A stretch of 64,000 nt of DNA from a virus, in IMG/VR virus record IMGVR_UViG_3300029258_001212, positions 89,541-153,540 of that record. The stretch is one strand, 5' to 3'. This document shows, piece by piece, positions 1-64,000 of the stretch. The notes beneath the pieces were generated by a model. The model was not told the DNA's origin and made no database searches. It saw only the letters and a list, made by a program, of their open reading frames with translations. How positions within the stretch are numbered: the stretch's first letter is position 1; every line of letters begins with the position of its first letter. A program made the position numbers and the translations under genes.

Positions 1-297
1 CGGGTGTGGCTCGGGATCGATTACCTGAGCGACTATCCCAACGGCGGCCCCTACGGGGTGAGCGTGACTGGGAATTCGGTGGCCATGGTTGGAACATCGC
101 CCAACTTCGGCCGGGCGCTCTGGGTCAACACAATGGTGGTGAGCTTCCCGGATGCTTGTGTCATGAGCAACTCCGGCCAGGGACGAGCTCGGTATCCGGG
201 CGGAGGGAGCACGAATCGGATCGTGGGCCTGAGTGGAAACAATCTCACCAGGAGCACTACCTTCAACTTCAACACTTGGGACCTGGAGGAGGTGTAG
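1..297 (+). CDS. C-terminal part of a virion/tail protein (5' truncated by window)
   Basis: Open frame from window start; G/S/T/N-rich beta-type sequence; precedes CIS-tube-like gene. Confidence 0.55.
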   Translation, partial: RVWLGIDYLSDYPNGGPYGVSVTGNSVAMVGTSPNFGRALWVNTMVVSFPDACVMSNSGQGRARYPGGGSTNRIVGLSGNNLTRSTTFNFNTWDLEEV

Positions 298-300
298 GCC

Positions 301-969
301 ATGGCCGGTCTGCTTTCGCTGGTGGGGAGCTGGATGGGGGGGCAAAAAACAGGGTTCATACAGAGCTCCGGGGCGAACGTCTATCTATTGCCGTGTACCC
401 CCGAGGGGAACATCGACACCACGTGGCTCCGTGCGTTCCAGTTCTGGCCCCCGTCGATTGCGGACAACTACTCCCCCAATTGGAGCAACAAGACGATCCC
501 GGGTGGCTCGGTGCCCCTGTACCAGTTCATCGCCATGGGGGAGCACACCATCAGCTTCACAGCTACATTCGCCCGAGACCTGGCGGGGGAGTTCGGGCCG
601 GCCCCCGGGCAACTCACCGAGAACAAGCACGACGTGGACATTGAAGCGGCTATCGCCTACCTGCGAAGCCTGAGCACCCCGACCTATGACACCAAGAAGC
701 AGTTTGTCCTGCCCCCGCCGCTGATCTACCTGACCATCCCCTACAACGCCATCGCTCCGAGCGAGGGGATCGCAGACGAGATGCTCTGCATCATGACCCA
801 GTGCGACGTGGAGCGGAAGCGGTGGTTCCCTGATGGGACCACCCGGCTGGCGGAGGCGACCCTGCAATTCAATGAGGTGGCCCAGAGGCCGAAGGCCACC
901 CAGTGGTACGGCCGGACCCAGTGGCAAAAGGTGGCCAAGAATTACAAGTGGCAGGGCCAGAAGCCGTGA
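301..969 (+). CDS. Contractile injection system (CIS) tube/tail-tube initiator-like protein
   Basis: SD GGAGG upstream; FQFWPPSI..W....IPGGSVPLYQF..G.HTISF and terminal 'RLAEATLQFNE' pattern typical of CIS-tube family. Confidence 0.65.
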   Translation: MAGLLSLVGSWMGGQKTGFIQSSGANVYLLPCTPEGNIDTTWLRAFQFWPPSIADNYSPNWSNKTIPGGSVPLYQFIAMGEHTISFTATFARDLAGEFGPAPGQLTENKHDVDIEAAIAYLRSLSTPTYDTKKQFVLPPPLIYLTIPYNAIAPSEGIADEMLCIMTQCDVERKRWFPDGTTRLAEATLQFNEVAQRPKATQWYGRTQWQKVAKNYKWQGQKP

Positions 970-982
970 CCTGCCATCGGAG

Positions 983-1051
983 ACCCTCAAGACTCTTCTC
1001 TTCTAAGAGGGGAGATAGGGTATAGAGAAACAGAAGCAACAGGTGTGCCAA
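983..1051. promoter_or_regulatory. Dispersed 72-bp element, copy 1 (degenerate; sigma54 site on - strand, long-spacer sigma70-like on +)
   Basis: ACCCTCAAGACTCTTCTCTTCTAAGAGGGGAGATAGGGTATAGAGAAACAGAAGCAACAGGTGTGCCAA; reverse complement of 1035-1051 is TTGGCACACCTGTTGCT. Confidence 0.75.
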
Positions 1052-1052
1052 G

Positions 1053-1268
1053 ATGAGAAGCCAACCAGATGATGATGCGAGCGCAGTCCCCGTGGAGACC
1101 GTCCAGGGCGAGGACAATTTCGTTCTGGTGACAACTCCTGTAAGATATAGGCAGCTCTCCGATGCAGCGGTTCGCCTCGGGATGAGTGTTCAGGACTTTG
1201 TGGGACACACGCTCGAGAGCGCAGTACAGGCCGTAGCCGAAGGGCGGCGGCCATGGGAAAGGACGTGA
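1053..1268 (+). CDS. Small hypothetical protein (possible ribbon-helix-helix-like)
   Basis: 71 aa directly after element; YRQLSDAAVRLGMSVQDFV pattern. Confidence 0.5.
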   Translation: MRSQPDDDASAVPVETVQGEDNFVLVTTPVRYRQLSDAAVRLGMSVQDFVGHTLESAVQAVAEGRRPWERT

Positions 1269-1272
1269 GACA

Positions 1273-2037
1273 ATGCGACGATCCATGATGACCCTGGCCT
1301 TCCTGGCCCTCCTCCTGGTGGGCGCCACCCCCTCGAGCTCCCAGCCGGCCGCCCGGCCGGCGCCCCGCGCCACGGCTCCGGCTCCGGCTCCGGCAATGAC
1401 GGTTGCTCCCGCTGCCATGACCGTGCCCGTGCCCGCGATGGCAGCCATGGCGCCCAAGGTGGCCCCCGTGGCTCCAGCGGCGGCAGCTCCGTCCGCCGGC
1501 GCCCCTGTGATGGCCCCAGCGTCCACGAGCGCCCCTGTGGCAGCCATGGGGGCACCCATGGCCACCGAGGCCCCTGTGATGGCTCCAGCGCCAGTCAGTG
1601 CCCAACCAGCGGCCATGGCGGCCCAGGACAAGCCCAAGGTGAGCGGATGGGACAAGGCGGACAAGTGGATCGGGCTGATCGTCAAGATTCTGATCGGGCT
1701 CCTGAGCATCATCGGGGCCATCCTGGGCGTCGTGAAAGGCCAGGACTGGCGTGCCAAGCTCAAGACGGAACGCTGGCAGAAGATCCTCGGGTACGTGGAC
1801 CAGGCATTCCCCGTGGTGGAGTCGCTGGCCAAGGGCACCTCCTGGAAGGGCGACGACAAGCTGGTGGAGCTCCTGAAGCGCGTGAACGATTGGCTCAAGG
1901 GCGAGGGCGCCCAGGGGCTCTCCGCAGAGGAGATGGCCCTGGTGAAGCGGGAAGCGGCCGACAAGGCGGCGAAGCTCAAGACGGACAACGGCGCCGCGGA
2001 CAAGGTGGACGCCAAGGCCGTGACCCGGAACGGGTAA
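1273..2037 (+). CDS. Holin-like (LL-H-type) membrane protein with signal peptide and Pro/Ala/Met linker
   Basis: N-terminal hydrophobic signal, APVMAPA repeats, one TM (IGLIVKILIGLLSIIGAILGVV), then helical 'VVESLAK..GDDKL..LKRVNDWL' domain. Confidence 0.55.
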   Translation: MRRSMMTLAFLALLLVGATPSSSQPAARPAPRATAPAPAPAMTVAPAAMTVPVPAMAAMAPKVAPVAPAAAAPSAGAPVMAPASTSAPVAAMGAPMATEAPVMAPAPVSAQPAAMAAQDKPKVSGWDKADKWIGLIVKILIGLLSIIGAILGVVKGQDWRAKLKTERWQKILGYVDQAFPVVESLAKGTSWKGDDKLVELLKRVNDWLKGEGAQGLSAEEMALVKREAADKAAKLKTDNGAADKVDAKAVTRNG

Positions 2038-2041
2038 CACC

Positions 2042-2344
2042 ATGGCCCGCTTCAAAGCGTGGATCCGAAAGTGGTGGTGGGTCCTGGTGCTGGTGCTGGT
2101 GACAGTGGGCGGACTTGTCCTGTATTTACTCTTACGAAAAAGCCCCAAACCGGCTCCGGCCGAGACCTTCACAGTGAAAGCTCGCAAGGAGATCCTGAAA
2201 GCCGAAACAGACGCCACCATCGAACGCGCCAAAGTGGAAGCCAGGAGCTCCGTGGAGCGAGCCAAGCTCGAAGAGATCGGGAAGGTCGAGGACGATTTTG
2301 CTCGCCGCAAACGGCTGGCCGATTACCTGGACGAGGTGCTGTAG
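2042..2344 (+). CDS. Inner-membrane spanin-like protein
   Basis: Basic N-terminus, single TM, charged coiled-coil; next to holin-like gene. Confidence 0.5.
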   Translation: MARFKAWIRKWWWVLVLVLVTVGGLVLYLLLRKSPKPAPAETFTVKARKEILKAETDATIERAKVEARSSVERAKLEEIGKVEDDFARRKRLADYLDEVL

Positions 2345-2375
2345 CGAGGGGACGCGATGGCAAACGGTAAGCGTC

Positions 2376-2843
2376 ATGAACCAGTGGATCGGTCCGATAG
2401 TGACAGCCGGAGGAGCTCTGCTTTCCGCTATCTTCGCTCTCATCGCCTGGGTAGCTCTGAGGGAGATCCGCCGAAAGGACAAGGAGATAGAGGATCTCCA
2501 GACGGACATGGAGGAGCTCCTCAAAATAGTCGTGATACTGGAGAACTTAGAAAAATCCTGCGAGCGCGAACGGAACGAGAGGAGAACGGTGGAGGAGCAG
2601 CTCTGGAGCAAGATCAACAGGCTGGTGGCGCAGATCTCGGCCCAGGCTACTACCATCTCGGAGCATCAGAGATCGTGTCGGAGCGTCTACATGACCCAGA
2701 CAGAACACGACCGCCTGGAAGCTCTCCGGGACAAGGTGGAGGACGCGAAAGCGATCACGGATGCCCGGCTGGATGCCAAGGTGGAGAATGTGATTCAGAC
2801 CCTGAATTTCCTCCTCCAGCGGAATGGGATGAGCAGGAGATAA
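2376..2843 (+). CDS. Membrane-anchored coiled-coil protein
   Basis: N-terminal TM followed by heptad-rich region. Confidence 0.6.
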   Translation: MNQWIGPIVTAGGALLSAIFALIAWVALREIRRKDKEIEDLQTDMEELLKIVVILENLEKSCERERNERRTVEEQLWSKINRLVAQISAQATTISEHQRSCRSVYMTQTEHDRLEALRDKVEDAKAITDARLDAKVENVIQTLNFLLQRNGMSRR

Positions 2844-2848
2844 CCGGC

Positions 2849-2986
2849 GTGATCGATCTGGCCGAGTCAGTCTCACCGGTGGTGGCAAAGCAGATTCGTC
2901 AAGACCGCGAGACCACCAAGCGGCGCCAGGCGTTCGTGGAGCGCATGGACACGCTCCTGGCGAAACTCCACGCACTCACGGTATGA
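2849..2986 (+). CDS. Small hypothetical protein
   Basis: GTG start after AGGAG; MIDLAESVSPVVAKQIR...; start uncertain. Confidence 0.4.
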   Translation: MIDLAESVSPVVAKQIRQDRETTKRRQAFVERMDTLLAKLHALTV

Positions 2987-2995
2987 TGCGGCCCG

Positions 2996-3412
2996 ATGCG
3001 CCAACGAAACACCGTAGCGTCAACGGCCGGCTCCATCGTCCGCGGCTCCTGCACCGCGGCGGAATCGGTCGGGGATCCGGTCTACCTCACAGGTGACCCC
3101 TCCGGCTACGTGTACCCGGTCGAAAAGGCAGAAGCGTGGGACGAGGACAAGATGCCAGCGTTTGGCATCGTGATCCGAAAGCTGTCCGATACCGTCTGCT
3201 TGGTGCAAACCGATGGAATCCTTCCTCACGGGATCCTGTCCGGCCTTCAGAGGGGCCACGGCTACATGGTGGGGGGCACCGGGGGCCTCGAGGCGGCCCC
3301 GCCAGTGGTTGGCCCCAACGGCTACTCCTGGATCCAATTCATGGGCCGGTCCCTGGGTGACGACCGGTTCCAGGTGCGCCCGGACACCCTTATCACCATC
3401 AGACGTTCCTGA
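2996..3412 (+). CDS. Capsid cement/decoration-like protein (DUF2190-like)
   Basis: GDPVYL..A.A....PAFGIV....V..G....SGL..G..Y.V...GGL pattern. Confidence 0.55.
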   Translation: MRQRNTVASTAGSIVRGSCTAAESVGDPVYLTGDPSGYVYPVEKAEAWDEDKMPAFGIVIRKLSDTVCLVQTDGILPHGILSGLQRGHGYMVGGTGGLEAAPPVVGPNGYSWIQFMGRSLGDDRFQVRPDTLITIRRS

Positions 3413-3417
3413 TAGTG

Positions 3418-3446
3418 TTGTTTCGGTCATGGGTTACGGGTACAAT
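3418..3446 (+). promoter_or_regulatory. Sigma70-like promoter
   Basis: TTGTTT-17 bp-TACAAT in intergenic gap. Confidence 0.5.
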
Positions 3447-3508
3447 GATGCCCGAGATCCAAATCAAGATTCGAATCCCAGCAAAGGGAAACCCGATTGG
3501 AGGCGAAG

Positions 3509-4075
3509 ATGACGACGAAAGCATCGAAATCCACCCGTTCCAAAAAGGCTCCGGCCAAGAAGCGCACCACGAAGCGCAAGGCAGCGGCCAAGAAAAAGGC
3601 CGCCAAGGCCAAGGTGAAGCCCGCGCCCGAGCCCGCGGACAAGGATGAGCCCCATCCGCTCGCTGAGATCACACTCGAGGAGCGTGACTGGCTCATGAGC
3701 AAGTTCATGGTGGAGCGAGTCAGCGGCACCCAGGCGAAGCTCACGGCGGCCAAGCAGCAGCTCGAGATCCTCATGAGGGATCACATCGCTCAAAAGGCTG
3801 CCCAGAAAGCCCAGATCAACACCGCGGAGGCGGAGGTTCGCCAGGCGGACAACGAGATGAAGGTGTTTTTGGGGGAACTCGAGCACAAGCTCGGGATCAA
3901 CCTTCAGAATTACACCTGGCAGTCGGACGGCAAGATCATCTACATGGGTGACCTGGAAGAGATCGGCAATCAACAGCCGTCTCAACAGGCCAGCCAGCCC
4001 AAGAAAACCGAATCACCCGAACCTGGATCTGAGGATGAGGCGGAAGCTGAATTCCTGAACAGTCGGGTGGTCTAA
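3509..4075 (+). CDS. Hypothetical protein with Lys/Ala histone-like N-terminus and coiled coil
   Basis: GGAGG SD; KKAPAKKRTTKRKAAAKKK. Confidence 0.7.
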   Translation: MTTKASKSTRSKKAPAKKRTTKRKAAAKKKAAKAKVKPAPEPADKDEPHPLAEITLEERDWLMSKFMVERVSGTQAKLTAAKQQLEILMRDHIAQKAAQKAQINTAEAEVRQADNEMKVFLGELEHKLGINLQNYTWQSDGKIIYMGDLEEIGNQQPSQQASQPKKTESPEPGSEDEAEAEFLNSRVV

Positions 4076-4102
4076 CCATCTTCTGGACAGGAGCACCGAG
4101 AC

Positions 4103-5503
4103 ATGGCCCAAGTCAGATTTTTCAAGCTGGATCCGAGCAACGGATTCCACGATCAGCACGACCCCACGGCGGACGAGCTCACCCTCGCCGGCATTGTGAT
4201 GAATGGCGACATTGCCATGGGATCGAACGAGGTGACCGGCCTACCGGGGACGCCCAGCGGCGACACGGCGGCGGCCTCGAAAGCCTACGTGGACAGCGTG
4301 GCGGCGGGGCTGGCGTGGAAGGAACCGGCGGCGGTGCTCAAGATCAAGGATGACTCCGACCAGAGCGGAGTGGATCCGACCGCTGGTGCGACCGGCGAGG
4401 CGTGGCTGGTGAACAACTGGTCCACCCAGACGGATGGCGACATTGTGGAGTGGGACGGCTCCCAGTGGAACGTGGTGGTGGCCAACTCCGGCGGCGAGCC
4501 CCCGGACGGCACCCGGGTGGTGGTGATCGACACCGGCGCGGCTGGATCGTTCACCGGCGAAGAGAACAACATCGGCACCTACGATGCTACCGGGAACACC
4601 TGGAGCTTCGATACTGCCACGGACGGCTGGGCGGTGCTGATCAACGGTGAGCTGTCCGTCTACGAGAACAAGGCGTTCGTCTACGATACCAACGCCTGGA
4701 TCCAGTTCTCCGGCGGCAACTTCACGGCCGGCACCGGCCTGGACCTGACCGGCAACGTGCTGTCCGTCAACTTCGGTGACGGTATCACCGAGCTCCCCAC
4801 GGACAGCGTGGGCATCGACCTGGCCACCACGCCGGGCCTCGAGCTCACCGGCGTCTCGCCGGACAAGCAGCTCCGCGTCCTGGTGGACGGTGCCCACGGC
4901 CTGGTGCTCGGTGCCAGCGGCGTGGAGCTCGAGCTGGACGACACCCCGGACACCCTGGACGTGGACGGCGACGGGCTCAAGGTGGTCGGTCTGCCGAGCC
5001 TGTTCAAGATCAACGATGTGGCCGTGTCGGCCAACGTGACGGCGGCCAACCTGAACACCCTCACGGCGGGCCCCACCTCCAACGCGGACTCGCTGCACAC
5101 GCACACCATCTCCGCCGTGGCCAGCGCCAAAAAGGTGCTCGACACCCACCTCAACAACGCAGCCGTCACCAGCGGCCGAGCAGTCCGCTGGAGTGCGGTC
5201 AACAACGAGATCCAGCACGCGGACAACGCGCCCATCGCCACCCCGGCCAATTCCCGGGCCATCGGCGTGGCCCAGACGGGTGGCGCAGCCAACCCCGGCA
5301 CCAGCGACGTGGTGAAGCATGGGATCTGCACCGGGTGCTTGAGCGGCGCCACGGTCAACACGCCCTACTTCCTGGGCACGGCCGGCGCCCTGGTGACCTT
5401 CGGCAGCATCCCCACCCCGGGCCGCGTGGTCCGCATGGGCTTCGCTGCCAACGGGTCCGACCTGGACGTGCAGGTGACGGACCTGGGCACCAAGCGCGTA
5501 TAG
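4103..5503 (+). CDS. Virion structural/fibre protein (DUF2793-like domain and C-terminal cement-like domain)
   Basis: SD AGGAG; 'DTAAASKAYVD' fibre motif, WDGSQW, TAGTGL repeats; strongly biased codon use. Confidence 0.75.
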   Translation: MAQVRFFKLDPSNGFHDQHDPTADELTLAGIVMNGDIAMGSNEVTGLPGTPSGDTAAASKAYVDSVAAGLAWKEPAAVLKIKDDSDQSGVDPTAGATGEAWLVNNWSTQTDGDIVEWDGSQWNVVVANSGGEPPDGTRVVVIDTGAAGSFTGEENNIGTYDATGNTWSFDTATDGWAVLINGELSVYENKAFVYDTNAWIQFSGGNFTAGTGLDLTGNVLSVNFGDGITELPTDSVGIDLATTPGLELTGVSPDKQLRVLVDGAHGLVLGASGVELELDDTPDTLDVDGDGLKVVGLPSLFKINDVAVSANVTAANLNTLTAGPTSNADSLHTHTISAVASAKKVLDTHLNNAAVTSGRAVRWSAVNNEIQHADNAPIATPANSRAIGVAQTGGAANPGTSDVVKHGICTGCLSGATVNTPYFLGTAGALVTFGSIPTPGRVVRMGFAANGSDLDVQVTDLGTKRV

Positions 5504-5561
5504 CGCAACCTGGAGCCGGGCAGCGATAGGGCTGCCCGGCCCTCCAGATTGGAGGCCGCAG

Positions 5562-6116
5562 ATGGGCACTGATGGCGATGCGGTACTCCCTGTAAAGTGG
5601 GAAAGTCCTAGCAGCGGAGGCACCGAGACCGACTACACCCCCGGGGAGGTGAACCCCTGGGAAGATGTGCTCGCTGCCCGCGGAATCTATCCCCAGCGAC
5701 CATCCCCTGATTCCACCATCCGCAAGACGGTCAAGCTATCCCAGGACGGCGCGGACCGGATGACCTTCGAGGACGCGGAGAACACTACACCTCTGACTCT
5801 CACTGATTTGGCCACAGGTGGGGGTGGACTCACGCCGGCAACGCATCGTGTACTGGATCAACTCGTCCACGATGTGGCAGAGGACTACTACCTGGAAAAC
5901 ACGTGGAGCGGTGCCCGGCTCACGAATATGACGTACTGGACGGATGCTACCAAGACGGTCAGGGTCCGCGAGCACCAATACACGTACACGGGCAGTCGGG
6001 TGACCCAAGAGGTGATCATTCAGTATGATGGGAGTGGTGTCGCTGTGGAGACGTTGACGATCACGAACACCTGGAGCGGCGGCAAGCTGGCCAGCCAGAC
6101 GGCGGTGCTTACATGA
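5562..6116 (+). CDS. Virion-associated hypothetical protein
   Basis: GGAGG SD; YD-like beta hairpins (YTYTGSRVT, NTWSG). Confidence 0.65.
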   Translation: MGTDGDAVLPVKWESPSSGGTETDYTPGEVNPWEDVLAARGIYPQRPSPDSTIRKTVKLSQDGADRMTFEDAENTTPLTLTDLATGGGGLTPATHRVLDQLVHDVAEDYYLENTWSGARLTNMTYWTDATKTVRVREHQYTYTGSRVTQEVIIQYDGSGVAVETLTITNTWSGGKLASQTAVLT

Positions 6117-7192
6117 GCGGAGCAACGATTGTCGTCATTGACGAAAGCAGCCCCCGGAACATCCTGGGGACCTACGAGTGGGACAGGAGCGGCGGCGGAG
6201 TGCTGATTGCCCCGGCCGTGAGCGCCCTACCCAGCCCCGCAGAGCCCGGGGAGATCGTCTGGCTAAAGACCGACAACAAGCTGTACCGTCGAAACGACTT
6301 GGACACGGCTTGGGATGCACTGGAGTCGGCTGTCGCATTGCACGGAAGCACCCATGAGGAAGGGGGTGCCGACGAAATCAACGTGGCCGGGCTCTCCGGT
6401 GTCCTGGCCGACGACCAGCCTGCCCAAACTCACGCCCTTGGCGGCTCGAAGCACAGCGCAGACACCTTGGCCAACCTGAACAGCAAGGTGTCTGACGCCA
6501 CCCTGGACGACGCAAGTGACCCACGCGACCCGAACGCACATGCGGTAACCCATGAGAACGGCGGCTCTGATGAAATCAACGTCGCCGGGTTGTCCGGGAC
6601 ACTGGCCGACCCGCAGACACCATCGGGCCACGGCTCGACCCACCAGGATGGCGGCTCGGATGAAATCAGCGTGGCCGGCCTGTCCGGTGTGCTCGCAGAC
6701 GGACAGGACGCAGCACAGATCCAAGGCCGGGATGTGGCAGCCACGGCACCATCGGCAGACCAGGTGCTCGCGTGGAGCGGCAGTCAGTGGGAGCCAGCGG
6801 ACCAGCAGGGCGGCGTGTTCGGCACGGAGTTGGATTACGCCAACGATGACACGGTATCGCAGACCACCAGCACGTCATGGCAGCAGAAGCTACGGCTGTC
6901 GGTGACGGGCCTGCCTGCTGGGACATACCGGATCGCGTTCTACTACAACTGGCAGTACAGCGTGGCATTCCGTGACTTCCAGGGGCGTGTGCAACTGGAC
7001 GACACCACGAACTTGTTCCTGCATCAGCAGGAGCCGAAGGATCCGGGCACCGATCAGGTCTACGTCGAGTCTGGGTTCATCCATGTGGCGCTGAACGGCG
7101 ACCACGACATTGACATTGACTACCGCGCATCGCAGGCCGGCGATACGGCCTACATCGCGTTTGCTCGGTTGGAAATCTGGAGAGTCAGCTAA
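6113..7192 (+). CDS. Tail fibre-like protein with His-containing repeats
   Basis: Three HxxTHxxGGxDEIxVAGLSG repeats; C-terminal beta-sandwich. Confidence 0.7.
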   Translation: MSGATIVVIDESSPRNILGTYEWDRSGGGVLIAPAVSALPSPAEPGEIVWLKTDNKLYRRNDLDTAWDALESAVALHGSTHEEGGADEINVAGLSGVLADDQPAQTHALGGSKHSADTLANLNSKVSDATLDDASDPRDPNAHAVTHENGGSDEINVAGLSGTLADPQTPSGHGSTHQDGGSDEISVAGLSGVLADGQDAAQIQGRDVAATAPSADQVLAWSGSQWEPADQQGGVFGTELDYANDDTVSQTTSTSWQQKLRLSVTGLPAGTYRIAFYYNWQYSVAFRDFQGRVQLDDTTNLFLHQQEPKDPGTDQVYVESGFIHVALNGDHDIDIDYRASQAGDTAYIAFARLEIWRVS

Positions 7193-8217
7193 TGGCGGAG
7201 ACCAAGTACAGCTACAGCGTCAGCGAAGACTTCCCGAACGGGAAGGTTGCGCCCGACCGGCTCACCCAGGAGATTCAGGCGAGCACCATCACGGTCGCCT
7301 TGGACTGCATCAACGTCAACGGTGACAACTGCGACGTTTGGTTCAAAGCAGAGCTTTCGGCCGGAGAGCATACGACGCTGGATGGCGTGGTGGCGGCCCA
7401 CAGCGGTGAGCCGATCCCGAATCCAACGGCGCAACTCGACTCACAGAACCGCACAGTCACAGTGAAGGAGCCACAGCACGATGGAGAGGCGCGTCTGATC
7501 GTGACGCACCTGTGGACCGACCCATGTACCTGGTATGGGGACAGCGAGCGGGTGGAAGGTGGAGATCTCACCGACTCCGGCGATGGGCTCACGTTCACCA
7601 GTGGCAAGGAGCATTGGATTGACCTGACACACGGGCGCGTGTTCCGTGAGGACCGTGTGAGCGCACCATATCTGGTCAAGGTCTACGTGGATGGCGTGGA
7701 GAAAGCCGAGCGTCCACCGTTCAAGGACGAGGGGGGCGACTACACGATCAACTACGAAGACGGCACCGTGACGTTCGCGGAGTCGCAGGCAGGCAAGACG
7801 ATCACGGCCGACTACAGCTACGAAAACGGTTCTACGTTCTACATGCAGCCGAACGAAGGCAAGAAGCTATGGATCGAGAAGTCGGAAGCGCAGTTCACCA
7901 CCGACATTACGATGAACGATACCTTCCAGTACCAGCCGGCCGTGATCGGCGGCCCCACGGTTGGGCTTGGCCACATCTACAAGAAGTGGTTTGACTTGGT
8001 TCAGGAGGCAAACGGGGTGTATCCGATCACGCCAGCACTAGGCGGAGCAAAGCGGGGCCTGGAGCACGACGTGGTGAACATCCCATTCGACTTTGGCCCG
8101 GTGCGGGAGTTGATCGATGGGCAGGGCATCGAGATCCGCATTTGGCTGGAGGAGCACAACGCCTTCGATGGTGAGGTGGTATCGGTCACATTCTACTGCA
8201 TGGAATACGACAAGTGA
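7192..8217 (+). CDS. Virion structural protein
   Basis: Coupled start; 'KVYVDGV...DYTINYEDGTVTF' tail-associated motif. Confidence 0.7.
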   Translation: MAETKYSYSVSEDFPNGKVAPDRLTQEIQASTITVALDCINVNGDNCDVWFKAELSAGEHTTLDGVVAAHSGEPIPNPTAQLDSQNRTVTVKEPQHDGEARLIVTHLWTDPCTWYGDSERVEGGDLTDSGDGLTFTSGKEHWIDLTHGRVFREDRVSAPYLVKVYVDGVEKAERPPFKDEGGDYTINYEDGTVTFAESQAGKTITADYSYENGSTFYMQPNEGKKLWIEKSEAQFTTDITMNDTFQYQPAVIGGPTVGLGHIYKKWFDLVQEANGVYPITPALGGAKRGLEHDVVNIPFDFGPVRELIDGQGIEIRIWLEEHNAFDGEVVSVTFYCMEYDK

Positions 8218-8267
8218 TTTTACCCGGGGCAACCGACTGGTTGCTCGACGCTCTATGGAGGCTTCTC

Positions 8268-8873
8268 ATGAGCACCAGCTACGATTACAGCATCAGCGGC
8301 GACTTCCCGAACGGGCAAGTGAACCCGTCCGTTTTGTACGCAGAGATCAACGCCGAATCAGCTATCACGGTCCCATTGGAGGCGATCAACGTAAACGGCG
8401 ACGTGTGCAGTGTCGTCTTCGAGGGTCCGTTGTCCCCCACAGAAAAAACCGCACTGGACGACCTGGTTGCCAATCACACTGGTGAGGAAACCACGAGCGA
8501 TGTGCAGTACGCCTATTCGGAAAACGAGCAGGGCACCACCGGGCAGACCTGGATGGAGAAGCTGGAGCTTCAGTCCGACCCGCTGGGTGGCGGCGAGTAC
8601 CTGGTGACGTGGTACTGCGAGATCAAGCTCCTAAGCGGCACCCCGAACACGGGTGCCTTTGCCCAGTTCACCCTGAACGGCACAGAGCGCGGCGCCGACG
8701 TGAATGACCTGAATCAGTGGAAGGCGTTCAGTGGTTCGGCCATCGCCCCGTTCCCCGCCGGTGGTGAGCCGGTGCTGGCCATCAACTGGCGCCGCTTAGG
8801 TGGCTCTGATGAGGCCCTCATCAGGCGGGCGCGCTTGTCCATCAGTCCAGTCGAGAAAGGGAATGGCGAATAG
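8268..8873 (+). CDS. Virion protein, chimera of domains of the two preceding genes
   Basis: GGAGG SD; N-terminus like 7192 gene, C-terminus like 6113 gene. Confidence 0.7.
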   Translation: MSTSYDYSISGDFPNGQVNPSVLYAEINAESAITVPLEAINVNGDVCSVVFEGPLSPTEKTALDDLVANHTGEETTSDVQYAYSENEQGTTGQTWMEKLELQSDPLGGGEYLVTWYCEIKLLSGTPNTGAFAQFTLNGTERGADVNDLNQWKAFSGSAIAPFPAGGEPVLAINWRRLGGSDEALIRRARLSISPVEKGNGE

Positions 8874-8945
8874 GACACCCTCTTGACTCTTATTCCCCTA
8901 CAAGGGGAGATAAGGTTAATTAAGAAGAAGCAATGAGCGTGCCAA
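8874..8945. promoter_or_regulatory. Dispersed 72-bp element, copy 2
   Basis: TTGACT(8883)-22 bp dyad-TAAGGT(8911)-TAATTAAG; reverse complement of 8929-8945 is TTGGCACGCTCATTGCT. Confidence 0.85.
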
Positions 8946-9472
8946 TCTCGGAAGACCAACGGACCTGGGTGATCTTGAGCACCACCGAGACCTTCCTGGG
9001 AAGGGCCATCAGGTGGTTCACACGCGCGCCAAGGGGCGCGAGCCATGCCTCGGTGAGCTACTACTCCGGCAAGCTGGGCCAGCGCCTGGTACTCGAGGCC
9101 AGCGCCTACGGATACCGGGTACTCCCTTGGGCGAAGTGGAAGAACATGGACCCCGGCAAGCGCGTGTGGGTGTACGCGGAGGCGCGCATCAGTCTCCTGA
9201 AGGGGCTCCAGCACGTGGCGGCCGAGCTCGGGCGCCCCTACGATTACAAGCTGATGCTCTGGCACGCCCTTCGGTTCTGGTTCAAGCGATGGCTCAAGAA
9301 GCCGTGGCGCAACCCAAGGCGGTGGGCGTGCCAGGAGGCGACAATCATCATGCTCCAGGCGTCTGGCGTGGGTGGATCTTTCCGCGTTGACCCCGAGGCC
9401 ACAACACCTGAGCAGCTCCGCGTGTGGCTGTCCGGCTGCCCGGAGCTCGAGCAGATTGAGGTGCCCCTGTGA
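8933..9472 (+). CDS. Permuted papain-like NlpC/P60 (YiiX/YebB-like) enzyme
   Basis: IRWFT..ASHASV (His first), VLEA, LGRPYDY, WACQE (Cys last), TPEQL. Confidence 0.7.
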   Translation: MSVPISEDQRTWVILSTTETFLGRAIRWFTRAPRGASHASVSYYSGKLGQRLVLEASAYGYRVLPWAKWKNMDPGKRVWVYAEARISLLKGLQHVAAELGRPYDYKLMLWHALRFWFKRWLKKPWRNPRRWACQEATIIMLQASGVGGSFRVDPEATTPEQLRVWLSGCPELEQIEVPL

Positions 9473-10476
9473 CTTCCACCGTGATTCTCCTGGCGATGAT
9501 CGGCACCATGTGGGGCATCATCGCCGGCTACCGCGCCTACTTCAATCGGCGCAAGCGGCGCCAGGTGGCCACGAACTCTGGCCGAGAGACCCAGGAGCTC
9601 CAGGCCATGGTGGACGCCTTCAAGGGTTCTCATGCAGTCTCCAGGGGCTGGATGATGGGCCTGATGGCAGCCGGCGTAGCTGTGGCAACGGCTCTGGGGG
9701 CGCTGTTCATCAGCCTGATGGCTGGTGAGCCGGGTGGCTCCACCAAGACGATGCCACAGCGTGCTTCTGGGATGAGCGCCGCCATGAACGCCATGCGGCC
9801 AGAGGCCATGGACGCCATGCGGCCACCAGAGCGGCGACACCGGCGCCGGATGCAGGTGGTGATCGTGATCACCGATGACGGGGTGGAACCCATCGACAAC
9901 CCCATGGACCGCTGTGAGCCAGGCAAGGTGGTTCACGTCACCAAGGACGGCGTGAAGTGCCTCAAGCTCGGGTCCAAGGAGGCGAGAGCGGTGCTCGAGG
10001 AAGGCAACAAGCCGATCACGGACGTTGTGAAGCTCCGCGAGGACGTGATGCGCGTTGCCCCCATGCGGCCCCAGGTGATGCGCCAAGGTTTCGCGCCAGG
10101 CGTTGGGAACGTGGGCAAGGACGTAGCGAAGCGTAAGGGCAAGGGCGTCTGGCAGAAGTACGCGGAGATTGTCTATTTCCTCACCACGTTCCTCGGGGTG
10201 GTGCTCAGATTCATCTGGGATCACAACCTCGAGCGCCGCCGGTGCCAGGCGGCCGGACTCGCCACAGAGCGGTTCAACTTCATGAACCTGGTGGTGGGCT
10301 TTTTCATCGGCGTGGCCGTTCATCTTCTCATGTCCAAGGCCATGGGCGTGGGCTATGAAACGGCCACCTTTCAAAACGTGCTCCTCGCATCGTACAATGG
10401 GTTCCTGTGGCCGAGCATTCTCAAGGACGTGAGCGAGTTCCGCGGGTTGCGGAAGTCCGATGGCGCGGTGGCATGA
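9469..10476 (+). CDS. Multi-pass membrane protein
   Basis: Two N-terminal and about three C-terminal hydrophobic segments; AMxAMRP repeat. Confidence 0.65.
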   Translation: MTSTVILLAMIGTMWGIIAGYRAYFNRRKRRQVATNSGRETQELQAMVDAFKGSHAVSRGWMMGLMAAGVAVATALGALFISLMAGEPGGSTKTMPQRASGMSAAMNAMRPEAMDAMRPPERRHRRRMQVVIVITDDGVEPIDNPMDRCEPGKVVHVTKDGVKCLKLGSKEARAVLEEGNKPITDVVKLREDVMRVAPMRPQVMRQGFAPGVGNVGKDVAKRKGKGVWQKYAEIVYFLTTFLGVVLRFIWDHNLERRRCQAAGLATERFNFMNLVVGFFIGVAVHLLMSKAMGVGYETATFQNVLLASYNGFLWPSILKDVSEFRGLRKSDGAVA

Positions 10477-10479
10477 ACC

Positions 10480-11040
10480 ATGAGCAGAGAGCTACCTGTC
10501 AACGTAGGAGTCATTGACCAGTTCCCCGTCTGGGAACCGGACGGCTCCGGGCAGAAGCACAGCGGGCTCACCATCGGGGACTTCGCCGTCACCATCTTCC
10601 ACGATGGGGTGGAGCAGACCGGCTACGTCTACGGGATCGCGGAGATCGATAACCTGGGCGAGTACCGAATCTCCTGGACGCCCAACGCCACCGGCTTCTG
10701 GTTGGTGGAGGTGCTCATCGACTACAACCTTCAGGTCTGGTACGAGGAGTACGATGTGGTGGACGCCTCGCAGAGCGAGATCTACCAGATGGTGGCTCGC
10801 GCCCTGGGCCTGGTCCACGAAAACATCTTCATCGACACCACCAGCTACGATGCGGATGGTCAGCTTGTAGCGGCCCGCGTGCGCCTCTTCGAGTCCAAGG
10901 CAGACGTGGAGCTCGCCACCGATGGCGGCCAGCCCCCGCCGGCCGGCACGGACCCAGAGCACCTGGCGGAGTACACCATCGGGATCACCTGGGAAGGCAC
11001 CAACCGGTACAAGGTGTTCAAACAGGTGCTCGAGCCATGA
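10480..11040 (+). CDS. Virion-associated hypothetical protein (Ig-like N-terminus)
   Basis: EIDNLGEYRISWTP..G.W beta-sandwich pattern. Confidence 0.65.
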   Translation: MSRELPVNVGVIDQFPVWEPDGSGQKHSGLTIGDFAVTIFHDGVEQTGYVYGIAEIDNLGEYRISWTPNATGFWLVEVLIDYNLQVWYEEYDVVDASQSEIYQMVARALGLVHENIFIDTTSYDADGQLVAARVRLFESKADVELATDGGQPPPAGTDPEHLAEYTIGITWEGTNRYKVFKQVLEP

Positions 11041-11348
11041 TCGCCTTCATCGCCCAGACCGGTCTACTCGAGCTCCTCGCCGTGTGCGTGGTAGTCGGGA
11101 TTTCCCTGTCCACCCTCGGGAAGATTTGGCCCCAGGCGGCCATCACCAGGGAGCAGTTCACGGAGCTCGACACGGACGTGGAGGGGGTGAGCGAGCTCCA
11201 GGTGGAAATGGTGGAGGTGGAGCCGGAGACCATGCAGGTGCAGCTCGAGGACATTGGCGAGATCACCGTGGAGGTGGAAGTGCTCGACACCGAGACCGGC
11301 GTGGTGGTGAAGGACTCTGGTATTACCGTGAAAATGGAGTGTGACTGA
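11037..11348 (+). CDS. Acidic hypothetical protein
   Basis: ATGA overlap; V/E alternating beta repeats. Confidence 0.6.
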   Translation: MIAFIAQTGLLELLAVCVVVGISLSTLGKIWPQAAITREQFTELDTDVEGVSELQVEMVEVEPETMQVQLEDIGEITVEVEVLDTETGVVVKDSGITVKMECD

Positions 11349-11761
11349 TGGCTGACTCCCCGTTCTTCCAGCCCGATTGCGTGTGCTCGGATGTGATCAA
11401 CCTCTACAAGAACCGGGATCGCACCATCCGGTTCACCATCACCAATGACGATGTGGGTGATATTACGGGCGCCTTGATCTGGTTCTCTGTGAAAAAAGAG
11501 GTGACCGACACCGACAGCGAGGCGGTGATCACCAAGAAGTCCGCTGGCATCACTGGTGGCGACGATTCCCAAGCCAAGGTGGTGGACGGCGTGGCCAGGA
11601 TCATCGAAGTCTACATCCTGCCAGCGGACACCGTGGACCTGGACGCTGGCGGCTACGTGTCGGACGCAGTGATCCAGCTCCCCACCGGGCGGAAGCTCCA
11701 GCTCAAGGACCCCTTCCGGTTCAACGTCCAGCAACCGGCCACCCTCGCGGAGACCCCATGA
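11348..11761 (+). CDS. BppU-like baseplate upper/adaptor domain protein
   Basis: DITGALIWFSVK...I.PADT..L..G.YVSD pattern. Confidence 0.55.
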   Translation: MADSPFFQPDCVCSDVINLYKNRDRTIRFTITNDDVGDITGALIWFSVKKEVTDTDSEAVITKKSAGITGGDDSQAKVVDGVARIIEVYILPADTVDLDAGGYVSDAVIQLPTGRKLQLKDPFRFNVQQPATLAETP

Positions 11762-12180
11762 GCCAGATCCTCACCGAAGCGGAGCTTGAGCTCGCCCTGG
11801 CGGCCCAACAGGCCCAGCTAGAGGCCAAGGTGGCCCTCGCGGACCATGAGGTGGCCTACCAGGGCACCAAGGCCGAGCTAGTGGACCGGGTGAAGGCTAC
11901 TACTGAGGCGCGCCAGCACGCCCTGGCGGCCATCCTACAGGCCCGTGGGCTTGACCCCCGCGAGTGGACGATCAACGTCGCTACGCAGGAGGTGGAGCCC
12001 GCTGGGGCGCCGTCCACGGGGCTCCTGGGTGGCCTGGGCGAGGTGCTACTGGAACAGGGCCAGGATCGGCCCTTTCGACCCCTGAGCTCCGAGGAGGAGC
12101 TCGAGCGCGGGCGCGGTGGCGCGGTGGCAGCGGTGCGCCTCACGCGACCTGGAAACGGAGGCCACGATGACAGGGACTGA
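11758..12180 (+). CDS. Hypothetical protein (coiled coil, possible fibre chaperone)
   Basis: ATGA overlap, helical. Confidence 0.6.
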   Translation: MSQILTEAELELALAAQQAQLEAKVALADHEVAYQGTKAELVDRVKATTEARQHALAAILQARGLDPREWTINVATQEVEPAGAPSTGLLGGLGEVLLEQGQDRPFRPLSSEEELERGRGGAVAAVRLTRPGNGGHDDRD

Positions 12181-12670
12181 ACGGCGCGGGATCGCCTTGA
12201 TCCTGGTGACCACGATGCTCACGATGGCCACCTTGGCGTGCGCCCCCCAGGTGCAGACGGCCAAGCGGGCGCCCATCTTCGAGAAAGCCCAGGAGCTATC
12301 CAAGCTCCCGGCCCGGGTGGAGAAGCCGGCCAAAAAGACCGGCACGGTGGTGGCTGTCCGCAAGGGTGACCAGGTGCCCTTCGATGGCATCCTACTCACC
12401 GAGGACCGGGCGAAAAAAGCGGCCCAGCTCCGAATTTCCTACGATGAGCTGTACGATATTGCGACGATCAACCGGCGCTTCACCGGTGTGGCTCTCCGGG
12501 CGGCAGATGAGCAGCTCGCGGCGGCCGACAAGGAGATCGCCAGGCTTCGCAAGGCCCAGGACTCCTGGTGGAACCGGCACAAGCTCACTGTGGGCATCGT
12601 GATCGGCACCATCCTCACGCTCGGACTCGGGGGCCTCGCGGTGTGGGGCGCCAGCGAGCTCAAGAAGTAG
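12167..12670 (+). CDS. Lipoprotein with C-terminal TM (spanin-like)
   Basis: GGAGG SD; lipobox TLAC; coiled coil; C-terminal TM VGIVIGTILTLGLGGLAVW. Confidence 0.65.
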   Translation: MTGTERRGIALILVTTMLTMATLACAPQVQTAKRAPIFEKAQELSKLPARVEKPAKKTGTVVAVRKGDQVPFDGILLTEDRAKKAAQLRISYDELYDIATINRRFTGVALRAADEQLAAADKEIARLRKAQDSWWNRHKLTVGIVIGTILTLGLGGLAVWGASELKK

Positions 12671-12700
12671 CAGCCTTTCCCTTACTTTCCCTTATCCCTC

Positions 12701-12730
12701 TTGTGTCGGGTGCCCTGGTAGGGTAATTGT
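12701..12730 (+). promoter_or_regulatory. Possible sigma70-like promoter for the structured leader
   Basis: TTGTGT-17 bp-TAATTG(T); shares GGTAGGGTA with promoter at 40219. Confidence 0.35.
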
Positions 12731-12954
12731 AGAAGCTCGGGTGGTAGCGGCTGCCCGACAGCGGACGCGGGGGCGGTTCCTGCGATGCCTCGGTGGTCAG
12801 TTCGGTTGCCATGGCCCTCCCCCATCCCCGCGCCCAAGCCGCGAGGTGGCTCGCTCCCCTGTGATGGCTGCAAGGCTGGGCCGGAGGGCAGCTCGAGAAA
12901 CCGGCCCCGGCGGAGGCATTGAATCCGCCGCTTTTCGCCCAGGAGGAGACGGTG

Positions 12955-12983
12955 TTGACAGTCAGATCTGGCCAAAGTACCCT
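12955..12983 (+). promoter_or_regulatory. Sigma70 promoter internal to leader
   Basis: TTGACA-17 bp-TACCCT. Confidence 0.5.
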
Positions 12984-13016
12984 GTCCGCAAAGCTGTGTT
13001 TCGTCACGGCTCCCTC

Positions 13017-13065
13017 GGACTGGTCGGGCAGCCCCCCAACACCCCCCCTGGCCAGTCCTTTTTTT
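13017..13065 (+). terminator. Intrinsic terminator (long loop)
   Basis: GGACTGGTCGGG/CCTGGCCAGTCC 12-bp stem followed by T7. Confidence 0.6.
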
Positions 13066-13092
13066 GTCCAGCGACACGATTGGAGGTACGTG

Positions 13093-13839
13093 ATGGGTCG
13101 CTCTGCGATTGAGTGGACGGACTACTCATGGAGCCCTGTGACCGGGTGTTCGATGGTCTCCACGGGGTGCCGTAACTGCTACGCGAAACGGATGGCCGAG
13201 CAGTTCCAGCGGGACGGCAAGGCGCGCTACAGGTACGGGTTCAAGCCGACGATCCACCCGGATGTGCTCGAGGAGCCGCTGGGGTGGAAAACGAGTCGGC
13301 TCATCTTCGTGTGCAGCATGAGCGATCTGTTCCACGAGGACGTTCCTTTCGAGTTCTTGGAGCGCGTGTTCGCCATCATGCGGCGGACCCCGCGGCACAC
13401 CTACCAGGTGCTCACGAAGCGAGCGGAGCGGATGCGCGAGCTCGGCAACAAGATCGGCTGGCCGAGCAACATCTGGGCTGGCGTGACCGTGGAGCATCCC
13501 CGGTACGTGAAGCGGCGCATCCCCGAGCTCCTTGACACCGAGGCGCGGCTCCGATTCGTCTCCTTTGAGCCCCTGGTGGCCGAAATCGGCCCGTTCGATT
13601 TCACGGGCATCGACTGGGTGATCGTGGGTGGTGAACGGGGGAGCCGGGTGCGCCCCATGGACGAGGCATGGGCCCTGGACCTACTACGCCAGGCCCGCGC
13701 GGCCGGCGTGCCGTTCTTTTTCAAGCAACGCGGCGATGCGGCTGGGATCATGGGCTACCGGGACCAGCTCCTCGGGGGCAAGAAAATCCAGGAGCTCCCC
13801 GAGCAAGCTGGCAACCAACCCAGCCTGTTTGACCTGTGA
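13093..13839 (+). CDS. DUF5131 / phage Gp37-Gp68 family radical-SAM-like protein
   Basis: SAIEWTD.SWSPVTGC..VS.GC.NCYA, FVCSMSDLFH, LTKR, SFEPL, WVIVGGE, FFFKQ. Confidence 0.92.
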   Translation: MGRSAIEWTDYSWSPVTGCSMVSTGCRNCYAKRMAEQFQRDGKARYRYGFKPTIHPDVLEEPLGWKTSRLIFVCSMSDLFHEDVPFEFLERVFAIMRRTPRHTYQVLTKRAERMRELGNKIGWPSNIWAGVTVEHPRYVKRRIPELLDTEARLRFVSFEPLVAEIGPFDFTGIDWVIVGGERGSRVRPMDEAWALDLLRQARAAGVPFFFKQRGDAAGIMGYRDQLLGGKKIQELPEQAGNQPSLFDL

Positions 13840-13939
13840 GCCCTTTGTCTGCTACGTTGACGGGTGCGCGCCTGGAGGGGCGCTGGAAGGCTTGCCAGGC
13901 TCTCCGGTCTCCTCTGCGAGAAGCTCCCCGGCCAGGCAT

Positions 13940-13978
13940 GAATCCCCGTCTGCAATAGCAGCGGGGATTCGACTTTTT
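13940..13978 (+). terminator. Hairpin (terminator-like) just before the MTase SD
   Basis: GAATCCCCG(T)CTGC-AATA-GCAG-CGGGGATTC then GACTTTTT. Confidence 0.45.
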
Positions 13979-13988
13979 GGAGGCCACG

Positions 13989-14702
13989 ATGATTGAACGA
14001 TTGGAATCCTCCCCCCTCTGGTGCGCGTGGGACGTGGTGTGCTGTGACGCTGTGACGTTCCTCCGCCAGCTCCCGGACGCCTCGGTGGACCTGGCGATCA
14101 CGGACCCGCCCTACGAGTCCCTTGAGAAGCATCGCAAGAAAGGCACCACCACGCGCCTGAAGGTGTCCAAGGCGAGCTCCAACGCCTGGTTCAAGACGTT
14201 CCCCAACGCGCGGTTCCCAGAGCTCCTGGCAGAGCTCAGGCGCGTCCTGAAGCGCGACCGGCACTGCTACATCTTCGTGGACCAGGAGACCATGTTCGCC
14301 TTGCGCCCCGTGGCAGAGGCAGCCGGGTTCAAGTGGTGGAAGGCGCTGGTGTGGGACAAGGTGGCCATCGGGATGGGCTACCACTACCGGGCCCGCTTCG
14401 AGCACATCGCCTTCCTCGAGCTGGGCAGGCGCAAGCTCAACGATCTGGGCGTACCAGACGTTCTCCAGGTCAAGCGCGTCTGGCGGGGCATCCCCGCGGA
14501 GAAGCCCGTGGAGCTGATGGAGGTGCTGGTCCGACAGAGCACCAGGCCCGGTGAGCTGGTGGTGGACCCCTTCCTGGGCTCCGGGGCCTCGGGTCAGGCA
14601 GCCGTGAAGCTCGGGCGCCGGTTCCTTGGATCTGACCTGAATCCAGAATTAGTGCAAGAATCCACAGATCGGATTTGCGGCGCTTCTGCCATCCCCATGT
14701 AG
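13989..14702 (+). CDS. DNA N6-adenine/N4-cytosine methyltransferase (beta class)
   Basis: DPPY catalytic motif before P.EKP and VVDPFLGSG SAM-binding motif. Confidence 0.92.
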   Translation: MIERLESSPLWCAWDVVCCDAVTFLRQLPDASVDLAITDPPYESLEKHRKKGTTTRLKVSKASSNAWFKTFPNARFPELLAELRRVLKRDRHCYIFVDQETMFALRPVAEAAGFKWWKALVWDKVAIGMGYHYRARFEHIAFLELGRRKLNDLGVPDVLQVKRVWRGIPAEKPVELMEVLVRQSTRPGELVVDPFLGSGASGQAAVKLGRRFLGSDLNPELVQESTDRICGASAIPM

Positions 14703-14737
14703 TGTGCCTGGCGGACTGAAACCACTACATCTGGTAG
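14690..14737. promoter_or_regulatory. Possible tandem NrdR boxes
   Basis: CCACTACATCTGGTAG (14722) fits acaCwAtATaTwGtgt; weaker CATCCCCATGTAGTGT starts 32 bp upstream. Confidence 0.4.
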
Positions 14738-14754
14738 TCGGTTTTTGACCATCT

Positions 14755-14842
14755 GGAAGTTTTCTTCTACATGGTCAGGAAGTTTTCTTCTACATGGTCA
14801 GGAAGTTTTCTTCTACATGGTCAGGAAGTTTTCTTCCTGACC
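14755..14842. repeat. Iteron-like array (3 x 23 bp) ending in a palindrome; putative replication origin
   Basis: GGAAGTTTTCTTCTACATGGTCA at 14755, 14778 and 14801; GGTCAGGAAG-TTTT-CTTCCTGACC at 14819-14842; AT-rich flank. Confidence 0.85.
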
Positions 14843-15056
14843 TATATGGAAGTATATGCAGAGAAAAAGATGCAGAGAAGCAGAGCGGGGCTGGGCGCCC
14901 CGGCTGCCAGGTGCTCCGATGACAGCTCTCTGACGGCGGCTCACCTGGCACGAAAATTGACCACCGAGTTTTGGACTGAAAGAAGTTGACCGGCCGTTTC
15001 GCCCCGTGATATGCCTGGACTCCTGGCAAGCCTTTCTGACTCACGAGGAGAACCAA

Positions 15057-16466
15057 ATGGCGAAGATCGAGCTGACGTTAAAGCGGACATACCGCCCCCA
15101 CTGGGGGGTTCCGGAGGCAGTCCGGGAGTTCCTTCAAAATTGGTTGGACGGGGGAGACAAGGGGTTCACGAAGTCCATGCGCCGGGACGGCGACTGGTTG
15201 GTGCTCCGCAACGAAGAGGTGGTGCTTCCGCGTGAGGCGCTCCTCCTCGGGTTCACCACGAAGGCGACGGACGCGGATTCACGCGGCCAGTGGGGCGAGG
15301 GGCTCGACATGGGGCTCCTGGTGGCCACCCGGTCCGGGCTGGACGTGGTGGTCTACACGGGCGCGGAGCGGTGGGCCCCGAAGCTGGTCCAGAGCGCATC
15401 GTTCGCAGACGAGGTGCTCGCGGTGTTCACGCGCCAGGTGCGGGACCGCGCCGGCACGGAAGTCCACCTGCGGATCTCTGAGGAGGAATGGGCCGAGCTC
15501 CAGTGGCGCTTCCTCGAGCTCCAGCCGGCGGAGGAGACCACCCCGGGCAGCAGAGGCCAGATCATCTTCGATGCGGACAGGCGCGGGTGCGTGTACGTCA
15601 AGGGGATCTTCGTGTCCAAGATGGATGACCTACAGCACGGCTATGATTTCGAGCACGCGCATGTGGACCTGGATCGGATGCTGGTCAGTGGCTTCGATGT
15701 GCGCTGGGAGGCGGCCATGCTGTGGGAGACCGCCATCAGCCGGTCGCCCAGTCGCAACGGGCGCGCCGCGTGGGAAATGCTCAAGTCCGAGAAGCCGGAC
15801 GTGGCCGGCCTCGGAAGTCGCCTACAGCGCAACCCCAACCCCCAGGTGGCCAGGGCCGTGGCGGAGGTGTTTAAGGCGGAGCATGGCGCGGACGCTCTCC
15901 CGGCAGCCGACGACCACCAGATGCAGAAGATCGAACATCTAGGTCGCAAGCCCGTGCGGGTGTCCAGGTCCGCGGCAGATGTGCTCGAGGCCCATTACGG
16001 TCAGTTCCACGTGATGCTCAACAAGGTGGCCAAGGCGGAAAAGGTGGCGGTGGCCACGGCCGAGCTCACCGAGCTCGAGCGCCAGGTGGTGTTCCGAGGG
16101 GTGCGCCTGGTGGAGCTCGCCATGGACGGACTCAAGTGGAGCCGGGGCTACCAGGAGCTCCTCGCCGGGCTGGACGTGGTGGAGTACGCAGACGATCAGA
16201 TACTGGGTACGTGGGAGCGCGAATCGCGCCGCATTGGTGTGTCGCGCCGTGTGCTCAATGATGTGCCAGAGTTCCTGGGGACCTACCTCCACGAGCTGGC
16301 CCACGATTTGACCGAAGCTGTGGACGGCACCCGCATTCACATCAGCGTGGCTGAGTACCTGTGGGTGCGCTGCATGAGGGTGGTGCTGGAACGCTTCGGG
16401 ATGGAGTGGCTGGATGAGCGTGCAGACGATGGGGCCGAAGTGCGGGATCTGCGACAAGGCGGTTAG
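15057..16466 (+). CDS. GHKL-type ATPase fused to HExxH zincin-like domain
   Basis: EAVREFLQNWLD, G.TTK...RGQWGEGL (GHKL motifs); YLHELAH near C-terminus. Confidence 0.75.
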   Translation: MAKIELTLKRTYRPHWGVPEAVREFLQNWLDGGDKGFTKSMRRDGDWLVLRNEEVVLPREALLLGFTTKATDADSRGQWGEGLDMGLLVATRSGLDVVVYTGAERWAPKLVQSASFADEVLAVFTRQVRDRAGTEVHLRISEEEWAELQWRFLELQPAEETTPGSRGQIIFDADRRGCVYVKGIFVSKMDDLQHGYDFEHAHVDLDRMLVSGFDVRWEAAMLWETAISRSPSRNGRAAWEMLKSEKPDVAGLGSRLQRNPNPQVARAVAEVFKAEHGADALPAADDHQMQKIEHLGRKPVRVSRSAADVLEAHYGQFHVMLNKVAKAEKVAVATAELTELERQVVFRGVRLVELAMDGLKWSRGYQELLAGLDVVEYADDQILGTWERESRRIGVSRRVLNDVPEFLGTYLHELAHDLTEAVDGTRIHISVAEYLWVRCMRVVLERFGMEWLDERADDGAEVRDLRQGG

Positions 16467-16635
16467 CATGGACAACTGCGTGGAGGTGATCGTGATCGCC
16501 CACCGTGGCCGGTCCGAGACTCCGCTCGGTTCGATGTACTACCACATGGAATGCTACCTGGACGAGCAAGATGGCGAAGCAACGCAAGCCCAGAAAGAAG
16601 CCCGGGAAGCCCGCGCGAAAAGCGGCCCCAGGTAA
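16414..16635 (+). CDS. Small Zn-finger protein
   Basis: CGIC...HMEC. Confidence 0.55.
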   Translation: MSVQTMGPKCGICDKAVSMDNCVEVIVIAHRGRSETPLGSMYYHMECYLDEQDGEATQAQKEAREARAKSGPR

Positions 16636-17548
16636 CCGGAAGAAAGCCAAGCGGCCGTTTCGCCTGAAGCGCCGTAGGGCCGGCCCGGTAGACAAGCGGC
16701 CCAAGGGGTTCCTGGGGCCCAAGACGGAAGTGCCTCACCAGTGCAACCTGGCCGGGAGGTGCTGTTGGAACGGTTGGGTGAACCTCACGCCGTTCGATGT
16801 GTGGCGGATGGTCTCCGCCCGCAAGAGTCCGCTCCGCAAGTGGGGAGTGCGCTTCACCTGGGAGCTCTGGGAAAAAGGGCTGGTGACCATGGGGGTGGGC
16901 GAGCAGAAGCGGATGCCCCTTTGCATGATCATGCCCCAGCCGTACCGTGGCCAGGAGGGGGCGGCAGAGCATTGCCCCTTTGTCCAGTGGGATGACGACC
17001 AGGTGGGCGAGCCCGAGGCGCAAGCCCTCCTCGCTGGCAAGCTCCCCGGGCCCGGCTTCTGGACGGTGAACGGAAAGCCCAGGTTCACGTGTGGCCTGGG
17101 AGAGGTGGCGCCCATCTTGTGCCAGTTCTTCCCGATGGCGCGGGTGGGCAGCCCAGCCAAGGAGGGGCAGCCAGCCACGTGGCGATTCTCGTGCCCCCTC
17201 GAGACCTGCGAGGAGTGTATGCCGGAGTCGATCAAGCCGGCCGGTTTCACGGTGCAGAAGTGGCTCCGCAATCACGTGGTGCGCGAGTACCTCCGAGTGA
17301 GCCAGGAGCACCAGGAGGTGCTGTACGCGATCAAAGCGTTCCAGCTCCCAAACGTGGTGCGGAAGCGCCTGGCGGCCACGATGTTCAACTTCGATGGGAT
17401 GCTCAAGGACGCCGGGGTGCCAGAGGAGGAGATCCTCGCCAAGCGCCCCGAGAAGCCAGAGTACCTGATCATGGCGGCGAAGATGGCGATCATGGGGATG
17501 ATGCAGCCCCCGCCAGACGGAGTGGACGGTGGCGCATCGGCTGAGTGA
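16571..17548 (+). CDS. YkgJ-family cysteine-cluster (Fe-S/Zn) protein
   Basis: CNLAGRCC...LTPFDVWR, CPF, C.L..VAP.LCQFFP. Confidence 0.75.
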   Translation: MAKQRKPRKKPGKPARKAAPGNRKKAKRPFRLKRRRAGPVDKRPKGFLGPKTEVPHQCNLAGRCCWNGWVNLTPFDVWRMVSARKSPLRKWGVRFTWELWEKGLVTMGVGEQKRMPLCMIMPQPYRGQEGAAEHCPFVQWDDDQVGEPEAQALLAGKLPGPGFWTVNGKPRFTCGLGEVAPILCQFFPMARVGSPAKEGQPATWRFSCPLETCEECMPESIKPAGFTVQKWLRNHVVREYLRVSQEHQEVLYAIKAFQLPNVVRKRLAATMFNFDGMLKDAGVPEEEILAKRPEKPEYLIMAAKMAIMGMMQPPPDGVDGGASAE

Positions 17549-17888
17549 GGTGAACGCCATCCTGGGATTCTGGGATGGCTGCTACGCGGATGCGACCCTG
17601 GGGACCAGGTGGCCCCCGAATGGGTCTCCGCGCGAGTACAGGTGGATCTGCGGATGCGAGGGCGTGTCTTTTGACGGGGTGACAGTGCAGATGACTCCGT
17701 GCCTTGACCACCAGGACGATTTGTTCCCCGTCCAAACGGATGGGGTTCCAGAAAAGACGCGCCAGGCAATGCTGGGGGTGCTGGACAGGGCTGCGGCGCG
17801 CAAGCGAGGGAGACGTGAGCGAGACAAGGGAACGAGTGGTGCAGCTCCTGATTCGGGACTGCCCGATAGTGGCAGCGTGGAAGGCTAA
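17529..17888 (+). CDS. Hypothetical protein
   Basis: Coupled ORF, CGC..CLDH. Confidence 0.5.
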   Translation: MAHRLSEVNAILGFWDGCYADATLGTRWPPNGSPREYRWICGCEGVSFDGVTVQMTPCLDHQDDLFPVQTDGVPEKTRQAMLGVLDRAAARKRGRRERDKGTSGAAPDSGLPDSGSVEG

Positions 17889-18276
17889 GGGGAAGCCGAT
17901 CCGTTGCATGTACTTCGGCGTGGGGGATAACTGCGGATCGTGTTCCTACCAGTGGCCGGAGCTCGCCCAGATGATCATGGACGAGGTGGCCACGGACGGA
18001 CAGGGGATCGAAACCTACCGCAAGCGAGCGCGAAGCGCGCGGGCGCGAGCGAAGCAATTTGACCACCTGAGCGGACTGATCCTCACCACCATTGGACAAG
18101 CCCTCGAGGAGTGGCAACGCCAGTACACCGAGGCCGGTGGAACGATGGAGCTCGAGCATGACGGACGCATGGGAGAAGTGGCCGAAAACGAGATCGAAGG
18201 TTCTGAGGTTCTCCAAGGGGGAGATGGTTCCGGTGACGGTGGAGGGGCAGACGGTGAGGATGGAAGCGCCGGATGA
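17815..18276 (+). CDS. Hypothetical Cys-containing protein
   Basis: GTG after GAGGGAG; CGSC. Confidence 0.5.
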   Translation: MSETRERVVQLLIRDCPIVAAWKAKGKPIRCMYFGVGDNCGSCSYQWPELAQMIMDEVATDGQGIETYRKRARSARARAKQFDHLSGLILTTIGQALEEWQRQYTEAGGTMELEHDGRMGEVAENEIEGSEVLQGGDGSGDGGGADGEDGSAG

Positions 18277-18640
18277 TGGCTTCCTGATCGATTACCCCCA
18301 CCGGGGCACCCAGGTGCTAGATCGTGACCTGGCGGACGCGGATTCGCTGTACGCTCCGCGGCCATCAGTGGAACGCCAGCCAGAGGAGCCAGAGCCCCCC
18401 ATGCCGCGGCTCCAGGGGCACTACCATTGTGGGTGCCCTGGGATGCGGTACAATCGGGACGAGTACCGCCGCTGGCTGAATGGACTCCAAGCCTATCGTG
18501 AGGACTTCGAGGCAGCGGAGGGAGAAGCGTATGCGCGGAGCTCGGATGGTGAGCCACGGCCCCTGGATTGGCCAGGGAGCTGGTCTCACAATCGTTGCTC
18601 CGTGTGTGGCCAGGCAATCCAAACGGCGGGGGTGGACTGA
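18158..18640 (+). CDS. Hypothetical protein with Zn-binding C-terminus
   Basis: HCGC ... CSVC. Confidence 0.55.
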   Translation: MTDAWEKWPKTRSKVLRFSKGEMVPVTVEGQTVRMEAPDDGFLIDYPHRGTQVLDRDLADADSLYAPRPSVERQPEEPEPPMPRLQGHYHCGCPGMRYNRDEYRRWLNGLQAYREDFEAAEGEAYARSSDGEPRPLDWPGSWSHNRCSVCGQAIQTAGVD

Positions 18641-18664
18641 TGCCCCCCAAGAGAGGAAAGAACG

Positions 18665-18853
18665 ATGCTCGAGTCCAAGACCGAAACGGTGATCTGTTCC
18701 AAGTGCCATCGCCAAAAGACGATCAAGGAGGGTCTCCTGACGGAAGCTCAGAAAGCCAACTGGGTGTGCCGGGTGTGCGTGGAGGAGCCGGTGGTGGAGC
18801 GCCAGGCGGACGCGCATCAGAGGGACGGCAAGGAGCTGCTACTCGAGGGGTAG
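18665..18853 (+). CDS. Small Zn-ribbon protein
   Basis: CSKC...CRVC; GAGG SD. Confidence 0.55.
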   Translation: MLESKTETVICSKCHRQKTIKEGLLTEAQKANWVCRVCVEEPVVERQADAHQRDGKELLLEG

Positions 18854-18873
18854 GCTCCAGCGACAGGGGGAAG

Positions 18874-19233
18874 GTGAAGCAGTATCGCAAGTGCGACACG
18901 TGCGGCCACAAGTTCCAGATTCGAGGCGACAAGGAGAGCTGGAAGCATCGGTGCGGCGAGTGCGCCCAGGCGCTTCGTGGCGCGTCCATCACGTGTGGTC
19001 TCTGCGAAACCCAGGTGTCGCTGCGTCGGGCCGAGCTAGTGACGTTCATCGTGAACCCAGGGAAAAAGGGCTCTAAGAAGTTCCAGGTGCGCTACTGCGT
19101 CAGGTGCGCGGTGGCCGTGCGCGCCAAGATTCGGGCGAACGCAGATCGGCAGAACACTGAATTCGAGCGGGCCCAGAAGACCCAGAAACAGCTCATGCAC
19201 GATATGTACGGACGACGGGGGGAAGGCAGATGA
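18874..19233 (+). CDS. Double Zn-ribbon protein
   Basis: CDTC..CGEC, CGLC..CVRC. Confidence 0.55.
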   Translation: MKQYRKCDTCGHKFQIRGDKESWKHRCGECAQALRGASITCGLCETQVSLRRAELVTFIVNPGKKGSKKFQVRYCVRCAVAVRAKIRANADRQNTEFERAQKTQKQLMHDMYGRRGEGR

Positions 19234-20162
19234 CAGATCAGGTGCAATTCGTTGACCAGGTTGCGGCCCTTGGTTTCGTGCAGCTCCCCGTGGCGGTGCT
19301 TCGAGATTCCAGGTTGTCCGATGGTGCGCTCCGCACCTACGCGACCCTGGTGTCCTTTGCTCGCCAGGAGCAGCGGTGTTGGCCGGGGCTGGACCGGATC
19401 GCCAGGGACCGCGGGAAGTCTACACGGAGCATCACGGCTCACCTACAGGAGCTCCGGCTGGTGGGCCTGGTGAGTACCACCCGGCGCGTTGGCACGAGCC
19501 AGGTGTACTGGATCATCCCTATGTGGAACGTGTACGGGCGCGAGGACGAGCCCCACCGGTTCACCGAGGAGGCCATCGCTGCGTGCAGCCTGGACAGCGA
19601 CGGTCGCATCCCCAGGCGCAAGGACGTGAAGGTGTCCAAGGAGGTGCCAAGCGAACCACCACCACCGGTGGATATGGGCACGGCGGCTCTGACCGTGGCG
19701 GCAGCATCGCAACGCACCGAGGAGGCCCGCGCCGCCCGGGGCGCCAAGGAGGCCACGCGCCAGGCGGCCAAGGCGGACAAGCGCGCGGCCAAGGTGGAGC
19801 GAGAGACCGGGCTGACAGGGGAGAAACTCCGGCTCAGATGGATGGAGCTCTATCGCGAGAAGTGGCCGAATCTGCCCATGCCAACGTGGGGCAAGGCAGA
19901 GCGCAGTTTGGCGAAGCGGATCGTGACCAATTACCCCGAGCTGGCCCTCGAGGTGTGCCAGCGCGTGATCGAATACTGGGAGGACTATGCGCGCCGATGG
20001 AGCCTAGACGGCGTGCCAACGATCAAGCTGGTGTGGGGCTACCGAGAGGCCCTGTTTGCGGAAGCTGCCCAGGGGCTTCCACCGGGAGGCCCAAAGGGTG
20101 ATGCGTTGCGCGCGGACGAGTACCAGGACGATGGGGGCTCCCTTGGCAAAGTCGGCTGGTAA
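19230..20162 (+). CDS. Replication initiator with N-terminal winged HTH
   Basis: LSDGALRTY..L......CWPGLDRIA...GKS.RSI..HLQEL...GL; directly upstream of DnaC-like and DnaB. Confidence 0.8.
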   Translation: MTDQVQFVDQVAALGFVQLPVAVLRDSRLSDGALRTYATLVSFARQEQRCWPGLDRIARDRGKSTRSITAHLQELRLVGLVSTTRRVGTSQVYWIIPMWNVYGREDEPHRFTEEAIAACSLDSDGRIPRRKDVKVSKEVPSEPPPPVDMGTAALTVAAASQRTEEARAARGAKEATRQAAKADKRAAKVERETGLTGEKLRLRWMELYREKWPNLPMPTWGKAERSLAKRIVTNYPELALEVCQRVIEYWEDYARRWSLDGVPTIKLVWGYREALFAEAAQGLPPGGPKGDALRADEYQDDGGSLGKVGW

Positions 20163-20808
20163 ACCAGGGCTCACCGAGAAGCAGCTACAGCGGATGAAGC
20201 TGCCTAAGCTGTATTGGACGGCCAGCATGGACAAGGTGCTCCCGGCGGACAGTATTCACAGGCGCCAGGTGCAACGCTACCTGGACGTGCTTCCGGCGAT
20301 GCTCGCCCGGGGTGGTGGCCTGTACCTGTGGGGTCCCAACCGGTCCGGCAAGACGGCTCTGGCGGCCATCATTTTGAAGGCAGTGCGGCGGTTTCGTTTC
20401 CAGGCGCTTTACATCCGGAGCTCGGACCTGATGGAGCTGGTGAATAACCGTACCCGGTACGATGAGTCTACCACGGTGATGCAGCGTGCGAAGCAGGTGG
20501 ATGCCCTTGGGCTAGATGACCTGGGCAAGGAGCACCGAACCAAGGCCCACGCCTACAATGAGCGGATCACCGAGAATCTCCTCCGGGCCCGCGCGGAGGA
20601 CCGATTGATCACCATCGTGACAAGCAACATCAACCCCCACCAGGTGGACGGCAAGCCCAGCCAGCTCGAGCGCATCTATCCGGAGTCCATGGTGCGCCTC
20701 ATGCGTGAGGTGCTGGTGCCTGTGCCAGTAGCCGGTCACGATTACGGTGCAGAGCTTGGTGCCGAGCTCAGGGCCATCCTTGAGGGAGGTGACAATGCCG
20801 GTGCTTGA
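20131..20808 (+). CDS. DnaC/IstB-like AAA+ helicase loader
   Basis: GPNRSGKT Walker A, LGLDDLGKE Walker B, TIVTSN. Confidence 0.88.
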   Translation: MGAPLAKSAGKPGLTEKQLQRMKLPKLYWTASMDKVLPADSIHRRQVQRYLDVLPAMLARGGGLYLWGPNRSGKTALAAIILKAVRRFRFQALYIRSSDLMELVNNRTRYDESTTVMQRAKQVDALGLDDLGKEHRTKAHAYNERITENLLRARAEDRLITIVTSNINPHQVDGKPSQLERIYPESMVRLMREVLVPVPVAGHDYGAELGAELRAILEGGDNAGA

Positions 20809-22075
20809 CCTGGATATGGCCCTGGTGTCGTCTCTTCTGATGGGGGGCAGGAGCGCCCTGAAGGTGGCGCGCGACTCCGGAATCACTGCCGAGCTTCTGA
20901 GCGGTTCAAGCGCGAAGCAGGTGTTCGATTTCATCGAAGCTCACACCCGTGAGCACCGGGAGCTCCCAAGCGAGGAGCTGGTGGTGTCCAAGTTCGGGGT
21001 GAGGCTACCCGAGGTGAAGGATTCGCTGCCAGTGCTGGTGAGCGAGATCCGCGACCGTCACCTGTGGCAGCTCCAAGGGACCTTCCTGGGGGACTTCGAG
21101 AAGCTGGTGAACGGGCGCACCCCTCACGAGGCCCACGCGGCGGTGGAGGAGTACCAGCGCCAGGTGCGCCAGGCGCAGATGGTGGGCAGCAAGGTGGAGT
21201 CCCTTTTCGACTATGCCGAAGGGGTGATCCAAGCCTACCTGGACGCCAAGGACGGCAAGCTGGGCATCAGAACCTACTGGCCCACCCTGGACGATTCGAC
21301 TCGCGGGTGGTGGCCGGAGGACTTTGTGGTGATCGCGGCCCGGCCCAAGACGGGCAAGACCTGGGTGCTCCTGATGATGGCCCACCAGGCGTGGAAGGAT
21401 GGCGCCAGCGTCCTGGTGATCTCCACAGAGATGAGCCGGGCACGGCTCCTCCGGCGCTTCGTGGCCCTCGAGCTCAAGCTCCCCTACAACGATCTGGTCC
21501 GCGGTGAGCTGGATATGTACGAGGAGGAGCGGTTCCTCGAGGAGACGCGCAAGCTGATCGGTCAGCCCGGGCTCGAGGTGATCGGCGCCGGGTGGCACTA
21601 CACGACGGTGAACGTGGAGGACGCTATCGCCATCACGAAGCCGGATCTGGTGGTGATTGACGGTATGTACCTGATCAAGCCTAGCTCTGGTGGAAACAAC
21701 AGCCGAGAGCGCCTGAGTAATGTGGCGAACGACCTGGTGGAAACAGCGCAGCTCCACGCCGTCCCGATTGTCGGCACCCACCAGTTCAACCGAGAGGTGG
21801 ACCCCAACGATCTATCCACCGGGCGCCTGGAGAACCTGGGCGGATCGGACGTGATCGGCTGGAACGTCTCGGCCGCGTTTGCCCTACTCCAGACCGATGA
21901 CATGCGTGAGGACCGTCAGATGATCATCCGTCCGATGGCCCTCCGCGAGTCCGGTGCAATGGACGATGTGGTGATTGACTGGGACCTGTCCAGGATGAGC
22001 TTCGGTGAGCTCGGTGGGGAGGCGGAGCTCGAGGCGGGCGAGCCCGGCGCGGCCGGTCAAGAGGTGCCGTTCTGA
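20795..22075 (+). CDS. dnaB: DnaB-like replicative helicase
   Basis: AARPKTGKT, ISTEMS, VVIDGMYL, HQFNR. Confidence 0.92.
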   Translation: MPVLDLDMALVSSLLMGGRSALKVARDSGITAELLSGSSAKQVFDFIEAHTREHRELPSEELVVSKFGVRLPEVKDSLPVLVSEIRDRHLWQLQGTFLGDFEKLVNGRTPHEAHAAVEEYQRQVRQAQMVGSKVESLFDYAEGVIQAYLDAKDGKLGIRTYWPTLDDSTRGWWPEDFVVIAARPKTGKTWVLLMMAHQAWKDGASVLVISTEMSRARLLRRFVALELKLPYNDLVRGELDMYEEERFLEETRKLIGQPGLEVIGAGWHYTTVNVEDAIAITKPDLVVIDGMYLIKPSSGGNNSRERLSNVANDLVETAQLHAVPIVGTHQFNREVDPNDLSTGRLENLGGSDVIGWNVSAAFALLQTDDMREDRQMIIRPMALRESGAMDDVVIDWDLSRMSFGELGGEAELEAGEPGAAGQEVPF

Positions 22076-23073
22076 TGCGTGAGCTGGACCTGATCTCTGT
22101 GCTCGAGCAGTGCGGATGCAGGCGCATCCGGACTTATGGCGAAGAGGTGCGCTCGACGTGTCCAGACGAGGCCAGCCACAGCCGTGGCATGGATCGGAAT
22201 CCATCGTTTTCAGCGCGCATCAATCCGGACGGCTACTCCCCCTACTTCTGCCAGGCGTGCGGGCTCAAGGGGACGGTGGAGTTCCTCGCGCTGGAACATG
22301 GGATGCCCCAGTACATGCCCGAGAAAGGGCGCAAGTACGATCCGGAGGATTGGTTCCCTGCGGAGAACCGAGAGCTGTGGGGTGGCGATGAGGAGACCTG
22401 TATCCTGATGCCTCCAGAGGAGCTCCTCCGGCGGTTCCAGGGTGGCATTCCGCGCTACTTGGTGGAGCGTGGCGTGGAGCTCGAGACGGCGAAGCGGTGG
22501 GAGCTCGGATTCGACCGGGAGTTCAAGCGGGCGATGTTCACGATTCGGGATCGCCTTGGGCGTTTCCGCGGTGTGTGCGGGCGTGCATTGTTCAAGCAAC
22601 AGAAGCCGAAGTATTGCCACTACTCATGGGACACCAGGGAGGAAAAGCTGGTGCCGTGGGTGGACTACAACCGGTACAAGGAATTCCTGCGAGTTGAGAA
22701 GCGCCTGATCTGCTACGGCGAGCACATGGTGAAAGTGCCAGCGAAGCGGCTCCTGGTCACCGAGGGGCACCTGGACGTGGTGCTGAGTGACCAGGCGGGG
22801 GTTCCGGCGGTGGGGCTCCAGGGGAGCAAGCCGAGCGATGAGCAAGTGGAGACGATTCTCGAGCTCCTGGACCGTGATGGCGAGCTGGTGGTGGGGTTGG
22901 ACCAGGACCAGTACGGCCGGGAAGGCAGGGATGAGCTGATCGCCAAGCTGGACGGACGGGTCCCCCTGTTTGACCCCAGGTTTCCAGAGGGCAAGGACCC
23001 AGCGGACCTGGTGCTCGAGGACCCAGGCGCCTACTGCGAGTTGGTGGCATCGGCGCGGGTGATTCAATGTTGA
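22075..23073 (+). CDS. DnaG-type primase (Zn-binding and TOPRIM)
   Basis: CP..H...CQAC; VTEGHLD; GLDQDQYG; KDPAD. Confidence 0.9.
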   Translation: MRELDLISVLEQCGCRRIRTYGEEVRSTCPDEASHSRGMDRNPSFSARINPDGYSPYFCQACGLKGTVEFLALEHGMPQYMPEKGRKYDPEDWFPAENRELWGGDEETCILMPPEELLRRFQGGIPRYLVERGVELETAKRWELGFDREFKRAMFTIRDRLGRFRGVCGRALFKQQKPKYCHYSWDTREEKLVPWVDYNRYKEFLRVEKRLICYGEHMVKVPAKRLLVTEGHLDVVLSDQAGVPAVGLQGSKPSDEQVETILELLDRDGELVVGLDQDQYGREGRDELIAKLDGRVPLFDPRFPEGKDPADLVLEDPGAYCELVASARVIQC

Positions 23074-23107
23074 CAAAGCTGGTGGACACTGTATTTTGGA
23101 GTGTCCG
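23070..23107 (+). promoter_or_regulatory. Sigma70 promoter with a dyad overlapping the -10
   Basis: TTGACA-16 bp-TATTTT; GGACACT...AGTGTCC inverted repeat. Confidence 0.55.
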
Positions 23108-23152
23108 TTTTTCGCAATACCTGGATGAAAGAGAACAACAAGGAGAACAACG

Positions 23153-23977
23153 ATGAGCTGGTACACAACAGGCGAAGACAACCTGGACGAGGACGAGCGC
23201 CAAGAAAAGGAAGAGAATCAATCCAAGGGCGCCAAGCGGTTCTTCCTCCGGGAGAACACGGAACGGGAGATCATCTTCCTTTCCAACGATGCGGTGCGGA
23301 TCTGGGAGCACAACCCCCTGGTCAACGGCGAGTGGAAGCCGGACAACTGGTACACGTGTCGCCAGGGAGTGTTCCGCGAGGACCCCACGTGCGCCATGTG
23401 CCAGGCGGGCATCTCGCGCTACAAGATGGGCTTCTACACCATCCTGGACACCACGGCGTTCACCTACAAGGGGCGCGAGTACAAGAACCTCCGGCGGCTT
23501 CTCGCGCTGCGGCTCGAGGGACTCAAGAAGATCAAGATCAAAAAGGATCGCGTGGGCGGCCTGGTCGGGCGCCGATTCCTGTTTGCTCGTACCAGCGCGA
23601 AGTCGCCCAACGTCGGAAACGACTGGGAGCCCATGGGCCAGGAGGACACCTTCCGCGCGTGCCCCGAGTGCCGTATGGAGCTCCAGGACCGCGAGGGCGA
23701 GGGCGGCGTCACCGAGCACTTCTGTGGCGGATGCGGCTACACCGGTGATGGCCTGTTCCTTTTGTCGGACAAGCAATACTGGTGGAAGGACCGGGAGGGA
23801 GGAGTCCATCCCCCGATGCCCTATGACCTGAAGAAGATCCTCGCCCCCATGAGCAACGATGAGCTCCGGCGTGCCCTGCGTGAAGGTGGACGCCAGACGA
23901 GCCAGCCCGAGAGCTCCAAGCAAACCGAGATGCACGACAACAACGGTCCCGGTGCCGATGAGGAGATTCCGTTCTAA
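23153..23977 (+). CDS. Gp32-like single-stranded DNA-binding protein with Zn motifs
   Basis: AAGGAG SD; RFFL..., H..C...CAMC, extra CPEC/CGGC, acidic C-terminus DEEIPF. Confidence 0.75.
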   Translation: MSWYTTGEDNLDEDERQEKEENQSKGAKRFFLRENTEREIIFLSNDAVRIWEHNPLVNGEWKPDNWYTCRQGVFREDPTCAMCQAGISRYKMGFYTILDTTAFTYKGREYKNLRRLLALRLEGLKKIKIKKDRVGGLVGRRFLFARTSAKSPNVGNDWEPMGQEDTFRACPECRMELQDREGEGGVTEHFCGGCGYTGDGLFLLSDKQYWWKDREGGVHPPMPYDLKKILAPMSNDELRRALREGGRQTSQPESSKQTEMHDNNGPGADEEIPF

Positions 23978-25302
23978 TGCTTTCGGTTGGCGGATGGGCG
24001 TGGCTCGCGCCGGAAGATTGGACGCCGCGGGGCCTGGATTCGCTCCGGCGCAGCTTGCACGTGACCCCCCGAAGGGACGAGCGTGACAAGCGAGGGTCAC
24101 GACCCATCCGCCTTTACACTGAACGTGACGGTCTCCTGGGAATCCCCAGGGAGCACAAGGAGATCACCAAGTACGGGGGGCCCATTGACTACCAGGTGTC
24201 GGAAGGGAGCCCCATCAACCTCACGTTCAACGGCCGGCTCCGGGACGACCAGCCGGAGGCCACAGAGGCCGTGGTCAACTACCTCCGCTCTGCCCCGGCC
24301 GCCGGTGGAATCATGCAGGCCATCGGTGGCTGGGGCAAGACGGTCTGGGCGGCGAACGTGATTGCGACCTTGGGTGTTACCACCCTGGTGATGGTCCACC
24401 GGGGCTACCTGGTGAACCAGTGGCGCAAGCGCCTCGAGGCGTTCCTGCCTGGGGTGCGGATTGGCATTGTGCAACAGGAGCGGTGCGAGATTCAGGACGT
24501 GGACGTGGTGATCGCCATGATCCACAGCCTGGCCGGAGACCGCCAGTACCCCGAGGAACTCTATACCTGGCCCGGGCTCCTGATCACCGATGAGGTTCAC
24601 ATTCTGGGAGCTGACACCTGGGCCCCGGTGGCCCCCCGCTTCCCCGCCAGGTGGCGGCTCGGCCTGAGCGCCACACCTCGCCGCAAGGACGGGGCGGACA
24701 AGGTGTTCCGTCTGCACATCGGGAAGGTGCTCCACGTCGGCAAGCGTGGGACGATGCAAGGGGTGGTACGGCGGGTGTGGACCGACTGGGCACCGATCCG
24801 TCGCCAGGGCGACAACGGCGAGCTCCCGGACTTCGTGATCATGCGGAAGCTGGTGGCGAGCTCCTACCGAAACCAGATGGTCCTGGAGCAGCTCCTGAAG
24901 GCCGTGGCGGCCGGCCGAAAGGTGATCGTGTTCTCTGCCCAGCGAAAGCACCTGGACACCCTCCACGCGATGCTCCTCGAGGCCCAGCCGGATGCGGATG
25001 CGGACTTCTACGTCGGGGGCAGGAAGCAGGAGGAGCTCGACAAGGCCGAGCTCGCCCAGGTGATCTTCGCCACCTACAAGATGGCGAAGGAAGCCTTAGA
25101 CATTCCGGACCTGGACTGCATGTTTGTCGCCAGCCCCATCGGGGACATTGAACAGGCGTACTACCGGGTGACTCGCAAGGTTGAGGGCAAGAAGCAGCCG
25201 GTGGTGGTGGACTTCATTGACAGCCCGGAGGTGCCCCTCTACCAGCACCTGTGGCGAAGCCGTGAGCGGTTCTACCGCCGCATGAAGGCGCTACCCTACT
25301 GA
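23977..25302 (+). CDS. Superfamily 2 DExH helicase (UvsW/XPB-like)
   Basis: LRDDQ, GGWGKT, DEVH, LSATP.RKDG, Q..YRVTR. Confidence 0.9.
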   Translation: MLSVGGWAWLAPEDWTPRGLDSLRRSLHVTPRRDERDKRGSRPIRLYTERDGLLGIPREHKEITKYGGPIDYQVSEGSPINLTFNGRLRDDQPEATEAVVNYLRSAPAAGGIMQAIGGWGKTVWAANVIATLGVTTLVMVHRGYLVNQWRKRLEAFLPGVRIGIVQQERCEIQDVDVVIAMIHSLAGDRQYPEELYTWPGLLITDEVHILGADTWAPVAPRFPARWRLGLSATPRRKDGADKVFRLHIGKVLHVGKRGTMQGVVRRVWTDWAPIRRQGDNGELPDFVIMRKLVASSYRNQMVLEQLLKAVAAGRKVIVFSAQRKHLDTLHAMLLEAQPDADADFYVGGRKQEELDKAELAQVIFATYKMAKEALDIPDLDCMFVASPIGDIEQAYYRVTRKVEGKKQPVVVDFIDSPEVPLYQHLWRSRERFYRRMKALPY

Positions 25303-26105
25303 TGGGCAACCGGGACGATTACTACGCCCAGTGGTACGCGGAGAACCGGGCGCGGAGGAACGCCAGGCGCCGCAAGCGGTGGCGCGAGGACCCAGCATAC
25401 CGAAGGCGCCAGGTGCGGAAGCGGCCACGAAGGCGCAAGCGGTCAAGGGACCGACAGCACTTGGCACCCCTCGAGCTCGAGGCCGGTGGGCGCGTGATCG
25501 TGCTGTGGAGCGTGGGCGTGCTGGCGAAGTGGATCGGTCGCACCGTTCGGACCGTGGATTCGTGGCAGGCCCGCGGCGCCCTTCCCGAGACCCCGTTTCG
25601 GCGGGGTGGAGTGCGCTACTACAGCGAGGGCATGATCAAGGCGATTCAAGATGCCCTCACTCGGGCAGGCGGGCGCGTGCGAGACGATGATGCCCTTTGG
25701 TACTACCGCGTGTTGCTCCAGTGGCTCCAGGGGGACCTGGCGCACCTCGAGGAGCACGTGGACGTGGAGCCCAAGGAGCTCCGCCGCGTGTACCAGGACG
25801 GCGAACTGGTGGCCTACACGGTGCTGGGCGCATCCGAGGAGCTCGGGCGCCAGGTGCAGACCGTGGTGGATTGGCAGCGATGTGGGCTGATCCCCAGGAC
25901 CCCGCTTCGCTATGGCGAGGAGGAAGTATTCACGCCCGGGATGATCCGGGCTCTATCTGCGGCCGTACAAGCCCGCGGGGGCGTGGTGCCGTGGCAGGAC
26001 GCCACGTTGCGCCGGGAGCTGCGGGAGGCATGGCGGCCGGAAATCAAGGCGTACAGGCGCCGCATGAAGGGAGCAACATGGCAGGCAAGGAAAAACACGA
26101 GGTAG
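25302..26105 (+). CDS. Tandem MerR-type HTH protein with Arg-rich N-terminus
   Basis: WSVGVLAKWIGRTVRTVDSWQARGALP..RYYS and YTVLGASEELGRQVQTVVDWQRCGLIP..FT. Confidence 0.75.
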   Translation: MGNRDDYYAQWYAENRARRNARRRKRWREDPAYRRRQVRKRPRRRKRSRDRQHLAPLELEAGGRVIVLWSVGVLAKWIGRTVRTVDSWQARGALPETPFRRGGVRYYSEGMIKAIQDALTRAGGRVRDDDALWYYRVLLQWLQGDLAHLEEHVDVEPKELRRVYQDGELVAYTVLGASEELGRQVQTVVDWQRCGLIPRTPLRYGEEEVFTPGMIRALSAAVQARGGVVPWQDATLRRELREAWRPEIKAYRRRMKGATWQARKNTR

Positions 26106-26404
26106 CGAGCGAGGTGACAGTGGGCAGCTCGGTGGAAATCCACAAGAACCAGATCTGGGCCAAGGAGGTGATGGAGCCCGTGGCGATTCACGATTTCATC
26201 ACCGAGCCGGCCGTGATCAACATCAGCAAGGGCGTCACCATCAGCCCGGCGCGATTCGAGTTCGTGCGGGTGGACGTGAGCCTCAAGATGCCCTGCTACG
26301 CGGAGCACGTGGACGAGACCTTCGAGCAGGCCACCAGGTGGGTGGACGAGCGCCTCGGGGAAGAGATCGATGCCACGAAGGAAGCTCTAAGCAAGGGGAA
26401 GTAA
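26078..26404 (+). CDS. Hypothetical protein
   Basis: GGAG SD; GVTI...FEFVRVDV. Confidence 0.65.
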   Translation: MAGKEKHEVASEVTVGSSVEIHKNQIWAKEVMEPVAIHDFITEPAVINISKGVTISPARFEFVRVDVSLKMPCYAEHVDETFEQATRWVDERLGEEIDATKEALSKGK

Positions 26405-26405
26405 C

Positions 26406-27596
26406 ATGGCCAAGAAGTCGCCACCCAGTGCCCTGGCCACGCTCGCCCAGAGCATCGTTAAGAACCACGGTGTCGGAACGCTGATGACGGCGGACCGCGT
26501 GGCACACGTGTTACTCCCCCGGGTGAGCTCCGGGATCTTCGAGCTGGACAAGGCGCTGGGCGGCGGCTGGCCGGCCGGGCGCGTGTCCATGGTCTACGGG
26601 TGGGAGTCCACCGGGAAGACCAGCCTGTTTGTCCGCGCCGTGGCGAATGCCCAGCGCCTGTGCGGCACGTGCTTCCAACCGGCGAAGCTGGTGAAGGGGG
26701 AGGTGGAGACGATCAACCCCAACACCGGCGAGGTAGAGATCCGGGAGTCTATGATCGTGGGCGAGTGCGCGTGCGGGAAGCCCAAGTCCATTCGGACGGC
26801 CTGGGTGGACCAGGAGGGCACCTGGGACGGGGAGTGGGCCAGGCGCCTCGGGGTATTCGAGGAGCGGGTGATTCTGTCGCGCCCCCTGTACTCCGAGCAG
26901 ACGGTGGACGTGATTGACGCCATCATGGAGCTCGGGGCGTCGGACATTATCGTGCTGGACAGCATCGGTGCGATGGCCCCCTCCAAGGAGCTCGAGGACA
27001 GCGCGGTGGACAGTATCAACAACCCCGGGCTCCAGGCGCGCATCATGAACAGCGCCATCCGCAAGTGGATCAGCCAGCTCATCGCCAAGATGCGGGACGC
27101 CATGCGGGACAACATCGAACCGGCCCAGGTGGTGCCCACCCTGTGGCTGGTGAACCAGCTCCGCCTGAAGATCGGGGTGGCCTTCGGGAACCCCGAGGTA
27201 GTGACCGGCGGGCGCGGTCAGGGATTCGCTACGAGCTGCGAGGTTCGCACCAAGACGGTGAAGTACACTCAGAACGACAAGGGGGACGAGACCTACAAGG
27301 TGCAGCTCGGATTCACCGTCAACAAGAACAAGACGGCCCCGGCCAAGCGCAAGGGCGTCTACACCCTCTGCATGAGTCCCCAGGGGCCATTCCAGCTCGG
27401 GGACGTGATGGACCAGGGACACGTGCTCAACTGGGGGCTCAAGGTGGGGCTGGTCACCGAGGTGTCCGCCAAGAAGCTCGGCTACAACGGCGAGGAGTAC
27501 CTGGGCAAAAAGGGGCTGATCGAACACTGGGCAGCGCATCCGGATGAGTACGAGGAAGCGAAGCGGATCATCATGGCGCAGATCACTGCCCAGTGA
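26406..27596 (+). CDS. recA: RecA/UvsX recombinase with Zn-ribbon insertion
   Basis: SSG..LD.ALGGG.P.GR, GWESTGKT, IVLDSI, QAR.M, NQLR.KIG..FGNPE..TGG, KNKTAP. Confidence 0.93.
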   Translation: MAKKSPPSALATLAQSIVKNHGVGTLMTADRVAHVLLPRVSSGIFELDKALGGGWPAGRVSMVYGWESTGKTSLFVRAVANAQRLCGTCFQPAKLVKGEVETINPNTGEVEIRESMIVGECACGKPKSIRTAWVDQEGTWDGEWARRLGVFEERVILSRPLYSEQTVDVIDAIMELGASDIIVLDSIGAMAPSKELEDSAVDSINNPGLQARIMNSAIRKWISQLIAKMRDAMRDNIEPAQVVPTLWLVNQLRLKIGVAFGNPEVVTGGRGQGFATSCEVRTKTVKYTQNDKGDETYKVQLGFTVNKNKTAPAKRKGVYTLCMSPQGPFQLGDVMDQGHVLNWGLKVGLVTEVSAKKLGYNGEEYLGKKGLIEHWAAHPDEYEEAKRIIMAQITAQ

Positions 27597-27666
27597 ACAC
27601 CCTCTTGACTCTTACTCCTCAAGAGGGGAGATAAGGTTAATTAAGCAGAAGCAATGAGCGTGCCAA
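27595..27666. promoter_or_regulatory. Dispersed 72-bp element, copy 3
   Basis: TTGACT(27605)-21 bp dyad-TAAGGT(27632); reverse complement of 27650-27666 is TTGGCACGCTCATTGCT. Confidence 0.85.
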
Positions 27667-27667
27667 C

Positions 27668-28108
27668 TTGAAACCGAAGCGACAGCGCGGTCAGCAGCCC
27701 ACCCTCAAGCGGCGGTGGCTTGACCAGGAGACCGATGGCCGGAGCACCCCAAGGAGCGTGAAGCGCCAGGAGCGCCACCTGGGCAAGCTGATGGGCGGGC
27801 GGCGCCGCCCAGGGTCCGGGAGCAACAAGCTCGCCCCCGGGGATGCAGTGGGGCGCTTCGAGCTCGGGGAGGCAAAGCAGACGGCGGCGAAGTCCATCAG
27901 CATCAAACGCGCCTGGCTGGCCCAGATCGAAAACGAGGCGGCCGGGGAGGGGCGCGTGCCGGTGTTCCACCTCGAGTGGATCGGCTTCGAGGGGGACCCG
28001 GAGTGCAAGTTCATGACACCCGGCTGGGCGATGGTTCCGGACTGGTATTTGGCGAAGCTCATGGAGGCGTACCATGCGGGAGATGGTGACGTGGAAGGCT
28101 CTGAATGA
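27668..28108 (+). CDS. Hjc-like PD-(D/E)xK Holliday junction resolvase
   Basis: QE..L....GG.R.PGSG....GD.....EAKQT. Confidence 0.75.
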   Translation: MKPKRQRGQQPTLKRRWLDQETDGRSTPRSVKRQERHLGKLMGGRRRPGSGSNKLAPGDAVGRFELGEAKQTAAKSISIKRAWLAQIENEAAGEGRVPVFHLEWIGFEGDPECKFMTPGWAMVPDWYLAKLMEAYHAGDGDVEGSE

Positions 28109-28517
28109 CCACCAGCGCCAGCGCGCCACCGAGGAGGCCCAGAAGCTCCTCCGGTGGTGCGCGAGCTGGGCGGACCAGGTGCGGCCCTGGGGGCACGTGG
28201 TGGACGGCCGGCGTGTGCGGGGACTGGTGGAGGAGGAGAACCGGCACCTCACGGATCGGCTGGACGCGACCGTGGTGCGGGTGCTGTCCGGACTGAAAAA
28301 GGACATTGCGCGCCCACTGGTTCCCTTGTACGTGGCTGTGTGGACGGCGGCCATGGAGATTGAAGCTGGCGAGATTCCGCCCCAGGTGGAGCTCGCCATC
28401 GTGCTGGCGATGGTTCGGGTGCAGAGCACGGCGCGATTCGTCCATCTTTACAACAAGTCACCCGGAGATAAGACCCTCGCCGCGGAGATGAAGCGGCGGG
28501 GCCTGATTCGGAGGTAG
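28074..28517 (+). CDS. Hypothetical protein
   Basis: GGAGG SD, coupled. Confidence 0.6.
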   Translation: MREMVTWKALNDHQRQRATEEAQKLLRWCASWADQVRPWGHVVDGRRVRGLVEEENRHLTDRLDATVVRVLSGLKKDIARPLVPLYVAVWTAAMEIEAGEIPPQVELAIVLAMVRVQSTARFVHLYNKSPGDKTLAAEMKRRGLIRR

Positions 28518-28522
28518 CAGCG

Positions 28523-28894
28523 ATGGCGAGAACCTACAGCGTGAACCGGACGTGCGACCGTTGCGGAGGCACCATGAAATCCGTGCAGCTCGAGATCGGC
28601 CAGGTGCCCGAGCCCCAGGAGGACGAGGTGGAGCTCGAGGTGTTCAAGATCTTCCTGGGCGGCCAGGGGCACGCCTACGCAGATCTGTGCCCCAAGTGCG
28701 AGAAGACCCTCACGCGGATCTTCAAGGACGCCGGGCCGATCAAGCGCAGCCACAACAACGAAACCGAGGTGGACAGCGGTGCCGAGAGCGGCGGTGCCGA
28801 GACCACCGAGGAGCCAGAGGGCGGCAACGGCACGAAGGGCCGGACCAGGATGGGGGCACCGAAGCCCCCGACGCGCCCCGAGGTGCCGAAATGA
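28523..28894 (+). CDS. Zn-ribbon protein (Lsr2 N-terminus-like)
   Basis: CDRC...DLCPKC. Confidence 0.6.
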   Translation: MARTYSVNRTCDRCGGTMKSVQLEIGQVPEPQEDEVELEVFKIFLGGQGHAYADLCPKCEKTLTRIFKDAGPIKRSHNNETEVDSGAESGGAETTEEPEGGNGTKGRTRMGAPKPPTRPEVPK

Positions 28895-29610
28895 CCCCAG
28901 ATGAGGCGAGACTGAAGCTCCTCGAGGATGTGATCCGGAAGCAGATCCCATCCTTCGAGGTGCGCTTCAAGGACAAGGGGCCCGGGTCTGGCGGCCAGAA
29001 GCTGATCGCCAAGCTGATCTGGCTGTTCAACCGGGAGTACATGACCCGCTACATCAGCACGTTCTACCCTCGGGTGTACTGGCCCACCGAGGCAGACTAC
29101 AGGGACGATCCGCGTGGGGCGTTCAAGACGCTGGCGCACGAAGCCGTCCACCTCATGGACGATCACCGGCGCCGTGGCTGGTTTGCGTTCTCTTACCTGT
29201 TGCCGGCGGTGCTGGCCCCGTTGGCGCTCGGCGCCCTGGCGGCTATCTGGGCGAGCAACTGGTTCCTGATGTTCCTGGTGGCCCTGGTGTTCCTCCTGCC
29301 CCTGCCGGCCTACTGGCGGATGTGGTGGGAGCTCCGCGGCTACAGCATGAGCATGGCCATGTACGCTTGGCGGGACGGGAGCATCCCGGCGGACACGAAG
29401 ACCTGGATGGCGGAGCGGTTCACCGGGCCTGCTTACTATTTCATGTGGCCTTTCAAGCGCGGGATCATGCGGCGCCTCGCCGCATCCGAAAAGGCCATTC
29501 ACAACGGTGACATACTGAAGTGGGGGCCGATCTACGCCCAGGTTCACCGGATCCAGAAGCTGTCCGACTCCGAGGCGGTGGCACTGGCGTCCCGGGAGGG
29601 GGGGAGCTGA
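28891..29610 (+). CDS. Membrane-embedded zincin metallopeptidase
   Basis: LAHEAVH, two TM helices, WELRGY. Confidence 0.7.
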   Translation: MTPDEARLKLLEDVIRKQIPSFEVRFKDKGPGSGGQKLIAKLIWLFNREYMTRYISTFYPRVYWPTEADYRDDPRGAFKTLAHEAVHLMDDHRRRGWFAFSYLLPAVLAPLALGALAAIWASNWFLMFLVALVFLLPLPAYWRMWWELRGYSMSMAMYAWRDGSIPADTKTWMAERFTGPAYYFMWPFKRGIMRRLAASEKAIHNGDILKWGPIYAQVHRIQKLSDSEAVALASREGGS

Positions 29611-29846
29611 TGGCAGGGACCGGTGACCTGGAGAGCCGGATCGCCAAGCTCGAGACCGGCATGAAGCGGGTGGACAAGGCCATCGTCCAGCTCCTTGAGC
29701 TGGTCCAGGAGGTGGGCGGATTGACTATCAGCCTGGTTTCTGTTCTGATTTCGGGTTCAAGGATCCGTGCAGGAGCCAAATCGAAGCTGCGGAGCCGTGC
29801 CGATGGGCTGGCCGAGCGGTTCGGCGGAGATGATGATGAAGCATGA
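29610..29846 (+). CDS. Small coiled-coil protein
   Basis: Coupled start; LESRIAKLE. Confidence 0.55.
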   Translation: MAGTGDLESRIAKLETGMKRVDKAIVQLLELVQEVGGLTISLVSVLISGSRIRAGAKSKLRSRADGLAERFGGDDDEA

Positions 29847-31272
29847 TTACCAGCGATTGAGTCTGGTGCAGCTCCGAAAGGGGTGCAAGCGCCCCGAGGT
29901 TGGGCTCCTACAGAGCGCCATGGCCCACCTGGGCTACTACAAGGGCGCCATCGACAACTGGTTTGGGCGGGCCACCCAGGGGCGCCAGGGCTCGGATGGG
30001 CGCCCTGTGGACGGCCTGGTGCGGTTCCAGGCAGACCACGGGCTGGACCAGGACGGCGTGGCCGGGAAGATCACCCAGACGCTGCTACTGCGCCAGGCGG
30101 AGGCGGCCGGGTGGAAGCCTGAGCTGCGGCTTCAGATCCAATCCGTGATCACCTACTTCGAGACCAGCACTACCATGGACGCCTACGGCATGTCCGAATC
30201 GGACATTGGCGATGGCGCTGGGGCCAACTACGGGTTCATGCAGTCCAACAGCCTGGGCAGCGTGGAGCATGTGCTCAAGCTGGCCGGCGCGGAGCACCTG
30301 GTGGACGTGTACCGGGGCAGCGGGAAGTCCGAAGAGTGGATCCGCGAGTGGCTGGTGCGTCCAGGCGTTGCCCAGCGCAGTCCGACGATCCGGAAGATCG
30401 CCAATCGGGCGCGCGAGGAGCTCAAGATCGAAGAGGACGACATGCCTGGGATCGAGGAGTGGGCCGGGCGCCCGGACCTGGCGAAGTATTGGCGGGACGC
30501 CATCGAAGACTTCCCCAGGGCCTACCTGGACATTCCAAACCCAACGATCCAGAGCTGGTTCGGCTCGGTGAAGGGGATCGAAGCTCAGGACGTGTACTTC
30601 GATGAGGTGGTGCTCAGGGTGGCCAAGCGCCAGATGAAGGATCTACCGGAGATCTGCGACTGGGAAGGTCACCCGAAGCTGCACCGGTACTGGGAGCGGG
30701 CGCTGCTACTGTTCTGCGACACCGTGATTCAGAACGGCGGGATGTGGAGCTCCTACGCCAGACCGTTCTGGAAGGACACCGTGGGCGTGGACTCCTATCC
30801 GCCCAGGCACAAGCTGATGGAGCTCTACACCGGCACCTGGTGGGATGGGCTCCTGGGGAAATACATTCCCTACAAGGACCTGAAGGAGCTCTGGTGGGCG
30901 GAGCTCAAGCGCCAGGAGGCGGCCCACGAGGGCAAGCCCAGAACGGCCAAGCGCGCGGCGAACCGAGAGCTTTGCCGGCGCATCATGGAGGAGAACATCC
31001 CCGAAGACGATCCCGTGTCCAAGCTGGTGCTTCTCGCCCAGTGGCGGGCGCGTACCAGTTCACCGAAGTGGTGGTACATCGCCGTGGCGTGTCGCCGGAT
31101 GCTGGACGCAACCGGCCATGGCGTCGTGAACGGTGCGACCATCGACCTGGTGGCGGACTATCGCCTTGGTGTCCAGCGTGACCCAGATGAAAAAAGCCCG
31201 GGAAGAACAATCCGGGAGACCTATCTCAAGGACCACCACGCGGACATTCTGGAGAAGCTCGGGATCGGCTGA
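29830..31272 (+). CDS. Peptidoglycan-binding domain plus lysozyme/chitosanase-like hydrolase
   Basis: LRKG....EV..LQ..., FQ..HGL.QDGVAG..T; YFETS..IGDGAGANYGFMQ. Confidence 0.7.
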   Translation: MMMKHDYQRLSLVQLRKGCKRPEVGLLQSAMAHLGYYKGAIDNWFGRATQGRQGSDGRPVDGLVRFQADHGLDQDGVAGKITQTLLLRQAEAAGWKPELRLQIQSVITYFETSTTMDAYGMSESDIGDGAGANYGFMQSNSLGSVEHVLKLAGAEHLVDVYRGSGKSEEWIREWLVRPGVAQRSPTIRKIANRAREELKIEEDDMPGIEEWAGRPDLAKYWRDAIEDFPRAYLDIPNPTIQSWFGSVKGIEAQDVYFDEVVLRVAKRQMKDLPEICDWEGHPKLHRYWERALLLFCDTVIQNGGMWSSYARPFWKDTVGVDSYPPRHKLMELYTGTWWDGLLGKYIPYKDLKELWWAELKRQEAAHEGKPRTAKRAANRELCRRIMEENIPEDDPVSKLVLLAQWRARTSSPKWWYIAVACRRMLDATGHGVVNGATIDLVADYRLGVQRDPDEKSPGRTIRETYLKDHHADILEKLGIG

Positions 31273-31295
31273 CGGGTTACGCAAGGAGGATCGGT

Positions 31296-32231
31296 ATGCG
31301 TTTCCTAGTTTTCATCATTGCCCTGTTCGCCATCATGCCTGAAGCTGGCGCCCGAGAGCCAGCTCAGGCCAGCAAGGTGGCGAGCGCCACGAAGGCGGCC
31401 ATCCCTACCCTGGCCCCTCTTGCCCAGGGGCTCCTGGCTGTCCGTGGTCACCAGCGTCACGTGAAGCCGGCCCTGGTGAGGCGTCTCGAGCGTGAGGCCA
31501 AGGAGGTGATCGCCATGCCCGGCAACGGATGGATGAAGCCTCACATCCTACTCGGGCTCGCTGTCACCGAGAGCGATCTTCGCGGCTGGCTCAAGCGCGG
31601 CTACGGCACCGTGGCAGACTGCGGGCTCACCCAGGTGAACCTCACTCGCCTCCGCATGACCACCTACAAGAAGCGGAAGCTCTGCCGGGCTATCCGTAAG
31701 AACACCAAGCTGGCCATGGTGTGGACGATGAAGGAGCTCAATACGGTGAAGGCGCGCTACTGCACACCGAAGTGGCTCAAGCGTATCAAGCGATACCAGC
31801 GCGGGACCGGGGAATGGCGCGGGCTCAACGATGACCAGCGATTCTGGATGTGTGTCCTGAACGTCTACAATCAAGGGCCCAGATTCGTCACGTATAGGTG
31901 GAACACGTGCAAGTGGAAGCATCGGTTCCCGGAGGATCCATCTCAGGCGGTGCTCGACAAGCGCGCCAAGAAGTGCCGGAGCCGGAATCGGTACTGGCTT
32001 CGGACCATGTGCTTTGCGACCGGGATCCGCTTGAACAAGACGCCGAAGTACGCGCGGCGCCGGTGGACGCGGAGCGGCTGGAAGGTGAAGTCCCTTCACC
32101 GTGCGTCGTGCAGGCGCGTTTGGACCTGGAAGGGGATGCAGAAGCTATACTCCTGGAAGCCCCTTCCCGCGCCCCCGCGCCCGCGGCCGACAAACAAACC
32201 TGTTCGGGTGTCACAGATTGGAGGTAGCTGA
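31296..32231 (+). CDS. Secreted lytic transglycosylase (SLT-like), very basic
   Basis: Signal peptide; LAVTES, CGLTQVN, VYNQG. Confidence 0.7.
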   Translation: MRFLVFIIALFAIMPEAGAREPAQASKVASATKAAIPTLAPLAQGLLAVRGHQRHVKPALVRRLEREAKEVIAMPGNGWMKPHILLGLAVTESDLRGWLKRGYGTVADCGLTQVNLTRLRMTTYKKRKLCRAIRKNTKLAMVWTMKELNTVKARYCTPKWLKRIKRYQRGTGEWRGLNDDQRFWMCVLNVYNQGPRFVTYRWNTCKWKHRFPEDPSQAVLDKRAKKCRSRNRYWLRTMCFATGIRLNKTPKYARRRWTRSGWKVKSLHRASCRRVWTWKGMQKLYSWKPLPAPPRPRPTNKPVRVSQIGGS

Positions 32232-32701
32232 TGGGTGACAACGGGCACCAGGCCCAAGTAGCAGAGACCGAAGGCTGGTTTACCAAGCGGCTCGAGGAAA
32301 TCGACCGCGAGGTGGAAAGACTTGGCGGGGAGGCGCGTGCCGTTCTGTCAGGCGAGGCCAAGCGCGTAGAGGGGTGGTATCAGGAGCAACGCAAGATGCT
32401 CGAGCGCGTTCACCGAGAGAGCATCGGGGACGCCAAGCGGGAACACGGAGCTCGCCGCGCGGAGCTCGACCGAAACCACAAGGCCACACTCGAGAGCCTC
32501 GAGGCCCATCATAAGAACAAGCTCGCGGAGCTCCGCCTGGAGAAGACGGCCAAGCTGTCCCCCCTCGAGGGGGAGCTCGACGCCCAGGTGGACGCAGCGG
32601 AGCTGTGGAAGCGTGAGGCACTGGCGGCGGCGGAGGCGGAGCGCAAGGAGAGACTGAAGGCTATCGCGGACCGGGGGCGGGACGCGGCGGCCAGGGAGTA
32701 G
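32231..32701 (+). CDS. Coiled-coil protein
   Basis: GGAGG SD; charged helical. Confidence 0.65.
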   Translation: MGDNGHQAQVAETEGWFTKRLEEIDREVERLGGEARAVLSGEAKRVEGWYQEQRKMLERVHRESIGDAKREHGARRAELDRNHKATLESLEAHHKNKLAELRLEKTAKLSPLEGELDAQVDAAELWKREALAAAEAERKERLKAIADRGRDAAARE

Positions 32702-32751
32702 ACTGAACACGGGTCACCAGGTGGCCCACCGGCAACGATTGGAGGATTGGA

Positions 32752-33798
32752 ATGTCGGTAGCAGCGGTATTCGCCAAGAAAAAACCGGAGCTCGAGCAAG
32801 CCCGGTCAGCCTACACGAACCAAGGGGTGCCAGAGTGGCTCATGGGCGAGCTCACCTCGGTGCGGGAGAAGCCTCCGCTCAAGCCGGACTCCTGGGTGAC
32901 GGCTTCCGGACTGGGGCGCCTGTGCCCTCGGTACGAGACCCTCCGGGCAGTTCACGAGATCACGATCCAGGACACCACCACCGGTGTGATGCAGTGGACC
33001 TTTGACGTGGGCAACGCCTACCACGATATGTACCGGGAGCACTACATGGGCCCGCGTGGCGCTTACCTGGGGCGCTGGCGCTGTTTGCGGTGCGGGTGGA
33101 ACACGGACCAGGGAGTTGAGAAGCCCCTCGACTGGGGAGAGCACGGGATCCCACAGCCGGCCAAGGCGCCCCTCAAGCCCACCAGCTATATGCCGGAGGG
33201 CGACTTCCCGAGCGAGGAGCACATCCTCCTGGCGAAGATGCCCGAGCGGTGTCCGAATTGCGGCGGCAAGCGCGCGTTTCCCGACTGGACGGCCAGCGGG
33301 CGCGAGGTGGACGGCCACCAGCGGGCCATCGTGTACCACGAGTGGCTCCTCACCAATGAGGAGTACCGGGTACGGGTGATGCCTGACGGATGGCGCCAGT
33401 CCTTGAGCACCGAGAAGATCCTATTCCAGGAGCTCAAGTCCATCAGCCCGAACGGCTACAAGAAGATCAAGTCCAGCGGCGCGGCCAAGCCGGAGCACGT
33501 TGTTCAGACCCAGGCGGGCCTCTGGCTCTCCGGTTGGGACATTGGCGAGATCGTCTACTTCTGCAAGGCGCCGATCTGGCGGTTCCCTGACGGCTGGAAG
33601 CCGGAGGACTTCTTTCACCAGGTGGTGGTGCGTTACGATGAGGGCACCCTCGAGGCCACGGTCTGGGGCCCGGTCACCGAGATGCGCGAAGCTCTCAAGG
33701 CCGGCACGGTCACGAAGCGGATCTGCGTCAACACGGAGGTGCCCCGGGCCAAGGACTGTGACCTGTGCCAGCTTTGCTTCAAGGAGCCGAATGGATGA
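32752..33798 (+). CDS. Cas4-like PD-(D/E)xK exonuclease
   Basis: ASGL..LCPR, G...H, PDG...QELKS, QTQAGL, C-terminal C......C..C...C. Confidence 0.8.
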   Translation: MSVAAVFAKKKPELEQARSAYTNQGVPEWLMGELTSVREKPPLKPDSWVTASGLGRLCPRYETLRAVHEITIQDTTTGVMQWTFDVGNAYHDMYREHYMGPRGAYLGRWRCLRCGWNTDQGVEKPLDWGEHGIPQPAKAPLKPTSYMPEGDFPSEEHILLAKMPERCPNCGGKRAFPDWTASGREVDGHQRAIVYHEWLLTNEEYRVRVMPDGWRQSLSTEKILFQELKSISPNGYKKIKSSGAAKPEHVVQTQAGLWLSGWDIGEIVYFCKAPIWRFPDGWKPEDFFHQVVVRYDEGTLEATVWGPVTEMREALKAGTVTKRICVNTEVPRAKDCDLCQLCFKEPNG

Positions 33799-34160
33799 AC
33801 ATCCCGAACGTGAGACCACTGCACGGCTACGTGATGCTCAAGTTCTACCCGGATCAGGAGTTCCCATTGGATCCAAGCTCCGGGCTGTACCTGGCCAGAG
33901 CTCCGCACCAGAAAGCCGTCTGGCGCATCGGGAAGGTGATCGCCATTGGCGATGGCATTCCGGCCAAGAAAGGCGACAAGGTGACGCCACACGAGCTCAA
34001 GGTGGGGGACTTCGTGGTTACAGACCACATCTTCGGGGCGGTGGTGTACGATGGGAAGAACGTGGAGCACCTGGAGATTCGCGTGCTGTCCGTGGATCAG
34101 ATTGAAGGCGTCCTGGAGGGCGTCACCGAGGAGGCGGCAAAGGTGCTGGACATAGGATGA
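33795..34160 (+). CDS. groES: GroES-like co-chaperonin
   Basis: VRPLHGYV, SSGLYL, GKVIAIGDG, LKVGD.V, IEGVL. Confidence 0.82.
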   Translation: MNIPNVRPLHGYVMLKFYPDQEFPLDPSSGLYLARAPHQKAVWRIGKVIAIGDGIPAKKGDKVTPHELKVGDFVVTDHIFGAVVYDGKNVEHLEIRVLSVDQIEGVLEGVTEEAAKVLDIG

Positions 34161-34741
34161 TCTCGGTACTCGGTGCAGATCTGGCTCAACGCCACAGCGG
34201 CTTCTGTTTCATCCCAGGTGGGTGGGACGGTCGTTTCGAGTCCTTGGTGACGGACTTCTGTGAGTACGGCGCCAAGGGGCGCATCGAAGATTCCACGGCC
34301 ATCGAAATCATGCTCACTGCGGCCAGGACGGCCGTGAACCTCGCCAGGCGCACGAAGCCAGATGAGATTGTGGTGGAGGAGTACGCCTACCGCGCCAAGG
34401 GTAACGCCGTACATCGCCAGGCGGAGATCGGTGGAGTAGTCCGGTCCCAGCTCCGCCTGGCTGTTGGCATTGCGGCCGGACTGGTTCCGATGGGCACGGC
34501 CAGATCGTTCCTGATCGGCGGCTCCCTCCGCGGCAAGCGGAAGGCGGACAAGAAGAACGGCGTGAAGCCCCTCGAGAAGAAAGACCAGATCCTCGCGTTC
34601 CTGGCCAATCGTGGATTCTCATTCCCCACGGATGACGTGTCCGATGCCTTCGTGGTGGGGTACTATCACTATTGCCAGCGGAATGGCCTGGATTGCATGT
34701 TCGATCCGATTCTGGAGAGCGAGCAAGTAGTGAAGCTGTGA
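34157..34741 (+). CDS. ruvC: RuvC-like resolvase
   Basis: VLGADL...SG, IVVEEY, AEIGGV, DDVSDA. Confidence 0.85.
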   Translation: MISVLGADLAQRHSGFCFIPGGWDGRFESLVTDFCEYGAKGRIEDSTAIEIMLTAARTAVNLARRTKPDEIVVEEYAYRAKGNAVHRQAEIGGVVRSQLRLAVGIAAGLVPMGTARSFLIGGSLRGKRKADKKNGVKPLEKKDQILAFLANRGFSFPTDDVSDAFVVGYYHYCQRNGLDCMFDPILESEQVVKL

Positions 34742-34744
34742 ACC

Positions 34745-35083
34745 ATGATGCCCAACCCCGCCAACACCTGGAACGGTATCGGCCGCGTGGCCCAGGATAT
34801 TCGCTTCGGTCGGACCGGAGAGGGACAGCGCGTGTGCTCGTTCCAGGTGACTACCACCAGCCGGGGAGACCGGCTCACCTGGGTGCGGATCAACGTCTAC
34901 GATCAGGAGCTGGTGAAGTACGTCAAGCGCCGGATCGTGAAGGGGGCGACAGTGCAGGTGGAGGGCGAGCTGATGAACCGCAACAAGGGCGGACGCAATG
35001 GTCCCCAGCTCACCGAGGTGAGGGCCTTTTCAATCGAACCGACAGACGATGAGGGAGCCGATGGTAGCCGCAACCGAGAATGA
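34745..35083 (+). CDS. ssb: Bacterial-type SSB (OB fold)
   Basis: N...IGR..D, F.V.T, W..INV, KGA.V.VEGEL. Confidence 0.85.
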   Translation: MMPNPANTWNGIGRVAQDIRFGRTGEGQRVCSFQVTTTSRGDRLTWVRINVYDQELVKYVKRRIVKGATVQVEGELMNRNKGGRNGPQLTEVRAFSIEPTDDEGADGSRNRE

Positions 35084-35831
35084 CCTGCAAGTAGTGGACG
35101 GCCAGGCGCCGATCACTGATGACGTGAACGAAATCCGTGAGCACCTACAGGAGCTCAAGGGGCGCTTCACCCGTACCTACTTCGAGTTCGGGGAGGTGCT
35201 CCAGAGGGCTTACGAGCTCGGGGCCCATAAGACATGGGGATTCCCCACTTGGAAGGAGTACGTGGAGGAGGAGCTCGGCATGTCCGAGCGCCGTTGCCAG
35301 TACCTCCTGTCCATTCACAAGTGGTTCAACAAGGTGCTCAAGGACCACCCGCACGTGCGCCAGCGCGTGGAGCACCTGGGCTGGTCGAAGGTCCGGCTCC
35401 TGGTGGGCGTGGTGGACGAGACCAACGTGGACGAGTGGGTGGCCCGGGCGGAGAAGATGACCCTGGCGGCGCTCCAGGAGTTTATCAAGGAGCTCAAGGC
35501 CGGCAAGACACCGAGCGATGAAACCGAGAAGCTCACCACGCTTTCGATCAAGCTCTACCCCGAGCAGGTGGCCAACGTGGAGGACGCCCTGGAGCTCGCC
35601 AAGGAGATCGCGGAGAGCGACAAGCGCGGCCACCTGATCGATCTGATCTGCACGACGTTCAAGGCGGACCACGTGTTCTCTTCGAGCCCAGGCACGAAGA
35701 TGAGCGAGCTCTACATCGCCAAGATCGAGAAGATCATGGGGGTGCGCCTGGTGGTGGTGGACGAGGCATCCCGCAAGGTCAAGTACGGCCTGGATGTGCT
35801 CGAGCGACTGGCGGAGGAACCGAAGGAGTAA
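35061..35831 (+). CDS. Hypothetical DNA-binding protein (paralog of 56606)
   Basis: FGEVL...WGFPTWKEYVEEELG. Confidence 0.7.
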   Translation: MVAATENDLQVVDGQAPITDDVNEIREHLQELKGRFTRTYFEFGEVLQRAYELGAHKTWGFPTWKEYVEEELGMSERRCQYLLSIHKWFNKVLKDHPHVRQRVEHLGWSKVRLLVGVVDETNVDEWVARAEKMTLAALQEFIKELKAGKTPSDETEKLTTLSIKLYPEQVANVEDALELAKEIAESDKRGHLIDLICTTFKADHVFSSSPGTKMSELYIAKIEKIMGVRLVVVDEASRKVKYGLDVLERLAEEPKE

Positions 35832-35843
35832 GAGGAGCCGGTG

Positions 35844-36252
35844 CCCATCCTGTGCAGCATTGGAGCTGCAAAGGAGGCAGAGATGGATAGTCTTAGCGTT
35901 GGATGCCAGGTGATCTACACGGATGAACACTTCAAGGACCACCACGCCCTGGTGACGGCCATCTGGGCAGCGTCACATGAGCACCTGGTTCAGGGGAGCG
36001 ACGAGGTGAAACACACCTGCGTGAACCTGGTCTACGTGTCCGGTGACGACACCAAGGACGATCCCTACGGACGGCAGATCGAACGGAACACATCGGTGGT
36101 CCATTCGAGCGTGCAGCCGGCGGGGGGTGCGTGCTGGAGGTTCCCCAGTGAGCCACGGCCCAAGATGGGCGTGGTGAGCAAGTAGCCCGGCGGCCGGTGA
36201 CTGGTGCCGAAGAGGTGCCTGCCCCACTGGTTCCAATGCTGCACAGGATGGG
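35844..36252. repeat. Perfect 21-bp inverted repeat flanking one gene
   Basis: CCCATCCTGTGCAGCATTGGA (35844-35864) and TCCAATGCTGCACAGGATGGG (36232-36252). Confidence 0.9.
35883..36185 (+). CDS. Hypothetical protein (SH3-like)
   Basis: AAGGAGG SD; VG..V.Y...ALVT..W...VNLVYV..TSV.H..W. Confidence 0.7.
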   Translation: MDSLSVGCQVIYTDEHFKDHHALVTAIWAASHEHLVQGSDEVKHTCVNLVYVSGDDTKDDPYGRQIERNTSVVHSSVQPAGGACWRFPSEPRPKMGVVSK

Positions 36253-36323
36253 ACACCCTCTTGACTCTTTTCTCCTAGTAAGGGTAGATAAGGTTAAGTA
36301 AGCAGAAGCAACGTCTGTGCCAA
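36251..36323. promoter_or_regulatory. Dispersed 72-bp element, copy 4
   Basis: TTGACT(36261)-22 bp-TAAGGT(36289); reverse complement of 36307-36323 is TTGGCACAGACGTTGCT. Confidence 0.85.
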
Positions 36324-36356
36324 TCTGCGATTTGAACCTCTGGAAGGGAGGCCCTG

Positions 36357-37250
36357 ATGAGCAAGAACATTCCCCTCAACAAGATCGACACCGAGCGATT
36401 CCCGAATCCGCGGGGACAGCTCGACCCGTCCAGCATTGCCAAGCTGGCGGCTTCTATCGACAGCCATTCCCAGCTCCAGCCCATCGTGGTGAGCGGAGGG
36501 AACACGTCCGATGGGCGCTACTACCTGGTGTGCGGCTTTCGCCGGTACGCGGCCCACAAGCTCCTGGGTCGCACGACGATCCCCGCCGTGGTGAAGCGCA
36601 TTCCCGTGGCCCAGGTGCCCGTGGTGCAGCTCATTGAAAACGTGGACCGCGAGCCGCTCCCCCTCCTGGACGAGTGCGGCGCCCTGGCCAGAATCAGGGA
36701 TTCAGGAACGCTCGGTGCCAAGGACCTGGCGGAGCTGTACGGTCGCTCCCAGAGCTACATCACCCAGCGGATCAGCATTCACCGGCTCCCGGACGAGATC
36801 AAGGAAGCCTTCCTGGACGGCAAGATCCAATTCTCGGACCTGCGAGACCTGTCCGGCGTGAAGGCAGATGAAGGCAAGACCCGCGAGGAGGCCCAGATCG
36901 CAGCCTTCCGCAAGGCCCTCGAGGCGGATGCCTCCGCGCCCGAGCCCGCGAGCTCGCGCAAGAAGCCGAGCAGGTCCAAGCGCAAGGCGGCCACGCGCAA
37001 GGCCGTTCGCCAGAGCACACGTCAGGCCAAGAAGCCGGAGCGCCGGGCAGCTTCGGAGCGGACGGGCGAGAAGCCCGGGCGGAAGGCCATGGAGGGCACC
37101 ACCGAGGAGCGCCTCGAGGCCCTCACCCAGCGCATCGAAGGCGAGATCGCCAAGGAGATCGGAGCGAGCAAGCTGTCCCCGAAGGCGTCCGATGCGGTGC
37201 AGCGTGCGATCACCAAGCTCCACCAGGAGCGCCTCCTGGTACTGCCCTGA
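36357..37250 (+). CDS. parB: ParB/Spo0J-family protein
   Basis: NPR, LAASI...QLQPIVV, GFRRY.A, LIENVDR, HTH GRSQSYIT. Confidence 0.88.
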   Translation: MSKNIPLNKIDTERFPNPRGQLDPSSIAKLAASIDSHSQLQPIVVSGGNTSDGRYYLVCGFRRYAAHKLLGRTTIPAVVKRIPVAQVPVVQLIENVDREPLPLLDECGALARIRDSGTLGAKDLAELYGRSQSYITQRISIHRLPDEIKEAFLDGKIQFSDLRDLSGVKADEGKTREEAQIAAFRKALEADASAPEPASSRKKPSRSKRKAATRKAVRQSTRQAKKPERRAASERTGEKPGRKAMEGTTEERLEALTQRIEGEIAKEIGASKLSPKASDAVQRAITKLHQERLLVLP

Positions 37251-37720
37251 TGCCAGGCCCGAACACATCCAAGCGGTGGAAGGCCGTTCGCAAGCGGTTG
37301 GCCAAGGCCAGTGACGCCCAGGGTGTGCTCGAGGCCCTGTCAACCAACGGGGCCGGGGACGGGCGCGTGGAGGACCTGTGGCTGGACGCTACGGATGAGC
37401 TCTGGGATAAACACATCCTCCCGATGACCCTCCGCGAGCTCGCTGCGGCCGTGGCGCAGTCCGATGGCGTGAAGGTGCAGCTCGACCGCGGCAAGGTGCG
37501 CCAGAAGCGGGCCAGCCGGATGAAGCCAGCGGAGATCGCGGAGGCGTCCGAGAAGATCGTGGCCGTGGTGAAGGAAAGGCCAGGTTGCGCGTGTTCGGAG
37601 ATTGCCGAGCGGATCGGCCTGGATCGCACCAGGACAGGCAAGCTCCTGGGCAAGCTCCACGATGCTGGCGAGCTTCGCAGAGAGGGTGAGCGCGGGGGCG
37701 CAGTGTACTTTCCGGCCTGA
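37250..37720 (+). CDS. Protein with C-terminal winged HTH
   Basis: PG...SEIAERIGL...L.KL...G.L.R.G....YF. Confidence 0.7.
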   Translation: MPGPNTSKRWKAVRKRLAKASDAQGVLEALSTNGAGDGRVEDLWLDATDELWDKHILPMTLRELAAAVAQSDGVKVQLDRGKVRQKRASRMKPAEIAEASEKIVAVVKERPGCACSEIAERIGLDRTRTGKLLGKLHDAGELRREGERGGAVYFPA

Positions 37721-37737
37721 TGCGGTAGGATCTACGG

Positions 37738-38421
37738 ATGCTGGTGAGCTGGCCAACATTTGAGCACGATTGCCCAGCGTGCGTGTTCCTGGGCTCGGAG
37801 GACCGCGTGGCGCCCAGGTGGCGCGGGTGGGGGTTCTCCACGGCCAGGTGGCGCGACTTCTACCTCTGCCGAGCTCACGGTGTGCCGGCCTACACGGCCA
37901 GGTTCGGCAACAGCCCGGGGGACTACGTGGCGGTGTCCAGCGAATCACTCGAGCGGTGGGACTTCCGCGAGTGGGCAGCGATGGCCCGCGAGGAGACCGA
38001 AGATCATGCGGTGCCACTGAATGCTCTGTACCGGCTCCACCGGGACGGCGCCCTTGAGCGAGGATTCACCGTGTACCCTCACTTCGATGCTCCGAACAGG
38101 CCCTACATCATGGTGTCCCCGGCGCTGGCACCACAGGAGCATGACGTGTTGCACACGGTGGTGCTCCACGTGACAAACGGCTATTCCAGGTTCGGCAGCG
38201 GTGCGCCGCTGGACGATGATGCGACGGACAAGCTCGCTGGACGGGTGCTGGTCGTGGTGAGGGAGGTGGCGAACAAGCTGGGAGCGGTCACCAGGTGGAA
38301 CCGATGGGGCCGTGACGTGGTGAATGCTGAAACAAGGTGTAGTGCTCACGCTGACGGTGTTGACCATGGCGGCTGCCCTGGCCCCGGTGGTCTGGATCAT
38401 GATTCAGGACGTTTCTCCTGA
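37738..38421 (+). CDS. Hypothetical protein (paralog of 50959)
   Basis: HDCPACVFLG...DFY.C...YTARFG..GDY. Confidence 0.6.
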   Translation: MLVSWPTFEHDCPACVFLGSEDRVAPRWRGWGFSTARWRDFYLCRAHGVPAYTARFGNSPGDYVAVSSESLERWDFREWAAMAREETEDHAVPLNALYRLHRDGALERGFTVYPHFDAPNRPYIMVSPALAPQEHDVLHTVVLHVTNGYSRFGSGAPLDDDATDKLAGRVLVVVREVANKLGAVTRWNRWGRDVVNAETRCSAHADGVDHGGCPGPGGLDHDSGRFS

Positions 38422-38443
38422 TGAAATGGACGATGAGCTGTGA
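38324..38443 (+). CDS. Small single-TM protein (39 aa, not in ORF track)
   Basis: MLKQGVVLTLTVLTMAAALAPVVWIMIQDVSPDEMDDEL. Confidence 0.4.
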   Translation: MLKQGVVLTLTVLTMAAALAPVVWIMIQDVSPDEMDDEL

Positions 38444-38529
38444 GCCGAATTCTGTGCAACGCGAGCGGCGTATTCGCCCTGATGTTCATGGCGTGGTACG
38501 CAGTAAAGATGAGCGGATGCCTCCCCTGA
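38440..38529 (+). CDS. Small hydrophobic peptide (29 aa, not in ORF track)
   Basis: GTGA overlap; MSRILCNASGVFALMFMAWYAVKMSGCLP. Confidence 0.35.
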   Translation: MSRILCNASGVFALMFMAWYAVKMSGCLP

Positions 38530-38551
38530 GCTCCGCAGATTGGAGGGCGCA

Positions 38552-39577
38552 ATGCCTACGATTGAGGTGTCGGACTTCAAACCCATCCTGGTGATCTACC
38601 ACGCGCCCCCGTGCAACGATGGGTGGACGGCGGCGCTGATCGCCTGGCACGTGCTGGGAGACACGGCCGAGTACGTGCCCATGCACTACCAGAGCGATCC
38701 CCCGGACCCGACCGGGCGCCAGGTGCTGATGTTCGATTTCAGCATGAAGCGGGAGGCCATGCAGGAGTTCGCCGCGCGGGCGGACAGCATCGCCGTGTAC
38801 GATCATCACCAGTCGGCCCAGGAGGAGCTGGTGGGGCTCGCCTACGCTTCGTTCAATATGGACAAGTGCGGGGCACGGATGGCCCTGGAGCACTTCCAGG
38901 CGATGCTCCTGGGCACCGAGGACGAGGGGGTGCTGGACCACCTCGAGACGCTGGTGGCCTACGTGGAGGACCGCGATCTGTGGCGCTGGCAGCTTCCGCT
39001 GTCCAAGGAGGTGAGCCAGGTGCTCGCCACCACCACCAAGGACTTCCGGACGTGGCAGGACCTGGCGTGGCAGGTGCGTCAGGTGCGCCACTACGCGGAG
39101 CACCGGGAGGCCGTTGCGGCTGGCCTGGCGCGGAGCCACATGGAGAAGCCCCCGATGGTGGTGGCCGGGGAAGCAATGATCCGCAAGCTGGACTCGGACG
39201 TGAGCTTCCTCGCGCGCAAGGCCCAGGTGATGGAGTTCAATGGTCACCGGGTGGCCGTGGTGAACGCTCCCATCTTCCAGAGCGAGGTAGCCGGGCACCT
39301 GGCCACGGCGCCGGGCATCGACTACGGCATGGCGTGGTGGCATGGCGGCTCGGACTCCCAGTACCACTACTCTCTGCGTTCCCGGGGCGATGGCGGCGTG
39401 GAGGGGGCGGCACAGGTGGACGTGGCCAAGGTAGCGGAGCAGTTCGGTGGCGGCGGCCACAAGGCGGCCAGCGGCTTCTCGAATCACCTGCCCCCGTGGC
39501 GCCTGGACCGCGAGGGGGACGAGGCGGAGCTCGAGCCCATGCCCGAGTACATGCGGCGGATGGTTCCAGAGGAGTAG
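38552..39577 (+). CDS. DHH/DHHA1 phosphoesterase
   Basis: YH..C.DG, DFS, YDHH, DRDLW, SLRS, GGGGH..ASG. Confidence 0.92.
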   Translation: MPTIEVSDFKPILVIYHAPPCNDGWTAALIAWHVLGDTAEYVPMHYQSDPPDPTGRQVLMFDFSMKREAMQEFAARADSIAVYDHHQSAQEELVGLAYASFNMDKCGARMALEHFQAMLLGTEDEGVLDHLETLVAYVEDRDLWRWQLPLSKEVSQVLATTTKDFRTWQDLAWQVRQVRHYAEHREAVAAGLARSHMEKPPMVVAGEAMIRKLDSDVSFLARKAQVMEFNGHRVAVVNAPIFQSEVAGHLATAPGIDYGMAWWHGGSDSQYHYSLRSRGDGGVEGAAQVDVAKVAEQFGGGGHKAASGFSNHLPPWRLDREGDEAELEPMPEYMRRMVPEE

Positions 39578-39580
39578 ACG

Positions 39581-39994
39581 ATGCGAATTCACAATCCGCG
39601 CCAGTTCGGAATCTACCTGATGCGGCGGCGCAAGGCGGCTGGGATCAACCTTCAGGTGCTGGCCCAGAAGCTCGAGATTCACCCCAAGATCATCGGGGCT
39701 ATCGAACAGGGCATCGGTGGCCAGGAGATTGACGATGATCTCCTGGACGAGCTGGTGGAGAACGTACCTGGATTCAGCTTGGCCCTCGCGGCCGGCGTGA
39801 GTCCGCCACCCACGCCTGTGCGAAAGCTCGAGGGGCGTGAGGGGCCCAAGGCGGCCCCGATGTCAGCGGCCAACATGCGGCCGTCTGCACCTCCGGCTCC
39901 GGCCCGGGTGCCCAAGCCGAAGCCACCTCGAGCCATCCCCACCGAGGAGCAGCTCGGCAACTTCGTGGACCGGGAGCTCCAAAAGGACCAGTAA
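39581..39994 (+). CDS. XRE-family HTH protein
   Basis: FG.YL.RRR..AG....LA..L......IE.G. Confidence 0.7.
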   Translation: MRIHNPRQFGIYLMRRRKAAGINLQVLAQKLEIHPKIIGAIEQGIGGQEIDDDLLDELVENVPGFSLALAAGVSPPPTPVRKLEGREGPKAAPMSAANMRPSAPPAPARVPKPKPPRAIPTEEQLGNFVDRELQKDQ

Positions 39995-40218
39995 GACCCA
40001 CTACGCTTGCCCCTTGGCGACTTGTGGTGCTCATTACAACTCGCCAAAAAAAATCATGTCCATGTCGTTTTTTTGGCCGAGTGAGATCACTCGACCGTAA
40101 TCACTAACATTTTTGATATTCAGTTGCAGGGCCAAACAGGGCTCAACCTGTGGGCGCAGCGGCGCAAGTGCGTGACACTACAGTAGTAAAGCAGTGTACT
40201 GGTAGACGTGTTGACGTG

Positions 40219-40248
40219 TTGACTTGTTTACACGGGTAGGGTATCACT
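40219..40248 (+). promoter_or_regulatory. Sigma70-like promoter after a 270-bp intergenic region
   Basis: TTGACT-17 bp-TATCAC(T); AGGAGG SD follows. Confidence 0.5.
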
Positions 40249-40265
40249 GGGGGTAGGAGGATCAC

Positions 40266-41423
40266 ATGGACAACACGACGCGCAACGAAATCAGCTACTT
40301 CGCTTCCGGCTCGAATCACGAGGGCGAGATTGCCGGTCTGGCCGACTGCGGCATGAACGTGGGCGTGGCGGTGGATCGCGTGAACGGCGCGTCCATGGCG
40401 GCTCTCAAGGCGCTCGCCGGAACGGGCACCAAGGTGTTCGTGGACTCCGGCGCTTTCTCCGAGATCGAGTTCCCCAAAAACGCTCCCCCTCGCGTTGCCA
40501 AGCCGATCACCCACAGCCAGTGGATCGAGCGCCTCGAGACCTACGTGGAGCTCGCCGCGCACCTCGGTTCGCAGCTCTACGTGGTGGCTCCCGACAAGGT
40601 GGCCTTCCAGTCCGAGACCCTCGAGCGGATGGCCCGCTACCGCCACTACATGCTGGCGTGCCGGGTGCTCGGTGCGAACGTCCTGGTGCCCCACCAGAAA
40701 GGCGAGCTCACCATGGCCCAGTTCGGTGAGGCGGCTGCCCAGGCGCTCGGCTTCTCGGACTGGCTCCCCGCCATCCCGATGAAAAAGGACGCCACCACCC
40801 AGGCGGAGCTGGTGGACTACCTCGAGACCGCGCAGCCCCACGCCGTCCACCTCCTCGGGCGCGGCCCCCAGAGCCCCGGCTGGGAGAAGCTGGTGAGGGC
40901 CGTGCGGACCCACAGCCCCTCCACCATCTTCTGTGACTCGGTGCTCGTCGCCTCGCTGGTGGGCCGCTCCAACGGCCGCGTGATGCCCGCCACGGGCACC
41001 AAGGGCCCCCGGGTGCTCACGGCTGCTTTCGACGCTGTGAACAGCGAGCTGGAAGAGGGCATGTGGAGCTCCACCGGCGGCCACGACTACACGGACCAGA
41101 TCTTCCTCGACGCCTCTGAGTGGGTGGCTGAGCTCACTGCGGCCCAGCGCACCGAGCTGGCAGAGGAGCTCACCCTGGTGGCCGGAGAGGCCCCCCAGGG
41201 CAACCTGGTGGACTGGCTCGAGGACAACGGCAACGACTACACGGACCAGGTGCTCGACCACTACTACCGCACCTGGGTGCTCGAGACGGGCGCGGTGGCC
41301 TGGCGGAAGCGCGATGCCATCAACCTGGCGCTCCGCGGCCAGCCCGCCCCCGAGCGCGAGCTCAACCTCAACACCACTACCCGCACCAAGCCCGTCCAGC
41401 TCACGCTGGCGCTGGCTGCCTAG
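40266..41423 (+). CDS. tRNA-guanine transglycosylase-fold (DpdA-like) protein
   Basis: FVDSGAFS, VAPD, VPHQ, VHLLG, FCDS in TGT motif order. Confidence 0.65.
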   Translation: MDNTTRNEISYFASGSNHEGEIAGLADCGMNVGVAVDRVNGASMAALKALAGTGTKVFVDSGAFSEIEFPKNAPPRVAKPITHSQWIERLETYVELAAHLGSQLYVVAPDKVAFQSETLERMARYRHYMLACRVLGANVLVPHQKGELTMAQFGEAAAQALGFSDWLPAIPMKKDATTQAELVDYLETAQPHAVHLLGRGPQSPGWEKLVRAVRTHSPSTIFCDSVLVASLVGRSNGRVMPATGTKGPRVLTAAFDAVNSELEEGMWSSTGGHDYTDQIFLDASEWVAELTAAQRTELAEELTLVAGEAPQGNLVDWLEDNGNDYTDQVLDHYYRTWVLETGAVAWRKRDAINLALRGQPAPERELNLNTTTRTKPVQLTLALAA

Positions 41424-41435
41424 CAGGAGGACCGG

Positions 41436-44147
41436 ATGACCACCGACTACCAGATCACCGAGGCCCACAGCGACGGCAAGTGTACGCTCTGCCGCAAGGC
41501 CATCACGGCCGGCGAGGAGATCGTCTGGCTCCAGCCGGCGCAGCTCGCTACCCTCAACGCCCTGGGCATGAGCCTCAAGGTGTTCCGCCGCGCCCACACC
41601 AAGTGCCTTCCGCCCATCCTCGAGGACGAGGCGCAGTTTCGGCCGGCCATCGAAGAGTCCACCTCGCACCTGATGGAGCTCACCGACCCGAAGTGGCCCA
41701 AGGACCACATGGGGTTCAACGCTGGGGACGCTGGCTTCGCGCGGCGCTACCTGGATCTGGGGTGCCCCCGTGAAGGCACCTGGGAGATGGCCAGGCGCCT
41801 GGTGAAGTACATGGACACCCAGCTCGGCGGCCAGGACCGGGACGCCAACAAGGTGATCCTCGAGGCCGTGGAGGAGGGCAAGAAGACCCGCAAGGGGCTC
41901 CTCGCCCGGCTCCGGCGCCAGCGCAACGCGGTGGCCGCAATTGCGTGCGGGTCGAGTATCCAGGACGCGGCCAAGCTCCCGGAGCGGCGCCCGAAGGGCA
42001 TCGTGGGCATCGACACCATCTACAAGGGCCAGGGCGCCTTCGGTGGCCAGACGGGGCTCCTGGTCACGATGGACCACCCCAGGTACAACGCCACCCACGG
42101 CGTGATCAAGGACCAGCTCAAGTCTGTGGGCGCCAAGTGGGACGGCGAGAACCGTGGGTGGCTGATCTCCGCGGACACCCTGGCGGCCATCTGGGGCCAG
42201 GTGTTCACCGAGGCCCAGGTGGCCGTGAGCGACAAGGCTCGCGCGAAGCTCACCGAGGTGGCCAAGGACGCCAAGGATGGCCTCATTCCCCTCCGCAAGC
42301 CCGGCCAGGTGCTGGTGACCACCAACGGCCGCGTGGAGCTCAAGGTGGAGCTGGACGCCCCCTGGAACAACCCCGACCACGGGGCCCTCAAGGACCGGCT
42401 CAAGCGCGTGGGCGCGAGCTGGGACAAGGCCACGGGTGCCTGGTGGATCGGCGCCGCCCTGGTGGCCAACAACTACGATTACCTCTGGGGCGAGGGATCG
42501 GGCATTGACCCGGCCACGGTGACGATCACCGACGATGCCCAGGAGAAGCTCGAGGAGGCCCTCGAGCGCGAGGCCCTGAGCAACGCGGCGAGCCTCGAGG
42601 ACGCCAACGTGGACACGGACGTGGGCGAGCGCCTGGCGGGGATGCTCCCCGATGGGCTCGAGCCGTACCCCTATCAGCTCGCCGGAGCGGCGTTTGTGGA
42701 CGCGGCCGGGGGCCGGGCCCTCATCGGTGACCAGATGGGGCTCGGCAAGACGATCCAGGCCATTCTGTGGCTCCTCCTGCACCCAGAGGCGCGCCCCGCG
42801 GTGCTGGTGGTCCCCGCAGTGGTCTCCACCAACTGGGTGGACGAGATCAACAAGTGGGCCCCGGGGGAGACCGTGCAGCGGATCAAGACGGGCAAACAGA
42901 AGCTGGACCCCAAGGCCACCTGCTACGTCATCACCTACGATCTGGCCAGGCGGCGCGTGGAGGAGCTCAAGGCCCTCGCCCCCCGCGTGCTGATCTTCGA
43001 TGAGTGCCACTACCTGAAAAACTACAAGGCCCAGCGCACCAAGGCGATGCTGGACCTGGTGAGCCAGGTGAACCCCGAGGCCGTGATCGGGCTCTCTGGT
43101 ACGCCCATCCTGAATCGGCCGGTCGAGTTCTACACTACGCTCAAGATGCTCCGCCCGGCGGACTACGCCTCCTGGAAAAAGTACGTTACCCGGTACTGCG
43201 GCGCCTACCGCGACCGCTTCGGGTGGCAGATCGGTGGAGCCACCAACAGCGAGGAGCTCTCCGCCCGGCTCCGCGACACCATGGTCCGGCGCACCAAGGA
43301 CCAGGTGCTCAAGGAGCTCCCCGCGAAGACGCGCGCCATCACCAAGGTGGAGGTGCCCCGCAAGGAGCTCAACGCCATCCGCAAGACGGTCAAGGCCATG
43401 GTGGACAGCCCCGAGCCTGGTGCCCAGCTCGCGGCGATGACCTGGGAGCGACACGAGACCGGGCGCCTGAAGGCCCAGGCGGCCGTGGAATGGGTCCGCG
43501 AGTATCACGCCCAGGGCGAGCCGGTGCTGGTGTTCGCCCACCACCAGGACGTGCTGGACGAGCTCGAGGCCGGCTGCAAGGCCACGAAGCGCGGCCAGGA
43601 GCCCCTCCGGGTGGGACGCATCGACCTGAACGTCTCGGCGGACAAGCGCGGGGCGCTGGTCAAGGCGTTCCAGGCGGGGGACCTGGACGTGATGCTCCTC
43701 GGGATCGAATCCGGGGGCGTGGGCATCACCCTCACCCGGGCGAGCAACGTGATGTTCGTGGAGCGCGCCTGGACCCCGAGCTCCGAGGAGCAAGCGGAGG
43801 ACCGGGCCCACCGGATCGGCCAGGAGCGAGCGGTCACGATCCGCTACCTGGTGGCGGACGGCACCATCGACAACTACATCAGCGAGCTGATCGAATCCAA
43901 GCGCGAGGTGGTGCAGCGCATCCTGGACGGCGAGGCCCCCACCAAGGAGAGCCTGGACATTCGGAGCGAGCTCCTGGGCGCCTGGCTGGCCCACCACGGG
44001 CTCGAGCGCAAGCCCAAGGCCAAGCGGACGGCCAAGGCCAAGAAGTCGGCCCAGCGGCGCCCTGAGCGCCAGGAGAACACCAAATCCGGCGGAGGAGGCG
44101 GCAGCGTGCTGTCCCGGCCGGCGAACCAGGTGGAGATGAGGTGGTAA
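41436..44147 (+). CDS. SNF2-family helicase (SMARCAL1/HARP-like) with Zn finger and two DUF5710-like repeats
   Basis: PYPYQ, DQMGLGKT, DECH, LSGTP..NRP.E, G.GITLT.A, QAEDRAHRIGQ. Confidence 0.93.
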   Translation: MTTDYQITEAHSDGKCTLCRKAITAGEEIVWLQPAQLATLNALGMSLKVFRRAHTKCLPPILEDEAQFRPAIEESTSHLMELTDPKWPKDHMGFNAGDAGFARRYLDLGCPREGTWEMARRLVKYMDTQLGGQDRDANKVILEAVEEGKKTRKGLLARLRRQRNAVAAIACGSSIQDAAKLPERRPKGIVGIDTIYKGQGAFGGQTGLLVTMDHPRYNATHGVIKDQLKSVGAKWDGENRGWLISADTLAAIWGQVFTEAQVAVSDKARAKLTEVAKDAKDGLIPLRKPGQVLVTTNGRVELKVELDAPWNNPDHGALKDRLKRVGASWDKATGAWWIGAALVANNYDYLWGEGSGIDPATVTITDDAQEKLEEALEREALSNAASLEDANVDTDVGERLAGMLPDGLEPYPYQLAGAAFVDAAGGRALIGDQMGLGKTIQAILWLLLHPEARPAVLVVPAVVSTNWVDEINKWAPGETVQRIKTGKQKLDPKATCYVITYDLARRRVEELKALAPRVLIFDECHYLKNYKAQRTKAMLDLVSQVNPEAVIGLSGTPILNRPVEFYTTLKMLRPADYASWKKYVTRYCGAYRDRFGWQIGGATNSEELSARLRDTMVRRTKDQVLKELPAKTRAITKVEVPRKELNAIRKTVKAMVDSPEPGAQLAAMTWERHETGRLKAQAAVEWVREYHAQGEPVLVFAHHQDVLDELEAGCKATKRGQEPLRVGRIDLNVSADKRGALVKAFQAGDLDVMLLGIESGGVGITLTRASNVMFVERAWTPSSEEQAEDRAHRIGQERAVTIRYLVADGTIDNYISELIESKREVVQRILDGEAPTKESLDIRSELLGAWLAHHGLERKPKAKRTAKAKKSAQRRPERQENTKSGGGGGSVLSRPANQVEMRW

Positions 44148-44149
44148 TC

Positions 44150-44395
44150 ATGGCGAAGCGAAGAACCCCGACCCCCAGGTGTCTGCACTGCGGCAAGCCG
44201 TTGCCCTACTTTCTCGGCCCCACGGACCAGGCGAGGTGGGCCAGGGCCTACCCGGACCAGGAGATCCCGCCTTTGACCCGGGGGGTGGATGGCATGGGTT
44301 ACTTCTGTATCAAGCGGCGTGCCATCGCTTTCGCCCACCGGGCGGCCAGGAAGATGGTGGAGCGTAACTCCGATGGCACCAAGGCGGGGGCGTAG
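44150..44395 (+). CDS. Small Zn-binding protein
   Basis: CLHCGK...GYFC. Confidence 0.55.
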   Translation: MAKRRTPTPRCLHCGKPLPYFLGPTDQARWARAYPDQEIPPLTRGVDGMGYFCIKRRAIAFAHRAARKMVERNSDGTKAGA

Positions 44396-44396
44396 C

Positions 44397-44612
44397 ATGG
44401 GAGTCACCATGGACGAGATGCAGATTCTTGACGCCTGTATCTTCGGGAGCACCGTGGGCGAGATTGCGGAGTGGACAGCGTTCCCAGTGAGCAAGGTGCG
44501 GCGCCTGGTGAAGCGGCTCGAGAAGCGCCAGCTCCTACGCCGTTCCGAGTACAAGTCACACAGCACAGCCAGGCCCGCGATTCTCTGGACGCGGGAAGGG
44601 CCGGGGGATTGA
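44397..44612 (+). CDS. Small winged-HTH protein
   Basis: TVGEIA...VSKVRR.V.RLE...L. Confidence 0.65.
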   Translation: MGVTMDEMQILDACIFGSTVGEIAEWTAFPVSKVRRLVKRLEKRQLLRRSEYKSHSTARPAILWTREGPGD

Positions 44613-44614
44613 GC

Positions 44615-45922
44615 ATGGGCAGCAAGAGTGGATTCAAGACGCCCCCTCCTTCGATTACCGCCTTCATTGAGCCGCGTGACTACTTGGTGGAACTTGTCAC
44701 ATGGGCTCACACGGAAGGCAATAGCAACCTGGAGCTCTGTGGAAGTACGGCGTTAGAGTTTTTGGAGCGCCGTGTTTATGGCAATCCCGTGGAAACCGCG
44801 GTTCGTAGGCGTGCATGGAAGCAGTGGACCAGGATCATTCTTCGCACGCTTGGGAGCACTAATCAGGCTCACCTGGATTTCAATTTGTATATGAGGTTTT
44901 GCGGATTGGTGGCGGCAAAGTATCCAAGCGTTGCGATTAGGGGTGCGCCGTGGAGTGATGAGGAAGCCTGTTTTCTTGAGATTGCATATTCTATGGAGTG
45001 GGCTGCAAATACTTGGGAGGCGTTGCGGTTAAGGCGTCTTTACCAGGGAGGGCTACACGATGAGTTGAGCAACGCGCTGGATGACACTGCGTTTGCTTGG
45101 CGCTCTTACACCGAGACACTGATGGGGGCATGTATTGGGCGTGTTCCGAGGTTTTATATTTCGTCGTCCTTGATCGAGTCGTTCTGGTTGACGGATGTGA
45201 ACATTCCTTCCGAAGACGTGCGTTTGCCGTTTGAAGAGTGCGTGCTTCTTTTCCCGGACGACTCTGTGCATGTGAAGCTGATGGGCGAGCTCAAGGCAGT
45301 GGTGGTGTGCGAGGCGAAATATCACGACAATGAGCCTGCGATTGCTCTGTTTTCTGGATATGAGGCGCCTACGTTTCCTATGCCTGGATACATGCCAAGG
45401 GACGCGGAGCTTGTGAGTGAGATCGTTCACAGTGTGATCGAGAGCACCAATGATAGGCACAAAGCTATAATAGGGGGGATCTCTGGCGACAACATTGAAT
45501 CGCATAAGCAACAGGCGAAGTTGTTTTCGCTTGTGGCCAATTTTGCCCTTTACACCACCAACATGCAGGATGACGTGCAACTGGATTGCCAGGATGAAAT
45601 CAACAGGATGGCAGCCAGAGCGAAGAGGCACCAGGATGGATCCAGGAAACGCCGTAAGCTCGAGCGCGCAATAGAGCGCAAGCAAAAGGGTGCAATCTAC
45701 ATCGTTGGTAGCAAGTTCGAATCTCGCCTGGGTGACTCCGGTGGTGATGTTTCGATGCGAGCTCGCCACGTGGTGAGAGGGCACTGGAGAAACCAGCCCT
45801 ACGGGCCAGGGCGCGAATTCAGGCGCCAGGTGTTCATCAAGCCTCACTATCGCGGCGGGATACCGAAGGTCAATGAAGGGGCTCCAGAGCCACCTCCAAA
45901 GGACTACTACGTGAGCAAGTAA
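44615..45922 (+). CDS. Hypothetical protein, lower-GC gene
   Basis: LPF, C-terminal HVVRGHWRNQPYG...FIKPH.RG motif; many T/A-ending codons. Confidence 0.75.
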   Translation: MGSKSGFKTPPPSITAFIEPRDYLVELVTWAHTEGNSNLELCGSTALEFLERRVYGNPVETAVRRRAWKQWTRIILRTLGSTNQAHLDFNLYMRFCGLVAAKYPSVAIRGAPWSDEEACFLEIAYSMEWAANTWEALRLRRLYQGGLHDELSNALDDTAFAWRSYTETLMGACIGRVPRFYISSSLIESFWLTDVNIPSEDVRLPFEECVLLFPDDSVHVKLMGELKAVVVCEAKYHDNEPAIALFSGYEAPTFPMPGYMPRDAELVSEIVHSVIESTNDRHKAIIGGISGDNIESHKQQAKLFSLVANFALYTTNMQDDVQLDCQDEINRMAARAKRHQDGSRKRRKLERAIERKQKGAIYIVGSKFESRLGDSGGDVSMRARHVVRGHWRNQPYGPGREFRRQVFIKPHYRGGIPKVNEGAPEPPPKDYYVSK

Positions 45923-45934
45923 GGGAGGGAAGAA

Positions 45935-46432
45935 ATGGATCCTGACAAGGCACTGGAAACCATCCGTGAGTCCTTGGCTGTTCTGCGGATTCCGGAGGAC
46001 CACGTGGGTGTAATTGAGCGGGACGAGGCGCTCGGGGACCTGGTGGAGAGCATGGGCGCTCTGGACGAGTGGCTGTCCAGAGGGGGGTTCCTCCCCGCGG
46101 ATTGGCAGCGCAAGCCCATGGTGCCCACCGAGGAGGAAGCGTTCGCGGCTGGCGTGCGCGGGGAGCATCCGGCTCACTTCGCGGCGCGTGTGGCCGATGC
46201 TCTCACCAGGGAGTACGCGGAGCTCCAGAAGCGCATCCTGCGAAGCCTGGACCGGACTTCGAGCGGGGTGGCGATCCTGATGGACGAGGAGAACCACGGG
46301 GCGTGTACCCAGCTCGAGGAGCTCGGCCTGGTGGCCAAGGGCGAGAGCGCGATCACCGAAAGCGGCGACTGGACCAACTACAGCATCACAGAGGCCGGGC
46401 GCGCCCTGGTGGAAGCGTGGAGAGCCAGGTGA
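45935..46432 (+). CDS. Hypothetical protein (wHTH-like C-terminus)
   Basis: MDP..AL, LDEWLSRGGFLP.DW; ITEAGRA. Confidence 0.7.
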   Translation: MDPDKALETIRESLAVLRIPEDHVGVIERDEALGDLVESMGALDEWLSRGGFLPADWQRKPMVPTEEEAFAAGVRGEHPAHFAARVADALTREYAELQKRILRSLDRTSSGVAILMDEENHGACTQLEELGLVAKGESAITESGDWTNYSITEAGRALVEAWRAR

Positions 46433-46632
46433 GCATCGAAGTCAAGATCGTTTGTGACGGTTGCGGCTTCAGTCACCCGTCCTACGGCCAGACGTGCGGG
46501 CGCGGGAGAAAAGAAGCTCACCAGATGAGGACCGATTTGAAAACCAAGCTCCTGTGGAGTGTGTCCAGAGCCAACGGGGAGGACCTGTGCTGGAATTGTC
46601 TCCAGGAGCGCAAGCGACAGGGGAAGCTGTAA
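46429..46632 (+). CDS. Small Zn-ribbon protein
   Basis: CDGC...DLCWNC. Confidence 0.6.
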   Translation: MSIEVKIVCDGCGFSHPSYGQTCGRGRKEAHQMRTDLKTKLLWSVSRANGEDLCWNCLQERKRQGKL

Positions 46633-46633
46633 C

Positions 46634-46966
46634 ATGCAGATCATCGCAATGCGGCCTGGCGAGCACGCCAAGGCGGAGGACCTGGACGACAACCTGAAGG
46701 CCATGCAGACCTTCGTGGACGGCTACATCGAATCTGTGATGCTGGCCACCGGACACCGGAACATCGTGCTGTGGTGCAACGAAGAGGGGCTCTACACCCA
46801 CGCTCGGAACAGGGTGCTCCCTGGCCAGTTCGGCCCCATCGTGATCCATGGGCCGTGCTTCATTTCCGCGGTGGACGGCGCCGGGGAGACCGTGGGGCTC
46901 ACCGAGGCCGAGCTCGAGGAGTGGCTGGCCATCGCTACCAGGTGGCCCAGGAGGGACGCGCAATGA
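46634..46966 (+). CDS. DUF3846-like protein
   Basis: L..MQ..V.GYIE, CNEEG, NR, I.G..F, GLT. Confidence 0.75.
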   Translation: MQIIAMRPGEHAKAEDLDDNLKAMQTFVDGYIESVMLATGHRNIVLWCNEEGLYTHARNRVLPGQFGPIVIHGPCFISAVDGAGETVGLTEAELEEWLAIATRWPRRDAQ

Positions 46967-47193
46967 AGTTCAAGCTGCGAGTCAACAGCTACAACGGCGT
47001 TCATGTTCACGCGGTGTTGTTCGCCGGGTCCGGAGGCACGCTGGCGAACATCGGGTCCCTGGCGATGCGGGAGCCGGAGTTCCTGGCCCTGGCGGAGACC
47101 CTACGGGCGGGGGCCCCGGTCGCGGAGGAGCATGTGGAGGTGACCGTGGAGGACCAGGCGTACTGGGAGCACAAACTGGGGAGTATGCGATGA
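46963..47193 (+). CDS. Hypothetical protein
   Basis: ATGA overlap, SD. Confidence 0.6.
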   Translation: MKFKLRVNSYNGVHVHAVLFAGSGGTLANIGSLAMREPEFLALAETLRAGAPVAEEHVEVTVEDQAYWEHKLGSMR

Positions 47194-47843
47194 GCAAGGG
47201 TACCCGCTGGTGGCCCGAGTTCACCACGGTGGCCGAGCGCCTGACCCTGGAGCCCACGATGCGGGTGACCCGTCGTGTGAGCAAGCGTGGGGTGCCCCAC
47301 CTGGTGGTGCGCGGAGCGGCCAGGAGCGCGTCCGTGTGCTGGTTCAACCGGAGCAAGGTGCTCCGGACGTTCTCCCCGTGTTTCAGCTACGGCGCCAGTC
47401 AGCACAAGCGCAACTGGGAGCTCGAGGACCTTGAGGACCTGGTGTGCTACCTCCGGAACGAGCTCGAGGAGCGCCGGCTCCAGGAGGCGGAGGACGTGTG
47501 GGTCACTCGCATGGGCGAGCGCGTGCGCGTGAGCGAAATGGGGGACAGCCACCTGGTGAACACCATCTTGTTCCTACAGCGCCATGCCACGAAGAACCTG
47601 GCGGCCCTCACGGCGTGCTACGTGATGGGGCCAGCACCTCGGGGGGAAATGGCCCAGGATGCCTTTGATCGTGAGTTCGATGCGGTCCTGGACGCCACCT
47701 GGCAGGACAGGGTGCCGGCGATCTTCTGGCTCATGCTCACCGAGGCCGAGCATCGTGGGCTTCGGGTGGTGCTCCCGACCGATCGGGAGGAGCTGATGCA
47801 GCGGCTGGCCCTCGAGCTGGCCATGATGGGAGTCAAGTCATGA
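47190..47843 (+). CDS. Hypothetical protein
   Basis: W.T..G....VSEMGDSHLVNT motif. Confidence 0.65.
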   Translation: MSKGTRWWPEFTTVAERLTLEPTMRVTRRVSKRGVPHLVVRGAARSASVCWFNRSKVLRTFSPCFSYGASQHKRNWELEDLEDLVCYLRNELEERRLQEAEDVWVTRMGERVRVSEMGDSHLVNTILFLQRHATKNLAALTACYVMGPAPRGEMAQDAFDREFDAVLDATWQDRVPAIFWLMLTEAEHRGLRVVLPTDREELMQRLALELAMMGVKS

Positions 47844-48715
47844 GGGAGCGATTCATCGAAGCGGGGTTCACTCCGAAGTCCATGGAGCTGATGGAGCACT
47901 GCAACCGGGTGGTGGAAGCCTACATGGAGGACGGCCTTCGGCTTACCCTCCGGCAGCTCTACTACCAGCTTGTGAGCGCCAACATCATTCCGAACAAGGA
48001 GCGGTCCTACAAGAACCTGGGCAACCTGGTGAGCAAAGCGCGCCTGGCGGGGCAGCTCGACTGGGATGCGATTGAGGACCGCGTGCGCCAGGCCAAGCGG
48101 GCGCCCGAGTGGGACTCCGCGAGCTCGCTGATGGAGTCCGCCCTGGCATCATTCCGGCTTCCGCGGCTCCAGGGGCAGTGCCACTACGTGGAACTGTGGG
48201 TGGAAAAGGACGCCCTGGCCGGGGTGCTCGAGCCTATCTCCAAGGAGTGCCACATCGTGCTGATGGTCAACCGGGGTTACAGCTCCCAGAGCGCCATGTA
48301 CGAGAGTGCCAAGCGGATCAGCTACCGCATGGACAACCTCGGGTGCGACGACGCCACGATCTTGTACCTCGGGGACTTGGACCCGAGCGGCGAGGACATG
48401 GTGCGGGACATTCAGGACCGCATGGACCTGTTTGGCACCCAGGTGGAGGTGGTCAAGGTGGCCCTCAACATCGACCAGGTGCAGAAGCATCAGCTTCCAC
48501 CGAATCCGGCCAAGCTGTCCGACTCGCGCGCCAGCGCGTTCATCGCCAAGTACGGCCGCGAGAGCTGGGAGGTGGACGCGCTTTCGCCGCGTGAGCTTCG
48601 GGCCATCATCAACGGCGCCATCTGGTCTCGGCTGGACATGGACGCCATGAACGAGATCATTGACCAGGAGAACGAGATCAAGGAGACCCTCCGGAGCGCA
48701 TCCGAGGGACTGTAG
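47840..48715 (+). CDS. Topo VI-A/Spo11-like (Mini-A/JetD-like) wHTH-TOPRIM protein
   Basis: TLRQLYYQL, ELWVEKDA, RGYSS, GDLDPSG, WEVDAL. Confidence 0.85.
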   Translation: MRERFIEAGFTPKSMELMEHCNRVVEAYMEDGLRLTLRQLYYQLVSANIIPNKERSYKNLGNLVSKARLAGQLDWDAIEDRVRQAKRAPEWDSASSLMESALASFRLPRLQGQCHYVELWVEKDALAGVLEPISKECHIVLMVNRGYSSQSAMYESAKRISYRMDNLGCDDATILYLGDLDPSGEDMVRDIQDRMDLFGTQVEVVKVALNIDQVQKHQLPPNPAKLSDSRASAFIAKYGRESWEVDALSPRELRAIINGAIWSRLDMDAMNEIIDQENEIKETLRSASEGL

Positions 48716-48734
48716 GCAGCCCAGTGCTGGCCGA

Positions 48735-48986
48735 ATGAATGAAGGGAGACGCACCGTGACGACCAATGTGGAACGAGAGCTGGTGAACATGCTGGCCAGT
48801 GAGATGGCGAACGATGTTGACTGGGTTTTCATGAACACCATCTGGCGCTGGCACGATGACACACCCGGGTGGAAGCGATGGGTGGCCAACCGGTGGCCCT
48901 TCCGGTGTCGCAGCATGTGGCTGGGCCGAAGGCTCGGGCTGGGCGAGTGGTGGTGCCCCCCGCGGCCGACAAGGGGCAACGCATGA
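48735..48986 (+). CDS. Hypothetical protein
   Basis: Fills gap, Trp-rich; start uncertain. Confidence 0.4.
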   Translation: MNEGRRTVTTNVERELVNMLASEMANDVDWVFMNTIWRWHDDTPGWKRWVANRWPFRCRSMWLGRRLGLGEWWCPPRPTRGNA

Positions 48987-49171
48987 CCATGAATGGAGAT
49001 GGCCCCAAAGGGCGCGAGATCAAGACGGTACAGGGCGAGCTGGACTTCGATGAGCAGATGGAGCTCGTCCGGGACGGCTGGACCTTTGGCAGCCGGACGC
49101 GCATCCATGGGTGTACCAGGTGGACCTGGTGGCGCCCGAAGCCGGTTGACTCTACCTGTAAACCGGTATAG
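48983..49171 (+). CDS. Hypothetical protein
   Basis: ATGA overlap. Confidence 0.5.
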   Translation: MTMNGDGPKGREIKTVQGELDFDEQMELVRDGWTFGSRTRIHGCTRWTWWRPKPVDSTCKPV

Positions 49172-49174
49172 CGT
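49146..49174 (+). promoter_or_regulatory. Sigma70 promoter
   Basis: TTGACT-17 bp-TAGCGT upstream of GAGGAGG SD. Confidence 0.55.
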
Positions 49175-49195
49175 TCTACGGCTAGAGGAGGCAAC

Positions 49196-49387
49196 ATGGC
49201 AGACCGCAAGGCAACACACGTAACCGGCGAGGCGCATGAGCGGCTCCGGGTGCTCAACTTCAAGCGGCGCGTGTCGATCCAGGCGATGATCGATGAAGCC
49301 CTACAGGAATGGCTGGACAAGGCCGAAAGGGCTGGTGATCGTTGGTGGTCCAACCGTTTCCCGGAGGCCCGTGGAAGGGATGCCTGA
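49196..49387 (+). CDS. Ribbon-helix-helix regulator
   Basis: THV..EAHERLR......SIQAMIDEALQEWL. Confidence 0.65.
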   Translation: MADRKATHVTGEAHERLRVLNFKRRVSIQAMIDEALQEWLDKAERAGDRWWSNRFPEARGRDA

Positions 49388-49571
49388 GCGAGGTGCCAGT
49401 CCTGGACAGGTCTACTGGAACCCAACGCTACAGGTGCTGGCTGTGGTCTACCAGGTGGACGGCAAGCGAGTCCGGGCAGCGGGGATCAGGATAAGCCGGC
49501 CGGCCCGGTGGACCGTCAAGCGGTACACCTGGCCAGATGGTGTTCCGTCTACATGGATGCTGCGTAAGTGA
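49380..49571 (+). CDS. Hypothetical protein
   Basis: PGQVY SH3-like start. Confidence 0.5.
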   Translation: MPERGASPGQVYWNPTLQVLAVVYQVDGKRVRAAGIRISRPARWTVKRYTWPDGVPSTWMLRK

Positions 49572-49580
49572 TTGTTTTCA

Positions 49581-49805
49581 ATGGCCCAAATGCAGATTCG
49601 ACATGGGCAGGTGTGGCAGCTCCGTGCCCAGTACCTCGAGGACTGGCCCAGCGACAGGTGCGCGTGGCCCAGGAGGATCCAGATCGTGATGGTGCTCTCC
49701 GGGCTCGAGACCACGGTGGCCCGGGAGGACCTGGACGACGTGATCGGCCCGAAGCTCCAGGTGCCTTGGAGCGTGCTGCGCCAGTTCTACCGGCGCATCG
49801 GCTGA
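49581..49805 (+). CDS. Hypothetical protein
   Basis: IRHGQVW SH3-like start. Confidence 0.5.
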   Translation: MAQMQIRHGQVWQLRAQYLEDWPSDRCAWPRRIQIVMVLSGLETTVAREDLDDVIGPKLQVPWSVLRQFYRRIG

Positions 49806-49808
49806 GAC

Positions 49809-49881
49809 TTGGCACGGGTGTTGCTTCTTCTTAATTAACCTTATCTCCCTCTGTAGGAGAATAAGAGTCAAGAGGGTGTTC
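49809..49881. promoter_or_regulatory. Dispersed 72-bp element, copy 5 (inverted: sigma54 site on + strand)
   Basis: TTGGCACGGGTGTTGCT-TCTTCTTAATTAACCTTATCTCCCTCTGTAGGAGAATAAGAGTCAAGAGGGTGTTC. Confidence 0.85.
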
Positions 49882-49883
49882 GG

Positions 49884-50225
49884 ATGCAAGAAACGAAAAC
49901 AGACCTGGAACGGCTGCACGCGGTGGTGAGCGGCGAGACCTGGCGCCGGGGATGCGGAAAGACGTTTGCCCAGTGCCACGCCGTGGCGAGCGCCTTGGAA
50001 CTCGGGGAGCCAGGTGTCCTGGTGGCGGTGCCCCGCTACCAGTGGCTGGAGCACGTGGCCCCGATGCTCGAGGGGATCCTGGTGGAGCGCGGGCTCGGTT
50101 CACCCACCCGGCGGCGCCGGCTCGAGTGGGAGCTCCCCACCGGCCAGACGATTCGCTTCGTGGCGGCGTGGGACGAGGGGCGCATCGTCGGGGATCGCTC
50201 CGCCGTGGTGGAGGTGATGGCGTGA
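49884..50225 (+). CDS. Small P-loop-containing protein
   Basis: RRGCGKT. Confidence 0.55.
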   Translation: MQETKTDLERLHAVVSGETWRRGCGKTFAQCHAVASALELGEPGVLVAVPRYQWLEHVAPMLEGILVERGLGSPTRRRRLEWELPTGQTIRFVAAWDEGRIVGDRSAVVEVMA

Positions 50226-50962
50226 GGGACGACCTGGAGCGACAGATCACTCGGTTCCTCAACTGGTGGGATGACCACCTCGAGGAGTGTAGGTTCCCGG
50301 AGGGTGACCAGGAGGAGGCGGTCCCAGGGAGCGACTGGGGTGAGTGCGTCTACCCGGTGACCTACCAGGCGGACCAGCGGGCCCTGGTGGCCCAGCTCTG
50401 CGAGGCGGGGTGCTGCACTTCTGCCTTCGAGCTGGACGGCTTGGTGGAGGCTCTCCGCGAGCTGATGGGGCGCGTGGCACCCGAGCCGTTGCCCCCGGAC
50501 AATGATCGGCTATTCCGGCTTTCGGAGGACGATTACAAGGTGTGGGAGGCAGAGTTCGCCAAGGCTAATCCCGACGCATTCCATGAGGACGCCAGGGGCC
50601 CCGGGGACTGGGAGCGTATCAAGGCAGAGCGCCAGGAGCCCCCCGATGGGGCGCGCAGTGCCGGCCAGCTCCCCGGGGAGTCGAATCCGTTTTGGGTGGA
50701 GCTCCTGGGGCACCTGACAAATCGGGAGCGGGTGGTGCTTTGGAACGTGTACCGTCTGTCGTCGCCCCCAGTGAAACATCGGGTCCCGAAGGTGCAGCTT
50801 ACGAGGGAGATGGAGCACTACATGAGCCGGCAGACGTGCGAGCGCGCGGTGCGGATGCTTCGGCGCCGCGGGATGCTCTGGGAGCACGAGGGCCTCATTC
50901 ACCTCACCGAGAGCGGTGCCATCGTGGTCACCAAGATGACAGAGGATTGGAGGACGGGATGA
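50222..50962 (+). CDS. Hypothetical protein with C-terminal wHTH
   Basis: AVR.L.RRG....I.LTE.G. Confidence 0.6.
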   Translation: MRDDLERQITRFLNWWDDHLEECRFPEGDQEEAVPGSDWGECVYPVTYQADQRALVAQLCEAGCCTSAFELDGLVEALRELMGRVAPEPLPPDNDRLFRLSEDDYKVWEAEFAKANPDAFHEDARGPGDWERIKAERQEPPDGARSAGQLPGESNPFWVELLGHLTNRERVVLWNVYRLSSPPVKHRVPKVQLTREMEHYMSRQTCERAVRMLRRRGMLWEHEGLIHLTESGAIVVTKMTEDWRTG

Positions 50963-51246
50963 TCGGATTCGAGTACAGCGAGGTTCCGTACCACAGCCAT
51001 GACTGCGAGGCGTGCGCTTTCCTCGGGTCCGTGGAGATGGCGCCGGGGAAGTGGATCGACTACTACACGTGTCCGAACGGTCCTGGCCGGACGTACATCG
51101 CCAGGTTCGGCTCCGAGGGGCCCGACTACACCAGCATGAATGCGATGATGTTGTCGGACCTGGACATGATTCCAGCGGACCCCCTCCTGGCGATGCTCTG
51201 GCTCCTGTGGTCGCGGGACGATGCGGCGATGAGGCTGGGCAGGTGA
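50959..51246 (+). CDS. Hypothetical protein (paralog of 37738)
   Basis: HDCEACAFLG...DYY.C...YIARFGSEGPDY. Confidence 0.65.
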   Translation: MIGFEYSEVPYHSHDCEACAFLGSVEMAPGKWIDYYTCPNGPGRTYIARFGSEGPDYTSMNAMMLSDLDMIPADPLLAMLWLLWSRDDAAMRLGR

Positions 51247-51455
51247 GCGTGGCGTGCCTGTTCATCGGTGTGGTGCTGGGCGGCCTGGTGGTTCATCTGT
51301 GCCACTGGCTTCGCCAGCGGGAGCACGTGACCGATGAGGGCGACGTGGTTCTTCCGGCCGGGGTGGAGGTACGGGACCGTGAGGGCAGAGTGTTCACGGT
51401 TACCGTTGACCACCACCTCGGGGCGCGGGACACTAGAACACCGGAGGACCGCTAG
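51243..51455 (+). CDS. Small single-TM protein
   Basis: GTGA overlap, N-terminal TM. Confidence 0.55.
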   Translation: MSVACLFIGVVLGGLVVHLCHWLRQREHVTDEGDVVLPAGVEVRDREGRVFTVTVDHHLGARDTRTPEDR

Positions 51456-53519
51456 ATGCTGAAGCGCCAGGACGGCCGTGCCCGAAGTGAAATCATCCCC
51501 GAGGAGGAGCTCGCGCTACTCGAGGAGGAGCTCAAGTCCCTTGACGTGAATGAGCGCGAGGCGCTGATTCGGCTGGTCGAGGAGCACATGGCGGCCGATG
51601 GCGCGGAGGTGGTCCAGGAATTCGCCGCGTTGGACGAGTCCATGTATGACCGTCATTGCGTGGACATTGATACCTTCCTGCGAGACGAGTATTTCCTGGG
51701 GCACATCGGCAAGACGCTGTATCCGTGCTGGCAGAGAGATCTCCGAGAGCTGTTTGCCGGGGACTACCATGAGGCGATCATTTCCGGATCCATCGGGTGC
51801 GGCAAAAACACGTTCGCCTCGGTGGCCCTCTGCTACATGATCTACCAGATGAGCTGCCTGCGAGATCCACAGGCGGTGTTCGGTCTCGAAAAGGGTTCTG
51901 AGATCGCGTTCTGTTGTATTTCGGTGAACGAGAAGCTGGCGCGCCGGGCGGTGTTCGGGGGCATCAAAACGAAGATCATGAGCTCCCGGTATTTCATGGA
52001 CGAGTTTCCATACCGGCCCACCCTGTCCGAGCTCCGTTTTCCGAACAACATCTGGGTGGCGGCGAGCTCCTCGAGCATGAGCTCCGCGCTTTCGCTCAAC
52101 ACGTTCGGCGGGATCTTGGACGAGGTGAATTTCTTTCAGAGCACACCCCCGCGCGTGAGCAAGATCCGCTACGGGGCCAAGCGCCGGGAGCGCCACAGCC
52201 ACGCGGAGACCTTGTACCAGATGATCCTCCGCCGGATGAAGTCTCGCTACAGCCGAAGCGGGAAGCTCCCTGGCGTGCTGATGATGATCAGCTCCAAGTC
52301 CCACACCGATGCGTTCACCGAGCGGCGGATCGCGGCCAGCGCCACGGACCCGAGCATCCTGGTGCGGGAGTACGCATTGTGGGAGGCGAAGCCTGGCCAC
52401 CTGTTTTCCGAGGAGACCTTCAGTGTATTCGTGGGTAACGAGCGCCTACAAAGTCGGCTGATCTCCAGGGATGAGGAGCGCGTCCGGCTACAGGACTGCA
52501 TCGACAACGATCCGGACTACGATGGGTGCCGGATCGTCCAGGTGCCGATTGACTTCAGGCGGGACTTCGAGGAGGACCTGGACAGCGCCCTACAGGACCT
52601 GGCCGGCGTGGCCACCGTGAGCATCAGCCCATTCATTCAACGGCGCGAGACCCTGTACGATGCCATTGACGAGACGCGCGGCCATCCGATGGCCACCCTC
52701 GAGTGGAATCCCCAGACACTGGCAAAGGTGGACTGGCGCCAGCTCACACGGATGTACTCGAGCAAGGACAGCCAGGGCAACGTGAGCCAATTCGAGGGGC
52801 CCATCGTGAACCCGGAGGCCCCGCGGCACCTGCACCTGGACACCTCGCTGAATCATGATGCCACTGGGCTCGCCATCGGCCACGTGGCCGGGACTGTCCA
52901 GGTGGAGCGGCGCGACGATGACGGCGTGGTCTTCGTGGAGGACGCGCCGGAGATCTACATCGACTTCCTGTTGAGGATCGTTCCTCCGCCCGGGGATGAC
53001 ATTATCCTCGCGGACATTAGGACGCTGATCTATTCGTTCATGGACCACGGATACCAGTTCGCCCTGGCCACCACGGACCAGTACCAGTCTGCGGAGATGC
53101 GCCAGTACCTCGAGCTCCAGCGCGGGGTGGAAACGAAGCTCCAATCCATGGACCGGACACTGGACCCCTACATGGAGCTCAGGGCTGCGTTCTACGAGGG
53201 GCGGATGAATATGTACGCCTACGAGCCGTTCCTCCGCGAGATGCAGCGCGTGGTCCATGACAAGGTGCGCCAGAAAGTGGACCACCTCGAGGGCGAGTCC
53301 AAGGACGTTTCCGATGCGGTGGCCGGCGTGGCATTCACGCTGTCCAGGGATCAGGCTCTGATGCCCATTCCGCTCAAGATGGGGATCTCCACCTGGGAGG
53401 ACGTGTCCATGCCAGACGAGTGGCTCCGCAAGGACTACGCTCTGGAAAAGGGGAAGGAAGAGGGACCGGTCAAGCGTGGGCCGGGTCAACACCATTGGCT
53501 GATGCCACTATCGGGATAA
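51456..53519 (+). CDS. terL: Terminase large subunit
   Basis: FL.D.YFLG, GSIGCGKN, GILDEVNF, ISS, HLD.S...DATG, DQYQS, KVDH...SKDVSDA. Confidence 0.9.
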   Translation: MLKRQDGRARSEIIPEEELALLEEELKSLDVNEREALIRLVEEHMAADGAEVVQEFAALDESMYDRHCVDIDTFLRDEYFLGHIGKTLYPCWQRDLRELFAGDYHEAIISGSIGCGKNTFASVALCYMIYQMSCLRDPQAVFGLEKGSEIAFCCISVNEKLARRAVFGGIKTKIMSSRYFMDEFPYRPTLSELRFPNNIWVAASSSSMSSALSLNTFGGILDEVNFFQSTPPRVSKIRYGAKRRERHSHAETLYQMILRRMKSRYSRSGKLPGVLMMISSKSHTDAFTERRIAASATDPSILVREYALWEAKPGHLFSEETFSVFVGNERLQSRLISRDEERVRLQDCIDNDPDYDGCRIVQVPIDFRRDFEEDLDSALQDLAGVATVSISPFIQRRETLYDAIDETRGHPMATLEWNPQTLAKVDWRQLTRMYSSKDSQGNVSQFEGPIVNPEAPRHLHLDTSLNHDATGLAIGHVAGTVQVERRDDDGVVFVEDAPEIYIDFLLRIVPPPGDDIILADIRTLIYSFMDHGYQFALATTDQYQSAEMRQYLELQRGVETKLQSMDRTLDPYMELRAAFYEGRMNMYAYEPFLREMQRVVHDKVRQKVDHLEGESKDVSDAVAGVAFTLSRDQALMPIPLKMGISTWEDVSMPDEWLRKDYALEKGKEEGPVKRGPGQHHWLMPLSG

Positions 53520-53595
53520 CCGCGTGATGCGCGGCTGGTGAGAGCGATGAAAACGATGAGAACACTGGCACCGATTGGAGCGGGGGAGGGGAAAC

Positions 53596-53889
53596 ATGGA
53601 GTCGAAAGAAGTGTCCAGGGCCGACTACTCACGGTTGGCTGTTGCTATGGGCTACATCTGCACCGAGCTCAAGGGGAGGTGCAGCCCGGAAGCATTCCGC
53701 GAGATCTGTGGACTGGTGGGGCGCCTGGCGGGCGAGCGTGGGATGCAGGAGCTACGTCACATTGGATTCGCCTTCAGTGGCCTGTACGATCTGTTCAGAC
53801 CACCGATGGATCCAGGAGGGGTGTTCGATGAGCCGGAGCGACGATCCAGTGGAGATCTACGTGGAGGAAGTGCTGGCCGATACGGATGA
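53596..53889 (+). CDS. Hypothetical protein
   Basis: GGAGG SD. Confidence 0.55.
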   Translation: MESKEVSRADYSRLAVAMGYICTELKGRCSPEAFREICGLVGRLAGERGMQELRHIGFAFSGLYDLFRPPMDPGGVFDEPERRSSGDLRGGSAGRYG

Positions 53890-54031
53890 GGCGATCCTGT
53901 GCCTGGTGGACGGCGACACCGAGGCGTGGATTCCGAGGAGCCAGCTCCTCTACACCGAGGTGGAAGAGGAAGGCGACAGCGGCAACATCGAAATCCCCGA
54001 GTGGCTCGCCATCGACCGGGAGCTGATATGA
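53828..54031 (+). CDS. Small acidic phage protein
   Basis: T..AIL....WIP.SQ....IPEWLA....LI. Confidence 0.7.
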   Translation: MSRSDDPVEIYVEEVLADTDEAILCLVDGDTEAWIPRSQLLYTEVEEEGDSGNIEIPEWLAIDRELI

Positions 54032-54420
54032 GCCATAGGTGGAAAGGAAGGGAGCTCCCACCTCCGCCCAGCGATGATGCTCTGGGCTCACCAGAGCAGC
54101 TCAGGTTTGTCCATGTGGGCACCCTCGAGTGGAGCACCCTGTCCGGAGAGGCATTCGGGCCGGTTTTCGAGGCGGCCAAGGCCGTATTCGAGCAGACCCC
54201 TGGGGCAGTGAGCCGGCTGGACGTGGACGTGAAGTATGGACGCGATGATCTGATCACCCAGTTCCCGGATGGCTCCAGGGGCTTCGGTGAGAGGACGGTT
54301 GTGGAGCTGAATCTGGTGCAGCCACGGCTCCACGTGTACCGCGTACAGCGAGGCGCCCAGGTGCTCGGGCTGGTGTATCTGAACCGGGGCGTCGGGCTCC
54401 TGGGAGGCATCGGTGAGTAG
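54028..54420 (+). CDS. Hypothetical protein
   Basis: ATGA overlap. Confidence 0.55.
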   Translation: MSHRWKGRELPPPPSDDALGSPEQLRFVHVGTLEWSTLSGEAFGPVFEAAKAVFEQTPGAVSRLDVDVKYGRDDLITQFPDGSRGFGERTVVELNLVQPRLHVYRVQRGAQVLGLVYLNRGVGLLGGIGE

Positions 54421-54718
54421 CGACGACGGGCAGCCCATTGTGGTGATCGGCCAACGCGGAAGAGACGGTGGCGTGCGCCTCGAGGGGCGCGACTGGCACA
54501 TGGTTTACCACCAGGGCCGTGGTGACCCGTCTCCGCGGGAGATGGCCCTGAAGGTGGAGTGGCTGGTGATGCGCCATGCCCAGATGCGGATGGAGAGGGC
54601 GGCCGATGAGGCCCGAGAGTGCAGGCGCGAGAGCGAAGCGAAGCGCCAGGCGGACCTGATCGATGCCCTTTTGGAGCACATTGCCAGCGAGCAAGCTGGG
54701 GAAGGGGTGCCCTACTGA
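54413..54718 (+). CDS. Hypothetical protein
   Basis: GGAGG SD. Confidence 0.55.
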   Translation: MSSDDGQPIVVIGQRGRDGGVRLEGRDWHMVYHQGRGDPSPREMALKVEWLVMRHAQMRMERAADEARECRRESEAKRQADLIDALLEHIASEQAGEGVPY

Positions 54719-54843
54719 TGTTCCTGGACGACTTTGTGCTCGAGGTGGTGCGGGTGGCGGTGGGCGCTCCCGAGTGGACAGCTCCAGGGATGTTTCTCCT
54801 GTGGCTCCTGTTGCACCGGGGGCAGGCAGAGAGCGGCGAGTAG
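54718..54843 (+). CDS. Small hydrophobic protein
   Basis: TGATG overlap; MFLDDFVLEV... Confidence 0.4.
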   Translation: MFLDDFVLEVVRVAVGAPEWTAPGMFLLWLLLHRGQAESGE

Positions 54844-54888
54844 ACCGCTATGATGGCCCGGCCCGAGCCGGGATGATTGGAGGCGAAG

Positions 54889-55125
54889 ATGGATCCTGAT
54901 AAGCCACGGCGACAGTCGTGGGAGTACCGCACCGAAGAGTACGCAGCGGAAAACGAGACCAGCTTGGGGATGTGGCTGTCCAGCCGTGGTCGTGAGGGCT
55001 GGGAGCTGGTGACCATGATTCACCATGTGTCCGGCCCGCACCTTTACACGGCCGTGTTCAAGCGCCCTGGGCTCACGCCTCCGGCGAAGCCGGGCAAGCC
55101 GAAGCCCAAGGGAGGCAAGCGATGA
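54889..55125 (+). CDS. DUF4177-like small protein
   Basis: WEY......L...G.EGWELV.....FKRP. Confidence 0.7.
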   Translation: MDPDKPRRQSWEYRTEEYAAENETSLGMWLSSRGREGWELVTMIHHVSGPHLYTAVFKRPGLTPPAKPGKPKPKGGKR

Positions 55126-55544
55126 GCGGACAGAGCCCATTCGAGCGTGCGATGGATCGCGCCATGGAGGAGATTGGCCAGGCGGCCCAGCACGAAGCAA
55201 TGCTCCGTGAGCTCGCGGACCTGATGGATACCCTGTACCAACAGGTGGTCCACATGGCCCTGGCTGGCAGGGCGCTGGCCACGGTGGTGGACGACATGGA
55301 GGCGGATTTCGCTGTCATGAAGGGCCGGGAGCCGCATGGGAACGGTCTCACGGTCGCACGTGCGTTCACTACGGTGTCCAATGGGCTCAACGCCAAGGTG
55401 CTCGAGAAGCTAGAGGACGGCGTGAGGCGCCTCGAGAGTGTGCTCACCGGGGACGAGGACGAGGACCGGGAGGTGCGCGAGTCCTTGTCCGAGCTCCGCG
55501 CCAAGATCGAAGTGGTCAAAGCCAATGAAGTGCCGTCGCTGTAA
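55122..55544 (+). CDS. Hypothetical helical protein
   Basis: GGAGG SD. Confidence 0.6.
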   Translation: MSGQSPFERAMDRAMEEIGQAAQHEAMLRELADLMDTLYQQVVHMALAGRALATVVDDMEADFAVMKGREPHGNGLTVARAFTTVSNGLNAKVLEKLEDGVRRLESVLTGDEDEDREVRESLSELRAKIEVVKANEVPSL

Positions 55545-55833
55545 CGAGCTGCACAGCCACGCTTGGCATCCGCGCGGTCAGCGCGTGGAGGAGCCGTGGG
55601 GCGACCTGGAGTGCGACGACGCGGAGCCAGAGAAGCCTTGGTGGGACGAGGTGGACGACTGCACATTCCACCTGGCTGGGTTTCACGGGCGGCGCGGCGC
55701 ACCGAGTACACCCATGAAGCGCGTGGTGTGCCGGGGCTGTGGCGGGGATCGGTTCCAGGTGGGCTCCGGCGAGTGGGTGACGGCGATTAAGTGCGTCAAC
55801 TGTGGCTGGGAAAGGGTGATCCACGATGGGTAA
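55525..55833 (+). CDS. Zn-ribbon protein
   Basis: CRRC; CRGC..CVNC..IHDG. Confidence 0.6.
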   Translation: MKCRRCNELHSHAWHPRGQRVEEPWGDLECDDAEPEKPWWDEVDDCTFHLAGFHGRRGAPSTPMKRVVCRGCGGDRFQVGSGEWVTAIKCVNCGWERVIHDG

Positions 55834-56188
55834 GACGATGACGGCAGAGGAGCACCGGGCGCGCCACCAGGAGCTCCACAATATGCTGGACGAGCTGGTG
55901 GCGGATTGGCTCGGTGAGACCGGGGGGCTCCCGAGCAAGGCCACGGTGCTCGAGCTGATGCAGTGGTCTGCACAGCAAGCCAAGATGGCCAAGGCGGTGG
56001 GCCAGGAGCAGCCGGTGAGCCGCGGGATCAGTCCAGCCAAGGTGGAGCGGCCCGTCAAGGTGAAGGTGCTCTGCCCGGCGTGTCAGGCGAGCATGGACAC
56101 GGTGCCGGCCAAGACGCTGATCTGTCCGACGTGCCGGACGCTGTTTGCGATGGAGACCGGGGCAGTGCTCGGGAAGGTGCCACTGTGA
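55826..56188 (+). CDS. Hypothetical protein with C-terminal Zn ribbon
   Basis: H..LH..LDELVAD; CPAC..CPTC. Confidence 0.65.
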   Translation: MGKTMTAEEHRARHQELHNMLDELVADWLGETGGLPSKATVLELMQWSAQQAKMAKAVGQEQPVSRGISPAKVERPVKVKVLCPACQASMDTVPAKTLICPTCRTLFAMETGAVLGKVPL

Positions 56189-56625
56189 GCGACCGACAGC
56201 ACGATTCCCATGTGCAGCTCTACATGGTGTACGAGCATGTGCGCCGGTCGGTGGAGCTCGCCACTGACTGGATGGTGGGGCGCCGGAACGACAGGGACTT
56301 GGTGGAGCGGCTCAAGGGTGTGGACTGGGGCAACACGCTCTACCAGATGATGTACGGTGACCGCGAGAAGCCAGATCTTCTGCGGGACGAGGTAACGGTG
56401 GAGGAGTGCCCAGTCCAGGAGGGGCTCTACCATATCACGGTGGCCTTCCCGGAGCTCAAGCTGCCCGACGACAAGATGCTACTGCACACCACCGGGGAAT
56501 GCGGGTGCCCTCAGTCGGTGATCATTGACCGACCCAAGGACTTCGTGGTGATGCGTTTCACTGAAACGGTGCCGGTGGGGCTGGCGCCAGATGAAGGGAG
56601 CGAAGATGGAACAGACGAAAGCTGA
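56185..56625 (+). CDS. Hypothetical protein
   Basis: GTGA overlap. Confidence 0.6.
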   Translation: MSDRQHDSHVQLYMVYEHVRRSVELATDWMVGRRNDRDLVERLKGVDWGNTLYQMMYGDREKPDLLRDEVTVEECPVQEGLYHITVAFPELKLPDDKMLLHTTGECGCPQSVIIDRPKDFVVMRFTETVPVGLAPDEGSEDGTDES

Positions 56626-57169
56626 TCTGAGACGGCTGGCGAGAAACCTGGCCGGCAATGCCCATGGTGAGCTGATGCGCCTCGGGGAGGTGCTTCGGGC
56701 GATTCGCGGTGGCCAATTCCACTACGAGTGGGGTTGGGACACCTGGGCGGACTACGTGGAGAACGAGGTGGGGCTCACGGCCGGGATCACCTATGAGCTG
56801 ATGGCCATCGCTCGGTGGTCGAGTGACCAGCGGCTCCTGAAGGCCCAACGCGAGGCCCTGGCTCGACTGGGGCGATGCAAGGCGGCGATCTTGGCCCGGA
56901 TGGGCCCGCGCCGTGAGAGCGCGGACTACTGGCTGCGGTGGGCGCGGGGGCACACCGTGTCGGAGTTGCGAGCTCGCGCTTACGGTGAGTCCATGGAGAC
57001 GGCACCCAAGACGGTGGCATTCTGGATGGATGGACGCCAGCGCCGGGTGCTCATCAGGGCGATGAACCGGGCGAAGCGCGAGGTGGGTGAGGAGTACCAC
57101 GGGGAGCTCCTGGCGACGATATGCCAGGGCTACCTGGCGAAGATCAAGGCGGCAAGGAAGGCCGGGTAA
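56606..57169 (+). CDS. Hypothetical DNA-binding protein (paralog of 35061)
   Basis: LGEVL...WGWDTWADYVENEVG. Confidence 0.7.
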   Translation: MEQTKADLRRLARNLAGNAHGELMRLGEVLRAIRGGQFHYEWGWDTWADYVENEVGLTAGITYELMAIARWSSDQRLLKAQREALARLGRCKAAILARMGPRRESADYWLRWARGHTVSELRARAYGESMETAPKTVAFWMDGRQRRVLIRAMNRAKREVGEEYHGELLATICQGYLAKIKAARKAG

Positions 57170-57534
57170 TGCACGCCTGGGTGGTACAGGAATTCGAGCG
57201 CCGGGTGACGGTGGAGCTAGAGCGGATAGTCCAGACGCGGCCGGCGGCTGACCATGAGGCCGAAGGGATGCTCCAAGCGGTGCTCCGTAGTGTCCTGATC
57301 GGGCTCGCCAGGGACCTTAACGCGGACTGTGGGCGCATCATGCAACGCTACAGTTTCCGGATTGAGGGACTCGGCTCCAACCTGTGCCCCACGTGCTTCT
57401 ACCAGATGCCTCACAGCGGCACCGTTCATATCACCTTGGTGGACGCCAAGGCGCACTTGCACCCCGATGACAAGCTCTGGGAGGATCGGGAGTGCTGGGG
57501 TCCAGAGGTGCAATACCGTGGAGGGTACTGGTGA
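57169..57534 (+). CDS. Hypothetical protein
   Basis: TAATG overlap. Confidence 0.55.
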   Translation: MHAWVVQEFERRVTVELERIVQTRPAADHEAEGMLQAVLRSVLIGLARDLNADCGRIMQRYSFRIEGLGSNLCPTCFYQMPHSGTVHITLVDAKAHLHPDDKLWEDRECWGPEVQYRGGYW

Positions 57535-57546
57535 TACAATCTCGGC

Positions 57547-57813
57547 ATGACTACCAAGCGAACCTCCAACGGCTACTTGCGGCTGATGTGCGTGGAGGAT
57601 GTACTGCGGCTCCTCGAGGAGCACCCGGTGATCGATCTGGTGCGGTACAACTACATGCCGGAGACCAGGGGCTACTACTGCGTGTTTTGGTCGGGCGAGG
57701 AGGGGTGCGGGTACGGCGGGATCCATCTATCGAAGGCTCAGTTCCACGAGCTTCAGAGGCGCACCGAGGGGCGCCTACGCTTTGTGCTTTGGACTGGGCG
57801 CGGCGTGACATGA
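57547..57813 (+). CDS. Hypothetical protein (possibly leaderless)
   Basis: TGaTACAAT 6 nt before ATG, no SD. Confidence 0.55.
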   Translation: MTTKRTSNGYLRLMCVEDVLRLLEEHPVIDLVRYNYMPETRGYYCVFWSGEEGCGYGGIHLSKAQFHELQRRTEGRLRFVLWTGRGVT

Positions 57814-57820
57814 GGAGACC

Positions 57821-58540
57821 ATGACGATTCTCGAGGAGCTACCGCTTCACTTCACTCCGGTGATGGCCCTTGCGGCGGCCGTGGGCAACAAGACGGAAAC
57901 GCGCCGGGTGATCACCAGCGCCAATTCCCTTTTCGATGGAGCTCCGGCGGCGAAGTACGCCTGGGGCGAGCTGCACTGGGATGAGGCGTGGATCGATCCT
58001 GGCCCGTCACCAGTCGGGAATCCGGGCCCATACCTGAAGGTGCCACGGACTTGGGAGTGGGATGGCAGCGGCGAGCGTACCGTCCACCGAATTTATCCGC
58101 GCTACCAGGTGGGCGTGAAGCTGTGGGTGCGTGAGAATTGGTGGACGGCGGCGAGGCATGATCGCCTGTCCCCGAGTAACCTGCCCCCGGATGCGCCGAT
58201 CTGGTACGAGCGCAACTGGGTGGACGCGGACCTTCGGCTCGAGCTCTGGGGGCGCAAACGGCCGAACATTCACCTCCCCAGGCGCTTCTGCGGGATGGAG
58301 CTCGAGGTGGTGTCATGCCAGCCCGAGCGTGTCCAGGAGATCACCGAGCAAGGGTGCCTGGCGGAGGGGACCGGGTGCGCCAGGATTCAGCACGCCAGGG
58401 ACCCGAGCCGTGGCCCCCTCATCGACGGATTCGCCAACCTGTGGGACCGGATCAACCTGGGCCGCGGGTACGGCTGGGATACCAATCCATGGGTGTGGAA
58501 AATTCGCTTCAAGCTCTTGAGTGCTGTTGACGCACGTTGA
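57821..58540 (+). CDS. ASCH/PUA-like phage protein
   Basis: F...M..A...G.KTETRR, LWVRE, P.IHLPR, ER.Q.IT....AEG, W..NPWVW. Confidence 0.8.
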   Translation: MTILEELPLHFTPVMALAAAVGNKTETRRVITSANSLFDGAPAAKYAWGELHWDEAWIDPGPSPVGNPGPYLKVPRTWEWDGSGERTVHRIYPRYQVGVKLWVRENWWTAARHDRLSPSNLPPDAPIWYERNWVDADLRLELWGRKRPNIHLPRRFCGMELEVVSCQPERVQEITEQGCLAEGTGCARIQHARDPSRGPLIDGFANLWDRINLGRGYGWDTNPWVWKIRFKLLSAVDAR

Positions 58541-58560
58541 TTTGGGTTATTGTTTGGGTT

Positions 58561-59019
58561 ATGAGAGCACGAAAATCAAGGACCAGAAAAGGTGTTGAGC
58601 AATGGAAATGCTCTGCGTGCGGACGATGGAAAGATTCGTCTGGGTTTTACTCTGATTCTCGCACGCCAAACGGACTCAAAAGTCAGTGCAAGAAGTGTCA
58701 TACCAGAGCATCAATTCGCACAAGGGACGAATCTAGGCACAGAAGAGACAATCGGCGCTACATGCGGCGCGCAAGGGAGGAAAACCCTGATTTATTTAGA
58801 GAGCGTGCGGCGAAAAGAAGGCCAGGTGACGCGGTGAAGGTGAAGGCAAGGCGTGATCTGAATTCGGCTGTGAAAAGGGGTGTTCTGCAAAAGCCTGAAT
58901 CTTGCTCAAGGTGTTGTGAGGAGAAAAAGGTGACTGCTCATCATGATGATTACAGCAAGCCGCTAGAGGTTAGATGGTTGTGCTATCTGTGTCATGCAGA
59001 GGTGGAGCGAGGCGAATGA
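58561..59019 (+). CDS. HNH endonuclease-like protein (lower GC)
   Basis: CSAC..CKKC; C..C...AHHDDYSKPLEVRWLC..CH. Confidence 0.8.
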   Translation: MRARKSRTRKGVEQWKCSACGRWKDSSGFYSDSRTPNGLKSQCKKCHTRASIRTRDESRHRRDNRRYMRRAREENPDLFRERAAKRRPGDAVKVKARRDLNSAVKRGVLQKPESCSRCCEEKKVTAHHDDYSKPLEVRWLCYLCHAEVERGE

Positions 59020-59171
59020 CCCTGTGGGACTTCCTTCACCAGCATCCCGTCTGGGGACTGGTCTACCTGGTGATCAGTGTCCTGGGTGCGTCCCTTGCGC
59101 TGTCCACCATCAGCGCAGCGGTCCGGCGCCACGGTGAAAAGGACGAGGACGAGGATGGAGATCTTGGCTGA
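59016..59171 (+). CDS. Small single-TM protein
   Basis: MTLWDFLHQHP then TM. Confidence 0.55.
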   Translation: MTLWDFLHQHPVWGLVYLVISVLGASLALSTISAAVRRHGEKDEDEDGDLG

Positions 59172-59361
59172 CTTCGGCGGCAAGGTGTACCACCTGGTCA
59201 GGGTGGCCAGCGAGGGCGACGTGACCATCTGTGGTATCCCATTGAACACGGCGAACGGCACCACGGCCAGTGGTCAACAGGTGCCGTGGATCGTGCGCCG
59301 CAAGCCGTCCAAGCGCCTCTGCAAGTGCTGTTCAAAACAGCCAAGGAGCACCGAATCTTGA
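59155..59361 (+). CDS. Small Zn-binding protein
   Basis: H...TICG...CKCC. Confidence 0.55.
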   Translation: MEILADFGGKVYHLVRVASEGDVTICGIPLNTANGTTASGQQVPWIVRRKPSKRLCKCCSKQPRSTES

Positions 59362-59387
59362 CGCGCGCAAAGCCTTTCGCTTATATT
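59358..59387 (+). promoter_or_regulatory. Sigma70 promoter
   Basis: TTGACG-18 bp-TATATT in intergenic gap. Confidence 0.55.
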
Positions 59388-59421
59388 CGCTTATGGCCCC
59401 CTTGCGGGCCAGATGGAGGGT

Positions 59422-59985
59422 ATGATGTTTGACGATTGGACCCCCTCCGATCCCATTGCCGAGCTGGGCGGGAGCGTGCTTCCCCAGTGGGTGTCAGAGG
59501 ACGGAACACACGAGCCAGGGAAGCTGGAACACGCCACCGTGGTGAGCCGCATGAGCGCGGGCCAGGATGAGGACGAGGGGATGCCTCGCCAGCTCGAGCT
59601 GGTGCGGAAGTGGGCGAAGCATGGCATCGAAGCCAGGCGCACCTACGTGCAGCTCACGGACGCAGAGACCGATGCCCTCACCATGCTGTGGCGACTGGTC
59701 TATCCGAAGCCCGGGGATGAGCGTGAGCCGTTTGCCACGCCGGACGAGGGTGAGTGGGAGTACCCGGCCCAGGTGTATCGACACGTGAAGGGGCTCCTCG
59801 AGGAGTACACGGCCCTGATGGACGCCATCCGGGTGGAGCTCCGTGCGATGGGCGCGGCGGCTCCACCGGAGCTGGTGGCTCTGGTGGGCACCAATGACCG
59901 TGAGGCCCTCCGGGGCATTCGAGACCGAATCAGCCAAGCGCGGGCGCGGGGGCGCGAGCGCACGAAGAAAGTGAGGGAGCAATGA
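59422..59985 (+). CDS. Hypothetical protein
   Basis: GGAGG SD. Confidence 0.65.
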   Translation: MMFDDWTPSDPIAELGGSVLPQWVSEDGTHEPGKLEHATVVSRMSAGQDEDEGMPRQLELVRKWAKHGIEARRTYVQLTDAETDALTMLWRLVYPKPGDEREPFATPDEGEWEYPAQVYRHVKGLLEEYTALMDAIRVELRAMGAAAPPELVALVGTNDREALRGIRDRISQARARGRERTKKVREQ

Positions 59986-61157
59986 GCGGAAAACACGAAG
60001 AGAGCGTGCTGCACAGGGCGGTCCAGGTGCTGGACGCCATGGAGGCGGCCGGGTGGGACATGGACGATGCGCGCCACAAGGCGAAGATCGCAAAGGAGGC
60101 GTACAACCACGCCACGCGGAAGTACCACAACCAGAGGTACTACAACAACACGGTGCGGATGCCCACGCGGGTGCTGTCCAACATCATCAACCTGGACGAC
60201 TACCTGGGCATCGGGGACAAGTGGTGCCTGGGCACCATCGCCAGCGAGCTGGACGGTGACAAGCGCCGTGGAGCTCCAGGTGTGACCGCGGATACCATCG
60301 TGGTGCCGGCGCCCATGGTGATCGATCTGGTGGACGCCTTCGAGCGTGCGGTGGACAAGATGGTGCGCCAGGCCATCGAACGCGAAGTGATCGCGCCCGA
60401 GCACCTGGACCGCTTCAAGGACCAGATCGAACGCGAGCTCAAGCTCCGGGCGGAAGCCAAGAACACGCGCGGCAACTTCACCCAGCCGGGGGCACGGCTG
60501 ATCGAATCCTTCGAGGAGTTCACCGATGTGTTCGGCGGTTCGGCCGAGAAGACCATCATGGACGCCATGGAGGGCGAGCTGGGGCGCGAGATAGACCGTG
60601 AGCTGGTGGGCGACACCAAGGAGTACACCAAGCGGGTGGAGCGCCCCGCATTCATGGGGGCCCTCGCGTGCGCGGCGGACGTGCGCGGGATCCAGGACGG
60701 CTGGGCTGCGACGGTTGCGGTGGATGACCTGAAGCGCAACTGGCGATTCCAGATTGGCCCCTTTGCGTGGAGCCCGGCGCTGGCCAAGGTTGAGTACCGG
60801 GTGGGTCTGGACGGCAAACCCGACCAGGTGGCCGTGACCGTGGCGGCGCGCGACAGCGGCAGCGGCAAGCTCCCCGACGTGGGAGCCATGCTGGACAGGG
60901 CGATCCAAGAGGAGCGCCCGGTGTGCGCGGAGCTCCGGCGTGAGAACGGGGGCCCCGCGTCCTGGTACTGGGGCGCCAAGGCCAACATCGAACGGCTCCG
61001 GACCGGCAACGGGCAGCTCCACCTCACCTTGGTGACAGACGTGGCGTACATCGCCCACGGCAACCCCCTCGAGGTGGAGGAGGCCAGTATCCAGTTCCGC
61101 AAGGAGGAGTGTGGCCAGCATCGCCCGCGACTCGGCGGAGCTCTGCCGACGTTCTGA
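59982..61157 (+). CDS. Hypothetical protein
   Basis: 391 aa, ATGA overlap, typical codon use. Confidence 0.7.
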   Translation: MSGKHEESVLHRAVQVLDAMEAAGWDMDDARHKAKIAKEAYNHATRKYHNQRYYNNTVRMPTRVLSNIINLDDYLGIGDKWCLGTIASELDGDKRRGAPGVTADTIVVPAPMVIDLVDAFERAVDKMVRQAIEREVIAPEHLDRFKDQIERELKLRAEAKNTRGNFTQPGARLIESFEEFTDVFGGSAEKTIMDAMEGELGREIDRELVGDTKEYTKRVERPAFMGALACAADVRGIQDGWAATVAVDDLKRNWRFQIGPFAWSPALAKVEYRVGLDGKPDQVAVTVAARDSGSGKLPDVGAMLDRAIQEERPVCAELRRENGGPASWYWGAKANIERLRTGNGQLHLTLVTDVAYIAHGNPLEVEEASIQFRKEECGQHRPRLGGALPTF

Positions 61158-61366
61158 TGGGCTTCACGATCCCCTGGTGGGCCTACGCGGTGCTGGGCGC
61201 CGCCGTGGCGGTGACGGTGCTCCTGCCGATCTTCGCCCTGGTGTGCGCCTGGGCTGGGTGGCCCCGCCAGCGGGAGCGCGAGCTCGAGAGGTACGTGGAC
61301 ATACTCCTCGAGGAGAACGACCGATTGGAGGCCCAGTTCGAGGGCCAGGAAGGGATAGACCGATGA
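61157..61366 (+). CDS. Single-TM protein with coiled tail (holin/antiholin candidate)
   Basis: TM then charged helix; directly before amidase. Confidence 0.5.
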   Translation: MGFTIPWWAYAVLGAAVAVTVLLPIFALVCAWAGWPRQRERELERYVDILLEENDRLEAQFEGQEGIDR

Positions 61367-62244
61367 ATAAGCAATGGATCTTGAAGGGAGACCGCGGGCC
61401 AGGCGTGCGTCGGTGGCAGGAGCTACTTCTGGACGCGGGCTACAAGCTCCCCCAGTGGGGCGCGGACGGCGACTTCGGGGACGAGACGGACGAGGCTACC
61501 AGGAAGGCTCAGGCGGACCTGGGTGTGACCACGGATGGGATCGTGGGCCCGAAGACCATGGAGGCGATGCACGCAAGGCTGGACACCCCAGAGGACCAGA
61601 AGCCCAGCGAGCCCATGACGGTGATCGATGGGGTGGAGGTGTTCGATTACCGCGGCCAGCTTGCCCCGCCGAAGAACGGGGTGCCGAGCAAGGGCAACCG
61701 GTGGCCTGAGCTCTCCGGGGTGGTGCTCCATCGGACCGCGTGCCGGCTCGGGGAGAACCCGGAGCGGTACTTCAAGGTGAACGCTCACATGCACGTCACC
61801 CTGGGTGGTCGGATCATCCTGTGCCACCCGTGGGACCTTCACATCTGGCACGGTCACCGGCCGAGCCTGTGGACCCTGGGGATTGAGCTGGACGGCAATC
61901 CCGAAGGCTACCCGGGCTACTGGTGGCAGCCAGGAGGCGGTCCGGACCCGATCACCCCTGAGCAGATCAAGGCGGCCGGGGTGCTCCTCAACCTCATCCT
62001 GGCCGGCTTCAAGGACAATGGGCGGCCGTTCAAGTACATCTACGCTCATCGCCAGGCGTCGGATCAGCGCGAGTGCGACCCTGGGCACGAGGCGTGGGCC
62101 AAGATCGCGGTGCCCTGGATGGAGCAGACCGGGGCGATCCCCGGTGACTCCAACGGTTTCGGTGGCACCACGTTCGGGACCGGCTTCCAGATTCCGCAGA
62201 GCTGGGATCCTCGCTCTCCTACCAAGGGCTTCCGGGTGCAGTGA
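61363..62244 (+). CDS. Endolysin: PG-binding domain plus N-acetylmuramoyl-L-alanine amidase
   Basis: LKGDRG..V..WQ..L, GADGDFG.ET, DGIVGPKT; VVLHRT, WHG, GIE, AHRQ....CDPG. Confidence 0.88.
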   Translation: MNKQWILKGDRGPGVRRWQELLLDAGYKLPQWGADGDFGDETDEATRKAQADLGVTTDGIVGPKTMEAMHARLDTPEDQKPSEPMTVIDGVEVFDYRGQLAPPKNGVPSKGNRWPELSGVVLHRTACRLGENPERYFKVNAHMHVTLGGRIILCHPWDLHIWHGHRPSLWTLGIELDGNPEGYPGYWWQPGGGPDPITPEQIKAAGVLLNLILAGFKDNGRPFKYIYAHRQASDQRECDPGHEAWAKIAVPWMEQTGAIPGDSNGFGGTTFGTGFQIPQSWDPRSPTKGFRVQ

Positions 62245-63098
62245 TGCGGGCGCTACTCTACACGGCTACTACGCTCCCGGACGCATGGTTCCAGCTCGTC
62301 TACGCGCTGGTGAAGGGGGACGCGCCCCGGAACATCTACACCATCGACAAGGGCAGCTACGTGGGCCAGAGGCGCCTCGAGTTCCCCTACGTGACGGTGC
62401 AGATCGATCTCCCGGGGACGCGCCCCCTCATCCCGGAGATTCCGCCGCTCCTCAACATCCCGGCCCCGGTGGAGTCCATGGAGTACGTGAACGACTACTT
62501 CACGCGCTACCTGATGGGCACCGAGCTCGAGAAAGGTGAGACCTACATCTACGGCACCTGGCTTGCGCCCGGGGTGGAGCGGGTGATCGAACAGCTCGCG
62601 GGCGCGCCCGGGAACAACCAGGCGGCCATCAGCATCGGAGGGTGGGCGCCGGGTGAGCACAACCAGGTGATCCGCGAGGCGGCCATGGGTGTGGTGCGGC
62701 GGCTGATGCCAAAGCACCAACGTGATCTGGAGAAGCTGGCGGGCATCACGGCCACCTGTACGGACACGGACAACTTCATTGACCCGGGCACCGGCCAGCG
62801 CGATCCGGCGTGTCTCCGGGTGGTGGACTTCCGGCTCGACCAGGATAACTTCCTGCACATGGTGGTCTACTTCCGGAGCTGGGATCTCTGGGGTGGTTTC
62901 CCCGCCAACCTCGCTGGGCTACAGCTCGTCAAGGAGTACGTCGGGCAGGCCATCGGGGCGCACGATGGCGCCATCATCGCCAGTTCCAAGGGGCTGCACA
63001 TCTACGACCATGCTATCGACGTGGCGGCCCAGCGGCTCGGCATGGCCGGGGTGGGCAGCATGGACGACCTGGTGGGCTGGATCGGTGACCAGGGATGA
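62244..63098 (+). CDS. thyA: Thymidylate synthase-family enzyme (ThyA / dUMP hydroxymethylase-like)
   Basis: Y.YG, DPACL (catalytic Cys), FRSWD..GGFPANL, LHIY. Confidence 0.85.
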   Translation: MRALLYTATTLPDAWFQLVYALVKGDAPRNIYTIDKGSYVGQRRLEFPYVTVQIDLPGTRPLIPEIPPLLNIPAPVESMEYVNDYFTRYLMGTELEKGETYIYGTWLAPGVERVIEQLAGAPGNNQAAISIGGWAPGEHNQVIREAAMGVVRRLMPKHQRDLEKLAGITATCTDTDNFIDPGTGQRDPACLRVVDFRLDQDNFLHMVVYFRSWDLWGGFPANLAGLQLVKEYVGQAIGAHDGAIIASSKGLHIYDHAIDVAAQRLGMAGVGSMDDLVGWIGDQG

Positions 63099-63307
63099 AG
63101 TACCGGGGCTGTAGCAAGTGCCAGGATCTCCCGGAGAGCTCCAACCGGATGCGTGACGCTATCTTGGCATACGCCAGGATTTTGCATCGCTACAACAAGC
63201 CCCGCGTCCACGGGCGCAACATCGACGCCTTGTACGACATTCTGGACTACGGCGAGGACCCCACGAAGGTGCCCAGGTGGCTCACTCCTGGGGATGGAGG
63301 AGAGTGA
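63095..63307 (+). CDS. Hypothetical protein
   Basis: ATGA overlap, CSKC. Confidence 0.55.
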   Translation: MKYRGCSKCQDLPESSNRMRDAILAYARILHRYNKPRVHGRNIDALYDILDYGEDPTKVPRWLTPGDGGE

Positions 63308-63930
63308 TGGGGATTCATGCGGATGATGCCATCGGTGCGATCTTGGACCCGCTTGGGGATGAGGAGGAGTGGCAGCGGATGAATGACGAGGATGGATCCT
63401 GCCCACCGTCCGGGAACGTGCTGTACTTCGAGACGGCTGCGGATGCGGACCGGGTGATCCGCGAGGACAACATCCGCGGGCCGGTCCAGTGCGACTACTG
63501 CGGCGAGGACGCGGAGCTGGTGAAGTCCAGCAAGATCTACGGCCCCGGCCGCAACTACGGCTGGATGTGGGTGTGCTGGCCGTGCAAGGCGTGGGTGGGG
63601 TGCCATGATGGCACGAAGAACGCCCTGGGGCGACTCGCGGACGGCGAGCTCCGCCAGGCGAAGATGGCGGCCCATGCTGCTTTCGATCCGCTCTGGCGGG
63701 ACCACCCGGATCCGCCGTGGGGGCGCCCGGGGCATCGCAAGTCCGCTTACACCTGGCTGGCGGACCAGCTCAACCTTTCCCCTCGCCATTGCCACATCGG
63801 CAAGATGGGCGTGGCCATGTGCCAGCGCGTGGTGGCGGTGTGCCAGCCCTACCTGGACGAGCTTGAGGAGATGGGCTCCGAGGCGGCTGACGGTGAGGAC
63901 ATGACGTGGGGTGACGACGATGCGCGATGA
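63307..63930 (+). CDS. DUF3268-like Zn-finger protein
   Basis: CDYCG, IYG, C.PC.AWVGCH..T...LG.LAD.ELR..K..AH..FD.LW, AY.WLA, CHIG. Confidence 0.8.
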   Translation: MGIHADDAIGAILDPLGDEEEWQRMNDEDGSCPPSGNVLYFETAADADRVIREDNIRGPVQCDYCGEDAELVKSSKIYGPGRNYGWMWVCWPCKAWVGCHDGTKNALGRLADGELRQAKMAAHAAFDPLWRDHPDPPWGRPGHRKSAYTWLADQLNLSPRHCHIGKMGVAMCQRVVAVCQPYLDELEEMGSEAADGEDMTWGDDDAR

Positions 63931-64000
63931 GTACGTGGGGCTCCCCTATGCCAGTGGCTCGGAAACATCCATGGAGGCGGCTAAGAAGTCGGCTGGCAGC
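63920..64000 (+). CDS. Partial gene (3' truncated)
   Basis: MRDEYVGLPYASGSETSMEAA; an ETS.EAA start is common in phage wHTH proteins. Confidence 0.45.
   Translation, partial: MRDEYVGLPYASGSETSMEAAKKSAGS

Follow-up and report, generated by a model that had tools for sequence, protein, structure and literature searches.

What does a sigma-54 promoter do in a phage genome when it faces away from every gene around it? Alone among bacterial sigma factors, sigma-54 is unable to start transcription without an ATP-driven activator, and to our knowledge very few phages use it. The stretch of DNA analyzed here (the window, 64,000 nucleotides) comprises bases 89,541-153,540, the final 64 kb, of a 153,540-bp virus record in IMG/VR. 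An initial annotation of it had described five copies of an element of about 72 bp, the last one inverted, each carrying a sigma-54 site at one end and, as was proposed, an opposing MerR-style sigma-70 promoter at the other. A consensus sigma-54 cassette that recurs at gene junctions (twelve of them, as described below) of a phage with no recognizable activator raises the question of what switches the sites on, and selection for the box in copies that face away from genes raises the question of what the backward copies are for. Answers could point to a new means by which a virus times its late genes, exploits antisense transcription or couples its cycle to a stress signal of the host.

Source genome and gene calling

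The phage record has a 144-bp end overlap and a GC content of 64%. PHROG and Pfam matches identify the phage as a T4-like myovirus, with T4-like matches for portal, prohead protease, gp23-type capsid, sheath, tape measure (1669 aa, the largest protein of the phage), gp19 tube, gp25 and baseplate proteins. Other genes matched DnaB, primase, RecA/UvsX-like, SNF2 and other helicases, ParB, methylases and SSB. The capsid has only about 30% identity to that of any cultured phage, known phages gave no DNA-level match for this sequence, and no tRNAs were found in the phage genome. Genes were called with a codon model trained on long open reading frames with GC1 > GC2, because GC3 alone cannot resolve the strand in a GC-rich genome. 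The model called 218 genes covering 91% of the genome, every one of them on the plus strand, and the majority of the 218 proteins had no family match.

As to the host, a relative of the capsid occurs in a MAG labelled Ignavibacteriaceae (on a contig without the cassette), a search of the ESM Atlas gave a weak Pseudomonadota lead, and there was one weak holin match, to an 'actinobacterial' family. The rpoN gene is nearly absent from GC-rich Actinomycetota (PMC12316311), which makes the identity of the host decisive for any sigma-54 reading of the element.

Copies, placement and orientation

All five window copies were found where the initial annotation had put them, each between a stop codon and the next start. 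The scan of the rest of the genome that it had suggested raised the number to 12 copies of about 72 bp, all intergenic, and these form the sole dispersed repeat family of the genome (Table 1). The exact motif TGGCAC-N5-TTGC has five matches in the window, all within cassettes, against about 0.1 estimated by chance (from 4^10 and 128 kb, two strands), so that the sigma-54 core is indeed present in every window copy while N5 varies (ACCTG, GCTCA twice, AGACG and GGGTG). The 19-mer GGAGATAAGGTTAATTAAG, with up to three mismatches allowed, had 4 matches in the window vs 0.00 in shuffles.

Table 1. Cassette features and a candidate DNA-binding protein in the window (window coordinates), with the box positions of all twelve copies (genome coordinates)
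Feature	Position	Strand	Remarks
Cassette copy 1	979..1051	-	antisense; AAGACT, TAGGGT, without TTAATTAA; vestigial SD and ATG open an 11-codon minus-strand frame
Cassette copy 2	8873..8945	-	antisense; between stop TAG 8871-8873 and start ATG 8933-8935
Copy 2, putative sigma-54 -24/-12 box TTGGCAC-GCTCA-TTGCT	8929..8945	-	GG 8942-8943, GC 8930-8931; exact match 8930-8944
Copy 2, predicted start	near 8918	-	placed by the usual 12-nt distance
Copy 2, AT-rich palindrome TTAATTAA	8916..8923		covers predicted start
Copy 2, imperfect hairpin CTTATTCCCCT-ACA-AGGGGAGATAAG	8889..8914		predicted at about -12.5 kcal/mol on either strand
Copy 2, ribosome-binding-like end GAGTCAAGAGGGT	8877..8888	-	plus strand there holds TTGACT (8883-8888), the '-35' of the initial annotation
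Tandem winged-helix protein, 267 aa	25302-26102		in replication module, not beside any cassette
Cassette copy 3	27594..27666	-	antisense; between RecA (stop 27594-27596) and Holliday-junction-resolvase-like gene (TTG start at 27668, two bases past the last base of the cassette)
Cassette copy 4	36251..36323	-	antisense; upstream of ParB-like gene (36357-37250)
Cassette copy 5	49809..49881	+	box with gene direction; GAGGGT, then 7 nt, ATG at 49884; opens block containing 687-aa probable large terminase (51456-53519)
Boxes of sense copies, genome coordinates	1032-, 38368-, 53362-, 139350-		
Boxes of antisense copies, genome coordinates	28969+, 49656+, 74058+, 81897+, 90575+, 98469+, 117190+, 125847+		"+" denotes a sigma-54 box on the minus strand

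Every cassette fills the gap from a stop codon to the next start. The upstream stop lies 0-14 nt from the cassette edge in nine of the twelve copies, and several downstream start codons are found 2-5 bases past the last base of the cassette. The sigma-54 box points with the genes in 4 copies and against them in 8, a split that is compatible with chance or random insertion (two-sided binomial p about 0.39). Four of the five window copies are antisense, as had been noted, the neighboring genes all being on the plus strand.

A sense orientation together with a downstream Shine-Dalgarno sequence (SD) and start codon is seen at four junctions, and a gene-directed box is absent from the other eight. 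The four sense copies precede a small-gene block (genome position 1104 onwards), the head block (portal, protease and capsid), the tail block (sheath, tube and tape measure) and the terminase block. At two of them GAGGG lies 6-7 nt 5' of an ATG (genome 1104 and 139424), and the genes downstream of the remaining two have their own SD. In two antisense copies the SD is retained and followed by ATGG, with reading frames of 2 and 11 codons, so these two look like inverted copies of a sense cassette.

Searching IMG/VR with the cassette pattern returned a sister genome as its only match, IMGVR_UViG_3300028920_000034 (153,114 bp), with 99% capsid identity. The sister has all twelve cassettes at the same places and in the same orientations, and the flanks are 88-97% identical in DNA. 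A looser box pattern gave single matches in IMG/VR at about the chance number and no look-alike cassette, and the cassette pattern had no match in 185,579 bacterial genomes.

Anatomy of the cassette

Written in the sigma-54 direction, the cassette is TTGGCACG-N4-TTGCTTCT(G/T)CTTAATTAACCTTATCTC-(loop and variable arm)-AAGAGTC(AA/TT)GAGGGT. The published sigma-54 consensus is TGGCAC-N5-TTGCT (PMC12316311), and the match extends to the flanking consensus positions, namely the T before TGGCAC, the G after it (in most copies) and the whole of TTGCT. The spacing GG-N10-GC, with TGGCA and TGC, is kept in all 24 copies of this phage and the sister genome. Across these 24 copies TGGCA, TGCTTCT, ACC-TATCT and AAGA-TC--GAG-GT are essentially fixed, and N5 occurs in at least nine variants. 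The three departures from the box leave GG and GC untouched: TTGGCAT in copy 1032, CTGGCAC in sister copy 125847, and GTGC for TTGC in sister copy 49656.

If the C of TTGC is taken as -12, the predicted start falls within the octamer TTAATTAA, which is confined to cassettes genome-wide and present in 10 of the 12 copies; the initial annotation had rightly singled out this AT-rich stretch in copies 2, 3 and 5. A stem-loop would start 2-4 nt from the predicted RNA 5' end. Two further ideas about short motifs within the cassette were set aside. The GTG of GTGCCAA would not serve as a common start codon, as its frame ends after 3-4 codons in several copies. The GAGTC of the cassette (GAATC in one copy) suggested a role for CcrM and GANTC sites, and GANTC is not enriched in the genome (459 per strand vs about 500 expected).

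Conservation, origin and recombination

Distant relatives were located via the proteins neighboring the cassette. In one of them, the JGI contig L175, RecA has 76.5% amino acid identity to that of our phage and the third codon positions are 62% identical. The RecA/resolvase junction of L175 holds a cassette in the same antisense orientation. Here TTGGCACG and TTGCT, arranged as TTGGCACG-N4-TTGCT, are identical at 13 of 13 positions, compared with an identity of about 60% over the remainder of the cassette. The GG and GC dinucleotides and their spacing are therefore conserved in this homologous element just as in the 24 close copies. The L175 cassette is without TTAATTAA, TTGACT (GGAACT instead), TAAGGT (TAAGAG instead) and GAGGGT. 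A hairpin is present in it, with a different sequence and predicted energies of -12.5 kcal/mol on the sense strand vs -10.5 on the other strand. Box and hairpin are kept and the remainder has drifted, which suggests that selection maintains these two parts even in an antisense copy. The contig of another relative, L172, ends inside a cassette at the same RecA/resolvase junction. That the element is a portable cassette with a putative sigma-54 -24/-12 site under selection at one end, as the initial annotation had suspected, is well supported by these comparisons.

The exact sigma-54 box and the dispersed repeat are absent from the other relatives, namely G001 (159 kb; 48-52% marker identity and syntenic for 44 proteins), L177, L173, fragments with 53-72% capsid identity, and the MAG contig (125 kb; 70% capsid identity). 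A metagenome scan with RecA added one informative relative, at 48% identity, and this too is without the cassette. In G001 and L177 one gene follows the other directly at the syntenic junctions, with a stop codon, an SD and a start codon and nothing more. Since these junctions are plain, the cassette was gained in the lineage of this phage, its sister, L175 and L172.

Alignment with the sister genome also shows recombination among the copies, which exchange sequence among themselves: the orthologous copies at 98469, 49656 and 117190 differ by whole hairpin blocks that are identical to the blocks of other copies. A 430-bp indel relative to the sister, holding a small gene, abuts the left side of copy 4 (125847), and a 258-bp indel abuts copy 49656; indels were seen at only these 2 of the 12 loci. 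The cassette exemplifies a regulatory element that spreads and recombines inside a phage genome, and would be a compact, naturally portable unit of promoter, leader and ribosome site.

A candidate sigma-54 promoter cassette

We favor, with moderate confidence and from sequence comparison, the reading of the element as a recombining cassette of promoter, leader hairpin and ribosome site, specific to the lineage of this uncultured T4-like phage. Its parts would be a consensus sigma-54 (RpoN) -24/-12 promoter, an AT-rich start region, the stem-loop close to the 5' end of the RNA, and the purine-rich GAGGGT as ribosome-binding site. The four sense copies would most likely be host-sigma-54-dependent late promoters with a stabilizing leader, and the eight antisense copies would be the same cassette inserted in reverse into operon junctions. 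Selection has preserved the boxes of the antisense copies as well, so these are probably also bound by sigma-54 RNA polymerase; transcription from them may run antisense into the upstream gene at its 3' end, or they may serve a role that is independent of orientation.

Several observations sit uneasily with this promoter reading. Eight of the twelve copies oppose every gene, an orientation that would be unexpected for ordinary promoters, and in the antisense copies the hairpin favors the mRNA-sense strand over the sigma-54 transcript. Searches of the phage, described below, also found neither an enhancer-binding protein nor a shared upstream activator sequence.

The hairpin

Folding each copy separately gave a stem of 7-11 bp in all 24 copies, with 13 distinct sequences and energies from -6 to -17 kcal/mol. 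One arm of the hairpin, CCTTATCTC, is invariant, and the opposite arm varies with pairing kept, which argues against a symmetric protein operator. Our hairpin calls are based on these per-copy folds and not on RNAalifold, which for an alignment of 23 copies proposed an invariant ACCUU/AGGGU helix without covariation. Small indels among the copies hid the local hairpin from the program.

The two strands do not fold equally well. For the 16 antisense copies the predicted energies are about -11.2 kcal/mol on the mRNA-sense strand and about -8.3 kcal/mol on the other strand, a difference of 2.9 kcal/mol in favor of the mRNA-sense strand over the sigma-54 transcript. For the 8 sense copies the values are about -10.9 and about -11.4 kcal/mol, respectively, and the strands are about equal. 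These predictions hint that the hairpin may work in the sense mRNA at every junction.

The alternative that survives best, improbable as we judge it to be, builds on this strand bias and treats the element as one that acts in mRNA whatever its orientation. The hairpin in the sense RNA would be a 3'-end protector, a processing site or a leaky terminator, similar to REP- or PeSL-like elements, and the sigma-54 box would be a passenger or have a separate role. In its favor, the sense strand folds at about -11 kcal/mol at 24 of 24 loci in either orientation, with the other strand of the antisense copies relaxed to about -8 kcal/mol and L175 behaving likewise. The hairpin is also the only part beyond the sigma-54 box that survives in L175, and both the short distance to the upstream stop codon in most copies and the near-random split of orientations would fit. 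Terminators of phage phiKZ have a similar C-rich/G-rich stem and a short TTAT tail (PMC10914365). However, an mRNA element leaves the best conservation of all, that of the sigma-54 box, unexplained. The strand bias rests on few independent events, as the hairpin variants share ancestry, and Rfam found no family on the whole window. Of the eight bases in the tail that follows the stem, GUUAAUUAA, four are U when read forward and none when read the other way, which is below the terminator rule of the scan. Since this tail is not a U-run, the hairpin is not a canonical intrinsic terminator, and the terminator scan did not list it. Short terminated antisense RNAs were rejected, as terminator-like structures occur within 100 nt past only 2 of the 8 antisense copies.

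What could switch the sites on?

No enhancer-binding protein was found in the phage, and no protein with GAFTGA. A PF00158 match was considered as the activator and rejected: it is a 303-aa ChlI/Mg-chelatase-like AAA+ protein whose GQPGSGR is without the Walker A lysine and which is without GAFTGA. Pfam sweeps of 199 phage proteins gave no sigma or RNA polymerase family, searches for a Sigma70_r4 match and for a relative of T4 gp55 found none, and no shared motif or enhancer was found within 260 bp upstream of the boxes. With activator, sigma factor, RNA polymerase and shared motif all missing from these searches, three options are left. A host activator may act without a conserved site, an unrecognized phage factor may be involved, or sigma-54 may bind without firing.

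A wider proposal is that the conserved antisense sigma-54 sites are a working part of the program in this phage and perhaps in other large uncultured phages. We regard it as doubtful, and it could take two forms. In one, a host stress activator or an enhancer-independent phage protein would switch sigma-54 on; four cassettes would drive the late blocks, and the eight inverted copies would fire into the upstream operon ends, where they would trim or silence read-through by antisense RNA or by polymerase collision. In the other, the antisense sites would sequester host sigma-54 polymerase. We know of no virus for which sigma-54 use of either kind has been described.

The third option, binding without firing, corresponds to a decoy or barrier. 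The cassettes would hold host sigma-54 polymerase, thereby draining it from host stress operons or separating phage operons, and their orientation would be irrelevant. We consider this quite unlikely. Boxes conserved in both orientations are what it predicts, the failure to find an activator gene or enhancer agrees with it, twelve sites per genome copy would multiply with replication, and at most E. coli sites sigma-54 holoenzyme is stably bound and inactive (PMC4591121). The same E. coli data, however, oppose roadblock repression by bound sigma-54. A decoy would need neither the hairpin, nor the SD, nor the exact placement before start codons, and the sense copies resemble complete expression cassettes. 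For the antisense role envisaged by the initial annotation this means that its premise, that the sites matter, agrees with their conservation, but that a roadblock is disfavored.

A phage factor may also be imagined as the reader of the box itself, be it the tandem winged-helix protein described below, a ParB/KorB-like protein or an unrecognized sigma, and in that case the likeness to an RpoN site would be a coincidence. The large share of proteins without a family match and the DNA-binding proteins that the phage encodes leave room for such a factor. We nevertheless hold it to be very unlikely, because 13 matched consensus positions, the exact GG-N10-GC spacing and a free spacer are the signature of sigma-54 contacts, and the chance of such a match in one 72-bp element is estimated at less than 1e-4; the searches for Sigma70_r4 and gp55 point the same way. 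Two known types of phage promoter were considered as well. A T4-type late promoter, with a gp55-like sigma reading TTAATTAA both ways, was rejected for lack of a gp55 relative and of Sigma70_r4, and also because TTAATTAA is missing from 2 of the 12 copies and from L175 and no TATAAATA was found. An N4-type hairpin promoter was rejected since there is no giant virion RNA polymerase, the tape measure being the largest protein.

The proposed opposing promoter

The initial annotation had proposed a face-to-face switch with two players. A sigma-70 promoter with a long spacer, TTGACT-N21/22-TAAGGT, would be fired by an activator of the MerR type, and sigma-54 polymerase on the opposite strand would exclude it. 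The hexamers (AAGACT/TAGGGT in copy 1) and the dyad between them do exist in the window copies as described. The '-10' reads TAAGGT in 22 of the 24 copies and TAGGGT in 2, and TA(A/G)GGT thus retains the pattern TAnnnT in all of them. The gene 3' of each antisense-box copy needs a source of transcription, and several of these genes start just past the cassette. Sigma-54 has been reported to repress overlapping promoters in E. coli (PMC4591121).

The only MerR-like gene of the phage encodes a protein of 267 aa with two tandem MerR-type winged-helix domains (Pfam MerR_1, 24.3 bits; AlphaFold model with pLDDT 79.7). Its Foldseek matches are weak (E of at least 0.08), and all are MerR-family DNA-binding domains. 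The protein is without the long dimerizing coiled coil of MerR regulators, it is encoded in the replication module, and a 38% homologue is found in L173, where no cassette occurs within the 20.8-kb syntenic region. The protein is possible as a DNA-binding partner only.

The promoter itself fares poorly in the larger set of copies. The '-35' is TTGACT in only 13 of the 24, AAGACT, in which the key T's are replaced by AA, in 10, and TTGATT in 1, and TAAGGT agrees with TATAAT at 3 of 6 positions. A scan with the sigma-70 consensus showed no enrichment. MerR-activated promoters such as merT, copA and zntA likewise have two hexamers and an over-long spacer with a dyad. Their spacers are 19-20 bp, and MerR activation depends on a precise untwisting of promoter DNA. 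The spacer here is longer (21 bp in 16 copies and 22 bp in 8) and varies with the length of the loop, which makes it a misfit with a mechanism of precise untwisting. The '-35' is also unconserved, one arm of the dyad is free to vary and no canonical MerR regulator was found. In L175 both hexamers are lost and the sigma-54 box is intact. As judged from these sequences, an opposing MerR-style sigma-70 promoter is not supported, and with no credible opposing promoter the mutually exclusive switch is without basis and the least probable of the readings considered here; what stands of the proposed portable, genome-wide switch is the portable, genome-wide cassette.

Comparison with known systems

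The cassette resembles bacterial sigma-54 promoters such as glnAp2 and pspA in GG-N10-GC, the full extended consensus, the variable spacer and the AT-rich start region. It differs from them in that no enhancer or activator was found, two thirds of the copies face no gene, and the whole is a dispersed 72-bp viral repeat. A second parallel is offered by the intragenic and antisense sigma-54 sites of E. coli, which are conserved, do not serve as promoters of adjacent genes and are in some cases antisense (PMC4591121). These sites are bound in an inactive state, and similar binding may occur here; however, they are single, mostly weak and inside genes, whereas the sites described here are of consensus strength, intergenic and part of a repeated cassette.

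The view that a phage precedent is lacking was too strong. Sigma-54-dependent promoters were described for Pseudomonas phage YuA (Ceyssens et al. 2008, as cited and re-mapped in PMC10914365). According to that account YuA has no RNA polymerase of its own and has host sigma-54 promoters in its structural or late region, as we propose for the phage studied here. The YuA promoters covered there are few, single and experimentally verified, in a 58-kb siphovirus, whereas the 12 near-identical cassettes here, known from sequence, have a hairpin and SD and lie in both orientations in a 153-kb myovirus.

The other precedent is provided by the promoter-early stem-loops (PeSLs) of T4-type phages, small conserved cassettes of promoter and stem-loop that are repeated between genes of T4-like myoviruses (PMC2839356, PMC4122927), an arrangement shared by the twelve cassettes here. 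PeSLs have sigma-70 early promoters, occur in hyperplastic regions of small early genes and are gene-directed, whereas the cassette described here has a sigma-54 box, also separates core modules and is found in both orientations. In both systems the cassettes are places of indels and exchanges between close relatives, seen here as the 430-bp and 258-bp indels and the swapped hairpin blocks.

Genes and start codons next to the cassettes

All of the genes called by the codon model across the window and L011-L015, the parts of the same genome outside it, lie on one strand (218/218 in 153.5 kb). For window positions 1-20000, comparison with shuffles showed no enrichment of consensus sigma-70 promoters or of intrinsic terminators. 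Past several forward-oriented cassettes, those with the sigma-54 box antisense to the genes, a start codon was found 2-5 bases beyond the last cassette base with no SD sequence in between, and a 70%-identical relative keeps the start of the resolvase-like gene in this position. The ATG immediately past cassette 74058 (named by the genome coordinate of its box) opens a frame of 13 codons that ends in TGA, and no confident reading frame was found in the proline-codon-rich stretch that follows this cassette. The 1.3-kb stretch with no called gene contained no repeats of note; terminator-like hairpins around it (window 44000-46500) numbered 6, as compared with 1.5 expected in shuffles.

The 430-bp segment adjoining a cassette is missing from the corresponding place in the sister genome (IMGVR_UViG_3300028920_000034), and a homologue of its 114-aa gene is found at a different location, 148249-148566, in the distant relative G001. 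Judging by this distribution, the segment appears to be a small mobile gene beside the cassette.

Features discussed in this section (L012 and L015, parts of the same genome outside the window; L175, JGI contig of a relative)
Feature	Position	Remark
Proline-codon-rich stretch, 70% GC	L015:2075-2498 = genome 74075-74498	after cassette 74058
1.3-kb stretch, no called gene, 53% GC	window 44613-45934	
430-bp segment with 114-aa gene	window 35823-36252	adjoins cassette
Tandem MerR-type winged-helix protein, 267 aa	window 25302-26102	
Starts 2-5 bases after cassette	window 27668 (TTG); L175:2320 (ATG); genome 81918, 90593, 74078	
ChlI/Mg-chelatase-like AAA+ protein, 303 aa	L012:14608-15519 = genome 32608-33519	

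Other proteins and genome arrangement

The 267-aa protein has a basic N-terminal helix followed by two tandem MerR-type winged-helix domains (approximately residues 57-121 and 162-224), each with a helix of about 20 residues after it, and could be a single-chain pseudo-dimer. Only 5 homologues were found among 5.8 billion proteins. The Walker A motif of the AAA+ protein is degenerate (GQPGSGR).

Whereas about 2 kb separate the terminase and portal genes in G001 (1132-3020), they are about 50 kb apart in this phage (genome 143060 to 153540, on to 41091), with small genes, putative head-cargo genes and three cassettes in the interval.

Follow-up and report, generated by a model that had tools for sequence, protein, structure and literature searches.

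Results

A 422-nt spacer separates a spanin-like gene from a DUF5131 gene

The locus lies in an uncultured phage represented by a 153,540-bp IMG/VR record of 64% G+C that carries direct terminal repeats, and the window that we analysed is the 64,000-nt stretch comprising bases 89541-153540 of this record (coordinates below are those of the window). Four runs (X1-X4), from sediment or seawater samples, contain this phage at full identity, and no RNA run was listed as containing the stretch. Our subject was the 422-nt spacer at 12671-13092, which has a spanin-like membrane gene on its 5' side and a gene of the DUF5131 family on its 3' side; a DNA methyltransferase gene follows, and all three genes are encoded on the + strand (Table 1). 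The upstream protein had no family match in Pfam, PHROG, or NCBIfam. Its four homologues, at 66-97% identity (66-71% for three of them, P0004, P0005, and P0006), all share the same Met start, and by its layout the protein is possibly a unimolecular spanin. The DUF5131 protein additionally matched the rSAM mobile pair protein A family, below the cut-off. The gap between the DUF5131 and methyltransferase genes (137 nt; 13840-13976) is conserved.

Because DUF5131 is absent from a distant relative of 185 kb (L091), where a small ORF directly follows the spanin-like gene instead, the DUF5131/methyltransferase pair is an accessory cassette. We found no counterpart in the spacer for the proteins that this relative encodes beside its spanin-like gene.

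Table 1. Features of the spacer and its surroundings, in window coordinates. Substitutions are counted against the relative L002.
Feature	Position	Strand	Details
Upstream gene	12167-12670	+	167-aa membrane protein; N-terminal signal/lipobox-like ...(L/W)AC; C-terminal transmembrane helix
Conserved non-coding block	12671-12830	+	1 substitution/160 nt; P = 5e-7
Hairpin (i)	12737-45/12750-58	+	9 pairs, 3 of them G-U; loop AGCG; -12.7 kcal/mol
Helix (ii), 5' arm	12749-12759	+	Perfect 11-bp inverted repeat; partner 13023-13033
Variable GC-rich filler with most of the nested helices	12831-12954	+	10 substitutions/124 nt (8.1%); P = 0.25
Conserved 3' block	12955-13092	+	1 substitution/138 nt plus two homopolymer indels; P = 5e-6
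Sigma-70-type promoter candidate	12955-12983	+	TTGACA 12955-60; 17-nt spacer; TACCCT 12978-83
Leader hairpin 1	12993-13010	+	6 pairs; loop UUUCGU; pair probability 1.0
Terminator-like stem-loop (iii)	13017-13058	+	12 pairs, 2 of them G-U; 18-nt loop of C and A only; -19.8 kcal/mol
T7 tract directly after the stem	13059-13065	+	T8 in L002
Ribosome site and DUF5131 start codon	13082-13095	+	GGAGG 13082-86; ATG 13093-95; Pfam DUF5131 match starts at residue 4
DUF5131 gene (Gp37/Gp68-type, radical-SAM-related)	13093-13839	+	PF07505, E = 1.7e-86; phrog_2045
Second unit of the same layout	13829-13988	+	TTGACC-N18-(TGc)TACGTT, structured leader, hairpin, T5, and GGAGG, before ATG 13989
N6/N4 DNA methyltransferase gene	ATG 13989, end 14702	+	PF01555, E = 4.8e-28

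The spacer is non-coding and conserved in two blocks

Several lines of evidence indicate that the spacer (12671-13092) is non-coding. The flanking genes have a third-position G+C of 0.8-0.95, and this GC3 phase is absent over 12680-13090. When compared with L002, a full-length relative (one 153,114-bp contig, also labelled L010 and L011), substitutions in the flanking genes fell mainly at codon position 3 (14/17, 18/24, 11/16, 25/36, and 29/44; by codon position, 1/4/11 in the spanin-like gene), while those in the spacer did not pile up at any one codon position. In addition, two 1-nt insertions in L002, one in the C-run of the terminator loop and one in the T-run, disrupt every frame through 13041-13058.

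Coding readings of the spacer were considered and rejected. The + strand ORF at 12741-13112 and the - strand ORF at 12682-13077, the two longest in the spacer, have neither a Pfam/PHROG family nor GC3 phase, and GC3 phase is also missing from the - strand ORF at 12660-13007; the translations of all three are rich in Arg, Gly, and Pro. In a 45-aa ORF (12785-12922), all four changes in L002 are non-synonymous (4/4), and an N-terminal extension of DUF5131 from TTG 12955 would have its frame broken by both of the L002 indels.

We measured conservation against this one relative, whose spacer is 96.7% identical in a genome at 97% identity, and divergence is mosaic along the phage (3-9% per gene). 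With nearby third codon positions as the neutral yardstick (10.3% against L002), the spacer divided into two conserved blocks around a variable centre (Table 1). The conservation of the blocks persisted when the lowest local rate was used (P about 3e-4 for 12671-12830 and 1e-3 for 12955-13092), and the difference in substitutions between centre and flanks was marked (Fisher P = 1.4e-4). The centre (12831-12954) evolves at the neutral rate. The AT-richer gap after the methyltransferase gene (14703-15005) also differs from L002 about as much as neutral sites do (9.6%), whereas its two neighbouring gaps are conserved.

Immediately after the stop codon of the spanin-like gene, the first conserved block carries a perfect tandem repeat, CTTTCCCTTA x2, at 12675-94. 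In run X8, a metagenome variant carries T>A at position 2 of each CTTTCCCTTA copy, and this concerted change suggests a paired binding site or slippage. Among the variant sites listed from contigs of four runs, two metagenome runs showed changes at 12676, 12686, 12697, 12699, and 12801, and none of the listed sites fell in the arms of helices (i)-(iii).

We also searched for related leaders elsewhere. In blastn and nhmmer searches of 90 loci, the spacer matched only its own copy (L001) and L002/L010/L011; nothing similar was found upstream of DUF5131 in the other 87 loci, 86 of which had been obtained through DUF5131 (28-52% identity). A search of a phage collection with blastn in distant mode returned no match to the spacer. 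In protein-guided scans of viral and metagenome contigs, together with a DNA pattern scan, one contig only was found to carry it.

The 3' third of the spacer holds a promoter candidate followed by a terminator-like hairpin

The 3' conserved block opens with a sigma-70-type promoter candidate whose -35 box matches the consensus at 6/6 positions and whose -10 box matches at 3/6 (T1, A2, and T6), under sigma-70 rules that are borrowed and may not be those of the host. A consensus scan did not call this site because only 3/6 positions of its -10 box match. Perfect TTGACA-N16-18-TAnnnT sites occur twice in the 153-kb genome (307 kb over both strands), each time at a gene boundary. Relative to L002, the promoter candidate has zero substitutions. 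From its position, we infer that transcription starts near the purine A12990. Given a near-consensus -35 box and 17-nt spacing inside what had been proposed as a single long leader, the likeliest RNA would therefore be one of 76 nt (12990-13065), which lacks the upstream strand that could compete with the hairpin.

Folded on its own, this 76-nt RNA reached -30.9 kcal/mol compared with -19.5 ± 2.7 for shuffles (z = -4.3; bounds picked after the fold had been seen), with a terminator probability of 1.00 and no alternative fold. The first of its two hairpins has an energy of -7.4 kcal/mol (z = -3.6). The second is specific to the + strand RNA, since two of its pairs are G-U, and it is the sole hairpin of its class in the genome. 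In L002 the stem of this second hairpin is unchanged and the loop is one C longer (19 nt). The genome holds 19 runs of T6 or longer and five of T7 or longer, all five outside called coding sequence (the run at 13059-65 had been flagged as lying in a gene only through an over-long ORF call), and the run at 13059-65 is the sole one of T7 or longer, genome-wide, that adjoins a strong stem.

Loops of intrinsic terminators are usually 3-8 nt. The hairpin at 13017-58 has the G+C-rich stem and the gapless U-tract of such terminators but not the short loop; at 18 nt its loop is outside the usual range, and the efficiency of termination may therefore be low. The loop (18 nt here and 19 in L002) is also the reason that a terminator scan did not list this hairpin. 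An earlier sequence-only reading of this DNA had proposed a leader ending in a terminator upstream of the radical-SAM-like DUF5131 gene, and this part of it stands: the 12-bp stem (13017-28 with 13047-58), its 18-nt loop, and the T7 tract are present as described, with the hairpin and T7 27 nt before the DUF5131 start codon. The same reading had listed the 18-nt loop as a caveat, which our analysis confirms.

A second unit of the same layout precedes the methyltransferase gene

Promoter-like boxes, a structured leader, a hairpin, a T-run, and a ribosome site recur in this order ahead of the methyltransferase gene (Table 1). The -35 box of this second unit, TTGACC (13829-34), overlaps the DUF5131 stop codon; its 13-bp hairpin lies at 13940-70, and its T5 run (13974-78) is fused to GGAGG (13979-83). 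Compared with L002, the second unit has 1 substitution in 137 nt. The two units have their layout in common but no sequence similarity. At two other sigma-70-like sites, 49146 and 59358, the promoter-like boxes lead straight into ribosome sites with no such hairpin.

Three further regions were noted. The other perfect site, TTGACA-N16-TATTTT within 23070-23112, lies at the end of the gene 22075-23073 and overlaps a hairpin, GGACACT (23084-90)/AGTGTCC (23100-06), which is followed by G and T5, so that it may be a terminator instead of a promoter. A gap of 50% GC contains, at 40053-40068, a minus-strand T8 run opposite a plus-strand T7 run, with hairpins nearby, consistent with a possible two-way terminator between gene blocks. 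Outside the window, G000:C1:20040-20807 is a 768-nt region of 70% GC with no clear frame in a crude gene call, in which the motif GTGGATCCGAC recurs and a G9 run is present. At G000:C1:20232 this region repeats 12900-15 exactly over 16 nt; the repeat was considered as a sign of relationship to the spacer and rejected, as it extends only to a weak 43-nt similarity, and the 16-nt word common to the two is probably due to chance.

Folding of the whole region does not exceed chance

The sequence-only reading had described 12737-13065 as a highly structured leader of about 330 nt, with three mutually exclusive helices and a candidate promoter just upstream. We therefore compared the fold of the entire 329-nt RNA with dinucleotide shuffles and found that it is no more stable than they are (-147.4 kcal/mol vs -145.9 ± 5.6; z = -0.27 for the + strand, compared with -1.07 for the - strand). 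By segment, 12671-12830 folded worse than shuffles (z = +2.6), and 12831-12954 (z = +0.4) and 12735-12835 (z = +0.9) were unremarkable; in 90-nt sliding windows, only 12970-13059 fell below a z of -2. That reading had failed to match the leader by eye to any known RNA, and our Rfam scan agrees: with Rfam 15 at E up to 10, for 2 kb and for the spacer alone, we obtained only chance-level rows far below gathering scores (sar, 17 bits; SorX, 12.3 bits, E = 3.7; MIMT1, 13.9 bits). ARAGORN found neither tRNA nor tmRNA in the window.

The individual helices are nonetheless where they had been placed. Hairpin (i) has its nine pairs, is stable when folded alone (z = -3.0), and is unchanged in L002, and helix (ii) is a perfect 11-bp inverted repeat that joins 12749-59 to 13023-33. 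The complements of the short helices nested between them are likewise all present in the sequence, but in the ensemble of the full RNA the probabilities of CGCGGGG:CCCCGCG, GGGCCGG:CCGGCCC, and CGGCGGA:TCCGCCG are 0-0.01, and that of AGCCGC:GTGGCT is 0.24. Covariation had been named as a check on the structure. Against L002, we found no double changes, and each of three single changes (12831, 12848, and 12930) disrupts a named pair (12767:12831, 12840:12848, and 12908:12930, respectively) with no compensating change, in a comparison that has low power with one relative.

Competition among the three helices is real within the energy model. In the ensemble of the full RNA, (i)+(iii) has a probability of 0.67-0.68 and (ii) of 0.31; the two states are near-isoenergetic (-147.4 vs -145.8 kcal/mol), and in L002 the balance is the opposite (0.35 for (i)+(iii), 0.65 for (ii)). 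The outcome depends on where the transcript begins. With the 5' end at 12737, 12671, and 12600, the probability of helix (ii) is 0.31, 0.83, and 1.00, respectively, and that of the terminator falls from 1.00 (5' end at 12990) to 0.16 (12671) and 0.00 (12600). For 5' ends at 12800 or 12900, which exclude the 12749-59 arm, the terminator is depressed more strongly than in the 329-nt RNA, to a probability of 0.05-0.06. The competition is therefore a general property of a weak-looped hairpin in GC-rich RNA and no sign of design.

Comparison with shuffled sequence supports the same view. Of the shuffles, 2.9-3.9% contain a perfect inverted repeat of at least 11 bp, as do 4.0% of the 422-nt windows of this genome. 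When the terminator was kept and the upstream 280 nt were shuffled, its probability fell as far as with the native sequence in 23% of shuffles. The 5' arm of the terminator does share bases with helix (ii), and the overlap is within chance.

The promoter that had been placed just upstream of hairpin (i) is weak. The consensus scan called none in 11500-15500, and the best site that we could find by eye, an extended -10-like TGnTAGGGT at 12716-24, is expected by chance in about one spacer in seven. A sigma-54 site at about 12716 was considered and rejected; it differs at more than 3 positions from the box of this phage, six perfect copies of which lie inside the window, and matches with up to 3 mismatches are about as frequent as expected (53 found vs 45 expected).

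Taken together, the spacer is best read as a composite non-coding region rather than one folded RNA. The caution that high GC favours chance stems, already attached to the sequence-only reading, proved apt: at 64-67% GC, a rich set of competing helices is the chance expectation, and these helices should therefore not be taken for a new class of riboswitch. The chief value of the analysis is in this negative result.

A proposed promoter-proximal terminator before DUF5131 and the alternatives

The reading that we favour, and to which we give an even chance, is that the 3' third of the spacer is a promoter-proximal intrinsic terminator, acting as an attenuator or insulator before DUF5131, with the 76-nt RNA as its by-product. 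A host sigma-70-type promoter at 12955-83 would start an RNA near 12990, which would fold the small hairpin and then the strong stem-loop with its U7 tail (13017-65). Most transcripts, whether from this promoter or reading through from the spanin-like gene, would stop at 13065 and so release the 76-nt RNA as a by-product of termination, and DUF5131 and the methyltransferase would be expressed, at a low level or conditionally, from the transcripts that pass the terminator. Ahead of the methyltransferase gene this layout is repeated. This model gives no account of the conservation of 12671-12830.

The sequence-only reading had ended on a new cis-regulatory RNA gating read-through or a stand-alone phage ncRNA. 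Because the spacer is non-coding and its hairpin with T7 is conserved far above neutral sites, it is reasonable to see in it a small phage RNA or an element that terminates transcription in cis, and this portion of the proposal survives; there is no evidence for a single switch of about 330 nt built on three mutually exclusive helices.

Unlikely, in our estimate, is that the locus is a plain boundary between gene blocks, at which the hairpin and T7 end the spanin-like operon, the promoter match is weak or due to chance, and the remainder was left by insertion of the cassette. Such a boundary would fit the poor -10 box, the neutral central 124 nt, the lack of the cassette in the distant relative, and the fact that between the stop codon at 12670 and position 13017 there is no other T-run or terminator-like site. 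It fits less well with the 347 nt that separate this stop codon from the terminator, a long gap, or with the conservation of 12671-12830. Moreover, only one substitution (12992) falls in the 62 nt that begin with the -35 box and lead up to the terminator stem, unlike in filler, and the promoter-then-terminator order occurs twice in succession.

We consider it unlikely that 12990-13065 is instead a stand-alone small RNA acting in trans, which would pair through its C-rich loop with G-rich sites (e.g. ribosome sites) on host or phage mRNAs and to which the position of DUF5131 would be incidental. By sequence such an RNA would have a promoter and a terminator of its own; it folds compactly into two hairpins with excess stability and has a loop solely of C and A that is unable to pair internally; the unit is also strongly conserved, and its hairpin class is unique in the genome. 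The loop, however, differs in length between the two relatives by one C and contains no perfect anti-ribosome-site CCUCC. Its sole near-complement in the phage (13/14 at 53812-25) lies within a coding region, away from a start codon, and the SorX match in Rfam is at chance level. The hairpin of the methyltransferase unit has a tetraloop and no such loop, which better fits a role in cis.

A terminator that depends on the 5' end of the transcript is quite improbable. In this model, short RNAs from 12990 would always form the terminator, and long upstream transcripts would mask its 5' arm through 12749-59:13023-33; one element could then make a small RNA and permit read-through without a protein factor. 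We rate it low because the modelled effect is within the range of shuffles and the order of folding is ignored.

Most improbable of all is the switch as first proposed, in which hairpin (i) of a leader of about 330 nt starting at about 12731-37 would free or hold 12749-59, whose pairing with 13023-33, triggered by some ligand or factor, would block terminator formation: it has the topology of an ON-type riboswitch, nearly isoenergetic states, and both arms of helix (ii) within conserved blocks, but it lacks excess stability, an Rfam match, a supported upstream promoter, and a similar leader at the other DUF5131 loci examined, its 11-bp repeat and its competition are matched by chance, the domain that it encloses contains a promoter candidate and a neutral core with three uncompensated breaks, and closure of its 263-nt loop must race a local hairpin that needs only some 30 nt to form.

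If the promoter-proximal terminator reading is true, a large uncultured phage keeps DUF5131 and a methyltransferase behind promoter-proximal terminators. This would be a modest addition to what is known of how phages control the dose or the timing of their DNA-modification genes, and would provide a candidate 76-nt phage RNA.

Comparison with known systems

The pbuE adenine riboswitch and the trp and pyrBI leaders are leader-terminator attenuators or ON-type riboswitches, and the locus resembles them in that an intrinsic terminator would lie between a promoter and a ribosome site. If long transcripts were made, the resemblance to ON-type riboswitches would extend to a closing helix whose 3' strand overlaps the terminator's 5' arm. 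In contrast to these systems, the spacer has no conserved aptamer, leader peptide, excess stability, covariation, or recurrence at homologous genes, and no alternative fold is available to the short RNA that would start at 12990.

The oop RNA of phage lambda is 77 nt long and has its own promoter and terminator. The candidate RNA described here, predicted from sequence alone, is similar in length (about 76 nt), in having its own promoter, and in ending at a terminator hairpin. It differs from oop in having no antisense target at the locus and no sequence or Rfam similarity.

Phage morons, as in HK97 and HK022, are accessory genes with their own promoter and terminator, in the order promoter, gene, terminator. 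The DUF5131 and methyltransferase genes are comparable, being accessory genes missing in a relative, each with a sigma-70-like promoter and a hairpin with a T-run nearby. Here, however, the terminator lies between the promoter and its gene, and transcripts must pass it.

A related arrangement is that of PR'-tR' in lambda, the source of 6S RNA, where an intrinsic terminator, read through by Q antitermination, lies some 100-200 nt or less beyond a sigma-70 promoter. We searched the complete genome for Q-family genes and obtained no match to PF06530 or PF03589, for which controls worked, nor to PF06323, for which there was no working control; neither a Q-binding nor a pause element was identified. 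The genes downstream also differ, being DNA-modification genes rather than a late operon, and the leader is 76 nt. In its order, the locus nevertheless follows PR'-tR': a promoter and then an intrinsic terminator would precede the controlled genes, and a short terminated RNA would be the default product.
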